The notes: generated from the sequence alone by a model not told the origin. A DNA stretch of 63,775 nt, filler included, from Neolecta irregularis DAH-3 (GCA_001929475.1; 10 parts of 10 records of this genome joined end to end with filler, not necessarily neighbours in it), one strand, 5' to 3'. Positions 1 through 63,775 are shown, counted from the whole stretch's first letter. Program-made: numbers and translations.

Positions 1-3000
1 GGATAAACTCTGGTTTGCTGAATTTCTCACCTGAGCATGACTGTCGGTCAAAACTTCGGATAATCGAGGAACAATTTCCGGTAACGAATAAGACAGTTGG
101 CGGGGTGCACAATAAGCCATCGAGCCAAGGAGTTCTATGGCGCCCTTCTTCGACCGCCATTGATCCTCAGTAAGACCTGACAAAAGAAATGGCAAAATAA
201 CATTGACGCAATGGCCACTGAGATTGCTCATTATTGTTCTAAATCAGTAAGCTCAATCGTAAGATAAAGTTTACCTGGCACACTCTTGGCTTGCTTCTCG
301 TACTTCAGAATCAGGATCGCCAAAGGCAATAACCAGATAAGGTAGCAAGGATGCAATAAACGGTTCGAACAATCTACCGAGAAGTTGGGACAGCGCCTCA
401 AAACAAAACAAACTTCCTTGACGCATCTTAGGGGCCTTGCGGTTTTCAATTGCAGTTTGGAGATGACTAAGGACTTCGCAGTTTTTTAAGGCACTAATAC
501 CATAACCTTTGATGACGCCGGCAAGTCCGTAAGCCCCTCCCTTCCGTTCGGCATAACTATTTGAAGAGAGAGCTTCTTTCAGCATTTTATCGACAAAGCC
601 TCTCTGTGGAACATCAACTAGTTTGATAAGAGGAGATAAGCACGTAGCGACTGCTTGCTGCACTGCTTCAGATGGTGTCTTCAAAGCCGAGATTAATCGA
701 GTCATAATGTCCCCAATCCTGGGGTCGCCTTTCTTCAAGTGTCGCGCGAGAGAGCCATAGAGAATTACCACTGATTCTTGCACAAAGTCCTGTCGCTCAT
801 CGAGTTTATTCACTGGCCTCGAAAGGAATTCTTCTAATTTTCCGGCAATGGCTTCAATTCGCGAGTGACCAACTAGAATAATTTCGAGACCTGCCTTTAG
901 CATCATTTGTCTGACGTCACTATTTCGATCACCAAGAGACTCGTCTGTTAAAAATTGCACAAGTTCGTCAAGTAGCTCTCCTTCAAAGCGATCCGCGAGC
1001 AAGACAAGAGTATTAGCGACACCATGACGAGAAACCCAAGGATCTTCTGCGTTGAGAGATTCTTTGATCAGCATGCCGTATTCGTCGTACTGAGGTCGAA
1101 CCGGTTCGGCCTGAATATAATTGAGTCTATTTCCGATTAAAATTGTCACCTTGATTCTGTAAAGCCCTGATAATTCATTCCACACTGGACGCAGCTTATC
1201 CGGGAATTCGTCGATGGATGCAGAAATTGCCTTGGAAGCTACCTGGCGGATGTAGGAAGACTTGTTGTCTATAAATGAGATTATTATTGATCAAAGTTGC
1301 TTACTGAGATACATCAGAAGAGAGGAAACGGATTCTTCTTTCACTTCAAGGCCATTGTCATCCCAAATTTTATTCGCGAGCTCGTTGATAACCATGTCAT
1401 CATCTTGGCAAGCGATCCAAATCTCTTCGCAGTACCCCATATCGATGAGGTCCAAGGCCTATGAAGTTACAAAGTTCGCGAAAACAGGACAAACATCTAG
1501 CGACTGTAGAGATATTGTCCGAACAGCGGGTTCTGGAGAGATTGACCCCTTTGCGAGAACATCAATTTCTTGAGGAGAGATGTTATTTTTGATGAGCTCT
1601 GTTGTACTGACCACATAATGTTTGACTTTTTTGAAGTATTGAGGGGAGCGTTGAACTAGATCAAGGACTGCTCTAAATATGCTCTCTCGGTCGATATTCA
1701 AGTCAATAACTAAAGATGAGGTTTGCTCAAAAAAGAAAACATACGAAGGGAAGAATTGGAAGCCAGAACCTCCAATGCTAAAGTTAACTGCTCATCATAT
1801 TCTTCCGACGATCTATCGTCCAGTTGATTGTTAATGACGATATTCAAAAGAAGAGGAAGCGTATAAATAAACGGAGCTACGTCGAAAGGTCGTTGTTCAC
1901 TTGTAAACCGTAGTTTATACAACACGCGCGTTATGAGCTCTTGAATATGTCAAGTAAGACACTCGAAAGTCAGAAAAATACCTGTCGATCTCTCGTGAGT
2001 AAACTGTTCCGGCATATCTTGGAGGGTATAGCTTCTTAAAGTGGCTGTACCAACTGATTCACTGAAAAGCCCTAATCGAGATGTTGCGACTTTGGAAAGT
2101 TTCTTTCAAGTCAGTAAAAACTTCATCATTACACACCAGATATGTATCGATTCCTACATCACCTACGAGATCTCGTGTACTTTCAAGTCCTTTAATAAGA
2201 AGAACCTTGATGGCTCTGGCTAGCCAAACCTCGATTCCCTCTTGACTTCCTATACACAGAGCTCGAATGATCCCTAATCCTTTCATGGCTTTAGTGTAAC
2301 TTTCTTCGACTCGCGCTCTGATAATCTTTTCCTTCGCCATCTGATCAGCGATAGCCTTTTCTTCCTCTTTGGTGAGTTTCTTTTGTGGAATGCCTTTCTT
2401 TTGGGCAATTTGAGCGCGGACTTCGGTTTCCCATTTCTCAGTCTCATAGTTTTTGCTATTTTTCTCAATAGGAGTGGATTTATCAAGAACTAATATTCAG
2501 AAAAGATGTCAGGCATCACTTGCTGTTGATATATGGGGCATCATCCGGAGCCTTCCAGATTGCGATTTCCAGTGATCCAATTCCTTGATATATTGTGGGC
2601 GAAAGATCCTCTTCGAACAGGCCAATAAGTCGCCGAGTCAGAACATCCGGGGCGACGAAAACCAAGATTTCGCAAGCTTTTAATACAGAATCTTGATTGC
2701 TCAAGCCTTGATGATATATGATTTCCATAAATTTATCTGAATATTGAACAACGAGATCGTGAGGATCTTGGCCTACTCTCAAGCAAATGTCGGTCCAGAG
2801 TTGTGTATTTGGGATATTTTCTGCTAATTAAAGTGTGTGCGGGAATTTTCGCTGTACCAAAAACAGGATGGGACATGAGGAATAAAAGTTTGACCAAGAC
2901 TATGGCGAGCGAGTTCTTTTGCTCATCCGAGACAGAAACAGCAAGACTTGCGATTACACGAGGGAAATGCTTGAGATTCGAGGAGGAAAACTCGACTGAG

Positions 3001-5128
3001 CTGGATGTCCCTTCAGAAGCCTGAGTGTTGAGATATTATATAATTGGTGACATACTAGAACCAAGATCCAAAAACTTTCGACGATTGCATGATCGAGCAA
3101 ATTAATACGATGCCCAACCACGTGTGAAAATACTTTGATTGCCATAGTCCTGACTGAAAAGTGCAATTTTATTTCAGTTGTGAAATATAGCATTGCAAGG
3201 ACCCAATCGATTGCAAATTTTTGCAGTAAATGGGGTTCAGTGTACTCGCCAATGCATTGCAATGCAGTGACATTCCATATTTGCTCTTCAACGGATGTAA
3301 GCTTTGTGTAAATTCTACTCCAAAGAGGAAAAGGCTTTGCTGTCGTCCAATCGAGACAAGTTTTATGAAATGACATTTTTGAAAACGAGTTTTCTGGAAA
3401 CTCCGAGAGACGAAGGCCGACTGATATACATACCAGACCCGAGACAACAGTACCGGCTTGTAATGCTTGGGTCGGATTTGTGGAGACTTGCTGCCATACA
3501 GAGTACAACAATGGGCTTGTCAAGACAGCCAATTCGGAAAGTGGGTTTGAAAGTTGTGTTGAATTCAAGATGAGACTACCGAGGCCTGATAACCATGAAA
3601 ACTGAAGCTTGACTTTTTTCTCCTTGAGTCGTTCAACAAAGAAGGTTATGGTAGTATTAGGAAGAGTTTCAGATTTTAAAAGAAACTCGAGGTGTGCCAT
3701 GTAAGCTTTTGATAATGCCATTTGAACATTTTCATAGAGTTCTTTCGCATACGATGATTCCACAGCTTTTAAAATTTCAGTCGAGGTTTTCTTGGATGCA
3801 GGGAAATATCCCAGATAAGAAGAACACAAAGCTCTCTGCTCTGGATTTGCTAGAGCTAAATATTATCAAGACCGTTCCAGTGAATGGAACAAGAACCTGA
3901 AGCATCGAGGATGGTAGATATGCAGGTACTGGCTAAATCTTGATTTTTGCATCGGGAAACGATATTTTTAAAAGTTTGAATGCTATGGAGTCGTACAGCT
4001 GTATTTGAACTTTTCAATAAGGGTAGAAACGATTTTAACAGCTTTTCAAAGACCATTTCACTTGGATCGATATCATCGGACAGACTGGAAAAAAGATGTA
4101 CTAGTACACCTAATGGTTCAACGTTTGGGTTTTAAAAAATACATACCATCAAGAACGACTTCTGGATTCCTCAACAAGGCCTTTTCGACGGATGGTAAGA
4201 TATCCTTGTTCAATTCTTCGAGCGTGATAAATCTGCGAAAGAAATCATTGTATGCAGCCTAGTCCATCAACGCCTGCATCTTTAACGCTGAATCACACTG
4301 AAATCTTGGCATCAACTGCCTTTTTAGACCCAAGGACTTTGGTCAAGTAAAGTCCCAGGATGGCTTTCTTATTCTCTTGAACGAGATCCTTGGCTCCAGT
4401 ATGATACGCTACATCCGCGATTTGTCCAAGTAACAAAATACTCGTAATATCACCTTTTACTAGCTCACTGATGAAATATTGTGCCAGAGCACCTTTTTTC
4501 CCATCAATTTCCTGACAAAAACACTCTTTCAAAGCACGACGAGTAACGACGACTGCATGTTTTCGAAGAGTTGGTTTTAAGGGTAAAACAATACATGACG
4601 TTAGTAACTTTGCTTGAAACTCTAATAATTCAATTGGCGGCACCAATCGACCTTTTGCGCTGAATACAATCAAGGCACTTGTCCATTCGACGAGTATTAA
4701 CGAGGTAGATACCGCTACTGCTGGATTTAAACATTTGTCGACATCTTTTGCAAGTAGGGAGATGAATGTGTTGATTGTAAATAACGAATCGAGATCGTAG
4801 AATGCTTCGAGGACGTTTATAACTGAATTTCGAGAACGAGAATCGTTGTATCGTGGAGCTAATTGAATAACCAGACACAGTAATTCGTAAACAGTGGCAT
4901 TTGGTCTAGTTTCTAGGGTTGTATTAGATCTTTTTTGTCTGGAGTTGGGAGGCAACCTAGAGATTTGATGTATGGAATCATTTTATTTTTGATAAAAGTG
5001 AGTCTGGTAAAAGGAGACGACGACCGCAATGCAACAAACGCTTCATCTAAAAGGTTATTTGAATCCGTCATGTCCGCTGAATCCGTTTCCAATGGAATTT
5101 GTTCTTCGTCATTGTGGAGGACAGCCAT
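1..5128 (-). CDS. GCN1: Translational activator Gcn1 (HEAT repeats), multi-exon, 3' part runs off the window
   Basis: Successive minus-strand ORFs with Gcn1 motifs such as [33 protein letters not shown] and [16 protein letters not shown], separated by ~40-nt GT-AG introns. Confidence 0.93.
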
Positions 5129-5280
5129 ACAGAAATTTCAAATAGGCCCAAAATTCGAAACAACCTCCCTCTCAGCAGCCCCCTTACCCATCTTCATCAT
5201 ACTCCCAAAAAACAAATTATTTTATTAATTTCAATTATCAACAAGCAAAACACAAAATATCCCTCTCTAGCAAATCCAAT

Positions 5281-5331
5281 GTCTGTCTGTCTGTCTGTCC
5301 GTCCGTCTATGTATGTATGTATGAATGAATG
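5281..5331. repeat. Compound tetranucleotide microsatellite (GTCT)n(GTCC)n(GTAT)n(GAAT)n
   Basis: Read directly at 5281-5331. Confidence 0.8.
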
Positions 5332-5606
5332 TGCAAATATACAAACCGCATTCGTTAGTATGGACCTAAATATACGATTTTCGAATGTGTACATAGAACT
5401 ACAAAGCAAGAAAAAAAGAAAGAAAGGAATAAAGGAAGTAAAAGAGAAATTTGAAAAAAACCCAATGGAGACGATATAAACACCTGAATTAGAACACTCA
5501 CAAACAAAAATACGAAGTAGAATGAAATAAAGAAGGTGGAATCCGACATAATAAATATAACAACTGTGCATAAAAAAATTAAAGAAATAAAAAACAAAAA
5601 TAACAA

Positions 5607-6738
5607 TTAAGAGAAACGACGGTTTATGACGGTGGTATTTGTATTTTCAGCATGTTGATAATCGACATGTTCAATAGCTTCCCAAAGGTCCTTTGTCACG
5701 AAATTATCAAAGGACGAAGAAGAAACTCGGTTATCAGCTCTCGAGGGCGGCGACTCTACGACCGAAGAAGTAGTTTTTGAGAAAGTTTGAGAGAGTGGAG
5801 AACTGGATGGCGTAACTGGATTTACCGTACTATTAATAGAATTACTTCGCGATGATCGGAGAGTTTGAGAATTGGAGATGTCGATGGTGGTGGTGGTGCA
5901 TACTTGAGTTGTTTTCTTAGGAATAAAATGGAGGAAACAACATCGAGAACCATAGTAACAACTGCCCAACTAAAGAAAACCAGTCAGCTTGCAAGAGTAA
6001 TAAAATACCTCTATGAATGTTTTGCATGGTTCGGTTTTATATTTTGGATGACGCGGAAGATCGCGTAATTCCGCTTTGCTATGCGCGAATTGACATTTAA
6101 TGCCATATCTAAGGATAAACCACTTTTACTAGCAAAAGGCAGACAAACCTGCAAGAGCCTTTTTCTTCCCAGGAGCGGCAGAGTTCTGTCTTATACAACT
6201 TTGCCTTTCTGGTACCGTCTTTATCGTCTGAGCGTCTTGCTTCTTGCTTTCTGGAAGAAGGGGATGAGTCAGGCGGAAGCACTACTTGCGGTTGGAGAGT
6301 ATTTAGTGCGGTGGTATGGGTGTCAAAGTGTGCTAGATATCTTGGAAACTGTCTTTTTGAAGAAAGGTTGTCGTATGGGTAATTGAAGCGCGACTCTGAG
6401 TATGGAGGAGAAGAAGAAGAGTGGTCCCAGGTGAGTGTTGGGGAGTAGCTTGCAGAGCGAGGACAGACTTGGTCAAAGGCACACGAATTCAAGGGCGAGG
6501 GCGGGTTCCAATGCAATCTGTTTGGCGGGTAAGAACCACAAAAATCTCTTCGTCTGGTACTCGATGCGACTGACGGCTGCTGCTGCTGGGATACAGCAGA
6601 GGAATGCGAGTACATATTGTATAACGAGGGAGTGTGATGAAATGTGTGATGCGAAAAAGTTTCGGACATCTCGATTGAGCGGGATGTCTCAGGCTTTATA
6701 ACCTGACCACAGCAGCCTTGTAGCGGTAACCCATGCAT
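5607..6738 (-). CDS. Tandem CCCH zinc-finger mRNA-decay protein (TTP/Cth/Zfs1 family)
   Basis: [17 protein letters not shown]...KCQFAH and [12 protein letters not shown]...[13 protein letters not shown] fingers split by short introns; start codon uncertain. Confidence 0.9.
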
Positions 6739-7237
6739 CTTGCTCTAGTCTGGAAAAAAACAGACACGGAATTCCAAGAGACAAGATGCTGCAAACACAC
6801 ATTCTCTGGTGGTCGGGGCTGCGAGTGGTTTCGTGGATTATGCTCTGGGTGTGCAAATAGACAAGCACGGGCGGCGTTACGCTAGTACCTCGATCCAGGC
6901 GGCATCTCGGCCGAGACTCGATTACGTAGAGTGAGAATAGCCATACATCCAAGTTGAGATCAAGAGGATATTACAAGGGCTATTTCAGAGTGTTTTTTAT
7001 TTCACAGAATAAAACTGTTATATAAACTATAAATAAACTATTTTATAATCCTTTTCAAAAGTAGTTTTTAAGCTCTTTACACTAGTTTATATTTCAATCG
7101 AAAAAATGTTCCAAACGCGGATTCAATGCAATTGGTTCCGCTTTTGAATAGTCGCCTCCTTTCTTAAACCACCACCATCACCCACCACCAATCCACTTTT
7201 CTTCGCACCCATCAAACCACTTTTGTCGTCTTTGAAA

Positions 7238-8142
7238 ATGGAATCGTATGGTGCTTCTCAAGGAAATATCTTTAGCGGACCTGCTCGGGATACGTGTTAT
7301 AACTGTGAGTATAACCCGTTTTTCAATTTTTTCATTCACTTGTTTCTGGGCTGAGTAGGTAGGTAATCTAAAGGGTCATCTAGTACGTTTTGTTCTTTGA
7401 TGAGATGTAATGTGCAGGCTCGTGCGTGTCCTTCGAACGGAAGTCCAACATGGTATGCCTTTGAACGACTTCTGCTTACGGCAGCTATAATTGCAATCGT
7501 GGGGTTTTGCTGTTGTGTTGAGGTGATTGAGTTTTTGTTAGACGAAGGCCACAAGGCAGCCGAGTGCACGGAACCGCAGCGCGAGCGATCGTGCTACCGA
7601 TGCGGTGAAGTTGGGTAGTGGGCGAGTGTGGGGTGATGTTGACAGACAGCCATTTGAGCCGCGAATGTACCTCTGCGACACCGACGTCTAATTATGGCGG
7701 GATGAGCAGCGGGTCTGAATGCTACAAGTGTAATCAACGTCTTTGTTAATATTGTGGCTAATTTCAGGTGGGGAAGTTGGACATGTGGCTCGCCAGTGCA
7801 ACAGCGGGTTTGGTGAAGGGCGAGCGTCTGGCGCCGGTGGCGGCGGCGGCTATGGGCGCGATGCACCGCGGATTACATGCTATTGCTGCGGCGGTAAGTG
7901 CTCGACCGGCTGGCCTGCTGCTGATAAGAGGCACTGGCCATATGGCACGCGAATGTATGCAGGGCCAACAGAAGAAGTGCTATGCGTGCGGCAAGCTTGG
8001 ACAGTAAGAGTGCACGCAGTGTGTGCCGCTAATTAGCAGCATGTCGCGCGAGTGCGAGCGCGCCCCGGCAGCCCGGGTGTGCTATTTGTGCCACGAGGCT
8101 GGCCATATCCGGGCGGAGTGTCCGAATGCGGCTGCGCAGTGA
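7238..8142 (+). CDS. Multi-CCHC zinc-knuckle nucleic-acid-binding protein (CNBP/Gis2/Byr3 family), many micro-exons
   Basis: Repeated CYxC-x4-H-x4-C knuckles (CYRCGEVGH, CYACGKLG, CYLCHEAGHIRAEC) and a Gly-rich linker. Confidence 0.88.
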
Positions 8143-8433
8143 GCAGCGGTGCTAGATATGGAGTATCTGTTCTATATGACATTGTTATATATGATGTGCG
8201 TGATTACGAGTATGTGTTGTACTAGCCCTCGAGTTCGATGCTAGATACCGACTAGTTGTCGACTATGGACAGATGGGGAGTGTCTGCCTGCTCTGGAGGG
8301 CTGCCTTCCCGATGCGGCACACGCCACCCGCGATAGAGATAAAACCTCTGCAACGCTTCCCGGCGGTTCTCCATGGACGACGCCGCCTCGCCGCTGCGGC
8401 TGCCGCTGCCCGTTGCAAAGCGCCTGGTCCTGC

Positions 8434-8533
8434 NNNNNNNNNNNNNNNNNNNNNNNNNNNNNNNNNNNNNNNNNNNNTTAATTAATTAANNNNNNNNNNN
8501 NNNNNNNNNNNNNNNNNNNNNNNNNNNNNNNNN
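8434..8533. other. Artificial contig spacer (also at 11600-11699, 35113-35212, 48657-48756, 51162-51261, 52344-52443, 54312-54411, 57003-57102, 62590-62689)
   Basis: Identical N44-TTAATTAATTAA-N44 linker with stops in all six frames. Confidence 0.98.
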
Positions 8534-11500
8534 AAATTCAGCCGCTCGAGGGTTGGAATAAATCCATGTCTTCCAAGGAAGCTGCCATTCTTCTCAAAAA
8601 CAGAGGTCTCCGTAATGGCGAGGTTCTTGGGAATAGATTTCAAAAGAATATCGACCCTGCCATTGGGGCTGCATATATGCGTTGTTTTTCCAAAGAGGCA
8701 GCCGAAGAAGAGTATCAGAAAATCCTCGATGAAGTCAATTTGCAATTCTATAAAACATACGACAAGGATGTCGAAACAATTATGAAACAATTATTTGATC
8801 GTCTCAAATACTTGCGAATTGATGACCATGGTCCTAAACAAGGCGAAATAAATGAGAAGTATGCTGTTCTTTTTGCTGAAACCCTAATCCAACAGTTCTC
8901 CATTCGTCGAAACATATTTCACCAGACTTCCTCACAACGAGCGTACCAAGAATCACTCAGAAGATTCTCTCATTCTTGCCAATAACGGATGGGTTTGGGA
9001 ATGTAATCCTCTAGATGACTTTGCCTCCCCCTCGCAGTCAGTATATCTGTTTCGAAAGGTTATAGTCTGGGGAGATTGTGTAAAACTACGGTACGGCTCA
9101 TCTTATGATGACAACCCATTTCTTTGGGATCATATGGCACAGTATACTCGACTCCACGCCAACATCTTTCATGGTTTCCGTATAGACAACTGCCATTCTA
9201 CTCCACTACATGTTGCCACTTATTTGTTGGACGAGGCTAGGAAAGTTCGCGGAGACTTATACATTGTTGCTGAACTCTTCACGGGCAGTGAGGAGATGGA
9301 CTACGAATTTTTGAAGCGTCTCGGCATCGGAAGTCTTATCCGTGAAGCCATGCAAGCGTGGAGTCCTGGCGAACTCTCTCGTCTATCTCATCTTTACGGT
9401 GGAAACCCGATAGGCTCGTTCAATCATCTGTCTCATCATGGTATTAAACAAATCCGTGCCTCTGGGATTCATGCCTTGTTCTTCGATTGTAGTCACGACA
9501 ACGAGATGCCGNNNNNNNNNNGGGAAACCCGATAGGCTCGTTCAATCATCTGTCTCATCATGGTATCAAACAAATCCGTGCCTCTGGGATTCATGCCTTG
9601 TTCTTCGATTGTAGTCACGACAACGAGATGCCGGCACAGAAGCGGACTCCGGAAGACACTTTACCAAATAGTGCTCTTGTCTCAATGGCAATTGCATCAA
9701 CTGGTAGTGTCTATGGATATGACGAAGTCATTCCCAGACATTTGGATATCGTACACGAAACTAGACTTTATGACGTGGAGAAAGCAGGTATTGCTGACAT
9801 GAAAGCTATCATGAACGCGTTACACGTAAAGATGGGACGGGAAGGTTTCACTGAATGCCATGTTCATCATGAAAACGAGGTACTGAATGCTCCTCAAGTT
9901 ACTGTTTGACTTTGATAGTACATAAGTGTCCACCGTGTCCATCCTCAAACACGAGAAGGCTACCTCCTCGTTGCTCATACTGCTTTCTCGAAAAGCTTGG
10001 ATCGTGGTGATTTCAATACGATTGAACTGCGAGGAACTGTCGTTGAAGTCCTGGAAAGCTGTAGGCTGGTTATCAATGGAGATCTTGTGGAAAGGAAAGA
10101 CTTTATCACAGGTTTGCCTTCCGAGCTCGAACAATTGGAACACCCCAAGATCGAAATGAAAGATAGCATCACTCAAATTACTATCCCCAAACAGTTTCCT
10201 CCCGGTAGCATCGCCCTTCTTCATACACAGACGATAATCTACGAAAATTTAGACTCATTCTTGATTGCAGATGCCGAAGAGGCTGTCCAAACATTGAATC
10301 TCGTTGATCTCAACATTCTCTTATATCGGTGTGATGGAGAGGAGAAAGATTACACAGAAGGTAAAGATGGTGCTTATGGGGTCCCCAACTATGGCCTCCT
10401 TGTCTATTGCGGACTTGAAGGCTGGATGGGGCCTTTACGGGAAATTATTCGTAAGAATTACCTTGGCCATCCGCTTTGCGATCACCTTCGAGAAGGTCAT
10501 TGGGCTCTCGACTATACTGTACGCCGACTGGAGACATATTGCAAAGAATTTCCCTCTCTTCAGGCTCCAGCTCAGTGGCTCCAGAGGAAATTTGAGAAGA
10601 TAAAAAATGTTGTATATTATCTTGTTCCTCGACTTTTCGCGATGGTTATCCAGACTTTATACAATGCAGCTGTCGAGAGAGCTATCTCATTATTTAGACC
10701 TGTTATTTCGAATGGTCATCCCTTCGCACAACAACTCGCATTGTGCTCAGTTCAAATGGTTGGTATTGTAAAGTCAACTTCATTGGTTCCAGACAAGACC
10801 TTAGCAAGCATGGCCGCGGGTCTTCCTCATTTTTCTTACGACTATATGCGATGCTGGGGCCGGGATGTATTTATCTCACTTCGAGGATTATTACTTGTTA
10901 CTGGAAGGTTTGGAGAAGCTAAACAGCACATCCTCGCTTTTGCATCTGTCCTTAAACATGGAATGGTTCCCAATCTTCTTGATAAAGGGATTCGGCCTCG
11001 CTACAATTCGCGTGATAGCGTTTGGTTTTTCCTTCAGGCCATTCAAGATTACGTTGAAATGGCTCCTGATGGGGAGAAGTTATTGGATCAGAAGGTCAAA
11101 AGACGATTTCCACTTGATGATACATTTACTGCGATCGATGATCCACGAACATTCTCCTATGAAAGCAGTATTCTCGAAGTTATTCACGAAATTATGCAAA
11201 GGCAAGCAGGCGGGTTGAATTTTCGAGAAGCAAATGCTGGGATTGGCCTCGATTCTCAGATGTCTGACGAAGGATTCAACATCAATATCGAGGTCGACTG
11301 GAATACCGGGTTGGTATTTGGGGGGTATTGTTTTACTTTAATAATGCAGTCTAACCTCCCAAGCTCGAGATCGAATTGTGGTACTTGGATGGACAAGATG
11401 GGTTCTAGTGAGAAAGCTGGGAACAAGGGAGTACCAGGGACTCCTCGGGATGGAGCTCCGATCGAGATCTCAGGTCTATTGAAGAGCACTCTGAGGTGGA

Positions 11501-11599
11501 TTGTTGAACTGCACAAGAAAGGATCATTTCCGTGGGAATCGGTCGTTGCTACCATCGACGGGATTGAGACCCAAATATCATACCATGATTGGAATGATA
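8534..11599 (+). CDS. GDB1: Glycogen debranching enzyme, partial at both ends
   Basis: GFRIDNCHSTP, AELFTGSEEMD, DCSHDNE, RCWGRDVFISLRG, NCGTWMDKMG. Confidence 0.95.
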
Positions 11600-11908
11600 N
11601 NNNNNNNNNNNNNNNNNNNNNNNNNNNNNNNNNNNNNNNNNNNTTAATTAATTAANNNNNNNNNNNNNNNNNNNNNNNNNNNNNNNNNNNNNNNNNNNNA
11701 AGACTGTTGACCAGAGGTACCATACAAATTATGCCGAGTGAGAACCCTTTGGTCCTGCAAATCCAAGGGAGCTGACATTGTGCAGATCGCACCCAGTTTC
11801 AACATTTAATAGATAGTTATTTGTTTGTATGAATACTGATGATACAATATTTATGCTCGATTTTCTTTGTGGCGGCTTGTCCATAATCTCAACTACTTTA
11901 CTAATCGC

Positions 11909-12868
11909 ATGGAAAAGTACGGAACCCTAGAATTCAAAGACGAAGGGCGCTTTTCAACCATCTACAAGTCGGAATCCAAACAAGAACCTGGCAAGGTCGT
12001 TGCGCTGAAGATTGTAAATAATAATTGTCCTCCCAGCGATGCCCGTCGTGAAGCTACAATATTGAAAGCACTATCTCACGAAAATATCGTATCACTGATC
12101 GAATCGTTCAATTCATATAAAGGATACGTCCTGGTCCTACCGTTCTATCTGGGAACTCTATATTCATTTAAAACGGTGTTGTCAATTTCCGAAATCCGAC
12201 GAAATATTAAATCCTTGACATTAGCGATTGCCTACCTCCACGAGCGGAACATTATTCACAGAGACATAAAACCTTCAAATTGTCTATTATCGAGCCCAGA
12301 CGCAACGCTCAAGCTTTGTGATTTTGGAATAGCCTATGATCCATCTCTATCCAATACAGAGAAACTTGGTCAGTTGTGTCATCACGTTTGCAGTGGGCCT
12401 TACCGACCGCCCGAGCTCATATTCGGATGCAACAATTATGACGTTTCGCTAGATTTATGGAGCTTAGGCGCGACTATTGCAGAGTTTTATACTGTGAGCA
12501 GAAGATTTTTATTCGATGACGGAGCAAGCGAGACAGGCGAAAGTAGCGATCTTCGACTTTTATCTTCAATGGTGAATACCCTGGGGACACCAAAGGATGC
12601 TGATTGGCCTGTATAATTCACAAGAGATGCGACTGATTGATTAAGGAGTGTAACACGTTTCCTCACTATGGAAAACTAAGTTTGAAGGAGATTCCAGGCA
12701 AAATTTGGGAGGAAATCCTTCCAGATGCAGACATGCAAACTATAGAGGTTATCAGCGGGTTGTTAAAGTATTCGAGTAGTCAGAGGATGCCAGCGAACAA
12801 AGTATGTGTGTTAACAGTCTCAGCTAAGCAAGCAGTTATTGTGTTATGATTACTTTGAAGGGCTGTAA
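11909..12868 (+). CDS. CDK-related Ser/Thr kinase, Csk1/Cak1-like CDK-activating kinase
   Basis: VALK, HRDIKPSN, LCDFG, YRPPELIFG motifs; degenerate Gly loop (EGRFSTIY); two 3' introns. Confidence 0.75.
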
Positions 12869-12892
12869 CAACAAAAATAGCCTTTCGAGGTA

Positions 12893-13538
12893 CTAAGCGC
12901 CTTTGAACTATAAAATGAGTGAATGTCTGAATTTATCAAACCTTGTATTTGAGTTTCTCCAGCCCAATGACTCCCTTTTCAACCTCCCTGAAGGAATATT
13001 TTACCGTCTGCCCAATGATATAAAATATGAATGGAAGAGCCCAAAGAATAGCTTTTTCCAAATCCTTTGACGCTTGTGGAGAAAAGTAGCCGCCTAGAAA
13101 GATCTTACAATCAGGGTCATTCCAGACGATTATTTCACCACTATTGACAAAAGACCATTGAACAGCCCTAAATATTTGTCCAAAGGTCCACCCGAGAAGT
13201 ATGAATCAGCCCATATGGTGAAGGCTGTAGCGGATAATGACGAACATGCGATAAAAGAAATAAATACGAAGCCTGGCGGTGTTCGAAAGATGTAAATGAA
13301 TATAGGTAGCACGGAAAGAGCGGCGAAAGCGATCTTACATTAGACCATCAATCTATGTTGAAGGAGGCTAACCCGAGATTGAGCGTTCAGTTTTTCGTCT
13401 TCGGATTTCAAGGAAGATATCAGTTGTTCTTGTTCTGTGATATTAGTTTCGCTTCGTATATGACTTGCCCTGTTCATCAAGATATATCAAGGGTTCATCG
13501 GTTTCCCGTGCAAATCTATTTCTTTTGGTGGTGGGCAT
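12893..13538 (-). CDS. Small multi-pass membrane protein of unknown function
   Basis: Spliced model MPTTKR...YLDEQEQEQLISSLK...TM segments...LEKLKYKFKGA*; first intron is GC-AG. Confidence 0.65.
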
Positions 13539-13809
13539 CCAGGTTCAATTGATCAATAGCCAGAATGAGGTGATACTCATAAGATATATATATATATAAT
13601 AACGCAAAAACAGCGACTTCAAATTGAAGGTCGGACCTGTTTAACCCAAACTACTTTGTCGCGTTAAAAGCTCATATACCCAACAAATACATTGCCACCA
13701 GCAAGAAGTAGATATTCTTGGATTTTGTGCTCAATTACCATGGTATTTTACCGGTGATGCATAAATGCAACGTGGATATTTCTTTGCGATTTGATTTTGT
13801 TGCAATGCC

Positions 13810-16800
13810 ATGAACACACTAGCGATCCGCGGTAATACAATTACTTGGTTTCATTGTCAAATACCCCGCCAATCTTATTCATATGAGAAGCCAATTTCGC
13901 ATGCTCTTTTCGCTTCTTTTTATAGCAAGGTCGATGCGAAAGTGTCGAGGTATTATGTGCCAAATCTTTCAAGGTTGACTGACTAGGAAAGATTAAGTAC
14001 TTTCGTTGGATTCGTTCCAAATAGCGTCCCGCGAGTGCAATCAGAACTTAGAAAAGCTTTGGTTGTTGTGGTAGATGACTTGATTTATATCTACTTTATC
14101 AACGGGGAATCACATATCGTCCACCTTGCCTGGCCAGTTCTCGCTGTTAAAGCATTAAAACATGGAATTTTACTATCAACACCACGATTGTATATACTGA
14201 CTTGTCCAATGTCGCTATTCATGTCGGTACAGAATGGTCCTATGGACGACTTGCTTGCGGTTGAAGATGATTTCGTTATTACTTACTCCCATGGTGAACT
14301 GACAATATACAAGTATACATATTTGGATGATAGGCCTGGCCGGGTATACTATTACTTTATATTTCAACTCTGACCAAAGCAACGTAGAATATCGCATAGG
14401 AGATCCTCGATAATGAGTACGAGATCTCTACGCTCAGATATCGATCCAATCGAAGTTTTCTGCCCAGCAGGTCTAAATCTGGCCTTTATTGAGTCATTTT
14501 TAATTGCGTGTCCTTTGAGTATATTTCTTGCGAAATGCCACCATCTTTCAATGTTATGCGTTCAACTTCCTACGGAGCTACTAGTTATTATGTTTGAGAG
14601 CGGAATTTTAGTCGACAACGCACGAATTCCCGCTGTTCAATCTACGATGGCAAACGACGGGTTTGTCGATCGTGTCCTGGTGTTGAGAGACAATGGTCAG
14701 CTTGTTCTCGAAACGCCATTTGGGATCGCTGTGCCGTTATCTAGCCTCGGAAACGAACAGCTCATTTCAAACGATGGCCAAGTTGTACTTGTCAAACAAA
14801 CTATACGGCTTTGCATTGACTTGAAAATCAAGAACTCGTCAGTTCATACTGTTCTTGAGGCCATACGAGATGCTTTGGAAGTCGAAGAATTCGATCACGT
14901 CCTGGTTCGTATCCTCCAACAACGCCTTGAATTTCCAGAACATGAAGAATGGTATCATCTTATTACTGCTCTTCGCCCAGTTGTTGCACAACTCATAGTT
15001 CAACTTGACAATGTCCGCGAAGCTTTCAGAGCAGATGTGTCCGGAAACTACCCTGTTTGCAGATTAAATGAACTCCTCCAACCGTCGCAGTTGAACCTGT
15101 ATGAAACTATCATGGATGGAAAGGTTATGGCAAACGCGGGACTCGCTGAAAAAACATCAAGAACTTACAAAGCAACCACACCAGAAGAGGTTGTCGAGAA
15201 TTTAGCTGCGGAAGGCATTCAAGCACCACTGATTGACCGTTTTCCAGAGGGCCTGGCGCTGTATATCCGAGATGCAATTGAACAATGCAAGGAATGCCCT
15301 CCTTTAAATTGGGGTAAGAAGGAGCGTCAATTGATTGGTGCGTTTAGGAGATAGATTTGATTGATCTCATACCAGGACGCGACGATTCGATTGTGTTTGA
15401 TAACGAGATGTTTCGCAGCGACATGGTTTTCCGTGATGACCTTCGATTAGTCGAAGTGGAAAAGCTACTCAATATAACAGAGTCCCCCAATGTCAGGCCG
15501 CTTGATACATCTGGAATGAGGTATATACCTTTTCTTTTTGTAGTTTGACGACGAGTGAACATGATGTAATTGCTGCTCAACAGGCCCTAGCGAGAGTAGT
15601 TGCTATAAGGAGTCTGAGCATTCCAGTCGGTCGAGCGATGTATCATTATAGTGCGCAAACTCCTCTTGTTACCGAAAGGTTTGCGATACCTGATTTCGAA
15701 TTCTCAATTCGGCTGAAGAATGCACAAATCAATGTTGATAGAACTTTTTTGGATGATGGTATTGTTTCATGGGGTCAGTTCCATAGCGGAGCAAGTTCCG
15801 CTCTGAGTATCTCCAAGTCTGCTGAAATTACAGCTGCCTGGATAAACTTTAACAAACCTCCTGAACCGACATTTTGGCACGCTGGATTTCTTTTAGGACT
15901 AGGAGTCAATGGTCATTTGAAAGAGATTGCGACGTGGCAGGCCTTCAATTACCTCAACGCTTATCATACGATGACTTCAATTGGTCTTCTTCTCGGATTG
16001 AGTTCTTCATTTATTGGATCAACGGATTCGGTCATAACTAAACTTCTTTCAGTACACATATTCGCCATGTTACCTCCCGGATCTGCAAGCCTCAATCTTG
16101 ATCCTTTGACGCAAACTGCTGCAATTCTTGGTCTTGGTCTTTTGTATTTGAGTAGTGGCCATAGAAGAATGAGCGAAGTCATGCTCTCACAAATAACTAG
16201 CGAAAAACTCGAATATGATGAAGGATATCGTTTGGCATGTGGCTTTGCAATCGGGTTCATTAATCTGGGAAAAGGCAGAGATGCAACAGGAATGGGCGAT
16301 CTACGAGTTACCGAGCATCTCATCAAGACAGCGACTAGTTGTCCGGATCATATGGCTCCTGCAGCTCTTGTCGCTCTTGGTCTGATGTATATTAAAACCG
16401 GGAATCAAGAGATTGCCGAGAAATTGTCGATTCCGCCCACCAAATATCTTGTCGATTATGTTCGGCCTGATCTCTTGCTTTTACGGATTGTTGTTAAGAA
16501 TCTGGTGATATGGAGAGATATCGGAAATAGCCAGGAATGGATCGATTCGCAGATACCTGGATTTATGCAGGGGGGTTGGAAATTACGAATTAGTGAGATT
16601 CCAAGGTATAATGTTATCACGGGTGCTGCCTTTGCGATGGGTTTACGGTTTGCCGGGTCTGGAGATCTGAATGCGAAGAGAACCTTGCTTGGCCTTATTG
16701 ATAGATATATGGCTATGTCTATTAGGCCTGGTACTACTGATAATCAAAAGTTGACTAACAAATAGCTACTACACACGAAGCAAAGTTATCTCGGGTTACA

Positions 16801-17712
16801 CTTCGTAACTGCATGGATGTCCTTGTACTCGCACTTTCTTGCGTATTCGCAGGTACCGGCGACCTGGATCTCCTTCGACGCCTTCGCAAGTTTCATGGCC
16901 GAACGGACACAGACACTAATTATGGCAACCACATGGCATCACATATGGCTCTTGGGATCCTGTTTCTCCGTGGAGGCGAAAGTACTCTCTCTACTTCAAA
17001 CCTTGCAATAGCAGCTCTGCTCTGTTCTTTGTATTCCCAATTCCCGATCGCAACGAACGACAATAAGGCTCATCTACAAGCTTTTCGTCATTTGTGGGTC
17101 CTTGCTGCCGAATTCAGATGTCTTCATACACAAGATGAGAATGGTGAGACATCTATTTCTTGTGCAATCGCATTTCGAAATGGCACATCACAGAGAGTCG
17201 TCACGCCATGCCTTCTTCCAATACTCGATGAGATTGATCGAATTCATGTAGACGACCGATATCACTGGCCGGTGAATATCAAATTTGAAGATGACACGCT
17301 AGAAAAGCTACGGAAAGGCGGAATTGTCAAATTGTCACGTAGAACTGGCCCGAGTCGTAATGTGTTTGAGGAGTTTGCAGAGCAGAGGGCTGAACAAGGT
17401 GAAAGTATTTTGAACTCGCTGCGGGATAGATTCGTTAGTAAAGGCTGTAAATGTTTATCAAAGATGACCATGCTGATACTAGATTTTCCTTCTGACGAGT
17501 CATTAGAAGATGCTTTTTCTGGAAATATCCTTGACACAAAGGCTGGGTTGCATCATTCCCTCAATTGTGGAAGTACCGAAGCTGTTTTATGGCCTCTTAA
17601 ACTTGCATTGGATCAAGCCCATCGGCTCCGAAGTAGACCATTGCTTAAGGATTTCATCGAAAAACTACATCTTGGGGTTTGGATGATAGAGAGAAAATCC
17701 TCAGTAACATAG
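13810..17712 (+). CDS. APC1: Anaphase-promoting complex subunit 1 (Apc1/Cut4); start approximate
   Basis: PC-repeat motifs HAGFLLGLGVNGHL, QTAAILGLGLLY, YGNHMASHMALGILFL, HLQAFRHLWVLA. Confidence 0.92.
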
Positions 17713-18150
17713 CTGAGGCTTTTAAATCTGTCTTCAGAATGTGGATACAGACTTTCTTTGAGTCAGGCGCTGATATCATGATACAACCCTAGGATCAGAT
17801 TCTATTAAATGTGTACTTGCAAATTCCCTTCCAATAGGATTACGATGAGAAGTATTCAGATCTGTATGATGTGCTGCGGAGTTTAATCAATTATGTGATA
17901 CCCTAGATTATTTTTTTCAATACGACAAGTTTTGTAATCAAAGGAACAAATACTTTTAAAGTCATACGTCCCTTGGAGTCACGCTTTTCAAAATTATAAA
18001 GCGTTGGGATATTGTCATCTTATTGTTTCACGATACGTGAAATATGGATGAATATGATGAAAAAGTAAATATTTTCACAACCAAACTATCACTCTGTTTT
18101 ATTGTATTTAAAGCTTATAAACTCCAAGGTTCATGAAATCATAAAATATT

Positions 18151-18572
18151 CTATGACTCGATCTCTTCGTCACTACCCTTAGGCCACATATCCCGCTCGT
18201 CGCTATCCTCCTTGCTCCTCACAGCCCTAAACTCATCTGGCCTGGTAGAGTTAACATTTAGTCGAGGCCAAGGTTCACCAATATTCCTTGCCTCGCCATT
18301 TTTTCAAGTCTCTCACTATTTGTACTATATTTCCCTTAATTTTTATATCAGAAGATTCGAGAAGTTCTACAACGACGAATCCGCCGCGTTTGATCCAGGC
18401 TACACTCCGAAATTTTCGCGGTAGTTCAACTAGATATTCCTCTCCACGGCAATTCTCCACCATATACAAATATTGACCTTGTGAAGATTTGATCTTGACG
18501 ATCTCATTCGACGGATCTAGCGTTTCAAGACATTCTGCACTCTGGCTCAACGCCTGTTGACGACGACGTGAC

Positions 18573-18574
<2 letters not shown>
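18151..18574 (-). CDS. S1/eIF1A-like OB-fold protein (EIF1AD family), 2 exons
   Basis: GQYLYMVE...LVELPRKFRSVAWIKRGGFVVV...IKGNIVQIV...WPDEF followed by an acidic tail. Confidence 0.85.
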
Positions 18575-19890
<1,316 letters not shown>

Positions 19891-19965
19891 CTTTGATATA
19901 CAAAAAGGAACGCCGAGAAATCTGCAACTTTACATGTAGTGAGATGATACATTGCGTAAAAACCA

Positions 19966-20906
19966 TTATAAAGAATCTTTGGCATTTCGTTCCTCCTCCA
20001 TGCGGACATCTTCCTCATCCTGAGCGTTGTTGCCCATCCGAACTTCGGTATACTCGTCCCCTGCGTTGGTAAAACTGCTACGTCTTCGTTGAACGAGCTG
20101 GAACTGCCGCGAGACTTTGCCAACAATTTCACCCCATTCACACATGCCTCCCATCCCAATATCTCCGCAAGCCAAGACTTTCTCTATAGGCTGGATAATC
20201 TGCACCCAGGGCATGTTTTCCTTGACATAGGCCAGGTGTTTAGCGGTAATAGGATGAGAGTACATGTATGTGTTCATTGCTGGGGCGATAAGGATGGGAT
20301 TATGTGTATTCCATGCTCGAATGATCGAGGTCTAACTGGTTACTGCTGGTACATTTTCCGGAATACGCATACAAGCAGATTGTCACATATTCCATTCGCC
20401 ATTTTAGCGAGAGTGTTTGCACTCATTGGGGCGATTAGCAACAGATGAGCCCATCTCCGAAGCTTCCCGGGTTCAGCTAAACCTTGCAATACCAAGCATT
20501 ATACCTCGATATGAAGGATGTGGTCTTTGACATCTACCCAATTCTTCCATTCATCGTCATCCACCCAGACCTTTACGCCTTGGCGTAGCAGCTTGTCTGC
20601 ATCAAAGAACCGTTTGGCATGTTTAGTGGCGACAACCTGGACCTCGACATTCTGATAGCCCAGCAGCGACTGGGTGATGAGGGGCAGCTTTACCGTAGCC
20701 ACGCTGCCAGTAGCTGCAAGGAGGATATGGACATTGTTGTTTGGTGGAGAGGGAGTGCCAGCATTCGAGGACGTGACGTCAAAATGAGCATGTAGGGCTT
20801 TTTTCGCCAGAGCACTGGCGGTGGTGGCCATAGAAGAGCCCGATCTGGGCGGCGTCGGAAGAGCATCGCTTCTGCTCACGTGCCTCCGGGTTTACTCATA
20901 CGTCAT
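19966..20906 (-). CDS. Phosphopantothenoylcysteine decarboxylase / Hal3-family flavoprotein
   Basis: LLAATGSVATVK, ILHIELRRWAHLLLIAPMSANTLAK, PAMNTYMY, LACGDIGMGGM. Confidence 0.9.
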
Positions 20907-20932
20907 CGGTATTTGGCTCCTGCTCCACCAAC

Positions 20933-21783
20933 ATGAATATAAACGCAACAGCAGCCCTTCCTTCTGCAAACTTCACCCCGTCAAGTCCCACAACCTCCAT
21001 CAGTCTCGACGGTCTTCAGGAAATAGCAACAAAGCGGATATCCGCAATGGACTATCTTCGCCGTGTGTATGTTTTGATGCAACGTCGGGTTAACAGCCAG
21101 GCATGAAGGCCGTACCCATTGGTTCAATACCATCCTGTTATCCAAGGAAGAACTCGAGAGAATATACGATGATCCAAAGAATGCCAGGAGGTATGCATTC
21201 ATATGGCGAGCAGACTGATGAGCAGGGCTGTCGGGTTTCTGGTTCTCGGATTAAGCATTGCCAACTTGGTCGAACTGCAAACCTCAAATACAGACCTGTT
21301 AAAAAATTTCCTTGTTCTTTTAAATGAGCATGAAGATTTCACGAACGATAACAAACCGAAAATGGTATCACTCTGGAATATATGCATATCTAATAATAAA
21401 GAGGAACTTCTTCCGTGCAGGGGCAAGGATGACACGAAGGGATAGTGAAGCTGGCTCGGTCGACGAGCAAATTTACACTCATTTACAGACGATGAATATT
21501 GTATTTTACTATGGTATTCATGACTCACAATAAGCCATTCCAACCCGACTTCTTCCAAGTCTTTTCAACACTCTGTGATGTCCTAATTGAAGTATACTGT
21601 AAAATATTAAACACTTCGCCCCCAGATACATCAACTCTTCAGTTTGATTTGTTTCAGAAATTCGATGCAAGGATACGGAAGCTGCTGACAGGAGTTATTA
21701 AAGACGTTGATGTGCTGGCGAGGAATCTAATACATTCTGAATTATTGATTGTGGAGAGGATGGGTTGTCCGGTAGTTATGTAA
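20933..21783 (+). CDS. Hypothetical protein, 4 exons
   Basis: Spliceable exons KRISAMDYLRR / HEGRTHWFNTIL / FLVLGLSIANL / PFQPDFFQVFSTLCDVLIEVY. Confidence 0.65.
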
Positions 21784-21903
21784 AGTTAAGTATTTGTTTG
21801 GGAAGAAATGTTGCATCTTGAGAGAAAGACTATTTTTCAGGGGGATGTCTTTATAGGAATGATCTTATTCCAGTATATATCACGCCGTGAATACATGAAT
21901 GCA

Positions 21904-22501
21904 CTACTTGAATGTTCTTACAGGATAATCTAACGATTTAGTGCGATTTTAAAACAGGGACAAACCAGGGGAAAAGCCTTCCGTCTGATCTAGTTCCCAT
22001 AGGCATGGAGTATTAGGAGTTGGTGGACGGCTTTTGACGACTTTGCGCTCGTCCAATACTTTTGCCAAGTTTAGATCCGCAACGATAGCCAATTGAGTCT
22101 CTCCCTCTTTTCCATCGGATATTTGGGGGGCCTCTTTAGATCCATAAGCTAATAGTCCAGCAATATGAGATTGTGTAAAAACTGCGGTTCTGGGATATGC
22201 TCTTCGGACGTCTCTTTGGTGATACGGATTTTCAGCAATATCTCCGGATGGAATCGCGACTCCATCGTTAGCATGTGTATACCGTCGAAAGAATGTACCT
22301 GGTTCAGAGTATGAGTGGGAAATTGAACCGGGATGGGGTCTTCTATATTTACTGTTTATGGGAATTCCACTTGATCTATTTGGATCGACGGCAAGTAAGT
22401 TTTTCAGCTTGGCCCAAAAGCCAGTTGACTCTTGTGTCAATTTTACGAAATCTGCGTCTTTTTAGCGATGGGACTGTGTATTTGCTTGTACTTTTTGACA
22501 T
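21904..22501 (-). CDS. NADH:ubiquinone oxidoreductase 21.3 kDa accessory subunit (NUZM-like)
   Basis: FWAKLKNLLAVDPNRSSGIP, DIAENPYHQRDVRRAYPR, C-terminal YPVRTFK*. Confidence 0.85.
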
Positions 22502-22674
22502 TTGACAATAGATGTGAAGCTGGGCCGGTGTTTTGGGCGAATTAGCGAATTTGTGTTTTTGGTTCAGAGATGCGAATATTTCGGGCAAGCAATATTGGGT
22601 TCAAAGTACGTACCCTGATATTTACAATGTAAATTGTATAGATAGATATTGGGATGCCTGAATACGCAAATTTA

Positions 22675-23499
22675 TCAACTTCCTGTTCCCCAGCTATTCA
22701 TATTGGCCCCAGGAACGGCGTTTTTATGATCGGACGGATTCGCAGCAGCCTATAAACTTCAGAAAGCGGCATTTACAAGACATACTTCGTAGAGCGTGAT
22801 AACGGGGTTCTTGGATAACTGGTATGTTTAGAAATTTGATGGGGCAAGAGAGGGCATAACACCTTTTTCCATTCTCCTCGTAGTCCCAGATACCACAGTG
22901 TAGTAACGTCTGCGCCCCAAGAGCTCTCTATGAACAATGTGATGCTTTGGCAATTTGCAAAGAGAGCGGGTTTTACGGGATATTCTATGATTTCATTTGA
23001 TTGTGCACATTCGATTGTGTGGGTAGGTTTTGCATCTGCGGCTGTACTAAAGTCGAGGTCGTCCCTGTTGATGTAGATCTTGAGTGAGTTTGGGGATTCC
23101 TGGCTGCAAGGAGCACGTAGGAGAATGGATTTTAGTTTTACGAGTCCGGTGAAACTTGGATTCAGGATGATATTTTGAAGGGAGGATACGGGATATGGAG
23201 AATGATTTGCTGGTCTGAATCGCTCTGGAGGAACTAGAAATAGTTAATTTTAGCAGCTCTACGACTGGCTGCCTGTGTAGTATCCAAACGACTGTCCCAC
23301 GGCTTTATGATGGCCTTTCCCATTCCCTCTTCAGCCTCGTTCAAGGCGCGAACCTGGTGGTGAGTATTTTTCGCTGGAGGAGAGAAAAAACATTGTCTCT
23401 GTCTATGTATTCATACAATGAATCTGCAGCTCCAGAAACCAAAGGCGCATCGTGATCGTGATCGTGATCGTGTTCGTGCGAGCAGGGCGTGGGAGTCAT
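22675..23499 (-). CDS. PITH domain protein with N-terminal His-Asp tract
   Basis: MTPTPCSHEHDHDHDHD...SLYEYID, QVRALNE, SDSDQQIILHIPFTGLVKLKSI, LKIYINRD, YEAANPSDHK. Confidence 0.85.
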
Positions 23500-23565
23500 A
23501 GGAGAGCAACCTCCAGATTAAATATTATTATTCGAGATCACCAGAATAAATATTACTACACCATA

Positions 23566-24314
23566 ATGACAGAAATCGTTCTTCCAGGCTCGGCGCTGCA
23601 CCACCAGACGCTTGCGCGCATCGGTCCCGGGCTCCAGCAGCGCGGCGAGCAGATTACCGCGACAAAAGCAGGCGAACTGATCTGCAGCGACAAAGGCGCT
23701 TTTGTATCTTTTACGCAGAAACGCGAATGTATTTTTTGACCGGCATCCGCTAATTCAGCAGTATGTCCCGGTCATGAACGACTCGGTGGTCGGCCAGATC
23801 GTTGCGCGTCATGCGGAAGGCTACAAAGTCGATATTGGTTCTGCTGTTGCTGCTCAGCTCGACCATCTCGCCTTCGAAGGAGCTAATCGCAAAAACAAAC
23901 CAAACCTCCAGGTCGGCCATCTCGTCTATGCCCGAGTTTCGTTTGCAAACAAGTTCACAGAACCTGAAATTGCATGTTTTCACCCGACTACAGGCAAATC
24001 TGCAGGGTTTGGCCTACTCGAAGGCGGCACCATGATCACAGTTTCTCTCGGCGTTGCAAGATAGTAACTGCTTCTTTTGATTACAGGAACTCATCTGCCA
24101 CAGTCTACTCCGTCCTGAATGCGAATTGCTCCTGCTGCTATCCCATCATCTCAAATACGAAGTAGCCATCGGCATGAACGGCCGTGTCTGGATCAACGCA
24201 GAGTCCATAAAAGCTGCTATCGTGGTCTCCCGCTGCATAGAGTCTTTCAACGATTCAAAATCCACAGACGTCAGTGGGCTCGTTAGAAGCATTGTCAAAC
24301 AGGTTGGTCCGTAA
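23566..24314 (+). CDS. RRP40: Exosome complex component Rrp40
   Basis: YVPVMNDSVVGQI, LAFEGANRKNKPNLQVGHLVYARV, YEVAIGMNGRVWI. Confidence 0.93.
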
Positions 24315-24515
24315 TTTGATTTATGTAGGTACACCAAAAATCTAGGGACTTTGTAGATTTGCAACATATTCATATACATACTCAGCCGATATTTAAATAT
24401 TAAGCTCAATTGTTTCCTCTGTATTACTGGAGGAGTATGATGAGAGGTTATTCTAAATCCAAACCCACAAACTCATATTCATGATCTGCCCGACGAGTCA
24501 AATCAAAGAAACCTC

Positions 24516-26127
24516 ATGAATACCCCAACCTATTTCTCCATTTTCAATCCCTCGCTAGGAACTACTGACGAAACTCTCCTCCGTCAAATTCTCTTCTACT
24601 ACTCTCCCATTCCCGTCTCCATTAATGAAAAACTCCGAAGAGTAGGGTTGGCCCAAGGGATGGTCGAGTTTGCTAGACCTTTTGCCAAGGGAAAACCAGT
24701 TTCGTATATAAGAACTCATAAAGCGTGGGTACTCCTGCTGGAAGTAGAACACAATTGGTGGATATTAGCTGTAGGTAATCCCCTTGGCTTTATTGGCATT
24801 TTTGACGAGGTAGAATATCCCATTGACAGAAATACCCAACTCTAATCCAAAACAACTTGTCACTTTCTCTGAAACCGAGGTCCCTTCGCCCGAACTGCTA
24901 CAAGCTGGTATATTGAGAGGCTATCGCCTATGGAGACTTCTCAATGGATCTTTTGAAAATGGCCTCAAGGTGCACGGCACTGAAAGGTTATCATCACTAT
25001 TGGATAATTGGTGGAGTACATGGGTTAATAAATGGAAATTTCAACTATACTCATCCCTAATCGAAGAATTTTGGGGTGGTACTTCATCTCTTTTTATTCA
25101 TTCTCTCACACACTAGGAACAATTATGTCTCAACCCATGATTCAAAAGGAAGGAGTACCAGAAATATACCTGTTTGTAAATCGGTTGAGGTCTGAAACTG
25201 GAAATGACGTGTATGATATGCTCATTCACCGTATCTCGGATAAACGAGGATGTGCCTTTACAGGAACAGGAAAATTATCCCCATTCCAAACTCGGAATTT
25301 ATCAATTTGGATCGATAAATTAGTTGATGACATCGCTGATTCATCATTGTCTATTGCAGAATCTTCCGTCTATGAAAAGTTCAAGGTCTCTGGGGATGCT
25401 ATGATGAATGTATTATCATTCGGCGGCTATGGACTTTTAAAGAGGACTTTGCTCGAAAAGAAAGTTGAAGGCTTAGAGAAGGAAATTGGGAGTTTTGTCG
25501 TGGGATTGATGAGCCCTGCTTCAGAAGAGAATGAAGCTGTAATTGGAGAAAAGACAGTTTACCTTGAAGACGATCATATTACTCGACTGGGACTAGGAAA
25601 CGACGACGGTGATGTCAACAATTCAAGATTCAGGATTGTTGTGTGGAAGGTATAGGTGTTACCTTTACAAAGACTGACAATAGACCAGGGAATATGTGTT
25701 TACAATATTGATGAAACTCGACTCGGCTCATCTCCAGTCTGAAGAATTCTACATCGATCTCGGAATCGACCTTGATAACCTTGTTCCTTATATCTCAATG
25801 AGCCCAATCCCGGAACCTACTGAAGACATATTTTTTCATTTAATCTACAATCCCTCATCGTTAACGGTTACCTCCACACTTCCACCCACAAACGCCTCAT
25901 TATGGACTGCTGAAGATGGCGTGCATCTACATACCCAGATCCTTCTTCTACCTCATGGAAGTTCAACGCGAACACAGCGTGGCTGGTGGATCTTCAAGAC
26001 AAAAGTGGAGGAGAAAGAAATTGTTGTACTGAGAAAGGCGCTCATTAAAGAAAGGGATGGCCTTGAAGATTTCGAAGATGAGGTCAAAGCTTTTATCGGG
26101 GACGTGTTAACTTCTTCATCCAACTAA
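24516..26127 (+). CDS. CCZ1: Vacuolar fusion protein Ccz1 (longin domains)
   Basis: FSIFNPSLGTTDET..QILFYY, NEKLRRVGLAQGMVEFARPF, LEVEHNWWILA. Confidence 0.82.
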
Positions 26128-26171
26128 TTGTCATTTTAATGGTGTATATTATCCAGATCTTTTTATCTTTA

Positions 26172-26522
26172 GGGTGCGTTCGCGAGCAAGATTGACCCAC
26201 CTATTGCAATTTTAGCTGATATTGACAAATTCCGATTTGTCGTCTCGTTCGGCGCCACACAACTTACAACTTTACTTTGCAATATTCGTCGAAAAAACGC
26301 GAGAAAGAATCCCAGATCTGGTAAGTGTGCGTCTGCCACTCGAACTCAACATCAATTCAAATTTGCTAAAAATTACGTAGTGTTGTTATATTTGGATGAA
26401 AATGTTAGTGGCAGATGCACACTTACTAGATCTGGGATTCTTTCTCGCGTTTTTTCGACGAATATTGCAAAGTAAAGTTGTAAATTGCAATAGGTGGGTC
26501 AATCTTGCTCGCGAACGCACCC
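26172..26522. mobile_element. 351-bp non-autonomous foldback element, PIF/Harbinger (Tourist-like) MITE
   Basis: Ends GGGTGCGTTCGCGAGC...GCTCGCGAACGCACCC; TTA on both flanks (26169-26171, 26523-26525); ~115-bp inverted arms with 2 mismatches and a ~50-bp extra segment in the left arm. Confidence 0.85.
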
Positions 26523-26582
26523 TTAGTGTTTGAATACCCCGCGCCCAGTTACAACTCTAGATCCACCGCTCCGTTCATTGCC

Positions 26583-27143
26583 ATGACCTTTGTAACAAAA
26601 CGACTTCAGCGCTCCGCTTCATATTTTACTGGCACTCGATACATCATCTTGACTGTCCTTGCGGTAACAGTCCTAGTGTACTTTCGCTGGGCCGTACCAA
26701 AAGCACTTGGTTACACCAACAACCCCGCAAATTATAAACTTCTTGACTCAAAATTCGGGTTCTATCCATCCACCGTGTACGATTTATTCCAGGCACTAGG
26801 GCCGAATGGCCGTCGTGCATACCAAATCATAAATTACGTTGATTATATTATGGTTCCGATGGTCTTGGCGCACTGGTTTGTCGCGACGATGCCTGGTACA
26901 ACAGACGCAACCGATTCATGGAACGATAAAGTCTTCTGGGCCAGTAATTTCCTCATGTGCGATGTCATCGAAAATACCTGTATATGGTGGCTTTTAAGAA
27001 GTTATCCTACGGTTTTTCGTGTCATTGCTGTTATTGCTAGTTTGGCAGGGATACTTAAATGGGTCAGTGTCGGTTTTTGTGTGGTAACTATTACATGGAG
27101 AATTGCTATGAAGCCTTTGACAAGGAAGAAGAGAAGGCATTGA
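26583..27143 (+). CDS. Intronless multi-pass membrane protein of unknown function
   Basis: Single ORF with about 4 hydrophobic segments; motifs LLDSKFGF, LGPNGRRAY, CDVIEN. Confidence 0.7.
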   Translation: MTFVTKRLQRSASYFTGTRYIILTVLAVTVLVYFRWAVPKALGYTNNPANYKLLDSKFGFYPSTVYDLFQALGPNGRRAYQIINYVDYIMVPMVLAHWFVATMPGTTDATDSWNDKVFWASNFLMCDVIENTCIWWLLRSYPTVFRVIAVIASLAGILKWVSVGFCVVTITWRIAMKPLTRKKRRH

Positions 27144-27243
27144 TTGATATCGGATCATTTTGGGTTCAAGTTCTCAGATGATAAATCGTGTATAAGATGG
27201 TATTTACACTCAATTTTACAAAGAAAGATCAGATTTTGCTATT

Positions 27244-28013
27244 TCAATCCCTCGCAGTCTTCTCACGTTTCCAGGTAGCATAGACACTCTTCTTTGAAGC
27301 CAATTCAATTCTCTTGACAAAATCACCCACTTCTCCTCCGTCAGGACAATTTATCCATTGATCATTATCTCGGATGCATTCTTGTTTTCCATCAATGAAA
27401 ACCGTGCAACTCTTGTCTACGCCAAGTCGTCGAGTACGCTCTGCGCTTTGACTAAGAAGATCTTTTCCTTTTGTATAAACACAGTCAGGGTATGAGAACC
27501 CGCATGGATCGGCGTTTGATGGAATTGCCTCTTGATCTCTATTCTGGCATAAAATAAAAGGAAGAGTCTGAGCGGGATTGAGCAACTGGACACTAAACAT
27601 ATTAGACATATGGAGATTAGCTGCAAAGCACCAGAGTTGCTGCATATTTCCCAAGCACTCGTCCATACCATGCTTACATTCCAGATCTCCGTTGTTTTCC
27701 CTGAATAGTAAACCTTGGAACTAGAAACGGTATACTCTGCGATATAACTGAATCTCAAATCCACCGGAGTCTGTACTTTATTCACTAATAGTTTAAGATT
27801 TTGCAGTCAAGCCCACTTACAAACATCTTTAAAGGTAGCTTCACAATACTTTGCATCAGGGCATATCGACATAACGAATAGCTCAACTGATACTGGATTT
27901 GTTGTGGCGATAAAGCGCCGGAAGAACAAAATGAATAACAGGGTGATTAAAGCTAAATGTGGAACCCAATGGATTCTTTTGCTTTGGGTCATTGGAGCAA
28001 TCTTTTCTTCCAT
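27244..28013 (-). CDS. GILT (gamma-interferon-inducible lysosomal thiol reductase)-like protein
   Basis: N-terminal TM, VELFVMSICPDAKYCE, ECKHGMDECLGNMQQL, SCTVFIDG. Confidence 0.85.
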
Positions 28014-28404
28014 AAGAAAACAAGGAGATTGCGGTCAGGATGGCTGGTATCGCCTCCACATGATTCACTTTTATGATTGGCGTAGATAGTTCTGAGGCTA
28101 ATAGAAACCATGCGATACCGGCGCAAACTATTTGTTTCCTCTGCAAAATACCATCCAAGGACCGCTATTTCGTTATCTGATCTGCAAGAGAAAGTTCACC
28201 GACGACATCCTTTTCAGGGTTTAATCCTCCTGTCATGATAATCCAATCAGCGGGAAAAGTTAGTGTATTCTGCCCACATAGATTTCCAAGTGAGACATAC
28301 TCTAAAAGACCCAAACATAATCTTTCCGCTATATCAGCGGGCTAAGTTTAATAAACACTACGCCGGTTTGTGGTTTTCTCCCACTTCACTTAAGCTTTTG
28401 CACC

Positions 28405-29658
28405 ATGCAGGGAGAACGTCCTGGCGATAAAAGTCGATTTTATTCCTCCGGATCGCCCACAGAATCTTCCGATATTTATCCGTGGTCAACAATGGATAGA
28501 AAAGAACCCGGGGAACCATCCGAGTCGAATTTCCCCGAAAAAGAGCATTTTTCAAGGGATCCTTCGCCAAAACCATACAAACCCATTGGAGGACCTGATC
28601 CGTTGTGGTTCGAGTCGCCATGGACTTTGGGCAAAATAACTATTCATATTGGAGACGAGGTGTTTCGCGTTACAAGAGATCAACTCTGCAATCGAAGTAA
28701 CTATTTCAAGGAACTTATAAAAGCCCATCAAGGTTCGCTTCCACCCCACCACCGAATAAACTTCCCCTCCACCGAATTTATAACCCCTATTCTTCGGTAC
28801 TGGTTCGATGACGATATGTCGTTGCTGCGGTCACTTGAATATAATGTTCGTAGATCAACAGAATTGAAAGCACTGCTCGTAAATGCCGATTACATAGGAC
28901 TGGACTCGGCATATTGGAGAAGTTTCTACATTCCTCTTGTCGTGAAACAAATCGAATGTGCCTCAGCTTCGAAATGGTGGAGCAAAGAATTTCTCTCGGA
29001 CAAGTTGTTGACTTCAGTACTTGATAAACTTCAGGGTTATTGGTCTTTGCGGGCTGCGCTAGCATGGTACGAGAATAGCATTCGAGATGAACTGTCAGCT
29101 TCGCAACTGGACAATCTAAACCTTTTCCTGAAACAATTAGGACCTATCTGTACTCGCGCACTTTTACAAGTTAGCGAAAGTCAAACCTCTCGGCTTCGGA
29201 AACAATTCCCAATTGCCATGAGAGCCCTTGTTCCTCGTGTCAATCCGCAAAATTCTTTCACAGAGTCGGCTGTAGAATATAGTTCGAAATCATCCGTTCA
29301 GTCTCAGCCATCGTTTGGAATTCAATCGCAGTCATCATCCGTACGTTTACCAACCCCATCCAACTTTCCTGTTGATACCTTCGGGAAGCGATATCTTGAT
29401 ATAAATGAACTCAAACGACAACTTGACCAAGCTAAAACGCAGCTCGCATGCTATCGTTGTCCTGTATGTCAACAAGTCATTCCTCGAGCTGCCAAGGAGA
29501 CGTTGACGTGCATTCGCCTATGGCATTCTAGGCAAGTTATCGTGGGCAGTCGTGGTATTCAGAAATGGCCTTGTTGCGGGAAAGTGATAGAAGCAGGAGT
29601 TCCGAGTGGTTGCAAATTCGAGATCACGAGTCATTCTGGTAATGCTTTCTCCCTGTAA
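28405..29658 (+). CDS. Intronless BTB/POZ-domain protein with C-terminal Cys/His cluster
   Basis: ITIHIGDEVFRVTRDQLCNRSNYFKELI...ILRYW...LLVNADYIGL; C-terminus CPVC...C..WH...WPCCGK...GC. Confidence 0.75.
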   Translation: MQGERPGDKSRFYSSGSPTESSDIYPWSTMDRKEPGEPSESNFPEKEHFSRDPSPKPYKPIGGPDPLWFESPWTLGKITIHIGDEVFRVTRDQLCNRSNYFKELIKAHQGSLPPHHRINFPSTEFITPILRYWFDDDMSLLRSLEYNVRRSTELKALLVNADYIGLDSAYWRSFYIPLVVKQIECASASKWWSKEFLSDKLLTSVLDKLQGYWSLRAALAWYENSIRDELSASQLDNLNLFLKQLGPICTRALLQVSESQTSRLRKQFPIAMRALVPRVNPQNSFTESAVEYSSKSSVQSQPSFGIQSQSSSVRLPTPSNFPVDTFGKRYLDINELKRQLDQAKTQLACYRCPVCQQVIPRAAKETLTCIRLWHSRQVIVGSRGIQKWPCCGKVIEAGVPSGCKFEITSHSGNAFSL

Positions 29659-30189
29659 TCTTGCTGACGACATCTTAGACGATGTTTGTCATTAAATGTG
29701 GAAACAGTTGAGGCGTTGGACTTTATTACAATTCTACCACCCGTCTTCCAATTATATTTCAAGCATGTAAGCTGGATGTTTGTCTTGCGGAATAGGAATC
29801 GAACGGTCGAGGCATAGTACCTGCAGTTAATAACTCTTAGACTTTGTTTCGAAAGATTCATGTCCTTGGAAACCCTTTCAGTCAGGTCTCGGAGGTATTG
29901 GCACTTGAACCGACTTTAGGAGCTTATACGTCTCAAGATTAACGTTCAATATGGTTAGTGCATCATCCTTGCAAGCACAGCTTCATTCTATTATGTATCA
30001 GAAGAAAGGAAAGAGAATGCAATGCAATCATATTCACGTCTTTTTGGATTTATATTCCTTATTCTAGAGAATATGGGATCCGCTCATCAATCATTCGTCT
30101 CATCGTATGGCAGTTATTTGAAAAGAGCTAGAAACGTTAGCTTCATTTGAGAATATGGGAATCCAAGTACATTTCCAATATTTAAACCT

Positions 30190-32766
30190 ATGTTCTATAC
30201 TCAAATATGACTATTGTTCTCAAGGAACAGTACCACATGCGACGAATCAAGCTTGAATGGCGGTAATTTACTGTCTGACGTCGGATTTACAGAGTTTCAT
30301 TAGATGGGCCGCCACCTCCACCAAAGTGAACCTCTGTTACGAAACATTCCCCGCTCTTTTCTAGATTTAATTATCAAATCCAATGGCTGCTCGTATATCT
30401 TATTTATCAGAGCCTGTGTTGATTCTTTACAGCTCTCTACCACAGTGATCCCACAATCAAGCCTACTTCAATATTTTCCCCCGAACAATGGGAAACTTTA
30501 CTTGCAATATGTGATACCTTCATTGCACCGTTGGGACAAGATGAAATCCAAAAGTTGTTGCAAGAAACCCATTCAAATGCTGTCAAAGAGAGGAAAGAGC
30601 TGGTCGTTGCTTTCTTACAAGAAAAGGCCACTGATTATCCCGGCTTTAAGGAAAAATTAGATCGTATCCTGTCAAACAATATTCAACCCTCAAAGTTGCG
30701 ACAAATTCGATTTGTCTTGAGTCTGCTGAGGTATCCAGAACTCCTAGATTTTTTGAGCTGAATATATCAAAGTAGTCGATTTGGCGCTGTTCTAACAGGC
30801 CATATTACTCCGATTCATCAGCTAAATCGTGCACAGAGAGAATGCGTTCTTCAGTCGTGGACGAAATCGCCTTTACTGTCTTTGCGAACTTTATTCAGTT
30901 CATTGTCCAGGCTCTCGAGGTTGGGATACATTTCATGTTCCGAAGTAGCAATGCAAGCTATCGGGTATCCCCTCACAGATCCAGATTCAAACCATCCGAC
31001 TCGCTTCCAAGCGAAGAGATTTCACGATTTCATGTTCTTAGACATCAAAGGTGAAACAGCTGAACTGCACACAGAGGTCGTTATTGTTGGAAGTGGATCC
31101 GGAGGCGGTGTCGTGGCTGCCATATTGGCCAAAGCAGGGAGAAAGATGATTGTTATTGAAAAGGGAAAATATCACCCTCAGGAGACATTACCACTTTCTG
31201 AGACGGAAGCAAAAGAAAATCTGTTTGAGGCTGGAGGCGCTCTAATGAGTGACGACGGCTGTGTTTCGATACTAGCTGGATCTACGTGGGGAGGAGGCTC
31301 CGCGAGTATCCTAATCCAACGATAAAATGCTGAAATACAGTCAACTGGAGTACAAGTCTCCAGCCTCAAAGTTACGTACGCGACGAATGGGCTCGAGAAT
31401 ATCCTTTTTTCAATGAACTTGCATTCCAGGAATCACTTGACTTTGTCTGCAAAAGAATGGGATGTAGCACGAAACATATGAAGCATAATAAAATGAACCA
31501 CGCACTCATTGAAGGATCTAGAAAACTCGGGTTTCCATATTGCGACAATCCTCAGAATACTGGAGATGCTGAACATTCTTGTGGATATTGTGGGTATGCT
31601 CAGCTTGCAATAATTTTACAGACCTCTAGGTACGGATGTCGATATGCCGAGAAACAAAGTAGTAATGTCAGTTGGCTGGTCGATGCTGCTTCCAATGCTC
31701 AGTTTCTCCAAAAGACACATGTCGAGAAAGTGATTATGAAAGGGAACCGCGCGATTGGTGTTGAAGCGCTTGTAAATGGGCAAACCAAGCTGAGAGTTTT
31801 TGCAGATGTGGTAGTACTTGCGGGTGGTGCTATCAATACCCCGGCAGTACTATTGAGATCTGCTGTCAAGAATAAGAACATTGGCAAAAATTTGACATTA
31901 CATCCAGTGTCAACTGTCTTTGGCCATTATTACGACGAAGATACCAAGCCTTGGGAAGGAGCTATCCTGACAGCTGTAATGATTCCGTTTAATTTTCAAT
32001 GTCATCTTACTTGTCTCAGTCTTCGCAAATTTCTGAACGCAGAGTTTTAGGATGGGGTGCCAAATTAGAAGTGCAGTGGAAGTGAGTATAGCTCACAAAT
32101 GGAACCTGACAATGTTTTAGTATTCCTGGTCTTGCTGCTCTAAATGCTCCCTGGCGATCAGGCTATCAGGTTAAACGGAATATGCTATACTGGAATCAGT
32201 CGGTTGCCTATTCCTCCCGAGCCCGCGAGAGAGATCCCGGCTACGTCTATATCGACAAACAAAACAAACTTCCTCGAATCTGTTATACTCTTTCTTCTTT
32301 TGACTGCGACAGTATTCTCGATGGAGTCCTCAGACTGTGTGACATTGTCGTTACGGCTGGTGCGAATGAGGTTTTTACAGGATGTCTCGATGTTGAAATT
32401 TATAAAACTACGGAGCGTGGTATCGCGGATCCGAGTTATAAGAACTGGAAAGAGAGTGTACGAACCGCTGGCATTATTCCTGGTCGTTCCACGATTGGTT
32501 CCGCTCACCAAATGTCGAGTTGTCGCATGGGTAAGGATCCTCGAAACTCGGTCGTCGACGATCACGGTCGGGTTCATGGATACCAGAGATTGTATATTGC
32601 CGACTCGAGTGTTTTACCGAGCGCGTCTGGTGTTAATCCAATGGTAATTCACCACTTGAATTATGTTTAATGAGGTTTCTAGATCTCAACTATGGGCTTG
32701 GCACACTATATCTCCTTGAAACTGATCGAGGATATGAAAAGTATGAATGCACTTTCTTCTCTATGA
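30190..32766 (+). CDS. Long-chain fatty alcohol oxidase (GMC oxidoreductase); start approximate
   Basis: VVIVGSGSGGGV, IEKG, LAGSTWGGG..VNWS, IGKNLTLHP, SAHQMSSCRMG, SASGVNPM. Confidence 0.9.
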
Positions 32767-33186
32767 CGGTATTGCATCTTCAAACCATTTTATTTATCGT
32801 CTAATTGTATTTTTGGTAGAATCGTTTACAGATGTATTATTTGAAGGAAGTAGTTCTCGCTGTTGGTTAGTCGATTCAATATGACCCTTGGACTCTGGTC
32901 CATATCAATCTTCACCATTGTTCAAATATTGACGTCTCGTGACTGGAGATGGCTATCGCTATCGCTATCGGCTGAATACCCACATGGTAGAGTCATGTGC
33001 CTATTGAGGAAGCTCTCGAAACACGCCATCGGCCAAAATGTTGTCTCAGTGAAGCGGATTGTGTGTGTCAGCAGCCATGCACTGAGTCAACTCTTGATCA
33101 GGTGCTGACTCGAGCCACATTTCAGGGTAATTGCTATTGGGGAATACTGCCCATTTTGCTTTTTCATTCTGTTCCACCAGTTTGAA

Positions 33187-35020
33187 ATGGCGACTGAAAC
33201 TGACCATAAAACAACGAGCATCGTTTTCAGTGATATCAGCTCCGATCAGGAAAAACATCAACAGGAATTTACCTCTCCAGCTTCACAGAAACGGTATATA
33301 ATATCCGCACTTTGGGGTCGCTGAATGAGATAGATTATTGAGGAAACTAGATTTGAATCTTCTACCTTTTCTCTCCCTTCTGTATCTTCTCAGTTTTCTT
33401 GATCGAACCAACATCGGGTATATATCTGTGTGCATTGTAGTTTTGACAGATCAGAAATGCCAAATTAGATGGGCTCGAGGACGACTTGGGACTTGTGGGA
33501 AATCAGTTCAACACCGCTCTTAGTGTCTTCTTTTACACATATGTCGCTGCTGAGATCCCCTCTAATTTGGCTTTGAAGAGGCTCAGACCTTCGATGTAGA
33601 TCTTAGAGCATATTTGATCTAATGTTGTAGCTGGATTCCCACCATCATGTTAGCATGGGGAATAGTCATGACTTGTAAACCCAATAATCTATTCATGTTA
33701 CTAATTCCTTAGTAATGGGGCTGGTTCATAATTTTGCTGGACTTGTTACAGCTCGAGTTTTCCTTGGATTGGCTGAAGCTGGACTTTTTCCCGGTGTAAC
33801 ATATTACATTTCTCTGTGGTACCGCAGATCAGAAATTGCGGTTCGAATTGCGGTTTTTTTCTCGGCTGCGACGTACACGTCTGAAGCTTATTATTGACTC
33901 ATCATTATAGCGTTGCTGGTGCATTTGGCGGTCTCCTTGCTTTCGGTATAACCAAAATGGATGGCGTTGGTGGAAAGGCCGGATGGGTTAATGCGTCTTT
34001 TAAATATCCACTAAATTCACCAGGCTTGGATTTTTATTCTCGAAGGTTTACTAACCGTTGTTGTTGCTATCGTCGCTTATTTCGTTATCAATGATGTATG
34101 CCGTCATTTCAAACTTCAGAAACTGATCCACACAGTTTCCTGAAACTGCTCATTTCCTAAGCATCAAGGAAAGAAAGGAGGTTTCTCGACGACTCAAAGA
34201 AGACTCAAGCGATCTTGCCTCGCGTTTCGATTGGAAGTTCTTCTGGCAAGCGGCTTGGGATTGGAAAATCCATATGCAATGCATCATTTATTGGGGTTGC
34301 CTAACCAGTGTTTATGCCGTATGATTAACTTTCGATTGCCTCACCAAGATATAGTTTTCACTTTTCCTTCCAACTATCATTAAGAACATGGGCTATACCT
34401 CTACTCGGTAGGCTTAATACCTCTATGGAAACTCATTATTAGTGCTCAATTGATGTCAGTGCCTCCTTATGTACTTGGGTGCTGCTTTACAGTCATTGCC
34501 GGACTTCTCAGTGATCGATATAAACTCAGAGGACCATTTGCCATTGTTTTTTTGGTAATTGGAATCGTTGGGTATTCGTGTTTATACGGATTGTCATCTG
34601 CAACAGCCCAGTACACTGCGATAATGGTTGCGGCTTGCGGTATCTTTCCAACTATCCCTCTGGTTATTACTTGGAACAGTAACAACATTGGTGGAAGTGT
34701 TAAACGAGGTGTCGGTATGGCCATGCAAATTGGATTCGGAAATCTTGGTGGCGCAGTCGCTTCATATATGTAAGTTGCATGCGATGGTGAACCCCTGACA
34801 CTTTAGTTACCGGCGTCAAGATGGTCCTCGTTTTCTTCTTGGCCATGGAGTCATTCTATCCTTTCTCTGTCTCTCTTGTTTCGTCTCAGTGGGTTTGCTC
34901 GTCATCCTTCAGAAAGAGAACAAAAGACGAGATCGAATGCCAATAGAAACCGACCCGCAAATTACTCGATACTATGTCGATATGGGAGACGACGCTCCTT
35001 TTTTTAGATATACTTTGTAA
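33187..35020 (+). CDS. MFS transporter, allantoate/nicotinate (Dal5/Tna1) family
   Basis: RKLDLNLLP, SFLDRTNIG, RVFLGLAEAGLFPG, C-terminal FRYTL*; many short introns. Confidence 0.92.
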
Positions 35021-35212
35021 TATAATATTGCAATGGAACTGGGTACTTGAAATAGCTGATAATGACACTCTTGCTGTATGCGGATTTTTGGAATGGAATG
35101 GAATGGAATGGANNNNNNNNNNNNNNNNNNNNNNNNNNNNNNNNNNNNNNNNNNNNTTAATTAATTAANNNNNNNNNNNNNNNNNNNNNNNNNNNNNNNN
35201 NNNNNNNNNNNN

Positions 35213-35417
35213 CACCCTTTGGTTAGTCCGCGACATTGGGCGGCAAGCATACCCGTCTTCAATTATAGAATGGTCCATGATAACCGAGTCTGTGATCTTG
35301 ACATTTTTTCCAATCACGCAAAACCGGCCAATGATACTTCTTTTTACACTCGTGCGTTCATCGACCTTGCTATTTCCCGCAATAAGCGAGTCAATACCAA
35401 CAGCTGCTTTGCTGGAG
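35213..35417 (-). other. Second copy (allele or duplicate) of the eIF2B-gamma left-handed beta-helix segment
   Basis: 205 bp near-identical to 48403-48607, with 3 synonymous differences. Confidence 0.8.
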
Positions 35418-36072
35418 NNNNNNNNNNAATAGATCAAAGGAGATTCTAGAAACACTGGTCCCCGGATTTCGCGACTCCTGGAAGTTTGGAGCGAACCACG
35501 TCAGCGAAGACAAACTATGCAGCGGAAAATAACCAGAGCTGCCTATGAAAAAAGATATCTACTTTTAGACCGTCACGGGGCTTGAAAAAGTATTTTAGTT
35601 CCAGAAATACTTGTGGTGGGCGTAGAAAGCGCGGGTTGCAAGGGACTTTGCTGCACAGGGCAGCTGGCGGAAGCTGGCCAGTTGAACCACCCGCCCGCCG
35701 CCGTTAGAGTGTTTCTGCAACACTGCCAACAGTCTGCGAGCGCACTCTCGGCGGGCGGTTTGGATCTCTTCGGTGAGTGAGCGGGCGGCTTAGTAATCTC
35801 ACCAACGACCCGCCGGCGGTTCAGATCTCCTTAGCCGGCGGTTGGACATACTGAGCCTTTATAGTATACGATTATTGTCAAAACATTGAATCTGCCAACA
35901 TCTAGGTGGTCTAAAAAGTATATAGTTTATGTTGAATAGACCACTGGAGATAAAAACAGGTAAGGTTGGCTGTGGGCCGACACCAATACCAACTACTGTG
36001 GGGTGTAATAGTACAGTTCAAAAGCTGTATGCACAATATGACCATTCTATCTCTCCATCTCCAGGAAACATC

Positions 36073-36616
36073 CTACTCGAACTTTTGTTCAACTAAATCA
36101 GGCACGTCATCGTCATCATCCTCGGCAGCATTGGGATTGCCAGCAGTTCCTCCGGTTCCAGCTTGTGCTTGGTAACTCTCAGCCAACTTTCGTAGACTTG
36201 CGAGGGAATCGGGTCCTAATTGGTTCAGGATCCCAGGCACCAGTTCAGTTAATTCCTTGTCTTCGCCGGTTCCATAGACTGCGAATGTGTTTGATTGAAC
36301 TACGGCATGGACTAAAACAGAATTAGATCATTACAAGGAAATAAATATCTTTACCTTTTGGAGCGCTGAAATGAAGAACATTTCCGGTATCCCGGAACAT
36401 GTTCACTTCTTCTATTCCATGAATAGGTTGAACATTCAGCTTTTTCAGAGTCGTCTGCAATCTCTTATCGTCTCCACCACTCGCTTTGTAAACCTTCTTC
36501 ATCTTCCTTCGCGGCGTTCCCTTTCCGCCTGATCCAATCAGCGTCGACGTCGAGGTCGTCTACGGGTTCATACCGATTCGCACGGATGCTTGTAATTTTG
36601 CTAGTTTAGCCTCCAT
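36073..36616 (-). CDS. EGD1: Nascent polypeptide-associated complex beta subunit (BTF3), 3 exons
   Basis: [23 protein letters not shown]...IEEVNMF...[18 protein letters not shown]...DDDVPDLVE. Confidence 0.95.
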
Positions 36617-37572
36617 GGTAATGGCTACTACGCAAAATAAACATACTCCAGTTAAACAGTGCGGACAAATACATTATCAACGTGAAGCTTATTGCACTGT
36701 TGAAGGACTTCTTTCCTTGGAAGGTGGGGAGAGAGGCAATCCTTTGAGGGTTTAAGGTTTTTTTGTGACTGTTCACAGCACGTGACATTGAGTCATTGAA
36801 AGAGTGATCCCTTGATACGAGTTCTAGTAGAATCTTCTACATCCTTTCTATCATCAGCCCTTTCACGAGACATAGGGCTATAATAAAAGGAACCGGAGAA
36901 ATCTGTAGTGGCATAGCAGAAGTCTCATTACCTTCGTCGTTTGTACCAAGACTCCAGTCTCTTTCATAACTTTCCTCAAACCATGGTTCTGGAATGAATG
37001 AGTCCAGGTGTGTGAAATATATTTCATCTCGAGATAGACCATGAAGGAAAATCGGTAGGGTGATGCTTTAGGGAAATTACAATATTAGGAGGAATTTTGA
37101 TTTCGTTGTAACTGGTGGAAGCTCTCCGCCGGAGCCAATGGCAGTGTGTCCTCTTCTAGTGCATGCAAATAAGCCAACGAGACCAGACTAGGTCTGTTTA
37201 TATCTGCAAGTGTTGAATGGAAGGAAACTCAACGCTCCCCGTTCCTGTAAAGAGTGACCTATTTAGAAAAGGATAAATATACGGGAAAACTATATACAGA
37301 GAAATAGGAGTGACCATTGCTTGGTGCTTATCATGTGCTTGATGGTGGGTGGTGCTTGAGATTAGGCAACTCCATCAATTTTTCCGGTACGAGTTTAGGC
37401 TGAATGATGCCCCAATCTGCGGCTTCCACTCTCGGCTATTTGGAAGAAATAGCACCAGATAAGGCTTCCGGCTAGCTCACCACTGGTATTGCTATTTTTG
37501 TTGTGACGCAAATCAACTCTCATGCGTCTATAAAAGCTGATTCCCCGTCCAAGAAAAAGCCGCCCGATCATC

Positions 37573-38133
37573 ATGAAGTCAATCATTGCTGCTCTTATTT
37601 TATCAACCAGCCTCACAATCGCTCTTCCAGAACCAGACAATGGATCCGACAACGCTTCAATTCCTGGACCACTTTTCCATCTTCAAACCCACAGTTCCGA
37701 GTCAGAATACGATAGTCTCTTCATCTCCTTATCTCACATCGGTTCTCTCCTTTATGTCGGCAATGTAACAAAGGTTCCTTTGGAGGCGTCAAATTTCACA
37801 TCCAACTGCCCGGATCATACACTTTCTGGGGTCATCCACATGGCTGGCAACGACATCGAGGCCCTTGGAGCTTCTACCAATTATCAAGATGACGGCACCA
37901 ACATCACTCCATTGTATTTTGATTCTAGCCATGGCAAACCGGGTTCGAATTCATGGGGATTTGATTGCGACAATTATTTAACCTTTAATGGATCATCTAC
38001 CAATTTCTCTTTTTGCAGTTCTACCCTACATTATGAAACAAAGCAGTATTGGGTCCTAAATGTACAGACACAAGAAGGTACCCCGACGAACGACCAATGC
38101 CACAGCGTTACTTTACAAGCAGTCTTCGATTGA
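37573..38133 (+). CDS. Small secreted Cys-containing protein, intronless, 186 aa
   Basis: Signal-peptide-like MKSIIAALILSTSLTIA; 4 Cys; several N-x-S/T sites. Confidence 0.75.
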   Translation: MKSIIAALILSTSLTIALPEPDNGSDNASIPGPLFHLQTHSSESEYDSLFISLSHIGSLLYVGNVTKVPLEASNFTSNCPDHTLSGVIHMAGNDIEALGASTNYQDDGTNITPLYFDSSHGKPGSNSWGFDCDNYLTFNGSSTNFSFCSSTLHYETKQYWVLNVQTQEGTPTNDQCHSVTLQAVFD

Positions 38134-39284
38134 TTTGCATTGAGCTAGACCTAGGGGATATGACGGGCATGTGGGAAGATACAGCTACTCTTGTGGAGGA
38201 TATTTTGTAATTTCTTTTTTGGTTCTTTTTTGTATTTGCATGACTGCTATGAGTTGTGACTGTTTTCTATGTAGCCGCAATACCTGCTCATTGTAGGGGC
38301 GGATATGTTCTAGTAAGAATCTAATTATCTTTTTCTTTTTATCTAAATCTCACTAAAACTCTACCATCACAGGCTGCGAATTCTAGTCATGGCATTAAAT
38401 TGTCTAGATTCTGGGGCAATGAGGTTGCGTGGTACCTTGAATTCTGGAGTGTATGTTGCCGGCGACGGTCGGATATGGATATTAATGGTGATAGTTATAA
38501 CAATTATGATAAATGTAAGTGGTACGTCTGAGGTACAAATAAGACTAGGTTTAATCGTCTAACCTATGTGGTATGAAGGTAACTCAGGTTAGGTATCTGT
38601 TGTTCCCTTCTTTATATACCGTATTATTTAATGTCGTAAATATCCATTAAGCCACTTGCCATATTAATAGGAATATACCTCGTATTCTTACAATAGAGAA
38701 TCGGGAGAGCGTGATGATGGCAATAGTGGTTATGGGAATTGATAGAGTTTCAACACTTACAATTTCCTTCGACGTAACAGTAAAACAAATAAAAAGAAAT
38801 AAACGCATCAGCCAGGTTCAACGACCAGCAGGAAACTAATAAGTTAAGAAGGATCCTCAAAGACTTTACATGGTAGTTCCAGTCTTGAATTTTCAATAGA
38901 AAGTTCACAATCTCCGTCATTTGTGTTTACCTCCATCTGCCGTGTGTCATAATCAGAGTTCAGCAAACTAGCTTTAACTCAAACTCCTGTACTTAGCGCT
39001 GATCTCCACGCCTTCGCTTTTCCAGCTATACAGGCGTTTCCATTCAAACATTTATTACTTAGATCCGGTAGTTGAATGCCATCACGCTAATACACGGAAA
39101 TCGCGAGTGTCTCATTCTGTGAATTCATCCGTCGCATTCAATCATTGTTCTATATTGAGTACCAATAAGTACAAAATGATTATTGGACAATGTACTGTCG
39201 CAAGAAAGAAACGCCCACACAACCTTCCTGCCGAAAAACCAATGTTCGCAGCTCTGCCAATTCCATCGCATTCAATAATGTAAC

Positions 39285-41436
39285 TTAATCCCAATCGTCA
39301 TCTTTTTCATCCTCATCATCTAAACGCTATCAGAGCATCATAAGAGAAAAAAGACATACCGCTGTGGGCAACTTTCCCTTTTCTTGCACTCAATGCCATT
39401 GCCAACGCATTGGACAAATCCTGATTTCCTCCGCCAGCTGCAGTATTTCCTGAAACGGTACGAACTGGCCTCTCAGGGTTTGTTTTAGCCTGATCGATCA
39501 GCCTTTCAAATAAACAGTCAAACCTTCTTCAAAGCACCGATTCCACCAGCGCTTCGAATACTTGCCAACAGATCTGCACGGCCTGGAGGCATGGAAACAT
39601 CAATCTTTGGAGGTGAAAAAGAAGAGTCATGATCACGATTTGGTAAATGAGGCGCCGGTGGAGCCAAGGGTATGGAAGATATTGTTGAGGCTGAATTCAG
39701 CAATGGAGGCGGTGGGGGAGGAGCTGCTGTTGTTGTGACATTTGACATTGGAGGGGGAGGAGGAGGAGGAGGAGGAGCTGCTGTGACATTTGACATTGAA
39801 GGAGGGGGAGGAGGAGGAGGAGGAGCCGCTGTGACATTTGACACTGGAGGAGGGGGAGGAGGGGGAGGAGCTGCTATTGCGACATTTGACATTGGAGGAA
39901 GGGGAGGATGAGGGATGGGCGGGCCATTGTTTGGTATAGATGTCCCGCTTGGGACAGACGGAGGTAAAGGTACAGACCGTAGTGGGACGGCTTGTTGGTA
40001 AACATGGCCCTCTGCTGAAGAAGAAATAATACGACGTGGAGGTGACGCCGAAGGCTGCTCTGCAAACGATGGAGGAACGGGAAATGTCGTAGATCCATTG
40101 ACAGGTATACGATGCGGAATAGATGGACTGCTGCTTTTCGGTGGAATCGGTGCTCCTCTCTGTCTCAATGGAACAGGTGGTGGTACTTGATTTCGTCGTT
40201 GTGATGCCGATGAAGCCAGCGAAGATGTTCTCTCAAAAGGAGGAGGAACAGGAAATCTGGGTGGAGGAGGTGCAGCTCCATTCTGAGACTGCAGAGGAAC
40301 CTTTGGTGGTCTCGCAGGCCCTTGAAAGCTGGGTGGAGGCGGAATTGGACTGGCATTTCTTGGAGTATTCAATGGTGGAAGTGGGCTGATGTTCCTTGGA
40401 GGATTCAATGAATCTTGAGCAGGAATCTCATTTGATAAGGAATATCGACGAGATCCTCTTGAGGGAACTGGGGGAGGTGGTCCTCTTCGCGAATTTCTGG
40501 GAACAGGAGGGGGTACTGGTCTTAGTCTGGGAGAAGTCTGGGCAGGTAATTGTTCTGGTTCTGGTTCATAGGGAGGCGCAAGAGCTTCTGCTCCACCGTT
40601 CTGAGCAACAAATTCTTTGATGAAATCCGCATTTTGCTCAATTTGATCCTATGGTATGTTATAATTTGCAAATTTAAAAAAAGAGACTTACTCGACTAAT
40701 ACCCAACTCATCGAGCTGAGCCAGTAGACTACTCCATTGTGGATCAGAGCTATCAATTGTAAACCCTTTGTCAGCATCAAAGCCAATATGCGAGACGCGG
40801 CGAAAATCAACCGGGCCAGAAATGCTTGAACGATCGATGTCACCCTTAGACTTTTTGGATAGCTGAGAAGTCTGATTTTTCTTCGACCCTTTGACTACGA
40901 GAGAATGAGTTTGATTCACAGGGAGGTAGTACAAGTTGATAAATTCTTTTGTACCTTGTTATAGAAGGATGAAGCTTCTGACTCTTCGGAAAAGGATAAA
41001 CCTACTTGGCATTTCTGCAGATTAAGAATGTACCTATCACATTCAAAGCCAGACCTCAATTTCCAATGAATGGAAAAACGTCCGATCCTGGTTATATTCA
41101 CACCCTTCATAAAGTTCCTGGTCCCATAAAACACCTCTACCGCTCTATTTGAATGGTCAGTCAAATCGGAAACCAGCCTGTTCTCTCACCATTAGATCGA
41201 CCAACTTTAAAAAGGATGTATTGCTTGTCTTGTCGAATGCAAATACCGCAGCCCCACAAAGCCCTGTATATCTCCATTTGTTTGGGAATGGGTGGGCTAC
41301 GTAGAGACGAGCTACTGAGGCGGCGATGATCTTGTTGTTATCCTGGGGTACGGCACGGCGGATGTGCTCGCGGTCGCTAGGAGATATTGACGGCTGGGCC
41401 GTTAGAAACGACTTCTGTGATACATACAGCGGGCAT
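39285..41436 (-). CDS. WASP homolog (Las17/Wsp1): WH1, CRIB, poly-Pro, WH2, acidic tail
   Basis: KIIAASVARLYVAHP, ISGPVDFRRVSHIGFD, GRADLLASIRSAGGIGALKK, terminal EKDDDWD*. Confidence 0.92.
39700..39900 (-). repeat. Coding tandem repeat, about 4 units of 51-57 bp (PPPPPPPP-x-SNVTAA)
   Basis: Recurring gacatttgacattggagg...ggaggagct units. Confidence 0.85.
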
Positions 41437-41684
41437 ATTTTGCCCATACAGAAGCAATGGTTATGGTGGTGGAAAGGGACTAAAGGGGAGTCTAGGTGAA
41501 GTGAGGTCGAAGGTTGGTTGAACCGGATAAACTCGGGCTCGGCATCCAAAAACCCCACTGGACAAATATCAGCATTGGATTAGCAAATTAAGAGCTTCAG
41601 AAAGAATTCCCAAGCCTTTTAATCCCTTTTCCCCCAGTCGGTCGTTGCAATTAAACCATTCGATTATATCTCATCGCCAATATT

Positions 41685-42989
41685 ATGAATACTTCCGCAT
41701 ATCATGACTACCTACCAACTTTGCCCAATTCGCCAGTTTTCTCAGTCATATCGACCAATCAGATCGATTCAATATATAGTACACCGCCTGTGCCAAGGCC
41801 TCCTGCCACTATCATTTCAAAATCAGACTTGAGCACGTCCATACAGAGCTATGAAGCCCTACTTCGTTCGACAAAAGTATTTCGCAACGCACTGGCAACT
41901 TTGTCTGCTGCGGCAAGTGGACTTGCTCACTCTCTTGAAGCGTGCGCGAGGTATTCGAGCTGAAGTATGACTGCCTGAGGATTTATAGATGCAAAGGCTC
42001 CGGAGACAGTGCTGATGGTCTCCTCAAAGCTTCTGGAATACATTTCCTGATCTCAAACCATCATCAAATCCTGAGCGAAACAATATATCGCGACATTGAA
42101 TTACCCCTCATTGATGGATTGGACTATTATCGTGTTGTAATTCAAGAACGCGACGACAAATTCAAAAAGGATATGGAAACAAAGAATCTGACTTTACGTC
42201 TCAAGGAAATGGAATACCTCAAATTCGCTAAGAAGAAGCACCGAAGTAATGCTTTACTGTAAATTCGACTGACTAATTCAGATCTAGCCATTTTTAGACG
42301 AGAGTTGATGGACCTTACTCATCAAGTCGATGATTTAGAACGTCTCAAGAGCGACTATCTCTATGGCGCCCTAAATCTAGCTGAAACCACCTGGTCTCGA
42401 GTACTCGACCGCAATTCCATCCTCGTTCGTGCAGAAGTCGAGATATACGAAGGGATTGCTCGCAAGGGCTGGAGCGGGGGTGGGATGGACGACTTGATGA
42501 CTAGAGGTCATAATCCCTTTGAAGTTCCTGATGTTACGCCTGAGCGGAACAGCGAAGAAATTTTGGGGTAATAGAAGCGGTGATCTGTTTATCTGATTTA
42601 CCAGGATTCTTCCAAGCAATTCAATGCTTTCCGCATGTCCCGACGACCGATATATGAGCTTTGTCCAGGTAATCAATAGACGAGACCGAGAAAGCGAGGA
42701 AGGGAGTATATTTTCAGAAGCGCCAAAGACCAGGTCTACAGAACCAAGTCCCCAAGTCGAAAGGTCGATGAGTGAAGGAGCCGAGGTGAGTGATCTTCAT
42801 GATGACGGGGAAGAGTATTTTGGAGATACTACTGTTGTCCCCGCAGAAGTACCATCCAGTGACCAGATCATCTCTCCGCCTGACATGCCTTCAAACGGTG
42901 GACCAATACAGGATGGTGGGACTGACACCGATACCGAGGCGAAGAAATTTAAGGATCTAAAAGACACTGTAATTGCTTTCCCTAAGTAA
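41685..42989 (+). CDS. IVY1: Ivy1-like I-BAR phospholipid-binding protein
   Basis: YEALLRSTKVFRNALATLSAAASGLAHSLEACARCKG, ASGIHFLISNHHQILS, YEGIARKGWSGGG. Confidence 0.8.
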
Positions 42990-43842
42990 TTACCCGGGGT
43001 GTTGTTCAAGCAAGCTCGGATCTGATAAATAATCTTGGTTGCAATCAGCTTCTGAATTGGTTGCAAAAGAACATTAATCCAGAATGGGTATCTTTTTTTT
43101 GTTTAATAGTAGAGTTAGGAGTCACTAGGAAGGCAGTCATAGAATCGATCTTACGAGAGTACAAAAGAAATCTTCAAGTTTAAGGTTGCCAAACATTCGA
43201 AATTGGAGCAAAAGAAATTATACAGATGAACTTATCACAAGGACAGCACAATTTTTCCATTCTCTTTTTTTCTCGACTCAATTTTTCCTATAGATTTACC
43301 ATTGGATACAGCGTGTGGCATGGTTGACAGAAAATTTAAGAAGAATTAACATTGGAATTTAAAGCCTTTATTGCCTCCAAAATCTTAGAGTCCTTGCGCC
43401 AAGAGCCGCTTTAGAAGAACAATGTTATGGACGAATCATGTCAGACTAGTAAATTATCCCTAAGCCAAGAAACCTGCAAGTTTGCTCTCAGGTGTTTGAG
43501 TGCTTAGATGCCAACTAATTTGTCGCATCCTGGAGTGCTCTGATAGACGAGTACGAGGGTAACACGAACATGATAAGCATTTCTTGAAGGCTGCTTTTAT
43601 TACTGTCCTGAGCAATTAGAGCTGCAATATTAATTTCTGATGTGCGAAAAATCCCAGAGTAAATAGACATAAGTATTCTATTGGTATGAGTGCCCCAATG
43701 CTTCCGACAGTGGGAGAATTCTGCAAAGGATGTATTATGACATGAAAGCAACAATAAAAGACAATTTCTGAGATATGGCTGATCAATGCCAGAGTGTCTT
43801 TGCTTTCGTTTCTCTCTTGAAGACGTGAATGTATCTGTCTGA

Positions 43843-44157
43843 TTACGACCTTGTTGTATCATTTTGATCAAATGATTCAGGCGATACCACCTGCCAAGCC
43901 GGCCGACCGCTTTCTGCGTTTTCTTTGACCGTGTCGAGAAAACCTTGATACTCGCGTTGGCGCATCTCCTTTTTTCGCTCATATTCTTCTCTAACTTCTG
44001 GCGAGAATCTCTTTAAAATCAGGTTTCTCTCTCAAACTAGTGATACCTCGACGATTTGGTCTGGAGATGGCACCGTATAACGCATTAAACCCCACCCGAA
44101 GCTCATAATCACGGACCCCAATATCGCCTGTCGAGTGATGATGTTCCAATTGGGCAT
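43843..44157 (-). CDS. CBP4: Cytochrome b assembly factor Cbp4 (absent from the ORF track; 3' end approximate)
   Basis: Spliced MPNWNIITRQAILGSVIMSFGWGLMRYTVPSPDQIVE/RFSPEVREEYERKKEMRQREYQGFLDTVKENAESGRPAWQV. Confidence 0.78.
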
Positions 44158-44443
44158 GAAAGCAATAAAAAGGCACTGGGAAAGCGCTGAAAATACTCAA
44201 AAGCGACGCCACGGGAGGCGAATCCCCTCCAACTACCACAAATAACCACCTTCGCCATACACCTTAAACCCCTATCTCTTTTCGTGCTTCCGGGCCGCCA
44301 CATAGCCTGGGAAGTGGTTAGGATCTTTGATTTCCTACCAGTCTTTCGTTATCAGATGACCTTTTTAGAGTACTCTACTCTTTTATAGTGTACTTTAAGC
44401 CTTGATCGAATATTCGCGTATTAGACTTCGTTCCTTTTTCAAT

Positions 44444-47400
44444 ATGCAGCAATATCCACCAAGAACGCAATTTAGGCCCGGACAAACTCAAAACCATACC
44501 CGTCCATATATTCAGAGTCCTCCGCGTCACGTCTCGCGGCATAACGGCTCAAACCCTTCTGGTCCTATTCAAGGATCATTACCTCTAAACGAGGGCCATT
44601 ATCCAGCACAAAAATATCCAAATTCCAAAGACCGGCAGAGAAACAATTCTCGAACACCAGTGTCTGCTCCCTCAAAGCACATGATGATTAATCAAGATAA
44701 TGCATTTCCTGCATTTCCAGGTAGGCTATCTGAGACGTCTCTAAGCTCACCCCGCTAGGCTACGAGGATGGAAAGGGGCCTCGGAAAGGTAACCACTCTA
44801 CCTCGCCCGATTTATGCCGTCTAGGTGGGCCACATCGAAACATGAGCAGACATGAAGATTGTGGAAATGAAGGGAGGCATGAAACAGCTGAACGCCCTGA
44901 TAGGATGCAACCAACAGCTGCTGGGCAGCAGCATCTAAAATATCATACTTCAAGGAACCCTGGGGAGGGCCGTCGCGAGCAAGACCGTCAATATTCGGTT
45001 TGTTGATATCAAAATTCCTTTTAATAACAAAAGTGCAGGTACCAATGGACTGCCAATATTACGACCAGACGATGGCATCTGCCCAAGAATTAGACCGGGG
45101 AGTAAGACGCCTTCGAATGACGGATAATGAGGTATTCCAAGACAACTCACATCCCCAGAAGCAAAATCCACGGGCAAATTTTCAAGAACGAGCGTTTCAG
45201 CAAGAGCATCACCGGGATGGTTATGGATATGATGAGTATCAAAGCTATCCGCAGCATCATGAAGGCGAAACTATCAACAATGCTTATTATGGCCAACCAG
45301 ATGAACAGTATCCACAACAACTTCCGCCGCCTATGAGAGAAGAGCATCGGCCTGTCTTGCACACACACGAAGACTTTTCCTCAATAAAATACCCTCCCCC
45401 TATTCCTTCAAAAATAATGGAATACCCTCCTCAGATATCTGGCCCTTCCAGAGCAAATGCAAACTTCAGTCGCCCAAACTATGGTCGAGACGACGTGCCT
45501 CTAGAACATGGTTATGGGAATTACACTCCTTCGCCAGATTTACGTCCATCAGAACCACATTCCCACCCGAACGAGTCTAGACCTCGAACCGCTGGTGGCT
45601 CCATACGTCCATCGCGGCAAGATTGGCCAGATCATCATATTCCAAATCCAGGACAGCATTATCACCCCACGAATGAATATAACAACCAGTTTTATCCGGA
45701 GCATTTGCACCTGTCCTCCGGTAATCACTCGCCTCCGCTGCACAAACAACACCCATATGATGGTCATCCGGACTACACAACTCAATATCGGCACGAAAAC
45801 AGCTATTTTCCTGAGCGATATGATACTCAAAGACCTCCGTATAATGCTCCTCATGTAGGCGGTGCATATTCAGGGGAAGTCCGTCATGATTTGCCCCTGA
45901 AACACCCTTATCATCCTTCTCAAGAGGATTATCAAAATTCGAACTTTCAATCTCCAAGTCCTCCTCAGTTTTCCATGACAGCTCCACCTTCTCACCAAGT
46001 TCCACCTGTTCATCCCCCTCCGATTCGTATTGGTCAATTGCCAAAATCTCAGCCCAAGCCTAGATTAGACCCCCATCAGCAGAGATCTCTGATCAGTCAA
46101 AATGCTTCACCTCATCCTGCCCCACAGAGACATCATTCCGGAACGTCATCGAAATCCAAAGATTCTCTCCTACCTCCTCAGCCTGTTGCAATTCCCCCTC
46201 CAGTTACGAAGCAAGAGCTCGCCGACTTGAACGAAAGAGTTAGAGTTACTAACGACGAAGGGCTTATGTTAACCTATGCCAAAAAATTGGTTGAAGCTGC
46301 TATTGTCTTGGCAGATGATGGAGGTCGAGCCGATGACAAGCAAATTCGTAGGAACCGAGAGAACTATACCACTGAAGCTCAGAGACTTGTCAAAAGACTT
46401 GTTTCACATGTGAATAACTTTTGGGCCTTGTAATACTGACGCTATAGATTGGTAATAAACCGTATCCCAAAGCTATGTTTTTCCTGGCGAATTGCCATGG
46501 AAATGGCCAGATGGGTTTACAGATCGACCACGAGAAAGCGTTTCATTTATACCATTCTGCAGCTAAGCTTCAGCATGCTGCCTCTGCATATCGAATGGCA
46601 GTTTGTTATGAAGTTGGCGCTGGGACCAAGAAAGATCTAGCAAAAGCTATTACCGCATATCGCCAAGCCGCATCTCTGGGCGATACTGCATCATTGTACA
46701 AATTGGGGATGATTTCACTTAATGGTCTTCTTAACCAAGAAAGAGATTTTTCAACGGCAGTATCATGGCTTACGAAGGCCGCTAGTCAAGCTGACATCAA
46801 TAATCCACATGCGCTACATGAGATGGGACTGCTCTTCGAGAGACCTGATGCAAGCAAATTTGGCCTTCAACATAATGAAAAGAAAGCTTTTAAACATTTT
46901 ATGGAGGCTGCGAAGCTATACTATGCCCCTGCTATGTTCAAATTAGGATGTTGTTTCGAGTATGGCAGTCTGGGCTGTCCGATGGACGCAAAACGGAGTG
47001 TTGCATGGTATACACGAGCGGGTACATTTCATTTGCATTTCATTTGCTGATTTTCCAGCCGAGAAAGGCGACTCGGAAAGCGAGCTAGCTCTGAGCGGAT
47101 GGTATCTTACAGGTGCAGATTGCTTAAAACAAAGCGATACAGAAGCATATTTATGGGCAAGAAAAGCTGCTGAGCAAGGTTTTCAATGTATTCAAAAGAT
47201 TTATGCTAATAGTCAGGCCTCCCTAAAGCTGAATTTGCAGTTGGATACTACACCGAGGTTGGTATTGGTTGTCAGTCAGATCTCGAGCAGGCGAAGAAGT
47301 GGTATGTAAGAGCAGCAAGTGAGCATGCCACTTTTCGTGCCCTCTGTTGAAAGTTAGGTCAACAGCAGAAGGATGCAAAAGACCGTCTCGCAGAGCTAAA

Positions 47401-47485
47401 AAGGTCCGGTAATACATATAAGCGACCAGCTCAGGTGACTCGAGCACAAGTTCGGCGTGATACGGACTCATGTTTGGTGATGTAA
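44444..47485 (+). CDS. Chitin synthase regulatory factor (Chs4/Skt5, Sel1 repeats) with long P/Q/H-rich N-terminus
   Basis: AMFFLANCHGNG, AYRMAVCYEVGAG, ELALSGWYLTGA, EAYLWARKAA, C-terminal CaaX CLVM*. Confidence 0.9.
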
Positions 47486-47671
47486 GAGGACATTTAGTGT
47501 AATTTCAGGCGTTTGAGGATTTGGTATTCTTTTTTCTTGAAGTATGGCCCACGGCCGCTCTTTTGTCAGTCTCTAAGCTGTTAATTTTTTCTGGTCTTGC
47601 CGATTCTATTCGTATTTATATGAACCTTGAATACCAAGCGAAAACAAAATATATAATTAATGCACAATCTA

Positions 47672-48055
47672 TCAGCCTGAGGAACTTGCAATCGCCTCTG
47701 ATTGTTGTTGATTGATGAGTTTCTCGACTTGTTTTTCGCACTCCTTTTCTATGAGATTATCAAGAATGACTTGGGATTCTTTTCCAAACTCTGAGCATAT
47801 TAGAACTCTAGAAATTCGTCACTTGACGCACCGAACCGAGCGATTGCGCGAGCTGGCGTTCCAGAAGCTTCGCGGATCAGGATGTGAATGTCGGGATTAT
47901 GTTTCTTCATCAATAGAAATGACTTCTTCAGGAATTGCCTTTGATCAGCAAAAGATGACATGGCACTACCTCGCTCCAGAGCTCTTATTGCCTCTTTGAC
48001 ATATGTGAAAACGTAGCTCCCTAACAATTTGTGGGAAGACGTATTTAGATACCAT
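47672..48055 (-). CDS. Complex I subunit NDUFA2/B8-like (L51/S25/CI-B8 family), 3 exons
   Basis: VRELRFHICQRGNKSSGAR/QFLKKSFLLMKKHNPDIHILIREASGTPARAIARF/EFGKE. Confidence 0.88.
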
Positions 48056-48211
48056 GATGAATTTTAGTCGATAGGTTATGCAAGCAGAGTCAAAAATTGA
48101 AACACCCGCGCGCCATACCCTCATAAATGTGGAGTACTATTTTCAACATCAGGTTGGAGAGCGACCATGAGGAGTATATCTGTACAATCTAAGACTACTT
48201 TTCACAACTAT

Positions 48212-48656
48212 TTATGCATCAATAATTTCAACCATCTTCACTAGTTGGTCGTTCTTCGCATTCACTATAATATCAGCAAGTTCTCTGAAGAGATAGGCTT
48301 ACTTCCACTTTCCACTTGAAATCCTGCACCAATCTCGCAGTCCTTTAGATTTGACTTTGAGCCGATTTTCGCTCCTCGACATATAATGCATCCTTCAAGC
48401 CGCACCCTTTGGTTAGTCCGCGACATTGGGCGGCAAGCATACCCGTCTTCAATTATAGAATGGTCCATTATAACCGAATCTGTGATCTTGACATTTTTTC
48501 CAATCACGCAAAACCGGCCAATGATACTTCTTTTTACACTGGTGCGTTCATCGACCTTGCTATTTCCCGCAATAAGCGAGTCAATACCAACAGCTGCTTT
48601 GCTGGAGACTTCAGCAGATGGTGATATCCTGGGTTCAGGAGCAGCCTTGGATACCT
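48212..48656 (-). CDS. Translation initiation factor eIF2B gamma, C-terminal beta-helix, 5' truncated by contig end
   Basis: VGIDSLIAGNSKVDERTSVKRSIIGRFCVIGKNVKITDSVIMD...LEGCII...LKDCEIG. Confidence 0.8.
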
Positions 48657-48890
48657 NNNNNNNNNNNNNNNNNNNNNNNNNNNNNNNNNNNNNNNNNNNN
48701 TTAATTAATTAANNNNNNNNNNNNNNNNNNNNNNNNNNNNNNNNNNNNNNNNNNNNCATGCTTGCTAAACGCAGCAAACTCTTGATACAAACTTTAATTT
48801 TTACCAGGTATCAACCGGTCTGTATTTAGACGGAATACAGAGATTGAAAAAGACGGAGGTTAATGGAGAAACCCCAGATTGAAGAAATCA

Positions 48891-51161
48891 TCATAAAACA
48901 CTGTTAACAGCAACACCCTGGACAACATTTTCGCATGGCCAAACAACAGAAACAACATCCCACATACTCTTGACGAACTGGACCTGTAAATCGGCAATGA
49001 CTTGTTCAGGAACATCACCAAAATACTCTGCACGGTTTCGTTCTGGGAGAATCAAGAGTCGACAGCCGGCACGATGTGCCCCGAGGACTTTTTCCTTGAT
49101 TCCACCTACGGGAAGGACTTGTCCTCGCAATGTGATTTCGCCAGTCATGGCGATGGTAGAATCTACGCTTTTCCCCGAGAACAATGAGATGAAAGCAAGA
49201 GTCATTGCGATACCCGCGCTCGGCCCATCTTTTGCAATAGCACCATCGGGACAATGTAAATGGACATCACGATCTTTCAAGAGATTGTCAGAAGACAAAG
49301 CCGTCAAATGAAGTTGAAAAGCGTGGGATTTAACCCAAGAAAGCGCACAAAGAGCCGATTCTTCAATGACTTTTCCGAGATTTCCGGTCATTCGGAGGAC
49401 TCCGGAACCAGGCATGGAAGTGGATTCAATGAAGAGAATTCCTCCTGTACCGGGAGCCATGTAAGCAAGACCAGTAACGACTCCAGGCCGATTACTCCGT
49501 TCTGTGATTTCAAGGGTATATTTCTCGATTCCGAGGATTTTTGGGATATCGTCGACGGTGATAGTTGTTGATGAGGCATTTGGATTTTCAGTTGATTCGA
49601 CTGCTATATATCGACATATTGCCGCAATTTGTCGTTCAAGACTACGAANNNNNNNNNNTTGTTGATGAGGCATTTAGATTTTCAGTTGATTCGACTGCTA
49701 TATATCGACATATTGCCGCAATTTGTCGTTCAAGACTACGAACACCGGCTTCGCGAGTGTACTCTGTGGCGATTTTCATCAGCGCATCATCCTCGATGGA
49801 TAACCTTTCTAGTCCATTTTCTTTTACCTGTTTAGAGACAAGGTGTTGTTTAGCGATATGGAGTTTTTCGTGGTATGTGTAGCCGGATAGGTGAATTACT
49901 TCCATTCGATCTAATAAAGGTGCTGAAATAGTATCGAGCGAATTAGCGGTGGCGATGAAGAGGACGCGCGATAAATCCACAGGAACGTTGATGTAATGAT
50001 CTGTAAAGGAAAAGTTTTGTTCAGGGTCAAGGACTTCGAGCATTGCAGCGGAAGGATCTCCGTGGAAATTGTGAACAGAGAGTTTGTCAACCTGTAAAGT
50101 CAGACTCAAAGAGAGATGATTGTGCCTCGTCCAGAAGCAAAACAGGGTTGCAAACTTGTATTTTTCGTAAACCTTGGACGATGACTCCTGGCATGGCGCC
50201 AACGTATGTTCGTCGATGGCCTCTTATTTCTGCCTCGTCGCGGACGCCACCAAGGCTGATTCTTAAAAACTTGCGGCCAATGCTTTTTGCAATACTCTTG
50301 GCAAGACTGGTTTTCCCGGTGCCTGGGGGGCCGACGAGGAGTAAGATGGGAGCTTTGTCGACGGAATTTGAGTTTGTGGCTTTTTTGAGTCGTAGAACAG
50401 CGAGATATTCAAGTAGGCGTTTCTTGACCTTTTCTAAACCGTAGTGATCTGCGTCGAGTTGTTCGCGGGCGCGGGAGACTGTAGAAAGGTCGAGATTGTC
50501 GGATGTGGTGGTGTTCCAGGGAATCTCTGAGAGCGTTTCGAGGTAAGTTATGCAAACATTGTACTCGGGTTGTGTAGGATGCATTCTTCTGAGACGGGCC
50601 AATTCGCGGTGTGCGACCTTTGAGGCTAGATGTTAGTGCTAAAGGGTGAGGGAACCCTGCCTTGCTCAGACAAGTTTGCGGATTGCAGTTTCTTTTCCAG
50701 GAGGTCGAGGTCATCGCCGTCTTTGCCGTCTTTCTCGCCCAGTTCTGCGCGAATGGCATTGAGCTGTTGCCGGAGATAGTATTCTTTCTGCGATTTTGAG
50801 AGGTTTGCATCGACGGTGCTGGTGATCTTTTTGGAGAGGTTCAAGACGGTGACCTGGTGGCTGAGGATCTGGACCGCTTTGTCGAGGCGAGACTGGAGGG
50901 GTGTTTCGCGGAGGATCTCGAGTTTCTTTGCAAAGGGGGCGTCGAGGGAGCTGACGATGATGTCGCACAGACGGCCAGCATCGGGGGCGCCGGTGCGGGC
51001 TATGATCTGCTGGAGGCGGCTGGCGAGGGCGGCCGGGAGTTTGGGCGACCTTGGGGCAGCGAGCAGCTCGAGCGAGAGCTGCTTGAGCGAGGCGAGGAGG
51101 GCGAGCGCCGCGGGGTTGTGCGGATCGACGGCCTCTGCGGGGATCAGCGCGAGCGGGCGGG
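48891..51161 (-). CDS. Lon protease, peroxisomal (LONP2)-type, 5' truncated
   Basis: [58 protein letters not shown]. Confidence 0.9.
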
Positions 51162-51261
51162 NNNNNNNNNNNNNNNNNNNNNNNNNNNNNNNNNNNNNNN
51201 NNNNNTTAATTAATTAANNNNNNNNNNNNNNNNNNNNNNNNNNNNNNNNNNNNNNNNNNNN

Positions 51262-51699
51262 ATCGAGTGAATTTTCTTTCCAGATTTCGAATGAGCGAGC
51301 GAGAATTTCTTTCCAGTTTTCTTTCCAGTTTATTGTAAGCTGAGGAGAAGAATTTGTGCTCGAGTTTCGGGTTGGGATACCAAGGGATTCGATGACCTTT
51401 TGGGACATGTACCAGCTGACGCTGAGAAGGCCGTGGAGAATGATATAGTGTGCGAGGGGGCGCAGTTTTTTGGGGGATCGATCATGGGTGAGGTACATTT
51501 TCAGAGTTTGGAGAAACTGCAGAGATGAAGAATTTTGGCAGGATGATCTGTGCCAGTCACCACCGGTTGGGCTGTTCCAGAGAGTGTCTGAGCAGGGAAG
51601 ATGTAATCGGATCTCGCATGCGATCATGACTAACTTGTGGCCAAAGGAGAGGGCATGCTGGACATCGAGCAGGAATGCAAAGTAGGCGGTACGTTTCAA
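51262..51699 (-). pseudogene. Fragment of a fungal transcription-factor middle domain, apparently 5' truncated
   Basis: LKRTAYFAFLLDVQHALSFGH...IRLHLPCSDTLW...IILHGLLSVSW; no recognisable coding context upstream. Confidence 0.6.
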
Positions 51700-52064
51700 G
51701 CTTCGAGCACGGTGTCTGCGGTTAGCAGAGGGGAGAGCAGGGCCGTGCCTGTGGTTCCAACACTGGAGGCAGCGGATTGGCGTTGATTTACGACGTGGGG
51801 GGTGTCGGCATATACCCTCGGGTAGTGCTTTGGCGGGGAACGGGAGCGCGGGGTGGGAGAGAAGCGCGAGAGGCGCGAGAGATGGGTGAGGCAGGCAGGC
51901 AAGGGATATTCACAACCTCGCATTGAAACAAATATAGCCAAATGGAAGATTTTCAGTTTTTGTTTCAGTTTGAAGAATGTTGATATACCCATTATTGAGA
52001 TCCCGCCAGAGAGCACAACGATTTTGAAACAAGGTGGGGTCATCAGTTGTTATGCCGCACGCAG

Positions 52065-52343
52065 AGCGGGCGAGGAGGGTGGGCTGTAAAGGGCGGGACA
52101 GTAACGGGCAAGGAGGGCGGGCGGTAATGGGCGAGAGGGCGGGCGATAAAGGACGAGGAGGGAGAGCAGTGATGGGCGAGGTGGGCGGGGCGATAGCAGG
52201 TAAGGAGGGCAGGTGATAACAGGCGAGAAGAGCAGGCGATAACAGGCGAGAGGGCGGGGCGGTGAAGAGCGAGAAGAGGGAGCAGTAACGGGCGAGGAGG
52301 GCAGGCGATAATGGGCGAGGAGGGCGGGGCAGTAATGGGCAGG
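52065..52343 (+). repeat. G/A-rich minisatellite, ~21-23-bp unit (GGGCGAGGAGGGCRGGCRRTAAY), about 12 copies
   Basis: Read directly; runs into the contig end. Confidence 0.8.
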
Positions 52344-52443
52344 NNNNNNNNNNNNNNNNNNNNNNNNNNNNNNNNNNNNNNNNNNNNTTAATTAATTAAN
52401 NNNNNNNNNNNNNNNNNNNNNNNNNNNNNNNNNNNNNNNNNNN

Positions 52444-54311
52444 GCCTAAACTTCTCTAAAGCCTTTCTAATTGCGAACAATTCTTTATCATGAGTTGTCC
52501 AGTTAAGTTGATGTATGTTGAGTTTCTTCTACATGTACATGACTGGGTGTTCTAATTTGTCATCCCCCACTTGTGACAGTACTTCCCCAATTCCTATTGA
52601 TAAGGTATCGCAGGTTAGTTCCGAGGGTTTCCTCAGGTCATGTCTTGCAAGTAGTGGCAGAGAGATTAGTGCCTGTTTTAATTTCTGGAAGGCTGCCTTT
52701 TGTGGTTCCTCCCATTTCCATGCTTGCTCTTTTCGAGTTAGCTCTGAGAGGGGTGCTGACATTGTCGCAAAGTTAGGAATAAAACATTAATAAAAACCGA
52801 CCATGCCCAGGAAAGCCTGGGTCTCTTTAATATTTGTCGGCTCTTTCTATTCCATAACTGAGGTGATCTTTGCATCCTGATGCTCAATTCCCTTTTGAGA
52901 GATTTTGAACCCCACCTATTCGATAACCTTTTTCTTGAATTCACATTTCTTTATCTTCGTGAATAACTTCTTTTCACATAGCCTTTGTAAAATTAGTTCG
53001 ATATCCTTGACATGCTGAGATTGTGACTCTGAGAAAATCAGTAATTCATCCATAAAAACATTACATCACCAGTCTAACCCCACTAATGCCCTGTTCATCA
53101 TCTGCATAAATGTAGCCAGTGCCTTGGCCAACCCAAATGGTAAAACTTTAAATTCAAAGTGTCCCATTTTTGTTTTGAAAGCAGAGAAAGGGATCGTGTC
53201 TGGGTGTAATCTCTGTTGAAAGTATCTGGATGCCAAATCCAGTTTCGAGAACCATCCTGCATTTCCAATCTGGTCTAGCAGTTCATTAATCCTAGGGAGT
53301 GCTGTATTGTTCTTTAGTGTATTGCTGTTTATGTCTTGATAATAGATACATATCCACAACTCGCCTGATTTTTTCTTCACAAACAAACAGACTGCCCCAT
53401 ACGGTGACATACTGTGTTGAATAAATCCTCACTTCAGCAAACCTTCAATTTCCTCCCTCATTGCCACTTCTTCTGCGATCGATAGTTGAGGGATAGGTCT
53501 GTTCCAAGGTAGTCTAGCCAGGTCTAGTAATGCAATATGATGGTCTTCTTCCCTCTTTGGGGGGAAGGGGAATTTTTCATTGAACACATCTTCATACTCT
53601 GTCAACAGGTCCCTCATTCCACTCGATAGTTGGTTTTTATCTTCCAGTGGTTGAATTTCTTTGGCCACTGCCAGCAAAGGTTCATCCAAGTCGACTATTT
53701 CAGCCAGATTAAAGGTCATAACCTGATTATGCACGGAATGGGTAACCAGATCATCCCCTGCAACCTTGCACATATTCCNNNNNNNNNNCGGCCACTGCCA
53801 GCAAAGGTTCATCCAAGTCGACTATTTCAGCCAGATTACAGGTCATAACCTGATTATGCACGGAATGGGTAACCAGATCATCCCCTGCAACCTTGCACAT
53901 ATTCCTGTGATAATCGATTACCTGTTGAAACCTTTCATGTCATTTCTTTCCCAGGAGCATGTCATATGCTCCCAGGTCTGCAACTTCGAATGAATCCATA
54001 AATGAGAGTTAGCCATGATTTGATGGAATAGAGGCCATGGCAAAGACTAGTGCCTGGGGTTGTGGTTTGACTTGGTTGTCGGCTTTATCAGCCATGACAA
54101 CCTTCACCGACTTCACAGTAAGCTTAGCTTCTAATCCATGTTCATCAACGAATTTTCTTGCAATGAAATTGTGAGTTGTGCCATCATCTTTTAATGCAAT
54201 GGCCTCCACCTATTGCCTCTTTTGACCAATTGTACAGGGGAATTTGATCAGGCCTTTGCCCGATAATGCGACGTTCACAATTTCAAGCATTGGAGAAGTT
54301 TTTGCTGAAGT
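52444..54311 (-). mobile_element. Degenerate Ty3/Gypsy pol (protease, RT, RNase H)
   Basis: Protease-like LKDDGTTHNF, SPYGAVCLFVKKK, WFSKLDL, LPFGL, FMDELLIFS, LTCD..IGIGEVLSQ; stops and frameshifts. Confidence 0.92.
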
Positions 54312-55689
54312 NNNNNNNNNNNNNNNNNNNNNNNNNNNNNNNNNNNNNNNNNNNNTTAATTAATTAANNNNNNNNNNNNNNNNNNNNNNNNNNNNNNNNN
54401 NNNNNNNNNNNAGTTTCGGTAACTTCGCATAACTCGGTTAGTCGTTATATCGCATCCGCGTTATCTCGCCTACAACGTTCACTGCAAATTCTGGAACTTT
54501 CAGTGAAAGTTCTGTATAAGTATCTTTATATTCAAACACTGTTCACTGCTTGCTCTCCACAATCCCCCCTCACTGTCCCCTGCCACCTGCCTCATCCCCT
54601 GGACTTGACCGCTTGCTCCCTCTAGCCACCTTGCCTGCGCGCTCCCTGCTCCCTTTCATCAGTTGCTGCCGTGCTGGACGACGAGCTGTGTACCTTGACC
54701 TCCAATTTGCCGCTGTAGATCAGCCTCGAGATGCATCTCAAAGACCTCGTCTCCCAGCGGCAGGACGACGTCAACCTTGCCTTGCGCCACGGCAAACCTA
54801 ATTGACTATCTGTGACTGACCGATTATCAGCAAGACGATGAGCTTCTGTGCTGCTGTCCGCTGTAAGTAACTATATACTTCTAGATACACAATTATTGCC
54901 TTGCCCTCTATGACAGGTCTGTAACGTTGTATGTTACACTTCCTGCCCTATAGGCGAAATCGTATTAGTCTCTATAGAACTTAGCCCTGCGGAGTGCAAG
55001 AGTATCTCAAGGTCTTGGGGTACAGTGCGGCAATAGGGACTTAGTAACAGCTTATCGGTATCTGGAAAAAGAACGAGATGTCTATTTCCTACCTAAGGGC
55101 TGGCTTATGTAGATCAGACAATGGCGACCAAGAAAACATTTATTTTTATTGTTATCCTTTCATGACTACTGCATGACGCCTCAAAAAAAAAGAGAGAAGC
55201 AGATAAATTCCAATGCAGATGCTCCGAATCATACATATATGGGTGACCATATGCATATCCACTCCCGACGGACATGGGTCTGATGTTGTTTCCGGCGTGG
55301 AGGATCTCTGGCCTCTGCTGCCTGGCACTTTGCCAGGCGCTGGCGGTGGACGTACTCCTCGACGGTGGAGGGTGCGCGGGGTCGCCGGAGCGGTTGGGTC
55401 CCAGTGTCTCGATGTGGATTTTGCGCTGCGACGGGTGCACGGCCAGCGACAGCGGTTTGTTCTGGGTCGGCAGGACTGAAGAGCCACAGCTAGAGGGCTG
55501 CCATCCAGTCACGGGCAGCAAACGGCTGGCGCAGATGAGGCGGTGGTACTGGAAGATGCTGCTGTGGTGGTCGAGCGTGAGGTTGTCCAGCGGGGCACGC
55601 ATGGCGGCATAGCGGTCACGGGCACCAGCGGCACTGGCAAGCTCGGCAGGAAGCGGCGTAGGCTGCATATCAGTGCGCCTGAGGGACAA

Positions 55690-56190
55690 GTCATGCAGCG
55701 CGATGGCGAGGGGGAGGAGGCGTTTATGGTGATGGGGAGCAGGAAGAAAGGCAGGGAGCGGCGTAGGAGGCGGGGAAAGCGAGCGGCGGGCGCAAGCGAG
55801 AATAAGCGAGATGTGGAGAAGCCGTGATAAGCGATAGCAAACGGGATGCGGCGCAGGGCCAGGTGCGTCGCAAGTTGCAGGCTGGCGGGATCGCGGGCGA
55901 GCGCGTGCAGGGTGGTCATGCCTGTGGTGTCTTTCGAGTTTACGCTTGCGCCCCAGCGGAGTGGGAGATCTACGGAGAGGCAGACGCCTTGGTACGCGGC
56001 CCAGCTGAGTGCAGTGTTTTGCTGAGAGTCTGGGGGGTCTAAGAGCAGATCGTGGTGGAGGAGGTCAGCGACGAGGAGGCGGTCGTTGTTGGCGGCCCGG
56101 TGCAGTGCAGAGATGCCCTGGTCGTCCCCATCGTAGACATGGGCGCGCCCGAAGGCGAAGTGGTTCTCGATGAGCGCGGTGTAGGGCGGC
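55690..56190 (-). pseudogene. AKR1-like (ankyrin/DHHC palmitoyltransferase) relic with internal deletions
   Basis: Frame upstream of ORF 55509-55919 reads DDQGISALHRAANND...DSQQNTALSWAAYQGVCLSVDLPLRWGASVNSKDTTGMTTLH. Confidence 0.65.
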
Positions 56191-57102
56191 CGCGAAGAGC
56201 GACAGTTAAGTGGCGGCTATGGCGGGGCTGGGCAGGGAGGCCTTTGTGGGGGTGAGGGTGGCCATTGGTAGAGGCGGGGGCTGGAGCTGGCCTTCCCATA
56301 CCACACTATAGGAGACAGAATTTGACCCCTGATACTGAGTTCTCATGCCACAGCACGCAGGGAGGCGGTGAGGATAAGGGAGGAGGGATGGGAAGGGGAG
56401 GAGAGTGGGTCGAAGGAGGAGATGGGGGAGACTCTGGGAGGGAGGACTATGAAAAGGAGGGAGAGGTGAAATGGGTAGTAGAAGGAGGAGGCATTCGAGT
56501 AGATATAGTTTGGCTGGTCTGGGTAGTCGTCTGTGGAGGAGTAGAGGCCGTAGTCTCTGGGTTTGACAAAGATCCGTGGGGGCTCAAGATAGGAGTGATC
56601 TGTTTCCTTAAGGTAGGTCTGCATGTGCAGCGGGAGATCGAGGGCGTGGTCGTGGCAGGAAAGGAGTTCCGAAAAACAAGGGAAGGAGTCTGGGGGGGAG
56701 TCTGTCTGCGCCGAAAAGTGGGACAGACCACTCGGGGCGCAGTGATCAACGAGTTCGATAAGCCTCCTCATTTCTTTTACATTGAGATCGTTCGTCAGCT
56801 ATTTCAGCGATCCTGTAGAAGGGCGCGAGATTCTAGACTCTGGTCTGGAGAGTAGGTCGTGGCGGTCGCTGTAGCGCGGGGCGGGGTAGGCCTGGACGAT
56901 GTTGAGGCTGTGGACCTTGGTGGACCTGGACTCGCTGGCGGAGGCACCGAAGGAGGAGGAGCGGCGGGTCCAGTTCAGGGGCAGGGGCGAGCCGTTGTAG
57001 TCNNNNNNNNNNNNNNNNNNNNNNNNNNNNNNNNNNNNNNNNNNNNTTAATTAATTAANNNNNNNNNNNNNNNNNNNNNNNNNNNNNNNNNNNNNNNNNN
57101 NN

Positions 57103-57440
57103 TTCTCTGAAGCTCTCAGACAAGGTGCTGAAGTCTACGCCCAACTCAAATCTCTTACTACGAAAAAGCATGGAGTTTCCGCTAAAACCGTCGGCGACGA
57201 AGGCGGTGTTGTTCCGAACATTGCTACCGCTCAGGAAGCTCTCGATCTGATTACAGGCGCTATCGAAGCAGCTGGATATACAGGACAAATCAAGATTGCC
57301 ATGGACGTCGCTTCATCCGAATTCTACAAGGAAGGAAAATGACTTGGTCTTTAAAAATCCCGACTCCGATAAGACTAAATGGGTCACCAGCAAGGAACTG
57401 GCCCATATTTACCTTGGACTTGTTGAAAAATATCCCATTG
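57103..57440 (+). pseudogene. Enolase fragment, downstream part
   Basis: [12 protein letters not shown]...[11 protein letters not shown]...[17 protein letters not shown], then a frameshift/stop before DLVFKNP; ends at KYPI. Confidence 0.9.
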
Positions 57441-57720
57441 AACTAAAAACATTTACAACATGATACATTGTGAATCGTGGGACTTCAAAATTAGATTCTG
57501 CCCCCACATTAATACGTCATGTGCAGAGCGCTATTTTTCATTCGACGAGTTTGGTACAAATCCTTCGACATGAATTTAGATGGATGTTTTTTGTAATTTC
57601 GTCACTCAATCAGCTTGCTACAAAAGAGCAAGCCTGGAATTTATGTATGTCATCAAAGCAGCGATACGGTAATTACAAAACAAATCAGGGTTTGATCAAA
57701 GGGAACTGAAAACACAACAA

Positions 57721-60700
57721 TTATGACTTAGTTATTCCCTGATCATTCGCAAGGACTTTCGCCATATACTTTTTCATCATGTAGAGGAACTCGACAGGGT
57801 AATGGTTGTAAAGGAACTCGACAGTGTCGCTGCGTCTCTCTTCTTCCTGCACACCTCGTGCTTCTTCTTCGGTATATGGTGGGTCTGGTGGCGAATCTTG
57901 CATTACTAGCATAATATCCATACCAAGCAAGATATTTGAATCCAATCCAAGAACGCCAAGCTTTGAGTTATAAATCGGCATATATTGATACTCCATCTTC
58001 GCCGGGTGAATGCCCGGAAATTTCCAACTTGACATTATCCTTCTTAGTTGATGGTCAATTGCCGAAAGGGTTTCTTGTGGAATGCGATCCCCCCTACCTA
58101 TAATAGATGTAATTCCAGTGATGAGGCAACTCCTGACTAGGAGTATGGGCTGATGTTGAGTCTCTATTTTGGGTATCCAAAAAAAGAGTATGTCTTTCGG
58201 GGGCGTATCAGGGTCCCAGAGAAAATCCGACGATGGGAAATAATTTTCAGAACCATTTTCCTGGTAGTTGCTATTTCCAAAGTCGAGTTCATTTGCGTCA
58301 AGGAAAAGAACCATCGTCTTGATCTGCGCTGAACTATGAGCAAACTGAATCTTCGCGAAGCGATCTATGATCTTCGCAGGAGTTTCAGCTCGAGGGTTTG
58401 ATAATGTTGAATATAACTTTCTGTATTCCTGTGGAATGGACGATGCTTTCGGGATTTTGATCTTGGGTAGGTCAGTCGGGTTTGTAATAACCCTCAGTTC
58501 TTTCTTTAAGTCACCATATAGCGCCCTGAAACTCCCTCCCAGAGATGTCTGGTCGATGGATGTCAAAGAGCTTTGCATTGTCTTATGACCCATCGACTTT
58601 CTAATAGCCTCCGGTTTTTTCGTTGACTTGACATACAATTTCAACATCTCATTAAAATCATCAGCCTTGTCATTTTTCTGTTTCTTAGTATTCTTTTGGG
58701 GTGTTTTGGGTTTCCCAACAGAAGCGGGCTTAGTCGAGGAATTTTGCGGTTTCAAGAGATCATGTGGCGCATCGACATTCACGGAGGATATCAAAGAGCT
58801 TTGCAATCTTGTCTTTGGCTTTGACGACACTGAAGAAGATAATGTTTTTGTAGATTCTTGAAGTCTACTTTGATCATTTTTGCGCGATGCGAGTCTAGTT
58901 TCTTCAGCCAATAACTTCTCAACCAACGAATTCTCTGGTCTCATGACATTATCGAGATCATGTGGCGCGTTTGCTTCCGTGGATGATATCAAAGACCTTT
59001 GAAATCTTGGCTTTGATGACTCTGGAGAAGACAATTTTTGTGCAGGTTTTTGAACTCCACTTTCATTATGTGATTTGGGTGGAATTATTCCAGCCGATGA
59101 GATATACTCAGACAGGGGAGGGGCGCCAGAATGCTTCTCGTTATTTCTGGATAGGTCTGAAGTATCGGTATTTGAAAGTGTCTTGGAAATCGCAGCTTGT
59201 GAGACATCCTTATTTGCAAAGGTGCCTTTCTTGACTTTCTTTGGCACATGAATTTGATCGTGAACATCCTTGTTTGCAAATGCGACTTTCTTTGTGACTT
59301 TGATATTCTTGGGCATAATTTGATCGTGATCATCCTTGCGCTTGTAATCACTTGCTGCGGAATTCGAAGTACTAATAGAAGAAACACTTTCAGCGATATT
59401 TTCATTATTCATATCGTTGTTGTCATTCGTCAAAGATTTTGAGGGCGGGTCTACTTCAACATGAGTGACGACTTTCGGGAGCGGATTCGTTAATTCTTTC
59501 AAATTGAAATTCTTTCTTGGATATTTCGGGGGGCTAGCAAGTATTCCACTCGACTGGAGATTGACATCACCGAGTTTAGACGCTTTTGGCTCTTCTATTT
59601 TAGTATTGTCATTTGGAGGATTTGTAATCGACGAGGAGGAACTTTTCCCTGGAACTTTGGCGTGAAGTTTAAGGGACGGCTCTTTCTCACTATTATCATT
59701 TCGACTTTTAGCAGGTTTTCTTTTTGCAGAAGATGATGAACCAGGATGAAATTGGTTTGACTTGAAGACCTGGTCACGTGGTACCTCGACAGGATCTTTG
59801 CCTTTTCTTAAAAGCCTGAGTCTGTCATCCGATAATATATCCGAATCACCAGAACTGAGACCAATCTGATCGGAAATTATCGATTTTGAATGGGATTCTG
59901 GAGAGTGGAAAGCCGTAAAATCTGGGGTTGAGGGCACTTCAGACAGATATCTGGTTGAGGACGAATCGGACAGATCCTTAGTTGGAGGCAATCCAGTCAT
60001 GTCCTTTGTTCGATGTGCATCAGGTGCAAACCTTTTATGTGAGTTTTCAAGTATTATAGGTACACATACGAAAATTGTCCAAAGTACGAAATGTGCCGGG
60101 ACTTTTTATTGTGAAATAATCGATCCTCAGGTGTGATATCGCTGGGTTTGGGTATATAGGAAAGTATCATGCAACGCGAGAGAGCGAACCACGGATCTCT
60201 TTGTGCTGCAATAACGTCCCTTGACAACTGAAAAGCACCACAACCATCTACGTGTTAGTAAATCTTGCGGGGTTAGGTGCTTCTTACCTCTACCAAGACA
60301 AGCTTCAGCACAAGAATCGTGATCATAGGAGTCATGAATTTCGAACAATCCAGACTTTATAGCTTCCTGGTCGTCTTTGGACACAACCACAAGCAGCTCA
60401 GAGGGAATAATTTCGAAAAGGTCTTTAACCATCACTTGATCAACGCTAGAATCTGTCATAACATCCTTGGAACGCTTGTATTGCGCAACATATTGCAGTT
60501 CTTTTGCCAACAGAAGACCATCAGAGCTCAAATGACGATCAGGAATGCTTGATAATAACTGACAATAAAAGGTTTGGAACCATGGAGTTGACTCATTGGA
60601 TAATATTTGGAAAGCTTCGCAAGATTCTGGACGATATCAGTGAAGTGTCTCAAATGGAAATGGTACTGGTTTTAATACACATTTGAGCACAGCGATCATG

Positions 60701-60850
60701 ATCCTGTGCTACCTGCATAAAGTCTATAAGAACCGCAGTGTTACTGGGGGAAAGAAGAGTATGAGATTCTTCATGAACAAAGAGGTCTTGTAGAAAGTGG
60801 GCTCCAGCTATCGAAATAACGGCGTAAAAGAACAAGAAGACGTGTCCCAT
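57721..60850 (-). CDS. About 1003-aa predicted secreted protein: signal peptide, 2 PAN/Apple-like repeats, S/K/P-rich linker, C-terminal globular domain
   Basis: Exons 60850-60667, 60626-60288, 60247-60070 and 60031-57721 join in frame through three 38-40-nt GT-AG introns with branch-like sites; total 3012 nt. Confidence 0.8.
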
Positions 60851-61344
60851 TGGGAGTTAGATGTGTTGACCTTGATCGTCACTCGGGTAGGCTTAGGTAG
60901 GCTAGTTGTCGTATAGCTTCAGACAACTACTTGTATTGAACCCGTTTATCGGAAACAGCTGTCTTTATATAGTATTTCTGTGGCGTTATTCTCTCCTATT
61001 CATTGGCTCCATGATGGATACCAAGTTTCATTCTCTGTCTTACTGCATCGAGTCCTATATACCCATTTGCGGCGTCCGATGCGGATCGCTCGTTAATGAC
61101 ATAGACAAGCTGTCTATCACCACTTGCATTTGTTGGCGGTTGGGGGTGTTCCTAGAGTACCTACAGCATTGTTTAGTGTCAGCGGAGAGAATTCAAACTG
61201 CGGAAATGACAAGGGAACGTCCATTTAATGCGTAGTGAGTCAAACATGTTCCACCTATGGCTGTCACCGAGACATTTTGACTACGGAATAGGGCTCGATA
61301 GTTGTGACTGCTGTTTACATCGAGTGAAACTGTCCATGGATAAA

Positions 61345-61399
61345 ATCCAGTCCATCCAGTCTATGGACCGGATGGACTGGATCACGTGATATAAACTAG
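61345..61399 (+). other. 38-bp imperfect palindrome followed by CACGTG and CTAG (Helitron 3'-end-like)
   Basis: ATCCAGTCCATCCAGTCTATGGACCGGATGGACTGGAT, then 13 nt, then CTAG|T. Confidence 0.5.
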
Positions 61400-61459
61400 T
61401 TAGGATTTACCCTGTTAGGAAAATAGCAGCTACAGGATCAATACAACATCCTTGATTTT

Positions 61460-61910
61460 CCATAACACCCTCACGTACCCGCCTCACAGCCCACCTCGCT
61501 TCACAGCCCATCTCTCCTCACAGCCCATCTCGCCTGTCTCTTCAGCCTTGCGCGCCTGTCTCGTGCCTCGCCACTTTCTCCCACCTTGCGCTCCTGCCTC
61601 TCCCACCTTACGCGCCTCGCCTTTCCCGTCCCTCCCACCTCTCCCCTCTTGCCCGTCCCTCCCGTCTCGCGCCCTCCTCCCATCTCAAGCTCATGTCTCG
61701 CCCAGCTCACGCGCCTCGCCAGCCCATCCCGCCCTCCCGTCCCTCCCTTCTCGCCGGCCCATCCCTCCCGCCGGTCCCGCCCACCTCACGCGCCTCCCTC
61801 CCATCTCTCCTGCCTCTACCGCCCGTCTCTCCCGCCTCTAGCCCCCATCTCTCCCGCCTCTTTTGCCTCTCTTCACACCCGTATCGCCCACCTCATGCTC
61901 CCGTTTCTCC
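61460..61910 (+). repeat. C/T-rich strand-skewed low-complexity repeat
   Basis: Recurring gcccatctctcc, ccctcccg and ctcacgcgcctc motifs. Confidence 0.7.
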
Positions 61911-61919
61911 TGTCTGTTT

Positions 61920-62589
61920 GGCCGAAACTGGCAATCACCAAAGTATTGTCCCATCTGGTGCTAGTACCGGTAGCGGTCATTCTATGCCTTTAAATTCTTA
62001 TAAATGCAGGTATATATGAAGCCTTTGAGCTTCGTGATAGAGATAAATCGAAATGGAGCGGGAAGGGTGGGATTCACATCATCGATAGGCACCAATTGAA
62101 GCACCTAGGTGTTATTAAAGCCATTTCTAGCCTGAACGATCTTATCGCCCCGCCCTTATCAAGGCCAATTTGGATATAAAGGACCAAATAACCGTTGATA
62201 AATTCCTGAATAAACTTGATGGATCCGACAATAAGTGTATTCGTCACTGTTCCCAGAAAAATCTTACAGGTAGCCAATCTTGGGGCCAATGCGATCCTAG
62301 GTGTCTCTATGGCGATTTGCAAAGCTGCAGCAGCTGAGAAGGGATTTCTTTGGCATATCATCTGCTTATGCTCTAGAAATTCCTTTATACACTCACATCA
62401 CAGAGCTGCTGGTTTAAACAAAGAATTTGTTCTTCCCGTTCCATGTTTTAATCTTGTCAAAGGAGGTATTCTGTTGATAAGTTACATGATGCTTGCTCTC
62501 TCCAGGTAGTCATGCTAGTGGAGTTTTGCCATTTCAAGAATTCATGATATTTCCGACGGAAGCGCCAACCTTCTCTGAAGCTCTCAGAC
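61920..62589 (+). pseudogene. Enolase fragment, upstream part, introns retained
   Basis: [74 protein letters not shown]; 1-nt frameshift near 62150. Confidence 0.9.
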
Positions 62590-62761
62590 NNNNNNNNNNN
62601 NNNNNNNNNNNNNNNNNNNNNNNNNNNNNNNNNTTAATTAATTAANNNNNNNNNNNNNNNNNNNNNNNNNNNNNNNNNNNNNNNNNNNNTTGAGTGGGAT
62701 CTTGGGTTAGTTGACCTTGAGATTGAATCTTGGGATTGGATACTATGACCAGTGGTATAGT

Positions 62762-63775
62762 AGATGGTTTTCGGGGCTGGCCAGTCCTTAATCGCTGAAA
62801 CCTTTGCTTCTTGTACCTCAACTCCTTGTGCTGATATCGTGAAACTGAGCCATTCAATAGTCTGTTTCTTGAACTCGCATTTCTTGAGTTTCAAGAAAAG
62901 CTGCGAACTCCTTAATCTTTCCAGAACATTATTTAAATTGATGGTATACTGCTCTTTACTTGGTGAAAAAACTAACATATCATCCATAAAGAAATTACAG
63001 CAGTAATCGAGTCCATTCAATGCGCAGTTCATCATTTGGATACATGTTGCCAGTGCATTTCCAAGTCCAAATGGTAGCACTAACCATTCAAAATGATCAA
63101 TAGAGGTCTTGAAGCCAGTCAANNNNNNNNNNGCTGCTCTTTACTTGGTGAAAAAACTAACATATCATCCATAAAGATATTACAGCAGTAATCGAGTCCA
63201 TTCAATGCGCAGTTCATCATTTGGATACATGTTGCCAGTGTATTTCCAAGTCCAAATGGTAGCACTAACCATTCAAAATGATCAATAGAGGTCTTGAAGC
63301 CAGTCAAAGGTATAGAATTTGTAGAGATTCTTTGCTGATAATATCCAGATGAAAAGTCGAGTTTCGAAAACCATTGTGCATTGCAGATGTGATCAATCAT
63401 CTCGTCGATCCTTGGCATTGCTGTTGAGTTCTTTTCAGTATTGCTGTTCAAATCGCAGTAATTAACACATATCCATAAGTTGCCAGATTTCTTCTTTGTA
63501 AACCTGCAGACTGCTCCATATTATGATGAACTTGGTCTGATAAATTTTCTCTCTACCAGATCTTTGATTTCTGTTCTTAACCATTTTTCTTCTAACACTG
63601 ACAATCTAGGCATTGGGCGATTTATTGGTCATCTCACCAGGTCAATGAGGAGGATTTCATGGTCTTCATCACATTTTGGGGGAAATGGGAACTGTTCATT
63701 GAAGACATCCTTATTCACATGCAGTACACTCTCCATTTCTGGTGAAATGGAAGCCTGCTGTTCACTGGTATTTAC
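62762..63775 (-). mobile_element. Second degenerate Ty3/Gypsy RT fragment, related to 52444-54311
   Basis: QFPFPPK, WFSKLDFSSGYYQQR, VLPFGLGN, FMDDMLVFS, LKLKKCEF, IKDWPAPK. Confidence 0.92.

Follow-up and report, generated by a model that had tools for sequence, protein, structure and literature searches.

An intact four-exon gene for a putatively secreted protein with twin four-cysteine, PAN/Apple-like repeats in an early-diverging ascomycete

The window considered here, i.e., the whole stretch of 63,775 bases that was analysed, does not represent one locus; it consists of ten scaffolds, and the spacers that link them read 44 N, TTAATTAATTAA, 44 N. Because the window is glued together in this way, arguments from neighbouring genes are limited to the scaffold at 57103-62589 (5487 bp), which carries the gene described below and, as its only true neighbour, a copy of an enolase gene. 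Searches of the whole window found no Rfam family (0) and no tRNA (ARAGORN, 0). The gene lies on the minus strand, and upon removal of three GT..AG introns of 40, 40 and 38 nt its four exons form a single frame of 1003 codons. The minus-strand reading frames from which it is assembled are 60650..60856, 60127..60636, 57721..60105 and the previously unlisted 60054..60254. The first-pass annotation had proposed that three entries of the ORF track and an unlisted exon splice into one uninterrupted frame, and all four could indeed be located and joined.

The features of the gene, all on the minus strand, are as follows. Exon 1 (60667..60850, 184 nt) begins with the ATG at 60850, which has an in-frame stop two codons to its 5' side (ORF 60650..60856), and encodes a signal-like stretch (residues 1-17, 60850-60800) together with one half of a four-cysteine core, the half that contains Cys54 and Cys58. 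It is followed by intron 1 (60627..60666; 40 nt, phase 1, GTAC..CCAG), in which a branch-like CTGAT site lies 9 nt ahead of the AG. Exon 2 (60288..60626, 339 nt) encodes the second half of the first core (Cys64, Cys83), an inter-repeat segment and the first half of a second core (Cys167, Cys171). Intron 2 (60248..60287; 40 nt, phase 1, GTAAG..TACTAAC..TAG) carries a TACTAAC branch site and interrupts the gene at a site homologous to that of intron 1. The second core is completed (Cys177, Cys200) by exon 3 (60070..60247, 178 nt), and intron 3 (60032..60069; 38 nt, phase 2, GTATGT..AAG) separates the latter from exon 4 (57721..60031, 2311 nt including the TAA stop at 57723-57721), which encodes a long spacer (residues 235-700, 60030-58633) and an orphan C-terminal region (residues 701-1003, 58632-57724). 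Up to introns 1 and 2 the exons add up to 184 and 523 nt, which places both 40-nt introns in phase 1, and these introns fall at residues 62 and 175, four residues past Cys58 and Cys171, respectively.

Introns of this size fit the genome. In the other genes of the window, a frame-joining intron could be found for six of nine pairs of adjacent ORFs, the top candidates measuring 35, 35, 77, 52, 38 and 38 nt, and the introns of the enolase copy, read by eye, measure 34-42 nt; a survey of the window's introns with a strict regular expression yielded 13 in all, too few for use. Removal of introns 1 and 2 fuses the first three frames, and a third intron is needed because this fused frame runs into a stop at 60056-60054. 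There are 44 candidate GT..AG pairs for intron 3 that leave the frame open through the stop at 57721, and 15 of them retain the second cysteine core. Among all candidates a GTATGT donor is found only at 60069, and its combination with the acceptor at 60032 gives an intron of 38 nt and a protein of 1003 residues; alternatives from the same acceptor measure 32, 56 or 71 nt. The branch-like site of intron 3 is CTCAC instead of CTRAY, and this is the least certain junction of the gene model. We regard the model as good overall, with intron 3 as its weakest point. The model also has an internal check, because both cysteine motifs arise only once the proposed introns are removed.

Codon usage likewise argues for a protein-coding gene. 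Using codon log-odds trained on 14 recognisable housekeeping ORFs, the spliced frame has the best log-likelihood of the three frames in each of 95 sliding windows (95/95), whereas the antisense frames all score negatively. The N-terminal module, the linker and the tail score +0.147, +0.146 and +0.122 bits per codon, as against 0.12-0.27 bits for six of the ORFs that belong to the training set itself. The GC content at third codon positions is 0.398 in the spliced gene and 0.399 in the training set. By an estimate from stop-codon frequency, the 794-codon open frame, at 42% GC, is no chance event. Thus, as had been claimed at first pass, the gene is intact, with 1003 codons free of stops over three introns and housekeeping-like codon usage throughout, and we conclude that it is a real, lineage-restricted protein-coding gene of an early-diverging ascomycete.

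Eight of the nine cysteines of the protein lie within residues 54-200, where they form two four-cysteine cores, viz., Cys54/58/64/83 in core 1 (60535..60703, minus strand; residues 50-92, spanning intron 1) and Cys167/171/177/200 in core 2 (60150..60324, minus strand; residues 163-207, spanning intron 2). The two cores could be aligned with a BLOSUM62 score of 98, as compared to 26.1 +/- 4.7 (maximum 49) in 500 shuffles, corresponding to a z of 15. A scan for the pattern C-x3-C-x(4-10)-C-x-[AS]-[FYW]-x(8-30)-C-x-[LIVMW] finds two instances in the spliced protein and none in the 122,078 residues of the unspliced six-frame translation; the pattern turns up in 3 of 20,000 shuffles of residues 1-240. 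Similarity between the repeats is confined to the 45-residue core, with 1201 of 2000 shuffles scoring as high as the upstream halves do, and at the DNA level introns 1 and 2 have nothing in common except their ends. The residue is kept at 18 of the 41 aligned codons of the cores, ten of these 18 being spelled by a different synonymous codon; dS between the repeats is saturated and dN is 0.61. These comparisons mark an old duplication of an exon-intron-exon unit, which predates the divergence of the two intron sequences, and selection has kept the motif residues of the two cores. The internal duplication with a 40-nt phase-1 intron at an equal position, which the first-pass annotation had described, is therefore borne out both by the alignment score and by the position of the introns.

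The order of cysteines in both cores (C-x3-C ... C ... C) is, at the level of the pattern, that of PAN/Apple domains (Pfam PF00024; PMC9024836), with disulfides that are putative. According to the same source, PAN/Apple domains share a helix that is tied by two conserved disulfides and mediate protein-protein and protein-carbohydrate contacts. The resemblance of the repeats extends to the helix-type C-x3-C, the succeeding C-x-A-F, the placement of the last cysteine before a hydrophobic residue, a complement of four cysteines that is enough for the two core disulfides, and the tandem arrangement of the modules after a signal-like N-terminus. The repeats differ from PAN/Apple domains in that their exon pieces match no HMM, in having no cysteine outside the core, and in being alike over 45 residues only. 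Short PAN_4 variants exist among PAN models. A Pfam search with the four exon pieces, in which each core is cut mid-domain by its intron, found no family at E<=1. A single-sequence AlphaFold prediction of exon 2, which is a half-domain fragment modelled without an alignment, consists of seven helices and no strands, with a mean pLDDT of 62.5 for the best model and 35.7-51.3 for the other four. With this model, Foldseek found no match at E<=0.001 among the 71 PDB entries listed at E<=10. A PAN fold would place strands in the region of exon 2, so that the model lends no support to a PAN sheet; for such a fragment, it constitutes weak evidence either way. The assignment of the repeats as PAN/Apple modules at first pass hence stands in one part, as C-x3-C-x5-C-x-A-F...C-x-[LI] fits the PAN/Apple pattern, and falls short in another, as Pfam had no match for the intron-cut pieces; PAN-likeness is plausible, and membership of the PAN family is unproven.

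Several known proteins offer parallels in layout. Both PAN domains of CBEL, a secreted lectin of Phytophthora, retain the four cysteines and the two bridges known from the PAN domain of HGF (PMC3532174); CBEL is a protein of 266-268 residues with two CBM1-PAN/Apple pairs and a 24-residue Pro/Thr hinge. The protein under study resembles CBEL, in a comparison of layout, in that two PAN-type modules stemming from an internal duplication come after a signal peptide (putative here), and in a likely non-catalytic binding role, but it has no CBM1, a basic spacer of ~470 residues and an additional C-terminal region. In the Wsc-type cell-wall sensors of fungi, the WSC domain (PF01822) has eight cysteines, four disulfides and a CGG motif (PMC9024836). 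Like these sensors, our protein has a putative N-terminal signal, a cysteine-rich module with a PAN/Apple-like core and a long serine-rich region, but there are four cysteines per repeat, no CGG and no convincing transmembrane segment. An assignment of the repeats to the WSC domain was rejected, given four rather than eight cysteines per repeat, no CGG and no WSC match of the exon pieces in Pfam. PMC9024836 also mentions a copper radical oxidase of fungi that carries a PAN/Apple domain. The general plan is similar, a fungal protein that is secreted (putatively so here) having a PAN-type module joined to a larger domain, but exon 4 matches neither an oxidase nor any other Pfam family, and the spacer is far longer here. 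We found no literature that links PAN domains and Taphrinomycotina.

A hydrophobic stretch of signal-like character occurs in the protein only at residues 1-20; it has a mean Kyte-Doolittle hydropathy of 1.6-1.7 and is followed by a small-x-small site, A-G-A; no Lys or Arg precedes the hydrophobic run, which consequently has no basic n-region. The N-terminal string quoted as signal-peptide-like at first pass is present as given, and its hydropathy and the site after it agree with that description. The spacer (residues 235-700) is rich in Ser (16%), Lys (11%) and Pro (7%), has a pI of 9.49, a Lys plus Arg content of 15% and a KKVKK cluster, and is made up of 62-78% disorder-promoting residues in each 50-residue block. 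The S/K/P-rich linker reported earlier, in which FANKDV and APHDL each occur twice, is thus confirmed, and it additionally contains three degenerate copies of a single unit of 66-76 residues (58558..59015, minus strand; spacing 228 and 198 nt). Polarity is lower in the last ~220-300 residues than in the linker, and the pI of residues ~780-1003 is 5.15. An AlphaFold prediction of the C-terminal 314 residues, made without an alignment, has a mean pLDDT of 33.2, with none of the 314 residues at 70 or above. Of the globular, unrecognised tail of ~220 residues that had been proposed, the lower polarity and the absence of a Pfam or PDB match hold, whereas the pLDDT of 33.2 is uninformative as to its globularity; it is from composition only that we infer a folded C-terminal domain. 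The layout of module, spacer and tail is as such borne out by composition and hydropathy.

No convincing transmembrane helix was seen in the protein, the hydropathy peaks at residues 861-881 (1.44) and 925-943 (1.66) containing an Arg and two Asp, respectively. The last 25 residues are polar, with no hydrophobic C-terminal tail of the GPI type, and no ER-retention signal is visible. A GPI- or membrane-anchored wall protein was considered and set aside on account of the polar C-terminus and the internal segments just described. A motif scan of the protein (HExxH, GxSxG, RGD, RxLR and others) gave only single, chance-level matches.

Relatives of the protein were sought at several levels. A word-indexed search with exon 4 against proteins of 422-1346 residues (8000 candidates scored) found none at E<=0.001, and for exon 2, which was compared in a similar way with 102 candidates among longer proteins, there was none at E<=0.01. 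HMMER with exon 4 over 1,835,955,588 representative proteins returned a single match, within the linker, at E=9.3e-5; this bacterial T/S/D-rich repeat protein (P0001) was judged to be a composition artefact and rejected as a relative. In the PDB, no sequence match with an E value under 0.14 was obtained for exons 2, 3 and 4 or for the 314 residues at the C-terminus. In agreement with the earlier description of the gene, no full-length match to a characterised family was found in Pfam (exon pieces), in the PDB or among the 1.84 billion representatives (exon 4). A transposon-encoded protein was rejected, as there is neither a Pfam family nor terminal repeats. Paralogues with different C-termini, which had been suggested as something to look for by tBLASTn, did not materialise within the 63.8-kb window, where the spliced protein finds only itself.

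The evolutionary position of the organism bears on how these searches are to be read. Its glycogen debranching enzyme, represented by a 559-residue exon on another scaffold, matches 2824 proteins at E<=1e-30, and among the matches listed the highest identity is that to Saitoella coloradoensis (58%), ahead of Orbilia and Pneumocystis (57% each) and Taphrina (54%). On the strength of these matches, a rust or another basidiomycete was rejected as the source. A tree of the window's sequence and 26 of the 120 listed matches, which were picked for taxonomic spread, the other 94 being left out, has the window standing alone on a long branch at the base of Ascomycota, a part of the tree that is not resolved. 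The organism is thus an ascomycete of early divergence, and the protein collections contain no close relative. Since even a strongly conserved enzyme reaches no more than 58% identity, orphan status carries little weight as evidence, and a fast-evolving secreted protein would escape detection at such a distance. Orphan secreted proteins are common in fungal genomes.

Based on these observations, we give about even credence to the reading that the gene encodes a secreted or wall-associated modular protein with a signal peptide, two minimal PAN/Apple-like modules, a flexible spacer and a C-terminal domain. The N-terminal hydrophobic stretch would be a cleaved signal peptide through which the protein enters the secretory pathway. 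With two disulfides in each four-cysteine core, like those of the PAN/Apple core, the repeats would make up a pair of small modules that bind a glycan or a protein surface. The basic, serine-rich disordered segment of ~470 residues would serve as a flexible spacer, and the C-terminal region of ~230-300 residues as a separate folded domain that is kept at the target by the binding modules. As neither a membrane-spanning segment nor a tail of the GPI type nor a signal for ER retention is visible, our best guess is that the protein is extracellular, either soluble or bound to the wall.

An intracellular protein is unlikely, though several features of the sequence agree with it. The hydrophobic run would then remain uncleaved, the basic K/S-rich disordered region would act inside the cell, for example in the nucleus, and the cores would be metal-binding or structural. 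The pI, the Lys plus Arg content and the KKVKK cluster of the spacer are of this kind, a lysine-rich basic spacer being more akin to nuclear disordered regions than to the Ser/Thr stalks of fungal wall proteins, and the missing basic n-region and the all-helical prediction for the exon 2 fragment point the same way. However, eight of the nine cysteines fall in two copies of a conserved pattern just after a hydrophobic N-terminus with a small-x-small site, and such a pattern in such a place is typical of secretory-pathway modules; moreover, the protein has no C-x2-C or His-rich pattern of a metal site.

A second alternative is connected with the structure of the scaffold. The enolase copy is split over its ends, on the plus strand, into a 5' part (61915..62589), which corresponds to about residues 33-178 of the yeast enzyme and has short introns as well as a break of the frame by 1 nt near 62152, and a 3' part (57103..57460), which corresponds to yeast residues 179-257 and then, in another frame, 259-291. 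Matches to the yeast enzyme were obtained for residues 75-102, 179-257 and, with a shift of frame, 259-291; the first ~30 residues are missing (read by eye), and homology ends at residue 291 of 436. A functional enolase was therefore rejected, there being no full frame of ~436 residues, nothing past residue 291 and two frame breaks. The breaks are probably real and not sequencing errors, because the long conserved exons found in other parts of the window show no interruption, and the copy is a truncated, frameshifted pseudogene. The claim that the neighbours of the gene are pseudogenes thus survives for its sole neighbour on the same scaffold and lapses for the rest of the window, which belongs to other scaffolds. 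A C-rich degenerate repeat of 9/13/22 nt (61460..61900) lies between the two head-to-head genes. The first 19 nt of the scaffold (57103..57121) are identical to its last 19 nt (62571-62589), so that the scaffold can be closed upon itself, the period being 5468 nt, and closure restores a continuous enolase reading over its ends. The closed path suggests a 5468-bp unit that is either circular or arrayed in tandem.

Accordingly, it may be asked whether the reading frame is a decaying or never-functional one on a repeated 5.5-kb unit that is open through recent origin and not through selection. The dead enolase copy on the same scaffold, the closure of that scaffold on itself and the failure of the searches to find a relative agree with such an origin. 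We nevertheless consider it quite improbable, given the 1003 stop-free codons across three introns, a codon usage that equals that of housekeeping exons throughout, and a motif that is conserved between repeats whose silent sites are saturated.

The first-pass annotation had favoured an effector translocated to a host, with a binding module, a spacer and a cargo that acts on or in the host cell. The modular, secreted-like layout and the restriction of the gene to one lineage would suit an effector, but the organism is a lone, unplaced branch at the base of Ascomycota and nothing shows that it has a host, no paralogue family is found within the window, and 110 kDa with a spacer of 470 residues is unlike the typical small fungal effector; the proposal is unsupported and, in our view, very doubtful. 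Least probable of all, and highly unlikely, is that there are two genes, a secreted twin-repeat protein of 240 residues (stop at 60056-60054) and a protein of ~759 residues from an ATG at 60000, for while the signals of intron 3 are the weakest of the gene (CTCAC and not CTRAY) and several alternative junctions are open, the distance from that stop to the following ATG is only ~54 nt, too short to accommodate a terminator and a promoter, and the GTATGT donor and the 38-nt length match the introns of this genome.

A more far-reaching form of the secreted-protein reading joins the two aspects of the scaffold, namely an amplified or circular 5468-bp unit and an intact, lineage-born secreted twin-PAN-type protein with a long basic spacer and a C-terminal domain of an unrepresented family or fold, where unrepresented means among the 1.84 billion representative proteins. 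We put this forward as a tentative and rather unlikely combination. If a secreted protein is indeed encoded here, it would be an unannotated one of 110 kDa from a barely sampled deep branch of Ascomycota, and the fungal repertoire would gain a minimal four-cysteine PAN/Apple module and an unplaced C-terminal domain; the finding touches no long-standing question. There are two lessons of method, viz., that prokaryote-style ORF tracks can conceal a cysteine motif that becomes visible after short introns are removed, and that, in a window pieced together from several scaffolds, gene neighbourhood is no safe basis for argument. The two 40-nt phase-1 introns at homologous sites also provide a clean textbook example of exon-intron duplication.

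The 5487-bp scaffold (57103-62589) that carries the four-exon gene on the minus strand also harbors, head-to-head with it, a plus-strand copy of enolase, which occupies 61915-62589 and 57103-57460. This copy is a pseudogene: short introns are retained, but the reading frame is broken twice, the first ~30 residues are missing and no enolase sequence follows residue 291 of the 436-residue yeast protein. The same 19 nt are present at both ends of the scaffold (57103-57121 and 62571-62589), and an uninterrupted enolase reading is regained upon joining these ends. Together, the end identity and the regained reading point to a closed path of 5468 bp, which could be a tandem array, a circular molecule or a loop in the assembly.

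A C-rich array of 440 nt (61460-61900), with degenerate units of 9, 13 and 22 nt, lies between the two head-to-head genes, and three of its reading frames are open, giving pseudo-ORFs rich in Pro and Ser. Close to the C-terminal end of the 1003-residue predicted secreted protein encoded by the four-exon gene, a short tandem duplication (57780-57827, minus strand) gives rise to two copies of the motif VEFLY.

The window is made up of ten scaffolds linked by spacers of the form N44-TTAATTAATTAA-N44 (8434-8533, 11600-11699, 35113-35212, 48657-48756, 51162-51261, 52344-52443, 54312-54411, 57003-57102 and 62590-62689), and it is therefore not a single genomic neighbourhood. At four of five ten-N gaps (9512-9521, 49649-49658, 53779-53788 and 63123-63132), the two 150-nt flanks have an identical stretch of 60 nt or more in common. 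These shared-flank gaps are contig overlaps left unmerged by scaffolding, which double a few codons, for example, within the Lon protease gene.

A Pfam family was found for 17 of 26 long ORFs and none for the other nine. Scaffolds 1-8 hold ordinary fungal housekeeping genes (for example, at 274-4982, 9919-11598, 14374-17709, 30762-32667, 46448-47047 and 50090-50632), and those recognised are Gcn1, glycogen debranching enzyme, APC1, GMC oxidoreductase, a Sel1-repeat protein and a Lon-type AAA protease. The last scaffold carries a reverse-transcriptase fragment (62691-63122, minus strand; Pfam RVT_1, E=5.6e-16). A 199-residue ORF (37534-38130, plus strand), for which Pfam gave no family, has a clear signal-like N-terminus and is a candidate for a further small secreted protein.
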